From a virus (taxonomy: Duplodnaviria; Caudoviricetes), in the IMG/VR virus record IMGVR_UViG_3300048851_000202, positions 1 to 39,432 of that record: 39,432 nucleotides of DNA, one strand, 5' to 3'. Under the pieces are notes generated by a model. That model did no database searches. It was given only the letters and a program-made list of their open reading frames with translations, and was not told the origin of the DNA. Below are positions 1 to 39,432 of the stretch, one piece after another (positions within the stretch are counted from its first letter, which is position 1; each line of letters begins with the position of its first letter). Position numbers and translations under genes: made by a program.

Positions 1-282
1 GTGAACCTCGCGCAGACCGTCCCGGGCGGCATGTCCCGGCTGCGCGCCGCCGTCCCCCTGCTCAACGCGCGCGAGGTCCCGCCGGGCGTGCACCACGACG
101 TCGACCGTCCGCTCCCCGTGACCGTGACCCTGCGGTGGGCCACGGGGACGGAGCGGCTCGACACAGTGGCCGTCGAGTGGACCGCGACGCTCGTGCGCGT
201 GCGGATCGTCGACCTGCGGGTGATGACCGGCGCCGTGTGGGTGCCGGCGTCCGACGTCCACCGGCGGTCGCCCGTGGGCTGA
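1..282 (+). CDS. hypothetical protein (may be 5'-truncated by the window edge)
   Basis: 93-aa ORF with mostly G/C third positions and normal composition; lies outside the att-like repeats. Confidence 0.55.
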   Translation: MNLAQTVPGGMSRLRAAVPLLNAREVPPGVHHDVDRPLPVTVTLRWATGTERLDTVAVEWTATLVRVRIVDLRVMTGAVWVPASDVHRRSPVG

Positions 283-523
283 GGCGCTAGCGCCGCAGGT
301 CCGGGTCCGCCGTCGGGCGGCATGCCACCCCGAGCCCGCTGACCAGCACCGCCGCTGCGTGCGAGACGTGGAGCGTGGAGCGCGCGGCCGTCCGCACGCG
401 ATGCAGGATCGCTCCCGACGACGATGCGCCGGACACGGGCAGGTGTGGCGCTGCAGCGATCATGCCTTCGGAGGTCACGGCCGCCGGTCGGCCCGCGCAC
501 ATGCCCCTGTGGGCAGCTCGTGC

Positions 524-549
524 GCGGATGAACGGGCCGGTACGCCGGG
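524..549 (-). repeat. degenerate copy of rnpB 3' end; outer att site of an older element
   Basis: gcggatgaacgggccggtacgccggg matches 2634-2659 at 24/26 nt as a direct repeat. Confidence 0.7.
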
Positions 550-846
550 GGCGAGTGGAGATCTTTGCCACCGCCCCCGTCGAACCAGTCGACGCGCTCC
601 GGTCCCTGTCCACTCGCGGTCGACGATGACGGGCTCATCCCCAGCCGAGGGCAGGAAGGGACGTGTCGCGCTCCGGGCAGCCCTGCCCGCCTTCGTCGTG
701 CCCGTCGACGCCGACCAGGGGCTGTGGACGCCGACCGGTGCCTTTGGCGCCGCGCAGGACCCCGGCACCGGACGCCGTGCCGCCAGATCACCGGCCCGCT
801 CGACGGGGCCCACAATGCCGCCGACGCGGATCATGGGCCCCGTCGC

Positions 847-999
847 TCAGTGACCGCAGGCGATCGGTTCAGCCCCGATGGCCGCAGCGCGATCCGGTGA
901 CACAACGACACCCGCGGCCGCCGTGAGCGCGACGGCCACCGCACCGCCAAGAACACCCCTCCGCGACACTCCGTCCCGGATGTCCGATTTGTCCGACAT
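847..999 (-). pseudogene. truncated Tat-exported protein (signal peptide plus ~10 aa)
   Basis: GGTGGAGAG upstream of ATG; MSDKSDIRDGVSRRGVLGGAVAVALTAAAGVVVSPDRAAA has an S-R-R-x-V-L twin-arginine motif, an h-region and an AxA site, then stops. Confidence 0.5.
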
Positions 1000-1130
1000 T
1001 CTCTCCACCCCCTTGATGCGACGCAGACGAGCGCCATCGTGGCACGGCGACCCGACCACAACAACCCCTTCCTTCAAGCAGCACTTCGTGCAATGCTCCA
1101 TCGAACTTGCCGTTCAACAAGCGAGGGGGC

Positions 1131-1796
1131 ATGGCAACTTCAGAGAACGGGTGGAACCTCGTCCCGGCGGGGTCCTCAAGCCTGCAGTCCATACCGGGCC
1201 TTCCTGACAACCCCATCGTCCTAGGCGGAGCCGTCGCGACCGTTCTGGCGTATGTAGCTCGACAGTTCAATGCCCGGGTGGAACTGCTGACCAGCACGAG
1301 CTCCCATCGTCCCGGAGCTCTCATCGAGGGCACGAGTACGTACTCCAACCACGCTAGTGCGACCGCCATCGATCTCAACGGCGGACGACACCCGTACTAC
1401 GTCCCGGTAGCAGAGACCTTCACCACCGCCCAGGTCGCGACGATCCGTCAGATCCTTTCCGAGTGCGCCGGCGTAATCCGCTGGGGCGGGGATTTCCCAG
1501 CCAGCCGCGTGGACGGCATGCACTTCGAGATATACGCATCAGCGGAGCTCGTTGCGCTCGCAGCAGCCCGCCTCAGTGGAACTCTCCCGCCCGTCGACCA
1601 GGAGGACGACATGCTCGCGCTCGCACGACTTTCCAACAGCCCAGCGGTTTACGTCGGAAACGGCATGACCAGGCGTCACGTGGCGACGTCAGCTGAGCTC
1701 GCAGACATTCAGTCGATGATCCGGCTCGGGGTGCTCAAGGGCGACCCCGAGGTCCATGTCGTCGCGAGCATCGCTTGGCTCGGCCAGGAAGTCTGA
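1131..1796 (+). CDS. M15-family zinc peptidase, endolysin-like (L-Ala-D-Glu peptidase type)
   Basis: motifs SENGW, SNHASATAIDLN, IRWGGDF, DGMHFE; GAGGGGG before ATG 1131. Confidence 0.85.
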   Translation: MATSENGWNLVPAGSSSLQSIPGLPDNPIVLGGAVATVLAYVARQFNARVELLTSTSSHRPGALIEGTSTYSNHASATAIDLNGGRHPYYVPVAETFTTAQVATIRQILSECAGVIRWGGDFPASRVDGMHFEIYASAELVALAAARLSGTLPPVDQEDDMLALARLSNSPAVYVGNGMTRRHVATSAELADIQSMIRLGVLKGDPEVHVVASIAWLGQEV

Positions 1797-1803
1797 GCGA
1801 CGG

Positions 1804-1855
1804 AACGACGAATTGCCTCCGTCCTCCTCCGGGAGGGCGGGGGCGCTTCGTCGTT
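1804..1855 (+). terminator. intrinsic terminator-like hairpin after the M15 peptidase
   Basis: aacgacgaa..gcctccgtcctcc-tccg-ggagggcgggggc..ttcgtcgtt stem-loop; homologous to 39026-39065. Confidence 0.7.
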
Positions 1856-2239
1856 CTACAGAGGTCACGCACCCGCAGCTCGAGGCCGCGGTCACCGTTC
1901 AGGCACTCGACCCCTTGCTCCGGAGCATCTTCCTGCTGGGGTCGTTCCTTCGATGCGCGAGCCGGCAGTCCGTCGCTACGGCCCAGACCAGGAACTCGTC
2001 TTCGCCCACGAACCCGTGGTGCACCGGCCCGGGCAACGCGTGGGAGTCGGTGCCCGACGGGAGAGCACTTCCCTTGGCACCGGCGGCTCCCGCCGCGACA
2101 ATGTGACGGCTCCTCGTACTTCCAGTCCGGGGTGATGCCGTCCCCGGTGCGGGTCGTCGCTCTTGCTTCCCCGAGTCGGCGCAGATGAACTGGCGCAGTG
2201 CCTGTCGGCGCTTTCGTCCAGCGCTACGCCAGATGACCG

Positions 2240-2641
2240 GTGGCACGCGTGTGCGCAAGCCCCTGGCGGCCGGCAGCCGCCCGACCCTGCGGACCGCCGT
2301 TCACGACGGCTACCGGTGGCGGCGTGAGGCCCTCGACCTGGGGCGAGACGTGGCGTCCCGCCGTCGCGGTGGCAGCGACGGAGGGCGCAGTCATCCACGC
2401 CCTGCGCCACTACTACGCCTCGCTGCTCATGCGTCGTCGCGAGTCGATCAAGACCCTGCGGGAGCGTCTGAGCTGCGCATCCGCGGTCGAGACGCTGGAC
2501 ACCTGCAGTCACCTGTGACCGGACCCTGGCGACCGGACCAGGGGCGCGGAGGACGCGGCCCCCGGTACCCCCGCGGACTCCCTGCGGGGTGAGCAGGGGG
2601 CGGCTGGGAGCCTCGCTTGTCGTGCTCGTCGATGCGGATGA
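2240..2641 (+). pseudogene. tyrosine integrase C-terminal remnant
   Basis: HALRHYYASLL..ESIKTLRERLSCASAVETLDTCSHL*PDPGDRTR: HxLRH kept, LGH changed to LSC, catalytic Tyr to Cys, Trp to TGA; parallels the intact integrase end TLRTYAHLWPDDDDRMR. Confidence 0.85.
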
Positions 2642-2661
2642 GCTGGCCGGTACGCCGGGTT
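2634..2661 (-). repeat. rnpB: att core: displaced 3' fragment of RNase P RNA gene
   Basis: minus strand AACCCGGCGTACCGGCCAGCTCATCCGC fits the actinobacterial rnpB terminus (CR-V/P4 AGAACCCGGCNUA followed by the P1 3' strand); 54 bp past the integrase stop. Confidence 0.75.
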
Positions 2662-2699
2662 ACGGCAGCGGCCGCCCTGACCAGCACGAACACCGCGCC

Positions 2700-2717
2700 G
2701 GGGGCTGGTCGGGGGCT
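2700..2717. promoter_or_regulatory. putative integrase arm-type binding repeats
   Basis: GGGGGCT-N4-GGGGGCT (11-bp period) between integrase stop and att; the remnant has an analogous GCGGACT-N4-GCGGGGT at 2573-2590. Confidence 0.4.
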
Positions 2718-3840
2718 ACGCGGCGTCCGGCAGGATGATCAGGCCGTCCGTCGCATCGCGCATCCGGTCGTCGTCGTCCGGCCACAGGTGCGCGTACGTG
2801 CGCAGCGTCTCCGTCGGGTCCTTGTGTCCCAGCCGGTGCGCGACGGCGCGCGGTGACGACCCTCGGGCGATGAGCAGCGAGGCGTGGAAGTGGCGCAGCT
2901 CGTGCCACCCGGTGCCCTCCGGCAGGCCCACCTTCGCCGCGGCGGCGCGCCAGGCCGTCGACGCCATGCCGCGCGTGATCGCCTGCCCCTTGCCCGTGGT
3001 GAGCACCAGCCCGCCGTCAAGGGGTCCCAGCGCCTCGAGCGTCGCCTTCCCGATCGACAGGGTCCGCACCGACGACTCGGTCTTCAGCGGCCCCCACTCC
3101 GGCCGGCCCGAGTTCCGTGTCACCCGCTGCCGGTCGATGCGCAGACGCGCGCCGGCCTCCGCCTGGAACACCCGGTCACCCGTCAGCCCGCGCGCCTCCG
3201 CGGAGCGCAGCCCGGACGCCGCGATGAGCACCGCCATCGGGCGGTACGGCCGCCAGAGCGCGTTCGTGAGGTCCTGCACCTTCTGCACGGTCATCGGCAC
3301 GACGGACGGCCGGTCCACGGGCGGCAGGTTGATCCGCCGGCACGGGGTCGCGGCGATCCGTCGCTCGTCCACGGCCAGGGCGCAGATCCCCGCCAGGTAC
3401 ACGTACGCGACGCGCACCGTCGAGCCCGCGAGCTCGCCCGCCCACGCCGTCACGGCGTCCTGCACGGCGGCGCGGTCGAGGTCGGCGAGTCGCGTCGTGC
3501 CGAGCGCCGGCAGGATCGTGCGGTCCAGGCGACGCCGCACGGCGTCCAACGAGCTCGCACGCTGGTGGACCTGCTGGCGGTACCAGCGGTCCGCCATCTC
3601 GGCGACGGTGATGGCTCCGCGCTCCGGGGACACGTACGTGCCGGCGCGCTGACTGGCGCCCACGTCCTCAAGGTGTGCTTGCGCGGCGTCCTTCGTCGGG
3701 AACGACCGTCGGCGCCGGGTGCCGTCCGGCTCGGACCAAGTCGCCCGCCAGCGCAGGCCCTGCCCGTACCGGTCGGTCCGCACCCGCTTGCGGCCGCCGG
3801 CCGGGTCGGCTGCCGTCCAGCGATCCTCGATGTTGGCCAC
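2716..3840 (-). CDS. int: tyrosine recombinase / phage integrase
   Basis: N-terminal arm-binding region (WRATWSEPDGTRRRRSF), SGLRSAE, KT, HELRHFHAS, LGH, TLRTY catalytic residues. Confidence 0.97.
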   Translation of the reverse strand: MANIEDRWTAADPAGGRKRVRTDRYGQGLRWRATWSEPDGTRRRRSFPTKDAAQAHLEDVGASQRAGTYVSPERGAITVAEMADRWYRQQVHQRASSLDAVRRRLDRTILPALGTTRLADLDRAAVQDAVTAWAGELAGSTVRVAYVYLAGICALAVDERRIAATPCRRINLPPVDRPSVVPMTVQKVQDLTNALWRPYRPMAVLIAASGLRSAEARGLTGDRVFQAEAGARLRIDRQRVTRNSGRPEWGPLKTESSVRTLSIGKATLEALGPLDGGLVLTTGKGQAITRGMASTAWRAAAAKVGLPEGTGWHELRHFHASLLIARGSSPRAVAHRLGHKDPTETLRTYAHLWPDDDDRMRDATDGLIILPDAA

Positions 3841-3849
3841 GTCAGGTCG

Positions 3850-4407
3850 TCACGAGGCGCGTTCGGGGCAGGCGCGCGCGAACGCGGCGTTCTTGTACGC
3901 CTTGATCGCGTCGTCCTGCTCGACCGTTCGGGCGTCACGGTCGGCCGGGAACCCGAGCTGCGGCGCGAGCGCGTCGTTCAGCTCGAGGTTCGTCAGCTCG
4001 GCGTCGGCGGCGCACAGGCCCTCATCGGTGGTCAGGTCGAGGGCGGCATCCAGGGTCGGTGCCGCGGTGACCGTCGTGTCGGTACCCACGTACACGGTGA
4101 CCTCGCGGTCCGAACGGACGTCGGTACCGGCCTTCGGGTAGGTCTCGACGACGAGCGACGTGCGCGCGTCGTCGTCGTCGACCGCCTTGCCGTCCGAGGT
4201 CGCCACGAAGCGGACCGTCATGTCGACCTGCTCGATCGTCTCGGCGGCCTCCGCGCCGAGCATCCCGGAAACGTCCGGCACCTGGTCCACGCGGGCCGAG
4301 GCGGACGACGCGGGTGCGCTCGGCTCGTCCGCGGGTGCCGACGTGCACCCGGCGAGTCCCAGGACAAGGGCAGCCGCGGCGAGGGCGGCGGTACGGCGGT
4401 GGCTCAT
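3850..4407 (-). CDS. lipoprotein with PASTA-like domain (possible superinfection-exclusion factor)
   Basis: lipobox LAGC after a basic and hydrophobic signal; VPDVSGMLGAEAAETIEQ..VVETYPKAGT..VTVYV PASTA-like pattern. Confidence 0.75.
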   Translation of the reverse strand: MSHRRTAALAAAALVLGLAGCTSAPADEPSAPASSASARVDQVPDVSGMLGAEAAETIEQVDMTVRFVATSDGKAVDDDDARTSLVVETYPKAGTDVRSDREVTVYVGTDTTVTAAPTLDAALDLTTDEGLCAADAELTNLELNDALAPQLGFPADRDARTVEQDDAIKAYKNAAFARACPERAS

Positions 4408-4409
4408 GG

Positions 4410-4649
4410 TCACTCCCCTGCGTGGCCCCGGCGCCGGCCGGCGCGGAGCGTTCGGTCGAAGCGGCCCATCGCCGCAGGTGCATGCTCCCAGGCGGCGGGC
4501 ACCTGCAGCAGGCGCACGACACGCTGGTAGTGCCGGGTCGGCGTGGTGCCGAGCTCGCGGCGGATCGCGTCCTCCTTCGTCCCGGCGTGCTTCCAGAACC
4601 GCGCCTCCAGGTCGAGGGCGGCCCGGTCGTCGTCGGTCAGGGTGGTCAT
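4410..4649 (-). CDS. DUF3263-family protein
   Basis: LTDDDRAALDLEARFWKHAGTKEDAIRRELGTTPTRHYQRVVRLL signature; 4-bp overlap with the immA stop. Confidence 0.85.
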   Translation of the reverse strand: MTTLTDDDRAALDLEARFWKHAGTKEDAIRRELGTTPTRHYQRVVRLLQVPAAWEHAPAAMGRFDRTLRAGRRRGHAGE

Positions 4650-5059
4650 CGGGGCTCCAGTTCCAGGTACAGCTGCAGCAGCTGGGCGGTCTCGTCGTCG
4701 GTGAGGTGGTCGATGCGATCGCGCAGGACGTCGGTGGTGACCCACAGCTCGTCAGCGACCTCGTGCAGGTTGTCCGCCCACCGGTACGCCGCCAGGAGCG
4801 CAGGCATCTCCACGAGCCGCCGGGCGGTCTCGGCGCGGACAGTGCGCTCTTCGTGGTTGCTGCAGCCGTCCACGTGCCCGTACTCGACGTGCAGCTGCTC
4901 GTGGGTGATGGCGCAGCGGCGTTGCACCTGCGACTGCCGGGGGTCCATGAAGATGCGCCGCCGGCCGTCGGTCGCGGCGAGGCGCCCGGGCGGCTGCGGG
5001 GTCCAGATCACCTCGAGGTTCGACTGCGCGCGCAGTCGGCGCCAGGGGTGGAAGGTCAC
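4646..5059 (-). CDS. ImmA/IrrE-family metallo-endopeptidase (anti-repressor)
   Basis: FHPWRRLR N-terminus, RCAITHEQLH (HExxH), EERTV, VADELWVT; GTG 5059 lies just downstream of a -10 box. Confidence 0.9.
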   Translation of the reverse strand: MTFHPWRRLRAQSNLEVIWTPQPPGRLAATDGRRRIFMDPRQSQVQRRCAITHEQLHVEYGHVDGCSNHEERTVRAETARRLVEMPALLAAYRWADNLHEVADELWVTTDVLRDRIDHLTDDETAQLLQLYLELEPR

Positions 5060-5067
5060 GGTCGGGG

Positions 5068-5089
5068 ACGGTAGCCCGAGGCACCGACA
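5068..5089 (-). promoter_or_regulatory. PafBC/RecA-NDp-type DNA-damage promoter for immA
   Basis: TGTCGG-tgcctcgggc-TA-ccg-T matches TGTCGG-N10-TA-N3-T exactly, 8 nt before GTG. Confidence 0.75.
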
Positions 5090-5117
5090 CGCCTCACCCG
5101 AATGACGGATCACGCAC

Positions 5118-5248
5118 GTGCGTTCCCGCAGGTCATGACGGGTATGACGCGACCCGGCCCCTTATCAGCCCCTCGCGCGGGCGCGCATGCACACGGGAGG
5201 TGCAAAGGGGTCGACGAGCCGGACACGTCATGACCTGCGGGAACGCAC
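5118..5248. repeat. perfect 23-bp inverted repeat with 85-bp spacer
   Basis: gtgcgttcccgcaggtcatgacg (5118-5140) is the reverse complement of 5226-5248. Confidence 0.9.
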
Positions 5249-5268
5249 CACAGGATGTGTCATGGTGC

Positions 5269-5787
5269 TCAGGCGGGGTCGTCGTGCCCCGGGTCCTGGC
5301 TGTGCTCCCCCGTGCTGTCACGCTCCGCGTACGCCGGTGTGCCCGGCATGGCGGCGAGGGCTACCTCGTCCTTGGCTAGCTCCGCCGACTCGCCGCCGAC
5401 CACGATCGCCGGGCCGTGCGGGGACGGGTAGACGAAGTCCGGCCCTGATCGGTGTCGGCGCGTGAGGACTCGGGCGACGCCGAGGAGCGCGCGCTGCTCG
5501 TCCTCAGGCAGGTCGTCCAGGCCTGGGGGCAGGAGCTGCTCTACGAGCCCACCGGGCGTGCCGGTGTCGAGGCCGAGGGACTCGGCCGCGGCGAGCACGA
5601 CCGTGCGCTGGGTGACGCCGAGGGCGCCGGCGATGGATCGGATGGTGGGCGGGTCCGGGAAGTTCCGGATCGGGCTGGTGGCGAGTTGTTGCCACCGCTG
5701 CCGTCCAGGCGTCCCGCCGGCGTCGCGCGCCAGGTCGTCATAGCTGCGGTCTCCCTTGGTCGAGCGGATCAGTTCCGCGAGGTCCAT
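5269..5787 (-). CDS. immunity repressor (XRE-like HTH)
   Basis: RSYDDLARDAGG..WQQL..FPDPPTIRSIAGALGV..VVLAAAESLGL; divergent from the cro-like gene. Confidence 0.85.
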   Translation of the reverse strand: MDLAELIRSTKGDRSYDDLARDAGGTPGRQRWQQLATSPIRNFPDPPTIRSIAGALGVTQRTVVLAAAESLGLDTGTPGGLVEQLLPPGLDDLPEDEQRALLGVARVLTRRHRSGPDFVYPSPHGPAIVVGGESAELAKDEVALAAMPGTPAYAERDSTGEHSQDPGHDDPA

Positions 5788-5830
5788 GACCGCACCCTCT
5801 CGACGCGTGGCGGGACGCCACAACCTGCAC

Positions 5831-6010
5831 GCACTGGTAGGCGCCTACCAGTGCTGGACGCTCAACCGTAGCCGGAGTGCCTACTAAGAACCAGGCCGTG
5901 ACCTGCGGTTCCGCACCACGAACGGAAGAAGTTGCCAGCAGGGGGTTGCGCTGGTGCCTATCAGTGGTGCACTCTCATGCCTACCAGTTCTTGACAGTAG
6001 GCACCTACCA
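5831..6010. promoter_or_regulatory. repressor/Cro operator region with rightward -35 box
   Basis: perfect 24-bp palindrome 5831-5854; GCCTACCAGT half-site copies at 5956 (1 mismatch) and 5979; imperfect palindrome 5997-6008; TTGACA at 5991-5996. Confidence 0.75.
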
Positions 6011-6022
6011 CCGGGAGGATCG

Positions 6023-6358
6023 ATGCACACCGTCACGCGGCTCCGACGCCGCTGGCCGAAGGGAACCTGGATGCGCCTGAAGAGCCCCGAGCTCCTGCGA
6101 GCGTTCGTCGGCGACCCGCTGAAGGACGCCTCCAAGCGCATGTCCGGCCGCCAGCTCGCCAAGTACGTCGACGTGCACCCCAGCTTCATCGACCACCTGC
6201 TCGCCGGCCGTCGCACCTCGTGCGAGCCCGGTACCGCCGAGCGCATCGCGGAGGTCCTCGGGGTCCCCCTGAACGTCCTCTTCGACCCCAAGGTGCCCAC
6301 CACTGCGCGGCAGACCGTCCAGCACTCCGCGCACAACACGCTCACCCGGGCCGCCTGA
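6023..6358 (+). CDS. Cro-like HTH regulator
   Basis: MSGRQLAKYVDVHPSFIDHLLAGRRTSC..AERIAEVLGV XRE HTH; GGGAGG upstream. Confidence 0.85.
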   Translation: MHTVTRLRRRWPKGTWMRLKSPELLRAFVGDPLKDASKRMSGRQLAKYVDVHPSFIDHLLAGRRTSCEPGTAERIAEVLGVPLNVLFDPKVPTTARQTVQHSAHNTLTRAA

Positions 6359-6564
6359 TGGCCGCGCCGCTGACCGTGCACGAGGCCGCCGAGGCGCTCG
6401 GCCAGGACGTGCAGACCGTCCGCGAGCTTGCCCGCCGGGGCGACCTGCGCGGGTTCAAGACGGGCCGCGGCGGCAAGACGTCCGCCTGGCGGTTCCGGCA
6501 GTCCGCGGTGGACGAGTTCATCGCCATGCGTGAGGCGGCGGTCCGCAGGGGCCGCGCCGCCTGA
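6358..6564 (+). CDS. excisionase-like HTH (HTH_17/MerR-like)
   Basis: LTVHEAAEALG..TVRELARRGDLRGFK..WRFRQSAVDEF; TGATG coupling to cro. Confidence 0.85.
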   Translation: MAAPLTVHEAAEALGQDVQTVRELARRGDLRGFKTGRGGKTSAWRFRQSAVDEFIAMREAAVRRGRAA

Positions 6565-6652
6565 CCCAGCACCGCCCCCGGACACGACGAAGGCCGGCCC
6601 CCGCGGACACGAGTACCGGCCTACGTCGATCGAAACGACAGGAGCAGCATCC

Positions 6653-7015
6653 ATGAGCACCACCATCACCGTCCAGCCGGGGCAGCCCGGGATGGGCATG
6701 GACTACGACGTCCGCCAGCCGTTGCCGTACCCGTTCCACATCGACGCCGACACCGGCCGGTGCGTTCGCGGCCGCGGCACCGCCGACCTCGGCGAGGCGC
6801 CCGAGGACCAGCCGTGGGGCCTGGTGGGCTTCCAGCGCGGCAACGTTCAGCGCCTCGTCCTCACCGTGGACGACTTCGTGCGCGACCCGCAGGCCGCCGT
6901 CGGCCTGGTGCCCGTGTTCGTCGGCAACGGCAGCATCTTCGCTCTCACGGTGCCGGTGACGGACGTGACCGACCACCGCCGTGACGACGGCCCGACCGCC
7001 TCGGACGCCGCCTGA
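6653..7015 (+). CDS. hypothetical phage protein
   Basis: AGGAG RBS, high GC3, TGATG coupling to the next gene. Confidence 0.75.
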   Translation: MSTTITVQPGQPGMGMDYDVRQPLPYPFHIDADTGRCVRGRGTADLGEAPEDQPWGLVGFQRGNVQRLVLTVDDFVRDPQAAVGLVPVFVGNGSIFALTVPVTDVTDHRRDDGPTASDAA

Positions 7016-7344
7016 TGGCCGCCGGGACGCTCGCCGTCGTCGTGGAGCAGGTCGTCGAGACCGCCACCACCTGGCAGCTGTGCGCGTGCGCGAACGCGCA
7101 CCACTCCCCCGACGACCGGGAGGAGCCGAAGGCGACCCGCGACGAGGCCGCCCGCGGGCTCCTGTACTACCCGGCCGGCACCGCGCACCTGCTGCGGGTC
7201 ACCGCCGTCACGGTCGCCGAGCCCCTCGACGACGCCCTCGACGTCTGCGAGGCGGACGCCGTCGAGTCCCTGCACGACGCGCGGCCGTACGACCCGTCCC
7301 AGGAGCACGACTACTTCCGCGACGACGAGTGGAGGACCGCGTGA
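7015..7344 (+). CDS. hypothetical phage protein
   Basis: coupled ORF with high GC3. Confidence 0.7.
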   Translation: MAAGTLAVVVEQVVETATTWQLCACANAHHSPDDREEPKATRDEAARGLLYYPAGTAHLLRVTAVTVAEPLDDALDVCEADAVESLHDARPYDPSQEHDYFRDDEWRTA

Positions 7345-7661
7345 ACCCGAACGCCGGCGCCCAGCGGCACGGCCGCGGGCGCGACCTCCTCTGGACCCCC
7401 GAGGACGACCGAGCTGTGGCCGCGCACGCCTCCTGGGACCGGCACGTGCGGGACGCCATGCACCAGTCCCGGCACGTCGAGCGCCCCACCGACCGGCTCG
7501 ACGAGCTCGTCGCCGAGGACGCCGGCGCGATGACGGAGGCGCACGAGCGCTCCGCGGACGCCGTGCACCGGCGCAACGTCCTGGTGGAGGCGGTCGCCCT
7601 CATCTCCGTCATGTGGTTCGGGGCGCTCGTCGCCATCGTCATCGTGGCGGTGAACCCGTGA
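7341..7661 (+). CDS. hypothetical protein with C-terminal transmembrane helix
   Basis: GGAGG plus GTGA overlap; ends VLVEAVALISVMWFGALVAIVIVAVNP. Confidence 0.7.
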   Translation: MNPNAGAQRHGRGRDLLWTPEDDRAVAAHASWDRHVRDAMHQSRHVERPTDRLDELVAEDAGAMTEAHERSADAVHRRNVLVEAVALISVMWFGALVAIVIVAVNP

Positions 7662-7987
7662 GCACCGTGAAGCAGAAGGACGGCAGCCTGCTGCGGCCGC
7701 TCGACGCGTCCGCGAAGGCCCTCATGGACGGCCCCCGCGGCGCCACCCCGGTCGTCGGGTCGACCGTCACCCTGTGGCGCCTGCCCGGCACGTGGTCCGT
7801 CTGGTCCGCCGGCCCGACGCAGGGCACCTACTGGCTGCAGGCCCGGGACCCGGACGCCGAGCACACCCTCGACGCGCTGCACGGGCACGCCGACCGCGGC
7901 CTGCCCGACGTCACGCGGCTGTACGAGACGCCGCGGGTGCGCGCCATCGCCGTGCGCTCCAAGGCGATCCGGGCGGGTGGTCGCTGA
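7658..7987 (+). CDS. hypothetical phage protein
   Basis: GTGA overlap upstream, TGATG downstream, high GC3. Confidence 0.7.
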   Translation: MSTVKQKDGSLLRPLDASAKALMDGPRGATPVVGSTVTLWRLPGTWSVWSAGPTQGTYWLQARDPDAEHTLDALHGHADRGLPDVTRLYETPRVRAIAVRSKAIRAGGR

Positions 7988-8313
7988 TGCCGAACCTCAG
8001 CGCCTTCACCGTCACCCGGGCCGGGGCGTCCGCCGCCCTGGACCTGTCCGGCCCGCCGCCGTCCTGGGCGGACCGGGCCGCCTGCACCGACACCGACCCG
8101 GAGCTGTTCTTCTCCCCCGACGGCGAGCGCGGCCACGCCCGCGTGCGCCGGGAGCAGCTCGCCAAGGCCGTGTGCGCCCGCTGCGACGTTCGCGCCGAGT
8201 GCCTCAGCTACGCCGTCGACACCAAGCAGCGCGACGGCGTGTGGGGCGGCCTCGACGAAGAGCAGCGCCGCCCCCTCATCGCCTTCACGATCCGGAACGG
8301 AGCCACCCGATGA
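7987..8313 (+). CDS. WhiB-family transcription factor
   Basis: WADRAAC..DPELFF..AKAVCARCDVRAECL..GVWGG: four Cys plus the G[V/I]WGG turn. Confidence 0.95.
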   Translation: MPNLSAFTVTRAGASAALDLSGPPPSWADRAACTDTDPELFFSPDGERGHARVRREQLAKAVCARCDVRAECLSYAVDTKQRDGVWGGLDEEQRRPLIAFTIRNGATR

Positions 8314-9008
8314 GCACCGTCACCACCTCGGACAAGCTGACCATCGTCAAGCTGTTCGCCGCCGGCCGGGACAAGGAGTTCGTGGCCGCCGCTGTCGGGC
8401 ACGACGTCGACACGGTCGTGCGTGCCGCCGCCGGCCACGGCTACCCCGACTCGTCCAAGCTCGCGTGGGCGGCGGACATCCTGCAGAAGCAGATCGACGA
8501 CGAGGCGCGTTCCGGGATCCCGGAGAGCACCCCGGTCCGGCCGCCGGCGCAGCGCCCGACCGCCCCGACGCGACCGCTCACCGCGGTGCCGGGACCGGCG
8601 GCGGACGAGGTGCGCGCCGTCATCGCCCGGGGGCTGAAGTCCGAGCGGCCCCGCATCCGGAAGGCCGCGGCGAAGGCGCGCGACGCCGTCGACGCCCTCA
8701 CCGGTGCGCTGCGCGCCGACGAGGAGCAGCGCCGCCAGGAGGCGGCCCGCGCCGCGGAGGTCGCCCGGGCGCGCTCCGAGGTGGAGCGCCTGGAGCGCGA
8801 GCTCGCCGCCGCGAAGGCCCTGCTGCGCGGGGAGCGGCCGGCCGGCGGCGGCGCGGTCATCCCGCCGGCGACCGCGGTGCACGGCGTGCAGTCGAAGGAC
8901 GTGCGCGCCTGGGCCGCCACGAACGGCGTCGACTGCCCGAGGGCCGGCCGCGTCCCGCGCGCCGTCGTCGAGCAGTACGTGGCCGCCACCAGGGGTGAGG
9001 CCGCGTGA
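8310..9008 (+). CDS. protein with coiled coil and C-terminal Lsr2-like DNA-binding domain
   Basis: KDVRAWAATNGVDCPRAGRVPRAVVEQY resembles the Lsr2 C-domain. Confidence 0.8.
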   Translation: MSTVTTSDKLTIVKLFAAGRDKEFVAAAVGHDVDTVVRAAAGHGYPDSSKLAWAADILQKQIDDEARSGIPESTPVRPPAQRPTAPTRPLTAVPGPAADEVRAVIARGLKSERPRIRKAAAKARDAVDALTGALRADEEQRRQEAARAAEVARARSEVERLERELAAAKALLRGERPAGGGAVIPPATAVHGVQSKDVRAWAATNGVDCPRAGRVPRAVVEQYVAATRGEAA

Positions 9009-9280
9009 ACACCGACGAAGACGACGACCTCGGGCCGGAGCCGCCGCCGCAGACCCGCACCGAAGCCGTCATCGAGGACTGCGAGTTCATGGCCGCCACC
9101 GGGGAGTCCCTGAGCGGCGCCGCCGAGCGGCTCGGCTACCGCCACCGCGACGTCCTGGAGCGGGTCCTATACCGGGCTGAGCGCTACGACCTCGTCAGCC
9201 GTCTGCGAGCCGCGGAGACCGACGACCTCGTCGCCGAGCACCACGCGGAGCGGCGCCGCCGCCACCGCCTCGCCGCCTGA
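9005..9280 (+). CDS. small HTH-like protein
   Basis: IEDCEFMAATGESLSGAAERLGY..LERVLYR; GTGA overlap. Confidence 0.7.
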   Translation: MNTDEDDDLGPEPPPQTRTEAVIEDCEFMAATGESLSGAAERLGYRHRDVLERVLYRAERYDLVSRLRAAETDDLVAEHHAERRRRHRLAA

Positions 9281-9319
9281 GTGCGGCACCACCGACCACC
9301 ACGACTGAAGGGCACGACC

Positions 9320-9685
9320 ATGACCGACAGCACGCCGGACGTCGAGCTGACGCCCGAGGAACTCATCGAGCTGGACCAGCTCGCCGCCGAGCTCGTGAAG
9401 CGCCAGGCCGCCATCGAGGCGGACAAGGAGCGCATTGAGACGATCAAGGCGACCCTGCGCCGCCGCCTGCCGCGCGGCACCCACCACGTCGGCGCGCACG
9501 ACGTCCTCGTGAAGGCCCCCGCGCGGCGCCTCAACGCGGCCCGGCTGGCCGCGGCGTTCCCGGTGACCGAGCACCCCGAGCTGTACAAGCCGGCCATCGA
9601 CACCACCGCGGTGAAGCACCACCTCGCCCCGGCTGCCCTGGAGCAGTTCCAGGACGCCGGCACGCCCACCGTCGAGGTGAAGTGA
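9320..9685 (+). CDS. hypothetical phage protein (coiled coil)
   Basis: GAAGGG RBS, high GC3. Confidence 0.75.
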   Translation: MTDSTPDVELTPEELIELDQLAAELVKRQAAIEADKERIETIKATLRRRLPRGTHHVGAHDVLVKAPARRLNAARLAAAFPVTEHPELYKPAIDTTAVKHHLAPAALEQFQDAGTPTVEVK

Positions 9686-9960
9686 TGGACGCCCCGATCG
9701 TCGTCGACTCCGTCACCCTGCGCGCCACCGCCGCAAGCCAGTTCCAGCGACCCCACGACGGGCAGGCCGCCGTGCAGCTCGTCGTCGAGTCCGCCAGCGA
9801 GGAGGGCATCGCGGTGAGCCTCACCACGAACATCGGCTTCGGCATGCCGTCGTCGGACGTGAAGGCCGCGGTCGCGCACCTGCTGCACCGCCTCGCCCAC
9901 GTCATCGCCGAGGGCGCCAGCATCGACCTGTCCACGCCGGCCGCCGGCGGCGCGTCGTGA
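9685..9960 (+). CDS. hypothetical phage protein
   Basis: TGATG coupling, GAGG RBS. Confidence 0.7.
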   Translation: MDAPIVVDSVTLRATAASQFQRPHDGQAAVQLVVESASEEGIAVSLTTNIGFGMPSSDVKAAVAHLLHRLAHVIAEGASIDLSTPAAGGAS

Positions 9961-10643
9961 GGTACACGGCCCGCCCCCTGTCCGACCGCGCGTGGCTGCG
10001 CCCCGCCGCGGAGCGGAAGGTGTCGCAGTTCAAGGTCACCTGGTCGCAGGCCCTCGACCTGCTGGAGCGCGAGCTGTTCATGCTCGACGGCGAGGAGCTC
10101 GTCCTCGAGATCGACGTCCGCGAGCAGGACCTCCGCCTCGACGGGATGCTCCGCGCGAACGCCCGCGCCGACCAGCCCGCGGTGATCGTCGCGTTCGAGT
10201 CCGTGCACGGCCCGCTGCTGTACCGGTCCGACCAGTACGAGGGGGCGCCGTCCTGGCGCCGCGGCGGCATGCAGGAGGGCTGGCAGCACAACGTCTACGC
10301 CGTCGCCCTGACCCTGGAGGCCCTGCGGTCCGTCGACCGGTACGGGGCCACCCGCTCCGGCGAGCAGTACCGCGGCTACCGGCAGATCGGCGGCGCGCCG
10401 GCGATCGTCCCCGACGCCCCGCTGGACCTGTTCGGCGCCGCCCGCGTCGTGGCGGCCGCGGCCGAGCCGATGCTCTCCGGCGCCGGGCTCGACAACGCCG
10501 CCCGGATCCTCATGAGCGGCGGTGACGAGCTCGCTGCGGCGGTCCGCCAGGCTCGCCGGTTCGCACACCCGGACACCGGCGGCTCCACCGACGCGTTCCA
10601 GCGGGTCGAGGCCGCCGTGCGGGTGCTGCGGGGTGCGCGATGA
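9957..10643 (+). CDS. phage protein with C-terminal J-domain-like HPD motif
   Basis: AVRQARRFAHPDTGGSTDAFQRVEAA at the C-terminus. Confidence 0.8.
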   Translation: MRYTARPLSDRAWLRPAAERKVSQFKVTWSQALDLLERELFMLDGEELVLEIDVREQDLRLDGMLRANARADQPAVIVAFESVHGPLLYRSDQYEGAPSWRRGGMQEGWQHNVYAVALTLEALRSVDRYGATRSGEQYRGYRQIGGAPAIVPDAPLDLFGAARVVAAAAEPMLSGAGLDNAARILMSGGDELAAAVRQARRFAHPDTGGSTDAFQRVEAAVRVLRGAR

Positions 10644-11077
10644 CCGCCCCGGCGCAGCAGGCGCTGCAGCTGCTCGCCGAGCTGGACGCGTCCGCGCGCA
10701 TCGGCCACGAGGACTACGTGCGGCTCCGCGACGTGCTGCAGCCGCCCGAGCTCGTGGTGGCCGGCCACGCGCGGCGCCCGGCTCGGGACGGCTGGGCGAT
10801 GACCTGCTCGTGCGGCACCTCGTCCAGCCAGACGTGGGCGGAGCACGTCGAGGAGCGGATCCGGCGCGACCAGATCCGGCGCACCAGCGTCGACGTCTGC
10901 GCGAACTGCGGCGACCTGGTCGTGCGCGACGGGGACGGCGACGAGTTGTGGGCGCACTACCGCGGGCCCGGCTCGCGGCTGTGGAACTGCCAGCACACCG
11001 TTCCGTACGGTGCGCGGGCGACCCCCGCGCACGGCGGCTCCTACTTCGCCGGGCCCGACGCGGCGGTGACCCCGTGA
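10640..11077 (+). CDS. hypothetical Cys/His-rich protein
   Basis: CSCG..WAEH and CANCG..WAH motifs; ATGA overlap. Confidence 0.7.
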   Translation: MTAPAQQALQLLAELDASARIGHEDYVRLRDVLQPPELVVAGHARRPARDGWAMTCSCGTSSSQTWAEHVEERIRRDQIRRTSVDVCANCGDLVVRDGDGDELWAHYRGPGSRLWNCQHTVPYGARATPAHGGSYFAGPDAAVTP

Positions 11078-11901
11078 CCCCCGCCCGGCCGCCGCTGCAC
11101 GCCCCGTTCGCCGGCGGCGACCCCCGCGGCGCCCTGAGGGACGCGCGGGCGGTCATCGAAGACGCCATCGTCAACCACCCCCGGTCCCAGCAGGTTGAGA
11201 TCGGCCCGTCGGAGATCGGCACCCCCTGTGAGCACTGCCTCGCGGCGAAGCTCGCGGGCTGGCCGACGTCCCGGGACGTGGCGTGGTTGCCGACCATCGG
11301 CACCGCGCTGCACGCCTGGGTGGAGGAGGCGTTCATCCGGCACGAGAACGCCCGGGGCGCCCAGCACGGCGGCGGCCTGCGCTACCTCACCGAAGCGCGG
11401 GTCATGGTCGGGCACATCCTCGGCCGGGAGATCTGGGGCAGCACCGACCTGCTCGACGTCGTGGTGGGCATGACCGTCGACTGGAAGCTCGTCGGCGCCT
11501 CCACCCTGAAGAAGGCCCGGTCCGGGCCGTCCCTGGTGTACCGCACGCAGGCCGACCTGTACGCGAAGGGCTGGAACGACGCCGGCATCCGCGTCGACCA
11601 CGTGGCGATCGCCTACCTGCCCCGCAACGCCGTCTCCCTCGACGACGCCATCTGGTGGACCGCCCCGCACGACCGGCAGCGCGCCGTCGACGCCCTCGAC
11701 CGCGCTAACCGGATCGCCGCCAACCTCGCCGCCCTCGCCGCGCTCGGGCCCGAGGCGGTGGCCGCCTGGATCGGCGGGCTGCCGCGCGACCCCGACTGCT
11801 TCGACTGCGCGCGGTTCCCCGACGGCACGCACCTCACCAAGCCCGGCCACCGCCCGGCCGGCTCCGAGTTCGCCGACCTCCTGGGGTCGACGGCCGCCTG
11901 A
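11074..11901 (+). CDS. Cas4-like PD-(D/E)XK exonuclease
   Basis: IGPSEIGTPCEHC, IGTALH, GSTDL, VDWK, QADLY, C-terminal CFDC. Confidence 0.85.
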   Translation: MTPARPPLHAPFAGGDPRGALRDARAVIEDAIVNHPRSQQVEIGPSEIGTPCEHCLAAKLAGWPTSRDVAWLPTIGTALHAWVEEAFIRHENARGAQHGGGLRYLTEARVMVGHILGREIWGSTDLLDVVVGMTVDWKLVGASTLKKARSGPSLVYRTQADLYAKGWNDAGIRVDHVAIAYLPRNAVSLDDAIWWTAPHDRQRAVDALDRANRIAANLAALAALGPEAVAAWIGGLPRDPDCFDCARFPDGTHLTKPGHRPAGSEFADLLGSTAA

Positions 11902-11965
11902 ACGCCACCCGGCGCGACGGCACCACCCATCCCGCAGCACCGACACACCAAGGAGCACCACGACC

Positions 11966-12649
11966 ATGAGCACTCCCACCGCGAACGACTTCCTGCTCGG
12001 CGGCGGCGGCAAGTCCGCCAAGTTCGACCAGGTCGGCGACACCATCACCGGCGCGATCGTCTCCACCGAGGTCCGCCAGCAGACCGACCTGCAGGGCAAC
12101 CCGCTGGTCTGGGACAACGGCGACCCGCGCATGCAGCTCGTCGTCACCCTCGCCACCGACCTGCGGGACGATGCCGAGGACGACGGCCACCGTGCCGTCT
12201 ACGTCAAGGGCTCCAAGGCCTTCGGCTCGAAGTCCCTGCACGACGCCGTCCGCGCCGCCGTGCAGAACGCCGGCGCGAAGGGCCTCGAGCCGGGCGGCCG
12301 CCTCACCGTGTCCTACGTCGGCTCCGAGCCGGCCAAGACCCGGGGCTTCTCCGACCGCAAGCTCTGGGAGGCCACGTACGCCGCGCCGGACCACGCCGCC
12401 AGCACCGGCGACTACCTCGGCACCGCGCCGGCGACCACCCCGGCCCCGGCCGCGGTGCAGCAGCCCGCCGTCGCGCCGGCCGCCGTCGCCACCACGGCGC
12501 CGGCCGCCGCGCCCGCCCAGGGCGCCGACGCCGGCGCGACGGCCCGCCAGCTCATCGGGCTCGGCCTCGACGACACCACCATCGCCGGCGCCACCGGCCT
12601 GGACGTGTCCGTCATCGCCCTGCTCCGGGGCACCCCCGCCGCGGCCTGA
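11966..12649 (+). CDS. single-stranded DNA-binding protein (actinophage type)
   Basis: KSAKFDQVGDTITG..QQTD..WDNGDPRMQLVVTLAT..DDG..VYVKG; AAGGAG RBS; next to the exonuclease. Confidence 0.75.
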   Translation: MSTPTANDFLLGGGGKSAKFDQVGDTITGAIVSTEVRQQTDLQGNPLVWDNGDPRMQLVVTLATDLRDDAEDDGHRAVYVKGSKAFGSKSLHDAVRAAVQNAGAKGLEPGGRLTVSYVGSEPAKTRGFSDRKLWEATYAAPDHAASTGDYLGTAPATTPAPAAVQQPAVAPAAVATTAPAAAPAQGADAGATARQLIGLGLDDTTIAGATGLDVSVIALLRGTPAAA

Positions 12650-12768
12650 GCCCCGGCACCCCGCGCCGCGTCAGGCGCGCCGCCCGTCCGAGCCGGGCCG
12701 CGGGGGCAACGAGCACCAGCACCACCCACGACGAAGGAGCAGTCCGTGAGCCACAGGACCCGTCCCGC

Positions 12769-13299
12769 CTACAGCGCGGTGGTCCAGTCCAGGACGTCGC
12801 CGTCCGGCGTCCGTCGCCAGCGGACCGTCATCGCATCGGGAGAGGCCCCGAAGGCGCGGATCAGGCGGACGCTGGCTGTCGCCCGAGGATCGATGCGGTC
12901 CCAGTGCGTGGTCTCCACGCGCGCGGGGTCGACGTCGAACGAGATGTCCACGTCGTACGCGGGCTCCGCGCTGCCGTTCGTCAACAGGAGCGTGCCCTTG
13001 CTCCTCTGGATGAGCGACCAGGGCACGACGTACGGCGCACTCACCGTGGATCCTTCACGAGGTTCGCTCAATCGCGCGGTCACCTCCAGCGGAACCAGCG
13101 CGGCGGCGGCCTGCTCCTCCATCAGCTCGATCTGCCGACGCATGTACTCGACGGACGCCTCCGCCGCGATCGCCTGGCGCTCCGAGGAGTCGGCCTGGCC
13201 CTTCGCGTATCCCGCGGCCTGCCTCGACACAGCCACCGCGATCCCCGAGATCAGCAGCGCCCCGAACGCGACCACGACGGCCGCCCACTCTGCAGTCAT
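12769..13299 (-). CDS. antisense moron: membrane-anchored hypothetical protein
   Basis: N-terminal TM (WAAVVVAFGALLISGIAVAV), coiled coil, beta-rich C-domain; TACCCT -10 box 6 nt before ATG (leaderless). Confidence 0.75.
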   Translation of the reverse strand: MTAEWAAVVVAFGALLISGIAVAVSRQAAGYAKGQADSSERQAIAAEASVEYMRRQIELMEEQAAAALVPLEVTARLSEPREGSTVSAPYVVPWSLIQRSKGTLLLTNGSAEPAYDVDISFDVDPARVETTHWDRIDPRATASVRLIRAFGASPDAMTVRWRRTPDGDVLDWTTAL

Positions 13300-13314
13300 G
13301 GCCGGAGGGTACCG

Positions 13315-15876
13315 GTGACCGCCCCCCTCGACGCCGCGCTCGACCTGCTCGCGCACGGGTACTCCGTCATTCCGATCCGCACCGACGGCACCAAGGCGCC
13401 CGCCCTGCCCACCTGGAAGCACCACACCCAGTTCCGCGCCGACGAGCAGCAGCTGCACGCCTGGTTCGGCGGCGACCAGCCGTACGACCTCGGTGTCGTT
13501 CAGGGAGCCGTGTCCGGCGGTGCCGAGCTCACCGAGATCGAGGGTCGCGCCGCCAGCCGCCTCCCCGAGCTGCGCGACCTCGCCCACGACACCGGCCTGG
13601 GTGACGTCTGGGACGTGGTCACCCGCGGGTGGGTGGAGATGTCCCCGTCCGGCGGGTTCCACTTCCACTACCGGGTCACCGGCATGGACGTTCCCGGCAA
13701 CCTGAAGCTCGCCCGCGGCGCCGACAAGCTCGTGCTCGCCGAAACCCGCGGGGAAGGCGGGCAGGTCGTCGTCGCACCCTCCCGGCACCACCCCAGCGGG
13801 AAGGCGTGGCAGCGGCTCATCGGCGGGCCTGCCACCGCCCCCGTCATCACCGCCGAGCAGCGCGACGCCTTCCACGCCCTGCTGCGCACCCTCGACGAGC
13901 AGCCCGAGCTGGTCGCGCCCGCCGCGGCGCCGTCCGCCCCGCACGACCCCACCGCCGGCATCACCCCGGGCGACGACTACGAGAACCGCACCGACTGGGC
14001 GGACATCCTCACCCCCCACGGCTGGACCCTCGCCACCACGCGCGGCCGCACCCGGTACTGGACACGCCCGGGCAAGACGCACGGCTTCTCCGCCACCACC
14101 GGGCACGCCGACGACCGCGACCGGCTGTTCGTGTTCACGTCCTCCACCGACTTCGCCCAGGAGGTGCCGTACACCAAGCTCGGGGCCTACGCCGTCCTCG
14201 AGCACGGCGGCGACATGTCCGCCGCCGCCCGCCAGCTGTACGCCGACGGGTTCGGGCAGCGCGCCGAGGAAGCCCGACCAGCCAACGCGTCCGGCGACGA
14301 CCTCGCCGGTCTCATCGCCCCCACGAACGGACAGACTTCATGGACGGGACCTGCGCCGTCTGCGGCGGACGCATCCGCTTCTACTCCGTCGACACCTACG
14401 ACGGCTACGGCCGCACCTGGTGGGGCCACGAGCACCGCCTCGACGACGGCCACGTCGCCCGCCCGCTCTGACGGCCCGGCCACCTACAGCGAGACCGACG
14501 ACGGCAACGCCCTGCGCCTCGTCGACACGCACGCCGGCACCATCCGCTACGTCCCCCAGCGCGGGTCCTGGCTCACCTGGAACGGCCACCGCTGGACCTG
14601 GGACGAAGCCGGCCACGTGCACGAGCTCGCCCGCGGCATCGCCCGCGGCCTGCGCGCCGACGACCGGGAGTCCCGCAAGCACCGCTCCGTGTCCCTGTCC
14701 CGCCGCGGCCTGGACGCCATGGTGGCGCTCGCCCGCACCGACCCGCGCACCGTCACGCACCTGGCCGCCCTCGACGCCCAGCCGTTCGAGCTGAACACCC
14801 CCGCCGGGGTCGTCAACCTGCGCACCGGCGCCATCACCGCCCCCGACCCCGCCGCCCTGCACACCCGCTCCACCGTCGCCTCCCCCGACTTCGACGCCCC
14901 CGAACCGGTCCGCTGGAACCAGTTCCTCGCCGACACGTTCGCCGGCGACCCCGCCCTCACGACCTACGTGCAGCGCCTCCTGGGCCTGTCCCTCGTCGGC
15001 CAGGTCCTGGAGCAGGTGCTGCCGTTCGCGCACGGCCTCGGCGCCAACGGCAAGACCACCCTGCTCGGCGTCGTGCAGCGGCTCATCGGCATCGGCGACG
15101 ACGGGTACTCCATCAGCGCACCCGCCGAGATGCTCCTGGCCACCGCCCAGCAGGGCCACCCCACGGAGATCGCCCGCCTCGCCGGCGCCCGCGTCGTCGT
15201 GTCCTCCGAGCTGGAGGACGGACAGCGGTTCGCCGAGGCCCGCGTCAAGCAGCTCACCGGCCGGGACGTCATCTCCGGGCGGTTCATGCGCCAGGACTGG
15301 TTCTCGTTCACCCCCACCCACACGCTGTGGATGCTCGCCAACCACCAGCCCGCCGTCCGGGCCGGCGGGCCCGCGTTCTGGAGGCGGCTGCGGCTCCTGC
15401 CGTTCGAGCACACCGTCCCACCAGAGAAGCGGGTCCCCGACCTCGAGGACCGCCTCGTCGAGGACGAGGGACCCGCGATCCTGGCGTGGCTGATCCGCGG
15501 CGCCGCCGACTACTTCACCGACGGCCTGGCCGAGCCGGCGTCCGTGCGCGCCGCCACCGCCGCCTACGAGCGGGACACCGACACCGTCGGCCGGTTCGTC
15601 GACGAGCTGTGCGTCACCGGCGACCCCAACGCCCAGCACCTGCAGGTGAAGGCGTCCGACCTGCGGCAGGCGTACGAGACCTGGTGCCGGGTCGAAGGCG
15701 AGGAAGCGGTCACGTCCAAGGCGTTCGCCACGTCCCTGCGCACCCGGTTCGGGGTCCTCCCCGGCCGCACCAACACCACCCGGTTCTACGCCGGAATCCG
15801 CCTCGCCGATGTGTCACCGGACGAGCCCGCAACCCGTCACGAAGAACCCCGCTGGACGCAGGACGGTGCGCTGTGA
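13315..15876 (+). CDS. bifunctional primase-polymerase fused to P4/D5-type SF3 helicase
   Basis: GYSVIPI..KAP, SPSGGFHFHY, ETRGEGGQVVVAPS; Walker A GLGANGKTT; VVSSE, KQLTGRD, FWRRLRLLPF. Confidence 0.93.
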   Translation: MTAPLDAALDLLAHGYSVIPIRTDGTKAPALPTWKHHTQFRADEQQLHAWFGGDQPYDLGVVQGAVSGGAELTEIEGRAASRLPELRDLAHDTGLGDVWDVVTRGWVEMSPSGGFHFHYRVTGMDVPGNLKLARGADKLVLAETRGEGGQVVVAPSRHHPSGKAWQRLIGGPATAPVITAEQRDAFHALLRTLDEQPELVAPAAAPSAPHDPTAGITPGDDYENRTDWADILTPHGWTLATTRGRTRYWTRPGKTHGFSATTGHADDRDRLFVFTSSTDFAQEVPYTKLGAYAVLEHGGDMSAAARQLYADGFGQRAEEARPANASGDDLAGLIAPTNGQTSWTGPAPSAADASASTPSTPTTATAAPGGATSTASTTATSPARSDGPATYSETDDGNALRLVDTHAGTIRYVPQRGSWLTWNGHRWTWDEAGHVHELARGIARGLRADDRESRKHRSVSLSRRGLDAMVALARTDPRTVTHLAALDAQPFELNTPAGVVNLRTGAITAPDPAALHTRSTVASPDFDAPEPVRWNQFLADTFAGDPALTTYVQRLLGLSLVGQVLEQVLPFAHGLGANGKTTLLGVVQRLIGIGDDGYSISAPAEMLLATAQQGHPTEIARLAGARVVVSSELEDGQRFAEARVKQLTGRDVISGRFMRQDWFSFTPTHTLWMLANHQPAVRAGGPAFWRRLRLLPFEHTVPPEKRVPDLEDRLVEDEGPAILAWLIRGAADYFTDGLAEPASVRAATAAYERDTDTVGRFVDELCVTGDPNAQHLQVKASDLRQAYETWCRVEGEEAVTSKAFATSLRTRFGVLPGRTNTTRFYAGIRLADVSPDEPATRHEEPRWTQDGAL
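14340..14471 (+). CDS. nested out-of-frame 43-aa zinc-finger-like microprotein inside the primase linker
   Basis: MDGTCAVCGGRIRFYSVDTYDGYGRTWWGHEHRLDDGHVARPL; 42/43 codons end in G/C in this frame. Confidence 0.6.
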   Translation: MDGTCAVCGGRIRFYSVDTYDGYGRTWWGHEHRLDDGHVARPL

Positions 15877-16092
15877 CAGCCGATCTGCGCCCCGGCGTGA
15901 CGCGAACCTGTCACCGCCGCCTGCCCGCCGCGCACCCCTCCCGAACGGCGTTCGCGCAGGTCGTGACACGTGTGACGGGTTGTTCGGACATGACGCCAGT
16001 GACAGGTGACAGGTTGTCTCCTGTTTGCACGCCTCACGCGGGCGCGCACACACAGGGGAGGGTGAACACCCCGGGACGTGTCACCTGTCACC
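15810..16092. repeat. iteron-like GTGAC(A/G) cluster; putative replication origin
   Basis: about ten GTGAC/GTCAC copies in both orientations; perfect 13-bp inverted pair 15999-16011 and 16079-16091; immediately after the primase-helicase. Confidence 0.7.
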
Positions 16093-16102
16093 GAGGCGCC
16101 CC

Positions 16103-16519
16103 GTGAACGCCACCCCGCGGTGGCTCGCCGCGTACGCGACCCGCACCGGCGCCGACCCCGCGCTCGTCGGAACCAGGGCCGTCCCCCGGCACTGCCGCAC
16201 CTGCCGTCGGCTCGTCCTGGCCGGGTACGACTCCGACGTCGCGGGGTGGCTCGCGATCGTCGACCCGTACCGGCTCACCCCGCAGCTCGAAGCCGCCTGC
16301 GTGGTCCTCGCCCGCCGCACCTACAAACTGCGCGGCGTCGCCGGCCACTACGAGCTCGTGCCCCGGTACTCCCCCGCCGTGCTCCCGTTCGGGCCGCGGC
16401 CCTCCGCCGACGACGTCGTCGTGGTCGCCGAACACCACTGCGGCACCCCGCCCCTGAGCCTCACGCCCCTACCCACCACCGCGCACATCACCAACCCCGA
16501 CGGCCCACCGCCGTTCTGA
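16103..16519 (+). CDS. hypothetical phage protein (CxxC..HxC)
   Basis: GAGG plus GTG; HCRTC..EHHC..PPF. Confidence 0.7.
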   Translation: MNATPRWLAAYATRTGADPALVGTRAVPRHCRTCRRLVLAGYDSDVAGWLAIVDPYRLTPQLEAACVVLARRTYKLRGVAGHYELVPRYSPAVLPFGPRPSADDVVVVAEHHCGTPPLSLTPLPTTAHITNPDGPPPF

Positions 16520-16535
16520 CACAAGGAGACCCACC

Positions 16536-16835
16536 ATGTTCGAACACCCCATCGACGCCGAGGTGCGTGCAGCTCGACGAGCCGCGCACGCCAAGCACGG
16601 CGAGAACAGCATCGAGGCCCTCTACGGTGACGACCCGAGGTGGCTGTCCATCCTCGTCGAGGAGGTCGGCGAGGTCGCGCACGAGCAGACCTACGACGCT
16701 GACCACGGTGACCTCGCGCCCGATCAGGCGCTTCGGGCGGAGCTGATCGACGTCCTGTCCGTCGCTCACGCCTGGGTCGACGCGATCGACCGTGACGCGG
16801 CCGACCGGCGCGCGCGTGGACTGCGGGGCGTGTGA
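16536..16835 (+). CDS. MazG-like nucleotide pyrophosphohydrolase
   Basis: ILVEEVGEVA..LRAELIDV; AAGGAG RBS. Confidence 0.8.
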   Translation: MFEHPIDAEVRAARRAAHAKHGENSIEALYGDDPRWLSILVEEVGEVAHEQTYDADHGDLAPDQALRAELIDVLSVAHAWVDAIDRDAADRRARGLRGV

Positions 16836-17335
16836 TGGTCAACCGCCCGAAGAACATCGGCACCTACGCCGAGACAGCCGTCGTCCGAGCCGCGATCCGA
16901 CACGGCTTCCCCGGCGCCGACCGGCTCACCCAGCGAGGTCGTTACGACCGCGGCGACGTCGGCCTGTGCCCCGGCGCCATCATCGAGGTCAAGGGCGGCG
17001 ACGCCGCCCGCAACGCCTCCGACGGCATGATCGAGGGCTGGCTCATCGAGACCGAGCGCGAGCGCGACAACGCCGGCGCCGTGCACGGCTTCCTCGTCGT
17101 CCAGCGCGCTGGCGTCGGTGCCCCCAACGCGCACCGGTGGTGGGCGTGGTGGCGGCTCGGGTGGCTCGCCGGAGGCGTCGTCGACAGCCCCGTCTACCGC
17201 ACCCCCATCCGCATGCAGCTCGGCGACGCGCTGCAGCTCCTGCGCGCCGCCGGCTACGGCAACCCGCTCGACGTGGACGACGCGAACACGCCAACGAACG
17301 TTCCTGGATCCGTTCGCGTGCAGGAGGTGGCGTGA
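16835..17335 (+). CDS. Holliday junction resolvase (actinophage PD-(D/E)XK type)
   Basis: NRPKNIGTYAETAVV..DRGDV..IIEVK..WLIETERER. Confidence 0.85.
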   Translation: MVNRPKNIGTYAETAVVRAAIRHGFPGADRLTQRGRYDRGDVGLCPGAIIEVKGGDAARNASDGMIEGWLIETERERDNAGAVHGFLVVQRAGVGAPNAHRWWAWWRLGWLAGGVVDSPVYRTPIRMQLGDALQLLRAAGYGNPLDVDDANTPTNVPGSVRVQEVA

Positions 17336-17538
17336 TGACCTTGCAGGCTCGCTACTCCGGCGTCTGCCCGGCCTGCGGCGGCCGCTGGGCGCCCGGGGAC
17401 TTCATCCGCACGCCGGAGGGTGGCGACGCGTGGGAGCACGCCGTCTGCCCTGACGCCGCGGTCGACGACCTGACGCCGACGCACCCGGCGTGCCCCGTGT
17501 GCTGGCTGACGCACCCGGCGGGAGCGTGCGACCGATGA
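17335..17538 (+). CDS. small zinc-finger protein
   Basis: ARYSGVCPACG..HAVC..CPVCWLTH..C; GGAGG RBS. Confidence 0.75.
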   Translation: MTLQARYSGVCPACGGRWAPGDFIRTPEGGDAWEHAVCPDAAVDDLTPTHPACPVCWLTHPAGACDR

Positions 17539-17801
17539 CCGCCCTCGACGAGATCGCGGAGCGCAACGCCCGCGCCCACGTCCTGGCCGCCGCGACCGGC
17601 ATGGGCCTGACGCCGGCGCAGGAGGACGTGGCGACCCTGCTCGACGCGCTCGCCGACGTGGCCCGCGCGACGTCCGGGGCGGTGGCACGCACGGTGCAGC
17701 TGCTGCGTCAGCGGGACACGCTGGTCACCGAGCTGGCGCGGGCGCGCGGGTGCAGCGAGAGCGTGGTGCGGGTCGGCGCCGGCATCGAGGTGGACAGGTG
17801 A
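17535..17801 (+). CDS. hypothetical phage protein
   Basis: GGGAG RBS, ATGA overlap. Confidence 0.65.
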   Translation: MTALDEIAERNARAHVLAAATGMGLTPAQEDVATLLDALADVARATSGAVARTVQLLRQRDTLVTELARARGCSESVVRVGAGIEVDR

Positions 17802-17893
17802 GCCCGGATGTCGCGACCGCCGTCGCTGCGGGCGGGGTGCTGCTGGTGCTGCTCGTGCTCGCGGTGGTCGGGCTCGTGTGGGGGCAGCGGTGA
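17798..17893 (+). CDS. 31-aa single-TM peptide
   Basis: GTGA overlap; MSPDVATAVAAGGVLLVLLVLAVVGLVWGQR; below the ORF-track cutoff. Confidence 0.55.
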   Translation: MSPDVATAVAAGGVLLVLLVLAVVGLVWGQR

Positions 17894-17949
17894 GTTCGCT
17901 GGCGCGGGCGCCGACGTGGGTGTCGCGTTGTCGGCGCCCGCGGGGCAGG

Positions 17950-18105
17950 TCACCCCTGGTTCTCGAACCACCAGCGGGCGAGGGTCACCCCCAGCCGAAG
18001 GAGATTGGTCACGAGGTTCGCGACCGGGACGACGCCCCGTCCTCTCGGTGGGAGCGTCGTCCGGTGTAGTCGACGTGATCGGCGTTCCGCGTTTGCGTTC
18101 TTCAA
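17950..18105 (-). CDS. putative antisense 51-aa basic/amphipathic peptide
   Basis: GGAGTAGGA before TTG; ends VVPVANLVTNLLRLGVTLARWWFENQG; AT-rich upstream region. Confidence 0.35.
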   Translation of the reverse strand: MKNANAERRSRRLHRTTLPPRGRGVVPVANLVTNLLRLGVTLARWWFENQG

Positions 18106-18221
18106 AATCCTACTCCAAATCGTTCTGTAAACCCCGGGGGAAATCCCGGAGGACAGGTCCATTCTACACCATCAAAGCGCCCCCCGCGCATTCCCTTAAC
18201 ATTCATGGAGATATTGGGATC

Positions 18222-19076
18222 ATGACCGACTGCACCTGCCCGCTCCCGCACCGCGGCGACGCCCCCGCCATCACCGACGACCGCTGCGTCTGCCCGCGCT
18301 GCGCCGCCACCCTGCGCAGCCTGCTCGCCGACCTGCCCGACCTGTTCGGCGAGCTCGACATCGCCCGCACCCGGCAGGCCCGGATCGGCGCCGGCGGCAC
18401 CTCCCACGCCGCCGTCGCGCCCCTGCCGTTCGCGCTCGCTCCCGCCGACGCCCGCTGGGTGCTCGCCACCACGATCGTCGCGTGGCTCGACTGGGTGACC
18501 GCCGTGCGCGGGCACCGCCCGCCCGCCACGTGGCGCGAGGTCGAGTCCTACCTGCTGCGCTGGCGGGGCGGCGCCGTCGACTGGCTCGTACAGCACCCCG
18601 CCGGCGCGGAAGCCGTCGACGAGCTCACCGCCGCCCTGCGCAACGCCCGCCACGCCATCGACGCACCCGCCGCCCGGCAGTACGCCGGCCCCTGCACCGT
18701 CGCCCTGCCCGTCGTCCCGTGGGCGCCCGGGGTCGCGGACGTGCAGTGCGGGGCGGACCTGTACGCCACCGACGGCGCCGACAGCGTCACGTGCCGGCGG
18801 TGCGGCGCCGTCTACCCGCTGGACGCGCGCAGGTCCTGGCTGCTCGAGCAGGCCGACGACCTGCTGCTGCCGTGGCGGGAGATCGCCCGCGCCATCGACG
18901 GGCTTGGCGTCGAGGTCAACGAGAACACCCTGAAGTCGTGGGTGCGGCGCAAGCAGCTGGTGGCGCACGGCCGGGTGCCCACGCAGGACGGGCGCACCGC
19001 GGCGACGTACCGGGTCGGGGACGTGCGGGCGCTCGTCGAGGCGGCCGCCGCGCGCCGGCGGACCGTCGCTGCGTGA
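18222..19076 (+). CDS. zinc-ribbon plus C-terminal HTH protein, probable late-gene regulator
   Basis: CPRC, AGPC..CGADL..TCRRCG, NTLKSWVRRKQL..YRVGDV; last gene before the packaging region. Confidence 0.75.
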   Translation: MTDCTCPLPHRGDAPAITDDRCVCPRCAATLRSLLADLPDLFGELDIARTRQARIGAGGTSHAAVAPLPFALAPADARWVLATTIVAWLDWVTAVRGHRPPATWREVESYLLRWRGGAVDWLVQHPAGAEAVDELTAALRNARHAIDAPAARQYAGPCTVALPVVPWAPGVADVQCGADLYATDGADSVTCRRCGAVYPLDARRSWLLEQADDLLLPWREIARAIDGLGVEVNENTLKSWVRRKQLVAHGRVPTQDGRTAATYRVGDVRALVEAAAARRRTVAA

Positions 19077-19170
19077 CCGCCAAGCCCAGCACTGCACGAC
19101 GTGGCGCCACTCAGCGCTGGACAGGCGGCGGGGTTGCACCCTACGGTTCTCGTAGGTTGGCGTGAGCCAG

Positions 19171-19213
19171 CAGCAGAGGGCCCCGCGGTGAGATACCGAC
19201 GGGGCCCTCGCTG
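19171..19213. terminator. hairpin between convergent genes
   Basis: gagggccccg (19176-19185) pairs with cggggccctc (19200-19209), plus inner and outer pairs. Confidence 0.6.
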
Positions 19214-19222
19214 TTCACGATG

Positions 19223-19381
19223 TCAGTCCATCGACGAACACTTCTGACACCGCGGGTAGCCGCCGGTCCCGGACACGCGGTTGCGCGCCGGGATCAGGCT
19301 CCCGGGCGGGCAGTCGTCGTGGTCGTGGTAGACGTCCGGGTCGGACGGATTCGACGAGTGATACGCAGCCACCTTCGCCAT
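19223..19381 (-). CDS. 52-aa His/Cys-rich microprotein (moron)
   Basis: AAGGAG RBS; MAKVAAYHSSNPSDPDVYHDHDDCPPG..RCQKC. Confidence 0.75.
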   Translation of the reverse strand: MAKVAAYHSSNPSDPDVYHDHDDCPPGSLIPARNRVSGTGGYPRCQKCSSMD

Positions 19382-19581
19382 CGCAGGCTCCTTTGCCTCC
19401 GCGGGCACCCCTGACGGGTGACCCGTCAACGCGAACGTACGAGCGAAGGCCGCCACCCCGACAGGGCCAGAAGGGTCTTGTCCCGATCTCCCGCCGGCCC
19501 CGCCAGGACCGACCACCAAGCCGCGCGCCCGGGCCGTGAGCCGCGGAGCCGGCGGGACCACATCGCCGCTACTGTCCCGAC

Positions 19582-20043
19582 ATGGACACGAGCGACCCCG
19601 TGATCGTCGCGATGATCGCACTCCTGGTGAGTGTCATCGCGGTCATCTACGCAGCCATCGTGCTGCAACTGTTGCAGCGGAGACGCCAGCGCCTTGCCGA
19701 CGAGCAGCGCCGAATGCTGGACGAGTTGCTATTCCCCGACGCCCCGCCGCTAGGGAAGCCTCGGACCGTGCCCTCGACGGAGGACCTCGAGCTCCGCATC
19801 GCGGCCATCGAAGCTCGCCTGCCGGACTCGAACACTCTGCACACGATCGCTTCGACTAACGAGGCGGTCCTAGCGGCCAAGCTGGAGCACATCGAAAAGG
19901 ACCTCAGCCGCGTGGAATCGCGCCTGCTAGGCAGAGGTGACGTCGTCCTGGTGATGTTCGGTGTGCTGGCGGCGCTCGGTGTGATCGTTTCGCTGGTGTC
20001 CTGGGCTACCGGAGCCGGCTCGCCCCCTACAACGGCGCCCTGA
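19582..20043 (+). CDS. two-TM membrane protein with coiled coil (moron)
   Basis: N- and C-terminal hydrophobic helices; more A/T-ending codons than flanks; TACTGT 6 nt before ATG. Confidence 0.7.
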   Translation: MDTSDPVIVAMIALLVSVIAVIYAAIVLQLLQRRRQRLADEQRRMLDELLFPDAPPLGKPRTVPSTEDLELRIAAIEARLPDSNTLHTIASTNEAVLAAKLEHIEKDLSRVESRLLGRGDVVLVMFGVLAALGVIVSLVSWATGAGSPPTTAP

Positions 20044-20086
20044 GCCGGGCTAGGCGCCGGCAACGGACCGAGGCAGGTGACCGCAC

Positions 20087-20584
20087 ATGGCCGCCGGCCC
20101 CTGGACCACCGACGACGACGCCGCCCTGCGCGCGCACCACGCCGCCGGCCGTACCCTCGGCGACACCGCCACCGAGATGGGCCGCTCCAAGGCCGCCGTG
20201 TCCCGGCACGCCTCGCTGCTCGGGCTCGGCTGGGACCGCGGGCAGACGAAGGCCGCCGCCCGGGCGAAGAAGCTCGACGCCGAGGCCCGCCGCGCGCAGC
20301 TCAAGCTGGACCTGCTCGACGACGCCGCGAAGCTGCGAAAGCAGCTGTGGGAGCCGGTCACCGTCTTCAACTTCGGCGGCAAGGACAACACCTTCAACGA
20401 GCACCAGCTGCCCCAGCCGCCGCACGTCGACCAGCTGAAGCTCGTGCAGGCCACCTCGGCCGCCATCAACGCGTACGGCCGGCTCGAGCAGCTGGACGTG
20501 GCTGCCGACACCGACGACGCGAGGTCGCTGCTCGCCCAGCTCGGCCGGGCCCTCGGCATCGACGACGGGGCGCCGGCCAGGTGA
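20087..20584 (+). CDS. terminase small subunit (HTH)
   Basis: N-terminal HTH (LRAHHAAGRTLGDTATEMGRSKAAVSR); overlaps the terL start. Confidence 0.8.
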   Translation: MAAGPWTTDDDAALRAHHAAGRTLGDTATEMGRSKAAVSRHASLLGLGWDRGQTKAAARAKKLDAEARRAQLKLDLLDDAAKLRKQLWEPVTVFNFGGKDNTFNEHQLPQPPHVDQLKLVQATSAAINAYGRLEQLDVAADTDDARSLLAQLGRALGIDDGAPAR

Positions 20585-21864
20585 CCGGCACGCTCGCGTC
20601 CATGCCGCTATCCCCGAAGCAGGTGCTGTCCTGCCGGGAGTCCACCGCGCGCATCAACGTGTGGGAAGGCAGCGTCCGGTCCGGCAAGACCATCGCGTCA
20701 CTGCTGCGCTGGCTGCTGTACGTCGCGACCAGCACGGTCCGCGGCGAGCTCGTCGTCGTGTCCCGCACCCGCGACTCCGCCGCCCGCAACGTGTTCGCCC
20801 CGCTCATGGACCCGTCCCTGTTCGGGCCGATCGCGCACCAGGTGCAGTACACGGCCGGCGCCCCGACAGCCACGATCCTCGGCCGCACCGTGTGGGTCCT
20901 CGGGTCCTCCGACGCGCGCTCCGAGAACGTCCTGCGCGGCCTCACCTGCGCCGGCGCGTACGTCGACGAGGTCACCCTGCTGCGCGAGGACTTCTTCACG
21001 CAGCTCCTGAACCGCCTGTGGGAGGGCGCGAAGCTGTTCGGGACCACCAACCCGGACAACCCCGCCCACTGGCTGAAGCGCCGCTTCCTGGACCGCCTGC
21101 ACGACCTGCCCGACTGGCGCACCTGGAAGTTCGTCCTCGACGACAACCCGGTGCTGTCCGAGGAGCGCAAGGCCGCGATCCGGCGCGAGAACACCGGGCT
21201 GTTCTACCGGCGCAACGTCCTCGGCGAGTGGGTCGCCGCGGAGGGCGCCATCTTCGACATGTGGGACCCCGACGAGCACGTCGTGCCGTGGGCGGACCTG
21301 CCGGCCATGCAGTCCCTGCTGGGGGTCGGCGTCGACTACGGCACCACGAACGCCAGCACCGGCCTGCTGCTGGGGCTCGGCGTCGACCGGCGGCTCTACC
21401 TCGTGGACGAGTGGCGGTACGACGCTGCGATCGCCCAGCTGCGCCTCACCGACGCGCAGCTCTCTGCGTCGTTCCGGTCGTGGCTGGACGAGCCGCACCT
21501 GCCCGCCGTCGTCGACCAGCGTCCCCGGTTCGTGGTCGTCGACCCGGCCGCGGCGTCGTTCCGGCTGCAGCTGTTCAACGACGGCCTGCGCAACGTGCAG
21601 CCCGCCGACAACGACGTCGCCTACGGCATCCGCACCGTCGCGTCCGGCCTGGCCGGCGGGTGGCTGAAGGTGTCCGACCGGTGCGCCGGGTTCATCACCG
21701 AGGCCCCCGGGTACTCGTGGGACCCGAAGGCCACCGAGAAGGGCGAGGACAAGCCCATCAAGGTCGCCGACCACTCCCTGGACGGCGGCCGGTACGCCGT
21801 GACCACCCTCGAACCGCTGTGGCGTGGCCACGTCGACGAGACCCCCGCCGCGATCGCGGCCTGA
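20581..21864 (+). CDS. terL: terminase large subunit (PBSX-like)
   Basis: EGSVRSGKT, LRGLT..YVDE, TTNPDNPAHWLK, GVDYGTTN, VDPAAASF, DHSLDGGRY. Confidence 0.95.
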   Translation: MTGTLASMPLSPKQVLSCRESTARINVWEGSVRSGKTIASLLRWLLYVATSTVRGELVVVSRTRDSAARNVFAPLMDPSLFGPIAHQVQYTAGAPTATILGRTVWVLGSSDARSENVLRGLTCAGAYVDEVTLLREDFFTQLLNRLWEGAKLFGTTNPDNPAHWLKRRFLDRLHDLPDWRTWKFVLDDNPVLSEERKAAIRRENTGLFYRRNVLGEWVAAEGAIFDMWDPDEHVVPWADLPAMQSLLGVGVDYGTTNASTGLLLGLGVDRRLYLVDEWRYDAAIAQLRLTDAQLSASFRSWLDEPHLPAVVDQRPRFVVVDPAAASFRLQLFNDGLRNVQPADNDVAYGIRTVASGLAGGWLKVSDRCAGFITEAPGYSWDPKATEKGEDKPIKVADHSLDGGRYAVTTLEPLWRGHVDETPAAIAA

Positions 21865-21880
21865 CGCGCCGGGAGATGCC

Positions 21881-23644
21881 GTGCCCCTGCCCGCCAACGG
21901 CACCCCCTGGCCGCCGAAGGACCTCGCGCCGATCACTCCCCGCCTCGCCGAGTGGGCGGCCTGGTTCGACGGCTCCCCCGACGTTCTGCGCGGCGTGTAC
22001 GGCGCGCCGACAACCGCAGGCCCCATCGACCGCGCCTCCCAGCACCGCGGCGGCGTCGTCGGCGCGCTCGCGCGGTTCTGGTGGGGTCGGCCCGTCAACA
22101 CCGGGACCGCCACCCGCGTCGACCAGCTGCACGTGCCGATCGCCGCCGACCTGTGCCAGGCGTCCGCGGACCTGCTGTACGCGGAGCCGCCGGCCATCAC
22201 CGTCGACGACGACACCACGCAGAAGCGCGTCAAGGAGTACCTGGATGACGGCCTGCACACCGTCCTGGCGTCCGGCGCCGAGGTGGGGGCGGCGCTCGGC
22301 GGCCGGTACCATCGCGTCACCTGGGACCGCGCCGTCGTCCGGGACCGTCCGTTCCTGACGACCATCGACGCGGACGCCGCGTGGCCGACGTTCCGCTGGG
22401 ACCGCCTCGTCGGGGTGACGTTCTGGCACGTCGTCGAGCGCACGAACAGCACCGTCATCCGCCACCTGGAGCGGCACGAGCTCGACGCGAGCGGCACCGG
22501 GCTCGTGTTCCACGGCCTGTACGTGGGCACCGCCGACGACCTCGGCGTGCTGCACCCGCTCACCGACCACCCGGCCACGGCCGCCCTCGCGGACGCCGTC
22601 GACATGGTCGGCGCCGTCCGCGAGGGTCGCACCCCCGGCCTGCTCGTCGAGTACATCCCGAACCAGCGCCCGCAGCGGCGCCGCGACTGGCGCAACCACC
22701 CCATCGGGTCGTCGCTGGGCCGCTCCGACCTGGACGGCCTCGAAGGCCTGATGGACGCCCTCGACGAGACGTACTCGTCGCTGATGCGGGACATCCGCCT
22801 CGCCAAGGGCCGGATCATGGTCGCCGAGTCGATGCTCGACGCCGGCAAGCCCGGGCAGGGCGCGTCGTTCGACCTGGACCGGGACGTGTTCGTCGGCCTG
22901 CCCGGCGTGCTGCCGCCCCGCGAGGGCAAGGGCCTGCCGGTGGAGGCCCAGCAGTTCGCGATCCGCGTCGACGAGCACCTGCGCACCTGCCAGCAGCTCA
23001 TCGAGGACATCCTGCGCTCTGCCGGCTACTCCGCGCAGACGTTCGGGGAAGGCCCCGACGGTGCCGCGGTCACCGCCACCGAGGTGCAGTCACGCGAGCG
23101 GCGCTCGTACCTCACGCGGGATCGGAAGATCCGGCTGGAGAAGCCGGCCGTCGTCCGCCTCGTGCAGAAGCTGCTCAGCGTCGACGCCGCCGTGTTCGCC
23201 ACGGCGGGCCTGAAGGTCGGTCAGCCCGTGCAGGTAGCGTTCGGGGACAGCGTGCAGGACTCCCTGCTGTCGCTCGCGCAGACCGCGCAGGCGCTGGAGA
23301 CGGCGCGCGCCGCGTCGACCCGGACCAAGGTGAAGATGCTGCACCCCGACTGGGACGAGAAGGCCGTCGACGAGGAGGTGGCGCTGGTGCTCGCCGAGCA
23401 CGCGCTCGCCGACCCGACGACGACCGTCCCCGTCGACGCCGTGACACCCTCGGATGCTGCGGGGCGGCTCGACCCGGCGGACCTGAAGGCTGCCGCCGAC
23501 GCGATGGGCGTGCTCATCCGCGCCGGCGTGAAGCCGGAGGACGCCGCCGAGCAGGTCGGGCTGACGGGCGTGGAGTTCACGGGCGCCGTCCCGACGTCGC
23601 TGCGCCTGCCCGAGGCGGACGCCGCCGGGCTCGAGCAGGGCTGA
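21881..23644 (+). CDS. portal protein
   Basis: position after terL; LHVPIAADLC..ADLL, EYIPN, LGRSD, LDETYSSLMRDIRL, QFAIR. Confidence 0.9.
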   Translation: MPLPANGTPWPPKDLAPITPRLAEWAAWFDGSPDVLRGVYGAPTTAGPIDRASQHRGGVVGALARFWWGRPVNTGTATRVDQLHVPIAADLCQASADLLYAEPPAITVDDDTTQKRVKEYLDDGLHTVLASGAEVGAALGGRYHRVTWDRAVVRDRPFLTTIDADAAWPTFRWDRLVGVTFWHVVERTNSTVIRHLERHELDASGTGLVFHGLYVGTADDLGVLHPLTDHPATAALADAVDMVGAVREGRTPGLLVEYIPNQRPQRRRDWRNHPIGSSLGRSDLDGLEGLMDALDETYSSLMRDIRLAKGRIMVAESMLDAGKPGQGASFDLDRDVFVGLPGVLPPREGKGLPVEAQQFAIRVDEHLRTCQQLIEDILRSAGYSAQTFGEGPDGAAVTATEVQSRERRSYLTRDRKIRLEKPAVVRLVQKLLSVDAAVFATAGLKVGQPVQVAFGDSVQDSLLSLAQTAQALETARAASTRTKVKMLHPDWDEKAVDEEVALVLAEHALADPTTTVPVDAVTPSDAAGRLDPADLKAAADAMGVLIRAGVKPEDAAEQVGLTGVEFTGAVPTSLRLPEADAAGLEQG

Positions 23645-23645
23645 C

Positions 23646-24746
23646 GTGCCGGTCGACCCGGGGTTCGGTGAGCGGCTCGCGCGCCGCGTGTCTGAGCTGT
23701 ACGCCGACGCTGAGCTGGCGCTCCTGCGTCGGGTCGCGCGGGCGCTCGGTGCCGGGACGGATGCCCCGCAGTGGGCGACGGAGAGGCTGCTGCAGCTGGA
23801 GCTGTTGCGCGGGCAGATGGCGCGCGAGCTCGCCGAGGTCGACCAGGCCGCCGGCGCGGAGGTCCGCAAGGTCATCGCCCAGGCGTGGCAGGCGGGCCGG
23901 GCCCTGGCCGTCGCGGACTTGGACGCCGCGGACGTCGAGGTCGTCATGCCGCCCGCGCGGGCGCGCGCGATCGAGGTCCTCGCCGAGGACACGCTCGGGA
24001 AGGTCGCCGGCGTGCGGTCGGCCGCGCTGCGGGCGGTCACGGACATCTACCAGCGCACGGTGGCGGACGCCGCCGCGGCGGTCCTGACCGGCGCCCAGAC
24101 CCGCCGCGACGCCGCGCAGTCCGCGCTCGACCGGTTCGCGGGCCGCGGGGTGACCGCGTTCACGGACACCGCCGGCCGGAACTGGACGATGGAGTCCTAC
24201 ACGGAGATGGCGGTGCGCACCGGCGCCGGCCAGGCCGCCGTGCAGGGCCACGTCGAGCAGCTGCAGGCTGCGGGCCTGGACCTGGTGGTCGTGTCGGACG
24301 CCCCGCGGGAGTGCGAGCTGTGCCGCCCGTGGGAGGGCAAGGTCCTGTCCCTTGGCCGCGGCGTCGTCGGCTCCATCGAGACGGAGTCGCTGACGACGGG
24401 CCGGCCGGTCACGGTGAGGGTCGCCGGGACGCTCGACGACGCACGCCGCGCCGGGTTCCAGCACCCGAACTGCCGGCATTCGGTGTCGGCGTACCTACCC
24501 GGCGCGACCCGGGCGAGCACGCCGAAGTCCGAGCCGGTCGGGTACGAGGCGCAGCAGCGGCAGCGGGCCATCGAGCGGAACATCCGCACGTGGAAGACCC
24601 GCGAAGCCCTCGCCCTGGACGACGCCACGGCCGCCACCGCGCAAGCCCACGTCGCGCAGTGGCAGGCCGCGATGCGTAACCACCTGCGCACGAACCCCGC
24701 CCTGAAGCGGCAGTCCCCGCGCGAGCAGATCGGGACTGCGCGCTAG
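23646..24746 (+). CDS. minor capsid / head morphogenesis protein
   Basis: FTDTAGRNW..YTEMAVRT, ECELCRPWEGKVL, GFQHPNCRH, QRAIERNIR. Confidence 0.88.
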   Translation: MPVDPGFGERLARRVSELYADAELALLRRVARALGAGTDAPQWATERLLQLELLRGQMARELAEVDQAAGAEVRKVIAQAWQAGRALAVADLDAADVEVVMPPARARAIEVLAEDTLGKVAGVRSAALRAVTDIYQRTVADAAAAVLTGAQTRRDAAQSALDRFAGRGVTAFTDTAGRNWTMESYTEMAVRTGAGQAAVQGHVEQLQAAGLDLVVVSDAPRECELCRPWEGKVLSLGRGVVGSIETESLTTGRPVTVRVAGTLDDARRAGFQHPNCRHSVSAYLPGATRASTPKSEPVGYEAQQRQRAIERNIRTWKTREALALDDATAATAQAHVAQWQAAMRNHLRTNPALKRQSPREQIGTAR

Positions 24747-24949
24747 ATCGGCTGCCGACGGCCCTTCAGCATGAGCTGCTTGTTCGCCTCGTCGACCTCA
24801 CCCGCGCGGAGCTTTGCGTCGTCGCCCTCGTGCGCCAACGCAGCCAGAGCGCTCGCCACCGTCATCCGGAAGCGGAACTGCTCCGAGTGCCAGGACGCGT
24901 GCTGGATGGAGTCAGCCACGGCGGCACCGCACTTGTCGCACGTCGTCAT
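24743..24949 (-). CDS. antisense 68-aa C2H2-like zinc-finger microprotein
   Basis: MTTCDKCGAAVADSIQHASWH; GAAGGG RBS; its TAG overlaps the minor-capsid TAG. Confidence 0.7.
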   Translation of the reverse strand: MTTCDKCGAAVADSIQHASWHSEQFRFRMTVASALAALAHEGDDAKLRAGEVDEANKQLMLKGRRQPI

Positions 24950-24999
24950 CTCGCTGCCCTTCGTCTCGCACCGGCCCGGCGCCGGTGCTTGCGGTCCGC

Positions 25000-25021
25000 A
25001 CGGTACGCGCGCGGTCCGACA
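25000..25021 (-). promoter_or_regulatory. second PafBC/RecA-NDp-type promoter
   Basis: TGTCGG-accgcgcgcg-TA-ccg-T, 50 nt upstream of ATG 24949. Confidence 0.7.
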
Positions 25022-25054
25022 CTCCCCCGACCGAGCCCAGGAGGCCGATCACCC

Positions 25055-25732
25055 ATGTCCGAGCCCACGCCCGCCGCGTCCGCGGCCCCGGCCGAGCCGC
25101 AGCAGTCCGCCACCCCGGACCCGCCCGCGCAGCCTGCGCCCGCCCCGCAGCAGCCCGCGGCGCCCGCGAGCGACGAGCCGTGGGCCGACCCGGAGAAGGC
25201 CCGCGCGGAGATCGAGAAGCTTCGCCGGGAGAACGGCGCCGCGCGGACCAACGCGAAGCAGCAGGCCGCCGACGACGCGCGCGCCGAGCTCGCGCAGACC
25301 ATCGGCAAGGCGCTCGGTCTCGTTCAGGGCGACGAGGCCCCCACCGTCGAGCAGCTCACGCAGACGCTCGGCTCCACCACCGACGAGCTGCGCCTCGCGA
25401 AGGTCGAGCTCGCGGTGCACAAGGCAGCCCCCACCCACCAGGGCGACGCGAACGCCCTGCTCGACTCCCGGGCCTTCCTGGCGAAGGTCGCGGACCTGGA
25501 CCCCGCAGCCGCGGACTTCCAGACCCTGGTGAACGCCGCCATCGAGAAGGCGCTCGCCGAGAACCCAAAGCTCAAGGCGGTCCAGGCGACCGGCGCGAGC
25601 GCTGTCGACCACGCCGGCGGGTCCGGCGAGGGCGCCGTCACGCCGGAGCAGTTCGCCGCCATGAAGCCGGCGGAGAAGAACGCGCTCTACGTCTCCAACC
25701 CGACCCTGTACCGCCAGCTCGCCGGCCGCTGA
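25055..25732 (+). CDS. capsid scaffolding protein
   Basis: Pro/Ala-rich N-terminus, EIEKLRRENGAARTNAK, LLDSRAF, ENPKL; directly before the MCP. Confidence 0.85.
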   Translation: MSEPTPAASAAPAEPQQSATPDPPAQPAPAPQQPAAPASDEPWADPEKARAEIEKLRRENGAARTNAKQQAADDARAELAQTIGKALGLVQGDEAPTVEQLTQTLGSTTDELRLAKVELAVHKAAPTHQGDANALLDSRAFLAKVADLDPAAADFQTLVNAAIEKALAENPKLKAVQATGASAVDHAGGSGEGAVTPEQFAAMKPAEKNALYVSNPTLYRQLAGR

Positions 25733-25754
25733 GGCCGGAGAACGGAGCGTCACC

Positions 25755-26636
25755 ATGACGCAGACCCAGTCCACGGACCTCTACGCCCCGGAGGTCTGGG
25801 AGGACCTCGCGCAGGCCTCCTTCACGGGCAAGGCCATCGTGGCCACCTCCCCTGCCGTCGCGGTCGACGACACCCTCGTCGGCAAGCCCGGCAAGACCGT
25901 CGAGTTCCCGAAGTGGATGGCCCTCAGCGAGCTCGACGACCTCACCGAGGGCGTCCCGATGGTCCCCGAGAAGCTCAAGCAGAGCGCCTCGAAGGCCACC
26001 ATCAAGGAGGCCGGCAAGGCCGTCGAGATCACCGACACCGCGGACCTCACCGGCCTGGGCAACCCCCAGGACGAGGCGATCCGCCAGTTCGGCGAGCTCG
26101 CCGCCCGCAAGGTCGACGCCGACCTCATCACCGCCGCGCAGGCGACCGTGGCCGGCGGCATCTCCTACGCCGACGGCTCGACGTCTACGGCCTCCGCGCC
26201 GCTGTCGTTCACGACCGCCGCCGGCGCCGGGCTGTCCTGGGGCACGTTCGTCGACGCGACCGCGGTCGCCGGCGACGAGTTCGAGCCCGAGGACTGGGCG
26301 CTGTTCGTGCGCACCGAGCAGCGCGTGCAGCTGCTGAAGGACGACGACTTCATCCAGGCCGCCAACGCGTCCAGCTCGGAGCGCAACGTCATCCAGCGCG
26401 GCTTCATCGGCTTGCTGGGCGGCTCGCCCGTCTACGTGACGAATCGGCTCGCCACCAACAAGGGCGTGTTCGTGAAGAACCGCTCGCTCGGCCTGCTCTA
26501 CAAGCGCCGTCCGATCGTCGAGCAGGACCGGGACATCCTGGCTCGCTCGACGCTCGTCACGACGAACCTCCACTACGCGACGAAGCGCCTGAACGACAAG
26601 GGCGTCATCGTCGTCACCTTCACCCCGAGCGCCTGA
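25755..26636 (+). CDS. major capsid protein (N4-gp56-like, HK97 fold)
   Basis: PEVW, DDTLVGKPGKTVEFPKW, EAGKAVEITD, ARKVD, VEQDRDIL. Confidence 0.92.
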   Translation: MTQTQSTDLYAPEVWEDLAQASFTGKAIVATSPAVAVDDTLVGKPGKTVEFPKWMALSELDDLTEGVPMVPEKLKQSASKATIKEAGKAVEITDTADLTGLGNPQDEAIRQFGELAARKVDADLITAAQATVAGGISYADGSTSTASAPLSFTTAAGAGLSWGTFVDATAVAGDEFEPEDWALFVRTEQRVQLLKDDDFIQAANASSSERNVIQRGFIGLLGGSPVYVTNRLATNKGVFVKNRSLGLLYKRRPIVEQDRDILARSTLVTTNLHYATKRLNDKGVIVVTFTPSA

Positions 26637-26638
26637 GC

Positions 26639-27019
26639 ATGGGCATCGGGTCGCTGCGGCGGCACTACCCCGTCCGGGACGTCGAGCCGACGTACCCGGA
26701 CGGGGACCCCGCCGAGTCGTGGAAGGTCGACGAGCTTCGCGCGTTCGCGCGGGCGAACGACGTCGACCTGAAGGGCGCGACGAAGAAGGCCGAGATCCTC
26801 GCGGCCATCGTCGACGCCAAGGAGCCGACGGGGCCGGGCGCGGACGCGTTCGACCCGTCGCAGCATGAGGCGGACGCCGTGCTCGAGTACCTCGCGGGCC
26901 TGGACGACACCGACACCGAGGCGCGCGACGCCGAGGTGGCCCGGGTCGTCGAGGCGGAGCGGTCCGGTCAGAACCGGGCCGAGCTCATCGAGGCGATCGA
27001 GGGCACGCCCGCCGACTGA
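26639..27019 (+). CDS. small acidic head-associated protein with HeH/Rho-N-like motif
   Basis: WKVDELRAFARANDVDLKGATKKAEIL. Confidence 0.75.
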   Translation: MGIGSLRRHYPVRDVEPTYPDGDPAESWKVDELRAFARANDVDLKGATKKAEILAAIVDAKEPTGPGADAFDPSQHEADAVLEYLAGLDDTDTEARDAEVARVVEAERSGQNRAELIEAIEGTPAD

Positions 27020-27025
27020 CCGCGA

Positions 27026-27152
27026 GGGTGGTGGGGCGTCAACGTCGGCCCGGCAGGGTCTCCTGTCCCCAACCTCCGACGAAGGCCGCTTGGGGCTGTT
27101 CAAGCCGGGTCCTTTCCAGCTCTGCAGCAGCGCGTCCTGCGTCCCACCACCC
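27026..27152 (+). ncRNA. candidate structured RNA element
   Basis: nested stems 27026-27038/27140-27152, 27047-27054/27104-27111 and 27067-27072/27090-27095; G-U pairs in the two outer stems favour the + strand. Confidence 0.4.
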
Positions 27153-27185
27153 ACCGCATCACCCGTCGCCCGGAGGTGACCGTCC

Positions 27186-27605
27186 GTGCTCGTCTACGCC
27201 ACCCCGGGCGACATGGCCACGTGGACCGGCCAGCCGGCACCCGACAACGCCGTGCAGCTGCTGCGGTCCGCGTCGGTCATGGTCCGCGGCGCCACCCGCA
27301 CCGCCCTGTACGCCGTCCAGCCCTCGGGCCTGCCCGCCGACGACGAGAAGCGCGACGCGCTGCGCGACGCGACGTGCGCACAGGCCGCGGCTTGGTCCGC
27401 CGCGGGGATCGACCCGACCGCGCCTGTCGCGCAGCGCGGCCGGGTCGCGACGTCGAAGTCCCTCGGCTCCGGGGCGGTGACCTACGCGGACGCCGCGTCC
27501 GTCGTCGCCGCCCAGGACGCCCTCCGGGAGCGGCTCACCGACGAGGCCGCCGCGATCCTCGCTGACGCCGGCCTCACCGGCGGCCAGGCGATCGTCTACG
27601 GCTGA
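27186..27605 (+). CDS. head-to-tail adaptor
   Basis: VYAT..LLRSAS..ALRDATCAQA..SKSLGS..AILADAGL. Confidence 0.8.
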   Translation: MLVYATPGDMATWTGQPAPDNAVQLLRSASVMVRGATRTALYAVQPSGLPADDEKRDALRDATCAQAAAWSAAGIDPTAPVAQRGRVATSKSLGSGAVTYADAASVVAAQDALRERLTDEAAAILADAGLTGGQAIVYG

Positions 27606-27608
27606 CCC

Positions 27609-27725
27609 GTGGACGCCGTCGTCACCATCTACGCCGGCGACTGGGTCATCACCGGGCCCGACCCGGCCGCGCTGATCCCGCTCGACGACATCCTGCTCCG
27701 CTGGAGGGCGCACCGTGGCCGCTGA
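27609..27725 (+). CDS. 38-aa hypothetical peptide
   Basis: MDAVVTIYAGDWVITGPDPAALIPLDDILLRWRAHRGR; near-total GC3; fills the gap between neck genes. Confidence 0.45.
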   Translation: MDAVVTIYAGDWVITGPDPAALIPLDDILLRWRAHRGR

Positions 27726-28038
27726 CGAGCTCGACGACTTCCTCGTGCACACCGTCACCATCACCCCGAAGACCGGTGACGGCGCGTACGGCGCCCAGTT
27801 CGGCGCCCCCGTCACGGACGTCCCCGCCTGGGTGGACGACACCCGCCGCCTGGTGCGCGACGCCGACGGCGCCGAGGTGGTGTCGTCCACCACGGTCTTC
27901 CTGCGGGCCGGCACCGACTGCCCTCCCGGGTCACTCATCGACCTGCCTTCCGGGCGTAGCGCCGAGGTCATCGCCGTCGCCGTCCGCGACTCCGGCCCCC
28001 TGGACCTGCCCGGCCACGTCGAGGTGTCCGTCGCCTGA
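27715..28038 (+). CDS. head-to-tail stopper
   Basis: HTVT..GAYG..RRLVRDADGAEVVSSTTV; synteny. Confidence 0.8.
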   Translation: MAADELDDFLVHTVTITPKTGDGAYGAQFGAPVTDVPAWVDDTRRLVRDADGAEVVSSTTVFLRAGTDCPPGSLIDLPSGRSAEVIAVAVRDSGPLDLPGHVEVSVA

Positions 28039-28051
28039 CTGGAGGTGCACC

Positions 28052-28405
28052 GTGCCGCAGTCCTGGACGTTCACCGCCGGCGCCCCCGACGGCCCCGAGG
28101 CGGTCCGCGCGGGCGGACGCCGCGGCCTGCACCTGGCACTGGAGCAGATCCTCACCACCGCCCGGTCCCGGGCCCCGATCGAGGAGCACACGCTGGAGCA
28201 GTCCGGTGCGACCGCGATCAGCGGTGACGGCCTGCACGGCACCGTCTCGTTCGACACCCCGTACGCGGTCCGCCAGCACGAGGACATGACCGCCCGGCAC
28301 GACGAAGGCCGGCGCGCGAAGTACCTGGAGTCCGCCATGCACGACGACCGCGCCACCGCCGTCCGGCTCGTGCAGCAGCAGCTGCGCCGCGCGCTCGGCA
28401 CCTAG
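28052..28405 (+). CDS. neck protein (HK97 gp10-like)
   Basis: APIEEHTLEQSG..VSFDTPYAVRQHE..AKYLE. Confidence 0.8.
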   Translation: MPQSWTFTAGAPDGPEAVRAGGRRGLHLALEQILTTARSRAPIEEHTLEQSGATAISGDGLHGTVSFDTPYAVRQHEDMTARHDEGRRAKYLESAMHDDRATAVRLVQQQLRRALGT

Positions 28406-28414
28406 GAGGCACCC

Positions 28415-28852
28415 GTGGCGTGGACCACCGACGTCCTGACCGGCCTCGCCGAGCACCTTGCCGCCGATGGGCACGGAACCTGGCGCCCGACCGGCGTCTA
28501 CGCGGCCGGTGAGACAGGCATCGCCATGGGGAACATGCCGGCCACCCCGGACCGTGTGATCGTCCTGACGTCCTACCCCGTCGACGAGTCCGCGCGTCTC
28601 GACGACGTGCTGCTCGGCGTGCAGATCCGATGCCGCGCCGGCGGCCGGGACCCGCGCGCCGTCACCGACATGGATGACGAGATCCGCGACACCCTGCACG
28701 GCGGCCGCGACCTGCAGCTCGGGCCCGCGCCGGTGGCCCTGATCTGGCGCGCGTCGCACGCCCGCCTCGGTCCCGACGCGAACGGCCGCCATGAGACGAG
28801 CTCGAACTACTACCTGCGCACCGCCCGCGGCAGCGCACACCTCACCGACTGA
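28415..28852 (+). CDS. tail terminator / minor capsid family protein
   Basis: MPATPDRVIVL..VQIRCR..LGPDANGRHE..NY. Confidence 0.8.
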   Translation: MAWTTDVLTGLAEHLAADGHGTWRPTGVYAAGETGIAMGNMPATPDRVIVLTSYPVDESARLDDVLLGVQIRCRAGGRDPRAVTDMDDEIRDTLHGGRDLQLGPAPVALIWRASHARLGPDANGRHETSSNYYLRTARGSAHLTD

Positions 28853-28909
28853 GCTCCGGGCAGGGACAGGCCCTGCACCGGCATCCCCGAACACCCGGAG
28901 GACACCACC

Positions 28910-29641
28910 ATGAGCGAGCAGACTCTCGTCCCCGCCGGCACGCCGACGGTCAACACCGCCTGGCGCGTCGACGTCAACACCGGCACCGTCGAGGCCCCCG
29001 TGTGGGTGCAGATCCGCGGCGCGAACAACATCGCGGCGCCGGTGAACAACACCACCCAGGACGCGACCGACTACGACTCCGAGGGCTGGGGCGCGGACGC
29101 CGTGACGCTGCGGAAGTGGCAGATCACGCTCGGCCTCCAGCGCAAGCGGTACGCGAACGCCTACGACCCCGGCCAGGAGGTGCTGCGCGCCGCCGCCGAG
29201 TCGCTCGAGCTGGTGCACGTGCGCTGGTACGACCGCTCCGGCGCCGACGCTGAGGCCTACCACGGCTACGCGCAGGTGCAGTGGACGCCCGCGGGCGGCG
29301 ACGCGACCGGCCTCCAGACCGTGAACGTGGTCCTGCTCGGTCAGGGTCGGCGCGGCATCCTCGGCACGAACCCGAGCGTGGCCGCCGCGCCGGCCGCCGT
29401 CGCGTCCGTCGTCCCCACCGGCGCCGCTGCCGGCGAGCTCGTCACCATCAAGGGCTCCGGGTTCTCGTCCGTGACCGGGGCCGCGGGCGTGAAGTTCGGC
29501 AGCACGAACGCCGCGGGCTACACCGTGGTCAACGACGTCACCATCGTGGCGTCCCTGCCGGCCGGGTCCGCCGGCTCGGCCGGGGTCACCGTCACCAACA
29601 CGGTCGGCGCCTCCCCCGCGCACCCGTACACCCGGGCCTGA
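28910..29641 (+). CDS. major tail tube protein with C-terminal IPT/TIG domain
   Basis: DATDYDSEGW, DPGQEVLR, VRWYDR; Ig-like PTGAAAGELVTIKGSGF..VKFG. Confidence 0.88.
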   Translation: MSEQTLVPAGTPTVNTAWRVDVNTGTVEAPVWVQIRGANNIAAPVNNTTQDATDYDSEGWGADAVTLRKWQITLGLQRKRYANAYDPGQEVLRAAAESLELVHVRWYDRSGADAEAYHGYAQVQWTPAGGDATGLQTVNVVLLGQGRRGILGTNPSVAAAPAAVASVVPTGAAAGELVTIKGSGFSSVTGAAGVKFGSTNAAGYTVVNDVTIVASLPAGSAGSAGVTVTNTVGASPAHPYTRA

Positions 29642-29646
29642 CGCGC

Positions 29647-30147
29647 ATGACCGACCAGTTCGAGGACCTGGGCGAGGCCCTGTCGCCGACCCTGGATCTC
29701 CCCGTGGCGGGGAAGGTGTACCGCGTGCCTTCCCCGCCGGCGCGGGTCGGCCTGCGCCTGCAGGCCGCGTTCGCGATCAGCGCGGCGCGCCAGGCCGGCA
29801 CCGCCCCGAAGGCCCACCACGTGCAGCTCATCGAGCAGGACGACGGGTCGACGTCGCTCGACCAGGACGCCCTGGGCCCGGTGTACGACGAGATGATCGC
29901 CGACGGCGTGAACACCGAGATGCTCACGCACGCCGGCATGACCGCCTGGTGGTGGATCGTCGCCGGCAAGCGGGCGGCGCGCCTGTACTGGGTGAGCCCC
30001 TTGGGGGAAGCGCAGAGGCCGCTGCCGGACCTGTCGACCTCGACCAGTACGGGCGAGGCGACTACGACCCCGACACCGGCCTCTACGAGTGGTACGACGT
30101 CCCCCATGGCGAGCTCGCCCGGTTCGAGCAGCACGCCGACGGCCTGA
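29647..30147 (+). CDS. tail assembly chaperone (gpG-like)
   Basis: between tail tube and tape measure; LDLPVAGKVYRVPSP; contains the slippery site. Confidence 0.85.
   Translation: MTDQFEDLGEALSPTLDLPVAGKVYRVPSPPARVGLRLQAAFAISAARQAGTAPKAHHVQLIEQDDGSTSLDQDALGPVYDEMIADGVNTEMLTHAGMTAWWWIVAGKRAARLYWVSPLGEAQRPLPDLSTSTSTGEATTTPTPASTSGTTSPMASSPGSSSTPTA
30003..30009 (+). other. programmed -1 frameshift site G GGG GAA
   Basis: in-frame TTG GGG GAA; after it the high-GC3, protein-like reading moves to the -1 frame. Confidence 0.8.
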
Positions 30148-30335
30148 CCTGGGACACCCTGTTCGCCCGGTGGGCGCTCGTCGAAGCCGACCTGCACGAG
30201 GTGTTCGGCATCGACGTCGACGACCCCGACCTGATGGCCGCCCGCACGTGGCGGTGGCTGCGCGCCCGCATCGTCGCCCTGCAGACCTCCCCCGGCACCC
30301 GCCTCGCGCGGTCCCTGAGCAAGCCCAGGAGGTGA
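30003..30335 (+). CDS. frameshift extension of the chaperone (gpGT-like C-terminal part)
   Basis: WALVEADLHEVFGID..RTWRWLRARIVAL in the -1 frame, ending just before the tape measure gene. Confidence 0.8.
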   Translation, partial: GGSAEAAAGPVDLDQYGRGDYDPDTGLYEWYDVPHGELARFEQHADGLTWDTLFARWALVEADLHEVFGIDVDDPDLMAARTWRWLRARIVALQTSPGTRLARSLSKPRR

Positions 30336-30339
30336 CCAG

Positions 30340-33066
30340 GTGAGCGAGCTGGACCTCGGCACCCTGCGCGGGCACGTCGACCTCGACGTCGCCGCGTTCG
30401 ACCGGAAGTACGGCCAGGTCCAGACGAACCTGAAGCGGCTGTCGTCCACGCAGATCCCCGACCTCGTCGTGGACGTCGACGCGACGAACGTGTTCACCGC
30501 GGTGGACCGGGTCGACACTGCCGTGCAGGGCATCCCCGACGGGAACGTCACGGTCGGGGCCGACACGGCGGGCGCCCTGGGCGACCTGTCGAAGGTCGGC
30601 GCGGAGGCCCGCGCCCTGCCGGACGGCGAGCTCGAGGTCACCGCCGACACGTCGGGCGCGCGCGGGTCGCTGAACGACCTGTCCGGCGCGGCGAAGGCCG
30701 GCGCCGCGCAGGCAGGCGACGAGGCGGGGTCGAACCTGGCCGGCGGGATCCTCGCGGCCCTCGCCACCATCCCGGTGGCTGGGGCCATCGTCGGCATCGG
30801 CGCCGCCATCGGCGACGCCATGCTCGACGGCCTGCAGAACGAGGTCCGCTCGGACCGGCTCGCCGCGATGACGGACCTGTCCCCCGAGCAGGTCGCACTC
30901 GTGGGGCGCGCCGCCGGCGAGGCATACGCGAACAACTTCGGCGAGTCCATCGCCTCCAACATGGACGTCGCCCGGGTGGCGATCCAGGCCGGCCTTCTCG
31001 ACCCGAACGCCACCGCCCGGGACACGCAGGCGGTCATCGAGCAGGTCACCGGCGTCGCGGATCTCCTTGGTGAAGACGTCCCCCGGGTGGCGCGCTCGGC
31101 GGCGCAGGCGATCAAGACCGGCATGGCCGGGGACGCTGCCGGTGCCTTCGACATCCTGGTGCGCGCGCAGAAGGCCGGGCTCAACGTCTCGGAGGACCTA
31201 CTCGACACGGTCGACGAGTACTCCACCCAGTTCCGCAAGCTCGGGCTGGAGGGCCCGCAAGCGTTCGGTCTGATCGCCCAGGCCGTGCGCGCCGGCGCGC
31301 GCGACACGGACATCGGCGCGGACGCGCTGAAGGAGTTCTCGATCCGGGCGGTCGACGGGTCGGTGCTCACCCAGCAGTCGTTCGAGGCGATCGGCGCGTC
31401 CGCGTCGGACATGGCCGCCAGGATCGCCGCCGGCGGGCCAGACGCGGCCGCCGCGCTCGACGAGACACTCGACAAGCTGCGCGCTGTCGAGGACCCGGCG
31501 AAGCGAGCGCAGATCGCGGTGGGGCTGTTCGGCACCCAGGCCGAGGACCTGGGCGACGCGCTGTACGCGATGGACCTGACGTCCGCAGTGGACCAGCTGG
31601 GCGCCGTCGAGGGGGCCGCGAAGACCGCGCTGCAGACCCTCGGCGACAACAGCGCCGGCCAGATCGAGACCGCCGAGCGGAACATCGCCACCGCTGCCGA
31701 TGGCATCAAGGGCGCGCTGGCCGCCGCGTTCGCCCCGCAGATCGAGGGGTTCTCGACGTTCGTCACCACGAACCGCGAGGCCGTGATGACGTTCCTGCTG
31801 AACGCCGCGAACGGGGCGCTCGACTTCGGCCGCGCCGTCGTGGAGGGCATCGCCGCGGGGACGGAGGCGGTTGGCGGGTTCATCGCCGGACCGGCCGCTG
31901 ACCTGATCCAGTCGGTCGCCGACACGATCGACTCGTTCAACATCCTCGGCGGGATCCTCGGCCAGAAGCTCGGGCCGTCCGCGGACGCCCTGCACGACGT
32001 CGCCGACGGCATGCGCGGCGCCGACGACGCCGCGTCGGGCATCGCCGACACGATCCGCACGAACCTCATCGGGAACGGCCTCGACCCCGCGCAGCAGCGG
32101 CTCAACGACTTCGCCATGCCGCTGGTCACCCAGGCCGCCCTGCACGACGCCATGACGTCGGTCGCCTCCGGCCTGGACGGCGTCGGCTACGCCGCGGACG
32201 GCGCGAAGCTCAACCTGGCGGGCGTGGACCTGGCGAACCTCACCGCCTCGGAGTCGGGGCGGGTCCTCGACGAGCAACTCCGCGCTGTGGCCACCGGCCT
32301 CGACGCGCAGACATCCGCGGGCACGCGCGCCGGCGACTCGCAGGCGGTGCTGTCGCAGCGCTACGAGGAGGGCCGACAGGCCCTGGTCAACCAGCTGCAG
32401 CAGATGGGCCTCACCCAGGGCCAGGCCGAGGCTCTGGCCCGGGCCTACGGCGCCGTCCCGGGCAAGGTCGACACCACGTTCAACGCGTACACCGACGCGG
32501 CGCAGACGCAGGTCGACAACTTCATCGCCCGCAACCAGGGGAAGGTCATCCGGCTCACCGCCGAGGTGTCCGCGTCCGGAAACCCGGTGTACGTGACGGC
32601 CACGGGTGCGAAGTTCGAGGGCCGGGGCGACGTCATTCAGTACATGGCCGAGGGCGGCGTCGTCCCCCGGCCGCTGGACCGGTCCGCCGCCACGCTGGTC
32701 GCCCCCGGCGACCTGCGGGTGATGGTCGGCGACCGCAAGGACGTGCGCGAGCTGTTCGCGCCGCTCGACCGGTCCGCGCGCACGCACCAGCTGATGGCGC
32801 AGGGCGCCCGGGAGATGGGCGCGCTGTACCTCCCAATGGCGGACGGCGCCCTGCTCGGGACCACGTCCGCGCCCGGTCCCGCGCGCGCTGGTGCAGATGC
32901 ACCGGTCTCCGTGGTGGTCCCCGACGAGGTGCACCTCGCTGCACGGTCGGTGCGCGAGCTCGCGGACGCGATCCTCGCCGGGGCTCGCGACGTCTCTGCC
33001 CAGGCCCTCGCGAGTGCCGTGCGCGCTGCCGCGGGCTCTCGCTCGACTCCAGGGGTGGTGCGCTGA
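30340..33066 (+). CDS. tape measure protein
   Basis: 908 aa Ala/Gly-rich; DLLDTVDEYSTQFRKLGL, DALKEFSIRA, LFGTQAEDLG. Confidence 0.95.
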   Translation: MSELDLGTLRGHVDLDVAAFDRKYGQVQTNLKRLSSTQIPDLVVDVDATNVFTAVDRVDTAVQGIPDGNVTVGADTAGALGDLSKVGAEARALPDGELEVTADTSGARGSLNDLSGAAKAGAAQAGDEAGSNLAGGILAALATIPVAGAIVGIGAAIGDAMLDGLQNEVRSDRLAAMTDLSPEQVALVGRAAGEAYANNFGESIASNMDVARVAIQAGLLDPNATARDTQAVIEQVTGVADLLGEDVPRVARSAAQAIKTGMAGDAAGAFDILVRAQKAGLNVSEDLLDTVDEYSTQFRKLGLEGPQAFGLIAQAVRAGARDTDIGADALKEFSIRAVDGSVLTQQSFEAIGASASDMAARIAAGGPDAAAALDETLDKLRAVEDPAKRAQIAVGLFGTQAEDLGDALYAMDLTSAVDQLGAVEGAAKTALQTLGDNSAGQIETAERNIATAADGIKGALAAAFAPQIEGFSTFVTTNREAVMTFLLNAANGALDFGRAVVEGIAAGTEAVGGFIAGPAADLIQSVADTIDSFNILGGILGQKLGPSADALHDVADGMRGADDAASGIADTIRTNLIGNGLDPAQQRLNDFAMPLVTQAALHDAMTSVASGLDGVGYAADGAKLNLAGVDLANLTASESGRVLDEQLRAVATGLDAQTSAGTRAGDSQAVLSQRYEEGRQALVNQLQQMGLTQGQAEALARAYGAVPGKVDTTFNAYTDAAQTQVDNFIARNQGKVIRLTAEVSASGNPVYVTATGAKFEGRGDVIQYMAEGGVVPRPLDRSAATLVAPGDLRVMVGDRKDVRELFAPLDRSARTHQLMAQGAREMGALYLPMADGALLGTTSAPGPARAGADAPVSVVVPDEVHLAARSVRELADAILAGARDVSAQALASAVRAAAGSRSTPGVVR

Positions 33067-33923
33067 TGAGCCTGTCGGTGGAGGTGCTTGCCGATGCGGG
33101 CGCCCCGCAGGTGGGCATCACGGTCACGGGGCTGCCGTCAGGCACCCCGTCGGTCGTGACCGTCGAGAAGTCGGTCGATGGCACCAGCTGGGAGACCGTT
33201 CGAGGCGCACTGCGCGAGTCGGTGACCGGCGCGTCGTTCTTCCGGGACTTCGTACCGCCCCTCAACGTCGAGACGACGTACCGGCTGATCACGACCGCCG
33301 TGGTCGCCGGTCCGACCACGGCGACGATCGTCGTGCCGTCGGAGAACGCGTGGCTGCAGGACCCGCTGAACCCGCGCGCTGCCGTGCCGATTCGCGCGCT
33401 CGGCATGGGCACAGGGCTGGCGCTGCTCGCCCCGTCCGCGGCCTCGCTGCTGCGGGCCCAGGTCGTGGACGTCGTCCAGGTGCAGGGCGCCAAGACCCCG
33501 GTCGCGTCCGTGGGCCCCCGGCAGGCGCCGTCGCAGGTGCCGCTGCTGATCCGCGCGGCCGCCGCCGCTCAGGGCGCACTGGTCAAGGAGCTGCGGGATC
33601 TGCTCGACGGGGCAGGTGTTCTCGTCCTGCGCGGGCTGCATGCGGCCTCGGGGCTCGACCCGGTCGCCCACGTCGTCGCAGGTGACGTGACGGAGGTCGC
33701 CACGCCGCTCGGGGTCCGCAACGACTGGCAGCTCGTGGTGACGCAGGTCCGGGCTCCGTCGCCGCGGATCGTCGTGCCGTGGTGGACCTACGACCAGGTG
33801 AAGGCGCTGTGGGAGGGCTTCACCTACGACGACGCCCTGGCGGCGCGTCCGGGCGCGACGTACCTGGACTGGCTGCGTGACCCGTCCCCGTCGGCTGCTG
33901 GCCGTGCTTCGAAGGAGTCCTGA
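33066..33923 (+). CDS. minor tail protein (distal-tail position)
   Basis: TGATG-coupled to the tape measure gene; DFVPPLNVETTYR, WLQDPLNP. Confidence 0.75.
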   Translation: MSLSVEVLADAGAPQVGITVTGLPSGTPSVVTVEKSVDGTSWETVRGALRESVTGASFFRDFVPPLNVETTYRLITTAVVAGPTTATIVVPSENAWLQDPLNPRAAVPIRALGMGTGLALLAPSAASLLRAQVVDVVQVQGAKTPVASVGPRQAPSQVPLLIRAAAAAQGALVKELRDLLDGAGVLVLRGLHAASGLDPVAHVVAGDVTEVATPLGVRNDWQLVVTQVRAPSPRIVVPWWTYDQVKALWEGFTYDDALAARPGATYLDWLRDPSPSAAGRASKES

Positions 33924-35116
33924 TGCTGCCTGGTGGCGACCTGCTCACCGACGAGATCGCGGGCACCACGGTCGATGACCGGCTCGAGGTGAATGTGTGG
34001 CGCGGTGGGCGGCTGGTGGCGCCCGTGGACGGCGCGGCGCTGGATGTGACGTCGTGGTCGCTGGACTGGGACGCGGACCGCCAGGTTCAGGGCCAGGCGA
34101 CGCTGACGGTCGCCGACCCGGACGGGCTGCTCGCGCCGTGGGGCATGGGCGACGCCCTGGCCCCGGGCGGGTCGCGCGCGCAGCTGACGTGGGTGTCCGG
34201 GACGTCCGGGACGCGGGTACCGCAGGACTGGTGGCGGCTGCGCCGCTCCGAGCCGGTCGAGCAGTGGCGGATCCGCCGCACCGGCGAGGACGTCCAGCGG
34301 GTGTCCGGCGGTGGGTCGGTGACGATCCGCGTGGACGAGCTCACGTGCATCCCGAAGGACCTGGACCGCCTCGACGGGGAGGGGAACCCGCCGACGGGGG
34401 CGACGTGCCTGTCGGAGGTGCGCCGGCTGATGGCCGACATCGCCCCCGTGGTCGTCGCGGACGGTGTGGTGGACCGCGCGGTGCCTGCGTCCCTGGTGTA
34501 CAGCGAGGGCCGCTGGGATGCGGTGCAGGACCTGCTCACGCAGATCGACGCCGTGTACCGGATGGGCGGGGACGGCAGCGTGCACGTCCTGCCTGCCGCG
34601 CTCGGTGAGCCGGTGTGGACGATCGACGGCGGGGACTACGGCGTGCTCGTCGACGTGGCGCGCGTTCTGTCCGACGACAAGGTCTACAACGCGGTCACCT
34701 CGCGCGGCACGACCGCCGACGGTGACCCGCTCGTCGGCCGGGACTGGCTGCTCGGCGGCCCGCTCGTGTGGGGCGTCACCGAGCCGTTCGGCCGGGTGCC
34801 GGCGTTCCACCAGTCGATCGCGCAGACCGCCTCGGGGGTGCAGGCCGACGCGGTCACCCGACTGGCGTCGCTGTCCACCGCCGGGGAGATCGACCTGCCC
34901 GTGGTGTGCCTGACGCACCCGGGGATCCAGCTGCACGACGCCGTCACGGTCGTGGCCGCGACGATCGCCGGCGACCAGCCGCTGATCGGCCGCGTCGTCG
35001 GCAAGCGGATGGCGTCGGCCGGCCCGGTCCCGGCCAAGCAGATGTCCCTGCGGGTGCGGGTGTCGATCGCGGCGCTGGAGGCCGTGGCGGCGCGGGTGGC
35101 GGGCCGTCGTGGCTGA
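33923..35116 (+). CDS. minor tail protein (baseplate hub-like)
   Basis: synteny; RWDAVQDL, VYNAV, PFGRVP, HPGIQLHD. Confidence 0.78.
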   Translation: MLPGGDLLTDEIAGTTVDDRLEVNVWRGGRLVAPVDGAALDVTSWSLDWDADRQVQGQATLTVADPDGLLAPWGMGDALAPGGSRAQLTWVSGTSGTRVPQDWWRLRRSEPVEQWRIRRTGEDVQRVSGGGSVTIRVDELTCIPKDLDRLDGEGNPPTGATCLSEVRRLMADIAPVVVADGVVDRAVPASLVYSEGRWDAVQDLLTQIDAVYRMGGDGSVHVLPAALGEPVWTIDGGDYGVLVDVARVLSDDKVYNAVTSRGTTADGDPLVGRDWLLGGPLVWGVTEPFGRVPAFHQSIAQTASGVQADAVTRLASLSTAGEIDLPVVCLTHPGIQLHDAVTVVAATIAGDQPLIGRVVGKRMASAGPVPAKQMSLRVRVSIAALEAVAARVAGRRG

Positions 35117-36017
35117 CGTCCCGTTGCGCGCATCGGCCGGCACGGTCGCGACCACCGACAAGGGGCGCGTCGTCGTGCTGGACGACGGCACCCGGCTGAT
35201 GCCGCTGTGGCCGTCGATGGTCACCCTCACCGACGGCGACCGGGTCCAGGTGCTGCTCGTGGACGGCACCGCGCACATCATCGGTCCGGTCGTCGCGACC
35301 CCCCGTCCCATCTCCGGGACCATCGCCGGCGCCGCGTCCTCCGGGGTCATCCCGGTGAGCGTCCCGGGCGGCACGGTGCAGGCCCGCTACGCCGGGACCG
35401 CCCCAGCGATCGGGACGCTGGTCGGGATCCTGTGGCACGGCACCACGCCGTTCCTGCTGCCTGGCGCGCTCGCCCCGATCGCCTCTGACCCGCAGCTGCC
35501 CCCGCCGACGCCGGCACCCCCGCCGACCGGGCCGACGACCGGCACCCTGCTGGTCCCGGCGATCGGGTCCGGGACCTGGCGAACGGGCGGGTGGGGCTGG
35601 GCGAGCTCGAGCGACGTGCTGCAGGGCGGAGCGCCCTACGTCTCCCAGGAGTCCCGCGGTGGCTGGTGGTACGGGTCCGCCGCGCAGGCGATCGCCGGGC
35701 GCACCGTCACCGGTGCCCGCATCCGCCTCGGCGCGCGCCTGCGCGTCGGGAACTACAACGCGGCCGCCGTCCTGCACCTCTGGCTCACGACCAACGCGAC
35801 CCGACCCGGCGCGGACTTCGCGCGCATCGAGGGTCCGTTCGATGTCGCCCTCGCCCCCGGCGCCGGCCCGCAGCTCATCACCCTGCCGACCACCTGGGGG
35901 CAGGCAATGGCGAACCTCGGCTGCGGCATCGCCGTGCAGGGCTCGCCCTACGCCGGCGTCCTCGGTGTCGGTTCCGACCCGGAGTCCGGGCACGTCTCCC
36001 TCGACTGGGCCCGCTGA
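35109..36017 (+). CDS. minor tail protein
   Basis: GDRVQV N-domain, Pro linker, SGTWR..QG..GGWWYG C-domain. Confidence 0.75.
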   Translation: MADVPLRASAGTVATTDKGRVVVLDDGTRLMPLWPSMVTLTDGDRVQVLLVDGTAHIIGPVVATPRPISGTIAGAASSGVIPVSVPGGTVQARYAGTAPAIGTLVGILWHGTTPFLLPGALAPIASDPQLPPPTPAPPPTGPTTGTLLVPAIGSGTWRTGGWGWASSSDVLQGGAPYVSQESRGGWWYGSAAQAIAGRTVTGARIRLGARLRVGNYNAAAVLHLWLTTNATRPGADFARIEGPFDVALAPGAGPQLITLPTTWGQAMANLGCGIAVQGSPYAGVLGVGSDPESGHVSLDWAR

Positions 36018-36043
36018 CCGCGGCGCCAGGAAGGACCACCACC

Positions 36044-36715
36044 ATGGGCTCAGCCACCACCGCCACCGGCATCAACGTCCCCGCCGGCGGGGACCCGTTC
36101 GACCCCCATGGCGACATGGTCGACCTGGCCAACTCCCTGCGCTCGCGGGCGATCTACCCGGTCGCGAACGCCACCGCCCGCAACGCGCTGCTCACCGCGA
36201 TCGACTGGACCCCGACCGCGAACGAGCCGCTCAAAGTCGACCGCGCCGACACCGGCGCCATCGAACGCACCACCGGGTCCGGCTGGTACCGGGTCAGCGA
36301 GCGGGCCCTGGCGGTGCTCAAGTCGGGGCGCCCCGCCGAGACCGGCAAGACCCTCGCGGCCGGCGCCGGCCAGGTGCTCGACCTGATCGCCGCGGGCGAC
36401 GCCGGCGGCGTCCCGTCCATCACGGTGGACCCCGGCGGTGAGGTCGAGGTCGAGATCGCGTTCCAGTTCCTCGCGGCCTCCGCGGGGTCCGCCGCGGCCG
36501 CGACCGCGTCCCTCGTCGTCGACGGCGTCGTGCAGGCCGGCGGGGCGTACCTGCACACCGACACCGGCTCCAACGCGAACATCCCGCGCGTATTCACCAA
36601 GACGATGAAGGCGTGGCTGTCCCCGGGCACCCCGCACACGGTGAACGTCCGGCTCACCTGGGAGGGCGGCGGCGGCATCACCGTCCGGTACCCGTCCTAC
36701 GCGATCCGGGGCTGA
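36044..36715 (+). CDS. minor tail / fibre-like protein
   Basis: GGAAGGA RBS; VANATARNAL motif; beta-rich C-terminus. Confidence 0.7.
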   Translation: MGSATTATGINVPAGGDPFDPHGDMVDLANSLRSRAIYPVANATARNALLTAIDWTPTANEPLKVDRADTGAIERTTGSGWYRVSERALAVLKSGRPAETGKTLAAGAGQVLDLIAAGDAGGVPSITVDPGGEVEVEIAFQFLAASAGSAAAATASLVVDGVVQAGGAYLHTDTGSNANIPRVFTKTMKAWLSPGTPHTVNVRLTWEGGGGITVRYPSYAIRG

Positions 36716-36718
36716 CCC

Positions 36719-37768
36719 GTGGCCTACGCGAACGGGCAGATCCCCGCCGCCGCGCTGCACGGGATCAGCGGCCGCGCCGGCGCCTGCCTGCTGTCCGGGC
36801 CGGCCGCGTCGTGGGAGCGAATGTTCGCCGAAGTGCGTCGCCGCTACGGCTGGTCCCCGACGCCGACCGGCCCTTCGGACGCCTACCGGGATCTCGCCAC
36901 CCAGGTGGCCACGTTCCTCGACCGGTACACCCCGGCGCGCACCGGCGGCGGGGTCTACGGCGACGTGCGCTGGTGGAACGGCGTGCGCTACGTCCGCAAG
37001 GCCGGGAAGGCCGCGGCCGCCGTGCCCGGCACCTCGAACCACGGCAAGGGCCGCGCGGTCGACGTCACCGGCCTCGGCGGGTTCACCGGCACCCGGTACG
37101 CCCAGTTCGCCGCCGTCGCGATCCCGCTCGGCTGGTCCAACGCCGAGGGCCGGTCCGTCGACGAGCCATGGCACTGGGTCGACGTGTCCAGCCCCGAGCT
37201 CGTCTCCTCCGGCCACGCCACCGTGCCCGGGATCTCCGTCCCCGTCGGCCCGATCGGGTCGCTCACCCCACTGGTCCCCCAGGAGGACATCATGGCCTCG
37301 CGCGCCGACCTGCAGACCGACATCGCCAACGCCCTCGCCCCGGTCAACCAGCAGCTCGTCGGGCTCGCCTCGGCGGTCTCGACCCTGACCACGATCACCG
37401 GGCGGGCCCGCTGGTACAAGATCGACGGCACCACGCTGGCCTGGCTGGACCTCGGCAGCGCGCGGCGCATGGGCACCCTCGAGCAGTACGCCGCCGCCCC
37501 GGCGGGCGTCGTCCCGCTCAAGGTCACCGACCCGTTCTGGCGGCTGCCGATCGTCGGCCCCGCCTGGGGCGGGGAGGGCTACCGCCGCCCGGGCAAGGCC
37601 GACGTCTGGTTCCCCGACGTCGTCGGCGGCAAGCTCGTGCGCCGCTACCCCGGCCGCGACGGCTACATCGCCGCGGGCTCGCCGGCGATCCTCGACCTGC
37701 CCGTCGCGCACCCCTTCTGGGCCCTGGACGTCCCCGCCGCCGACCCGGCCGCGCCCGAGGGGCGGTGA
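36719..37768 (+). CDS. endolysin, M15B (VanY-like) peptidase domain
   Basis: NGQIP, AYRD..Q, AAVPGTSNHGKGRAVD, EPWHW. Confidence 0.9.
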   Translation: MAYANGQIPAAALHGISGRAGACLLSGPAASWERMFAEVRRRYGWSPTPTGPSDAYRDLATQVATFLDRYTPARTGGGVYGDVRWWNGVRYVRKAGKAAAAVPGTSNHGKGRAVDVTGLGGFTGTRYAQFAAVAIPLGWSNAEGRSVDEPWHWVDVSSPELVSSGHATVPGISVPVGPIGSLTPLVPQEDIMASRADLQTDIANALAPVNQQLVGLASAVSTLTTITGRARWYKIDGTTLAWLDLGSARRMGTLEQYAAAPAGVVPLKVTDPFWRLPIVGPAWGGEGYRRPGKADVWFPDVVGGKLVRRYPGRDGYIAAGSPAILDLPVAHPFWALDVPAADPAAPEGR

Positions 37769-38205
37769 CCGTGCCCGACCGCCGCCGCTACGCGCGCACC
37801 CCGGACACGATCCTCCTGCTCGCCGCGCTCGCGCTGACGGCCGGGGTGCTGACGCTGTCGGCGAAGGCGCCCGGGTCTGTGCTCGAGCTCGTCCCGCTGT
37901 GGGCGGCGCTCGTATGGTCCGGCACCCTCGCGGCAGGCGCGGCGTGCGCCCTCGCCGGCGTGCTCTGGCGCGACCCGCTGTGGGGATGGGGCCTGGAGCT
38001 CGCCGGCCGCGTGTCTGTCGCGTGCACGTGTGCTGCGTACACCTGGGCCCTCTGGTCCGCCGCCACACAGGCCGGCACCGCCCTCATCGTCGCGATCGTC
38101 GGCGGCATCACAGCTTCCTCGATCGCCAGGATCTACCAACTCGCGCGGCGGTGGCGGCAGTTCGTCGCGTCGGTGGAGCGCAACGGCCGCAGGAGGACCC
38201 GATGA
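37765..38205 (+). CDS. multi-TM lysis-cassette membrane protein
   Basis: about four hydrophobic helices; GTGA overlap with the endolysin. Confidence 0.75.
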   Translation: MTVPDRRRYARTPDTILLLAALALTAGVLTLSAKAPGSVLELVPLWAALVWSGTLAAGAACALAGVLWRDPLWGWGLELAGRVSVACTCAAYTWALWSAATQAGTALIVAIVGGITASSIARIYQLARRWRQFVASVERNGRRRTR

Positions 38206-38612
38206 ACGGCGAGCTGTTCGGAGCGCTCGGCACGACCGGCCTGCTCGGCAGCATCGCGGTGCTCCTGCGCATCCGGCACGAGATCCGCAAGCTCCGCTCC
38301 GAAGCGCACCACCTCGACGTCGAGGCCGCCGTCGCCGAGAAGGAGGGCGACGACGAGCACCTCGCCGCGCTGACCGCCCGGTGGCGCGAGCTCGTGGCGG
38401 CCCAAACCGAGGAGATCGTGCAGCCCCTCCGCGCCGAGGTCGGTGCCCTGCGCGGCGAGGTCGCCACCCTCCGCGCCGAGGTCGAGGCCGTCCGCACCCG
38501 CTACTGGCGCGCCATCACCCACGTCCGGGCACTACTCGCCTGGATCCACCGCCACCACGCCCAGCCGGACGGGCTGCCCCTGCCGCCCGTCGAGATCGCC
38601 GCCGACATCTGA
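38202..38612 (+). CDS. membrane-anchored coiled-coil protein (lysis cassette)
   Basis: AGGAGG RBS; N-terminal hydrophobic segment; LRAEVGALRGEVATLRAEV heptads. Confidence 0.75.
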   Translation: MNGELFGALGTTGLLGSIAVLLRIRHEIRKLRSEAHHLDVEAAVAEKEGDDEHLAALTARWRELVAAQTEEIVQPLRAEVGALRGEVATLRAEVEAVRTRYWRAITHVRALLAWIHRHHAQPDGLPLPPVEIAADI

Positions 38613-38629
38613 CCATGGAGGAGACCACC

Positions 38630-39004
38630 ATGACCCACGCCCTCGTCCCCGCCGCCGGCACGCCCTGGTGGAAGCGGGTCCTCGAGCTCGAGCCCGTCGC
38701 TGTGCAGGCCGCCGTCCGCGCCGTCCTGCTGCTCGCCGGCGCCGTGCTCGCGGGCTTCGGCCTGGACCTGCCCGACACGATCGAGCCGTGGCTGCTCGGC
38801 GTCGTCGCCGCGTTCTACGTCGCGGTCGAGGCCGTCACCACGATGCTCGCCCGACGCCGCGCCACACCCGACGTGAAGGTCGTGCAGACCGTCGAGCCCG
38901 ACGGCCGCATCGTCGCCGGTCCCGCCTCGCCGGCCCCGACCGGCGCCACACTCGGCTACGTCGCGGACAGCGGCGTGCATGTGGAACCCGGCGCTACTGC
39001 CTGA
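38630..39004 (+). CDS. putative holin
   Basis: GGAGGAG RBS; EPV..two TM helices..RRRATP. Confidence 0.7.
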   Translation: MTHALVPAAGTPWWKRVLELEPVAVQAAVRAVLLLAGAVLAGFGLDLPDTIEPWLLGVVAAFYVAVEAVTTMLARRRATPDVKVVQTVEPDGRIVAGPASPAPTGATLGYVADSGVHVEPGATA

Positions 39005-39022
39005 CCCCTTCCCGCACGCGAC

Positions 39023-39058
39023 AGCGCCCCCGTCCTCCCGAAGGAGGACGGGGGCGCT
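39023..39058. terminator. terminator hairpin ending the late operon (probably bidirectional)
   Basis: perfect 16-bp stem agcgcccccgtcctcc-cgaa-ggaggacgggggcgct. Confidence 0.85.
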
Positions 39059-39078
39059 TCGTCGTACGGGCTACTGAG

Positions 39079-39432
39079 TCACGCGTCTACGTGCTGACGA
39101 GCCCGTTCGGTCTTGTCAGCGTCCTCGAGCCACGCCGGAGCGAAGTCCGGCACGACGACGAAATCGTCGGAGTCGAGGCTGTAGTCGACGTCGCAGTCCT
39201 CAGCGACGTACGCCCGGCCCCACTGAATGTCGAGCCCGAGCACCGACATCGCACCCTGGACGTAGATGGCGGCGGAGCGCTGCGACTCCGCGTCGACGGG
39301 AATGACCAGCATCGGCTCGCCAGCGTCCTCGATGAGGATCGTGCCGGGCAGAGCGTCCGTGACGTGCCGCAGCTTGCTCCAGTCCCCGTTCGTGATCGGT
39401 GCCATGACCGTCTCGACGGTGAAGTTGGTCAC
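39079..39432 (-). CDS. acidic hypothetical protein (accessory; start may lie beyond the window)
   Basis: 117-aa ORF convergent on the terminator, lower GC than the core genes. Confidence 0.65.
   Translation of the reverse strand: MTNFTVETVMAPITNGDWSKLRHVTDALPGTILIEDAGEPMLVIPVDAESQRSAAIYVQGAMSVLGLDIQWGRAYVAEDCDVDYSLDSDDFVVVPDFAPAWLEDADKTERARQHVDA

Follow-up and report, generated by a model that had tools for sequence, protein, structure and literature searches.

The locus studied here raises the question of whether a tailed prophage has inserted itself into rnpB, the gene for RNase P RNA, as an earlier note made from the letters alone had proposed for 28 nt lying just past the stop of an integrase gene. 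The window, that is, the whole stretch of DNA that was analysed, is an IMG/VR record of 39,432 nt, and the features on which the question turns are the following:

1–282, plus strand: host flanking gene of 93 aa, with no family hit, which follows rnpB in Cellulomonas
2634–2661, minus strand: displaced rnpB 3' end (the 28-mer), an exact match to the end of RF00010 genes and very probably the core of the integrase-side att junction (attR in rnpB orientation)
2662–2715, minus strand: phage arm of the junction, with GGTCA at 2682–2678, 16 nt from the core
2716–3840, minus strand: tyrosine integrase (int) of 374 aa (PF00589, PF22022, PF14659)
3850–6358, no strand assigned: lysogeny/immunity region, its roles inferred from position
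3850–4413, minus strand: PASTA-domain protein (Pfam), lipoprotein-like, directly upstream of int
4646–5113, minus strand: M78/IrrE-like peptidase of the lysogeny/immunity region
5269–5823, minus strand: probable repressor, with no family hit, its role taken from position
5954–6358, plus strand: HTH protein of the lysogeny/immunity region
2662–39432, plus strand: tailed prophage, with Pfam matches for primase, terminase, portal, capsid, tape measure and endolysin

Read on the minus strand, 2661–2634 is AACCCGGCGTACCGGCCAGCTCATCCGC, preceded by ccgt, and it begins 54 nt beyond the integrase stop (2716). From base composition, about 1.5e-11 matches to such a 28-mer would be expected in the window by chance. 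When GTDB genomes were scanned with its first 27 nt, 21 exact matches were obtained, all in entries titled Cellulomonas, Sanguibacter or Cellulosimicrobium. Sixteen of them were the final 27 nt of an RF00010 gene (180–311 bits in Rfam), each time with ACAG before the 27-mer, while three were orphans with non-rnpB DNA upstream (L001, L004 and L013) and two lay at contig ends (L008 and L018). With 16 of 21 exact matches closing RF00010 genes, the earlier identification of the 28-mer as the 3' end of an RNase P RNA gene was borne out: it is a displaced copy of the Cellulomonas/Sanguibacter rnpB 3' end. Two strands of the ribozyme fall within it:

2659–2652, minus strand: 3' strand of P4
2648–2637, minus strand: 3' strand of P1

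Positions 14–25 of the 28-mer pair with the first 12 nt of rnpB to form P1 (duplex of −27.7 kcal/mol), and positions 3–10 are complementary to the GAGGAACGTCCGGGC strand of rnpB, a pairing which we take to be the catalytic helix P4 within CR-V of RNase P RNA. The covariation of P4 is visible in the Rfam alignment as a paired change from the consensus AAAG/CUUA to AACG/CGUA, GGAAC occurring with GGCGTA versus GGAAA with GGCUUA in the consensus. Rfam found no full-length RF00010 match in the window, the 28-mer being a fragment only, and gave no match with the fragment alone; its sole match in the window, snoZ206, was discarded as chance-level (E 4.2). ARAGORN found no tRNA or tmRNA near the 28-mer, in line with what the earlier note had seen. 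A 'tRNA-???' call by the same program at 12629–12707 (minus strand) overlaps the end of a coding gene and is probably spurious.

The surroundings of the 28-mer are those of a prophage in this part of the host chromosome. The host gene at 1–282 was 83–86% identical in nucleotides to a gene located 0.4–2.7 kb downstream of intact rnpB in seven loci (L002, L003, L006, L007, L016, L017 and L019), so that the left flank of the window corresponds to the rnpB-downstream region of Cellulomonas; in L013 the homologue sits behind a displaced rnpB copy. A paralogue of this gene (73–79% nucleotide identity) was also seen by the rnpB junction in L020 (3153–3448) and L037 (2024–2268), at the right ends of prophages, possibly captured there by imprecise excision. 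The integrase has PF00589, SAM-like N-terminal domains and the intact R, H-x-x-R, H and Y of lambda-type enzymes, its catalytic motifs reading GLRSAE, HELRH and LGH...TYAH. The PASTA-domain protein encoded next to it might, as a guess, serve in superinfection exclusion. The prophage was 66–83% identical in nucleotides to that of C. hominis CS1, and its late region was mostly 90–99% identical to the IMG/VR records G853 and G854.

Both junctions could be observed in relatives. In C. hominis CS1, a full rnpB and an orphan copy of its end lie 37.7 kb apart, an integrase 78% identical to that of the window ends 55 nt before the orphan copy, a homologue of the host gene 1–282 follows behind, and the prophage in between is syntenic with the window. 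The same two-junction layout, with a related integrase at the displaced copy, was present in G321 (54.8 kb), G347 (42.0 kb), G132 (20.3 kb) and an IMG/VR contig (L034/L031; 56.5 kb). The two rnpB copies of S. suaedae are 6.4 kb apart, and no similar integrase was found between them. In all, six related elements of 6–57 kb are bounded by a full rnpB and a displaced copy, and S. inulinus and G318 carry their two copies on separate contigs. At empty sites (L006, L007, L017 and others), the rnpB end runs straight into the host flank. Contigs from three of four soil runs skip 296–2632 and join the host gene to a 29-mer via 34 other letters; runs X2–X4 contain only relatives (share 0.12–0.17). The comparison with prophage-free relatives called for at the outset thus came out as expected for insertion at rnpB. 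In the probable source run, contigs break exactly at 2633–2661, as they would at a repeat. The run contigs yielded neither an attP nor an attB junction for this phage. A crude estimate of contig depth gave about 51 for the phage side and about 60 for the host side; as the phage side was not above the host side, there was no sign of induction.

The record stops short of the rnpB-side junction of the prophage, and the intact rnpB of the lysogen would lie outside it, beyond 39432. A search of IMG/VR for an extension of the right end (40-nt pattern, last ORF) yielded 0 hits and 2 pattern hits, none of which was confirmed. The nearest relative is represented by two IMG/VR records with one source number: G854, with an integrase 95% identical, matches the left half of the window, and G853 matches 25641–39059 (mostly 90–99%). 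G853 starts with 76 nt of the rnpB 3' domain, followed by the identical 28-mer and a phage arm. Since its rnpB end is located about 3.9 kb past the lysis genes, the missing right end of the window's prophage is probably within a few kb. The interval between lysis cassette and rnpB in G853 (L068, 326–1991, minus strand) encodes two extra peptidoglycan peptidases, one M23-like and one VanY-like; at that position the window has a different gene of low similarity.

Integration sites of integrase homologues were then compared on trees built with FastTree from 34 and then 60 aligned integrase segments. The window's integrase belongs to a clade with 15 other loci (support 0.88–0.98 in the 60-segment tree). 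In 11 of the 11 clade loci with downstream DNA, the rnpB end follows int in the same sense; the other four clade loci came without flank sequence. These 11 represent about eight independent lineages, as three Sanguibacter-type loci and two phages are near-duplicates, and a metagenome fragment (L067, integrase 86% identical) adds another rnpB-end lineage. The distance from int stop to rnpB end is 4–80 nt, or about 0.8 kb in L044 of G318, where extra DNA (2628–3422) separates the two. Two clade members are the cultured Arthrobacter globiformis phages Kukla (PQ362669) and TripleJ (MN234178/NC_049470), with integrases 47% identical. They carry ACAG plus a 28-nt rnpB end 16–19 nt after int; this putative attP, at which the records annotate no feature, is identical to the rnpB end of G318 over 32 of 32 nt. 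A 26-mer of the same end occurs exactly in 14 of 301 genomes from the family of G318. In L030, too, the core is next to int and between phage-type sequences. No other cultured phage among 50,697 phage records was found to have an rnpB end beside an integrase (blastn with three 36-nt and one 133-nt variants of the rnpB end). From the same records MT836823 matched 126 nt of rnpB, and MT835553 was set aside: what matched is part of a complete rnpB-like gene, and no similar integrase occurs within 2 kb. A search of plasmids matched S. noursei pNKL and 18 other records, and pNKL was likewise dismissed, its match being 20 nt long with no similar integrase nearby.

The exact copy of the rnpB end and the related prophages lying in rnpB indicate that the phage most likely inserts there. 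We consider it highly probable that the tyrosine integrase of this prophage recombined into Cellulomonas rnpB and that the 28-mer is the junction left behind. The two junctions observed in relatives, and the rnpB end that Kukla and TripleJ carry beside int, argue for integration into rnpB with a replacement 3' end, as the earlier note had put it. Judging by lambda-family integrases and by the comparisons above, attP would comprise the final ~28 nt of rnpB with an arm on either side, and Int, the presumed catalyst, would exchange strands within the 3' strand of P4 at positions ~3–11. The phage copy would then complete rnpB at one prophage end, and the previous rnpB end would be pushed to the other, beside int.

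The place of the exchange was narrowed by comparing copies of the core:

2653–2659, minus strand: putative strand-exchange overlap CCCGGCG, positions 3–9 of the 28-mer (3–11 allowed)

Among 21 displaced/attP copies, A occupies position 1 in 15 and position 2 in 19, and positions 3–11 together have four single changes. The displaced copy of L042 has a mismatch at position 5, inside the proposed overlap. Since positions 1–2 vary among displaced copies, strand exchange is more likely at positions 3–11. Positions 3–9 are the best placement of a 7-bp dyad, a weak one (0.48), and 6- and 8-bp placements near position 11–12 score more (0.63 and 0.60). An overlap at positions 3–9 (window 2659–2653) is our preferred, if not firm, placement. 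The earlier note had taken the break from ACAG to CCGT for the crossover point; the break itself is probably only the left limit of the crossover, the exchange occurring a few bases on within the 3' strand of P4. In the arms of 11 displaced/attP copies, that of the window among them, G[GT]TCA precedes the core by exactly 16 nt. A mirrored TGACC-type motif, which most empty sites lack, occurs 10–13 nt after intact rnpB in lysogens. Kukla and TripleJ are without the G[GT]TCA arm motif. A crossover at the midpoint of the arm motifs (position 12–13) was rejected, because position 12 differs between the intact and displaced copies in G777 and among the copies in G405.

These regularities bear on whether the fragment could be host DNA acquired passively, by homologous recombination, imprecise excision or chimeric assembly, with no site-specific core at all. 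Short host pieces do occur, as L020 and L037 illustrate, whose prophages carry a paralogue of the gene 1–282 at the right end. However, the left edge of identity falls within 0–5 nt of one place in all copies, even though the integrases are 47–78% alike, and its spacing to the arm motif and to the int stop is constant; moreover, source-run contigs cover both sides of the junction with no gaps and no differences. Passive acquisition is therefore, in our estimation, improbable in the extreme, and site-specific integration is retained in what follows.

If the phage provides the end of rnpB, the lysogen's ribozyme might be affected. The intact and displaced 28-mers were identical in seven of nine pairs; one of the remaining pairs differs at position 1 and the other at several places, and position 9 matches in all nine. 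With identity in seven of nine pairs, no change of the ribozyme is expected, and replacement of the rnpB 3' end is probably neutral, leaving the mature RNA unchanged. The statement that the RNase P RNA of the lysogen is partly phage-encoded thus holds formally, but an altered RNA is not to be expected from it. An integration that is both real and functional, in which the phage end or the loss of the host terminator alters RNase P RNA, seems unlikely to us. It would fit the finding that in lysogens the phage arm takes the place of the GC hairpin located behind rnpB at empty sites, and that in G347 and G777 the element-supplied end shortens the predicted P1 pairing by 3–4 kcal/mol; phage phiEf11 alters the 3' end of 4.5S RNA (PMC12540744). 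Against it, besides the identical pairs, the differences keep pairing or sit at the end of P1, and the shift of 3–4 kcal/mol predicted in three genomes goes down twice and up once, the intact copy of G632 having better P1 pairing than the displaced copy. An unchanged ribozyme remains our preferred expectation.

To the left of the 28-mer, the window contains traces of what is most likely a previous insertion:

524–551, minus strand: second, degraded displaced rnpB 3' end, identical at 23 of 28 positions
552–2633, no strand assigned: most likely an older, decayed island at the same rnpB site, with a GC content of 0.68 versus 0.74–0.76 around it
1107–1796, plus strand: Peptidase_M15_4 ORF (PF13539) in the old island
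about 2285–2520, plus strand: C-terminal remnant of a broken second-lineage integrase, directed towards the core

The copy at 551–524 had been overlooked in the earlier note. It is followed by GCACGAG, as in the empty-site loci L006 and L017 (31 of 33 nt), and is most likely the original rnpB end of the host. The broken integrase, interrupted by an in-frame stop, is 49–58% identical in amino acids to second-lineage integrases, and L070 and L071 have rnpB-side junctions with which the old island is collinear. Taken together, the degraded copy, the broken integrase and the contigs that skip this region suggest that the older island came first and that its end was later displaced by the prophage. 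The rnpB site was most likely used twice, first by the older element of the second lineage, giving a tandem array, and the 28-mer at 2634–2661 was itself most likely supplied by that element.

This history raises the possibility that the 28-mer belongs to the older island alone and that the prophage entered beside it, at an intergenic site or another repeat; the window does contain an older rnpB-type element whose junction is collinear with second-lineage junctions, and the far end of the prophage is outside the record. Yet in C. hominis CS1, G321 and Sanguibacter loci an integrase of the clade lies directly against the displaced copy, beyond which there is plain host DNA, in L030, Kukla and TripleJ the core lies between phage-type sequences, and the 16-nt spacing of the arm motif is common to the window and its relatives. 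We regard entry beside the site as very improbable and keep to integration at the rnpB end itself.

The Peptidase_M15_4 gene of the old island (1107–1796, plus strand) is lysin-like and unrelated to the endolysin of the prophage, and its C-terminus matches DNA downstream of rnpB in L002. Similar GC hairpins, each ending GGGGGCGCTTCGTCGT, are present at 1814–1853, after this gene, and at 39024–39064, after the lysis cassette; they probably represent one phage terminator in common, which hints at a phage end as the origin of the old island. Arrays of this kind are common. Among 201 genomes of the host family, 178 of which had any match, 33 held two to five copies of the rnpB end, an upper bound, since some extra copies are possibly unrelated matches. 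In the family of G318, 3 of 301 genomes (135 with any match) were multi-copy; three additional multi-copy genomes were checked in the host family and one in that of G318. Five extra displaced ends occur within 31 kb in G701 (C135, 49626–80576) and three within 21 kb in G405 (C1, 1514765–1535915), arrays that represent repeated island accretion. In G385 (C2, 76838–87726), two identical second-orientation elements stand in tandem at rnpB, 9.75 kb apart.

Beyond the clade, homologues at 34–41% identity mostly face the intact rnpB instead of the displaced end (L035, L045–L049, L051, L078, L084, L085, L088 and L089). Since these distant homologues face the intact gene, attP would exist in two orientations relative to int. 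An rnpB end adjoined 12 of 18 loci in an even sample at the order level. At the class level it adjoined 11 of 26, compared with 5 of 130 shuffles in the pattern control, a count that excludes chance-level hits (L075 at −1314, L084 at +521, L088 at −1257 and L099 at −1902) and the unpublished genomes L097 and L100. No convincing rnpB end was found within ~1.5 kb in the other 15 class-level loci, nor within that distance in Dulem virus 32 (41%) and L050. Homologues L053, L054 and L055 (32–34%) adjoin the 3' ends of a 3-hydroxybutyryl-CoA dehydrogenase gene, glnA and ychF, respectively; L056 looks, by eye, like L054 at the glnA end. These sister integrases (L053–L056) would represent target switches within one integrase family. 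At 25 integrase loci, no tRNA or tmRNA was found. The deeper nodes of the tree were weak (several at 0–0.6) and give no support to any order of target switches, so rnpB is not claimed as the ancestral target.

With this prophage, the gene of a universal, essential ribozyme joins the list of phage attachment sites. As the target belongs to the most conserved parts of rnpB, the integrases are candidates for use with a single-copy landing pad across Actinomycetes; Kukla and TripleJ, being in culture, permit a direct test, and if the proposal is true they could give a broad-host integration vector. If the G/T covariation at position 9 is likewise true, the ribozyme genotype of the host would set which elements lysogenize. 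Textbook chemistry, the logic of 3'-end replacement and a probably unchanged RNA limit the surprise.

Tyrosine-integrase islands reportedly lie at the 3' ends of tRNA and tmRNA genes, as Williams is said to have described in 2002. Prophages of this kind resemble the rnpB case in having int by the displaced 3' fragment, an attP that restores the gene, and tandem accretion; they cross in the anticodon or T loop, whereas here the crossover would fall in a pseudoknotted catalytic helix, P4. L5, P22, HP1 and P4 are among the examples in a table of insertion sites (PMC12540744, Table 1). The same paper covers two further cases of non-coding RNA targets. The pneumococcal phages SpSL1 and phiOXC14 target csRNA genes (PMC12540744), also small and non-coding, but regulatory sRNAs rather than a universal essential ribozyme. 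Enterococcus phage phiEf11 integrates into ffs, the gene of 4.5S SRP RNA, published in 2025 as a novel attachment site, and is alike in that an essential housekeeping non-coding RNA gene is attB. Its core is 27 nt long and 74 nt from int, versus 28 nt and 54 nt for rnpB; it crosses in mid-gene, with 12 of the final 17 nt altered, whereas the whole 3' end is restored in rnpB; and the use of ffs is nearly confined to E. faecalis (PMC12540744), whereas that of rnpB spans the class sample. RNase P models were screened in Enterococcus in that study, and no such site appears in the sections consulted, in four supplements or in the table of insertion sites.

The TIGER/Islander collection of precisely mapped islands (PMC12424338) comprises 1.76 million entries, 33.8% in tRNA/tmRNA genes, 43.4% in CDS and 22.8% intergenic, and its text does not name rnpB. 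Elements at rnpB are probably among the entries; because these are the only classes, such sites would be filed as intergenic, as they would be by island finders in general, which seek tRNA and tmRNA ends. In the literature searched, mostly non-subscription papers, there was no report of rnpB as an attachment site: rnpB and RNase are absent from the main text and one supplement of PMC12884075, and passages in PMC2705793, PMC4524478, PMC2864759, PMC5771137 and PMC8776855 have unrelated content. The evidence tilts slightly towards rnpB being a previously undescribed third general docking site among RNA genes, after tRNA and tmRNA, used by a class-wide actinobacterial family of tyrosine integrases with two opposite attP orientations that would recombine inside the 3' strand of P4, the overlap base at position 9 (G/T) covarying with its P4 partner. 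Kukla and TripleJ share the clade and the layout of the window's prophage; being virion genomes, they have an unrecombined putative attP, unlike the prophage junction. Docking at rnpB is therefore a new target for a known mechanism, which works like that of tRNA- and tmRNA-targeting prophages without making this prophage a member of that group.
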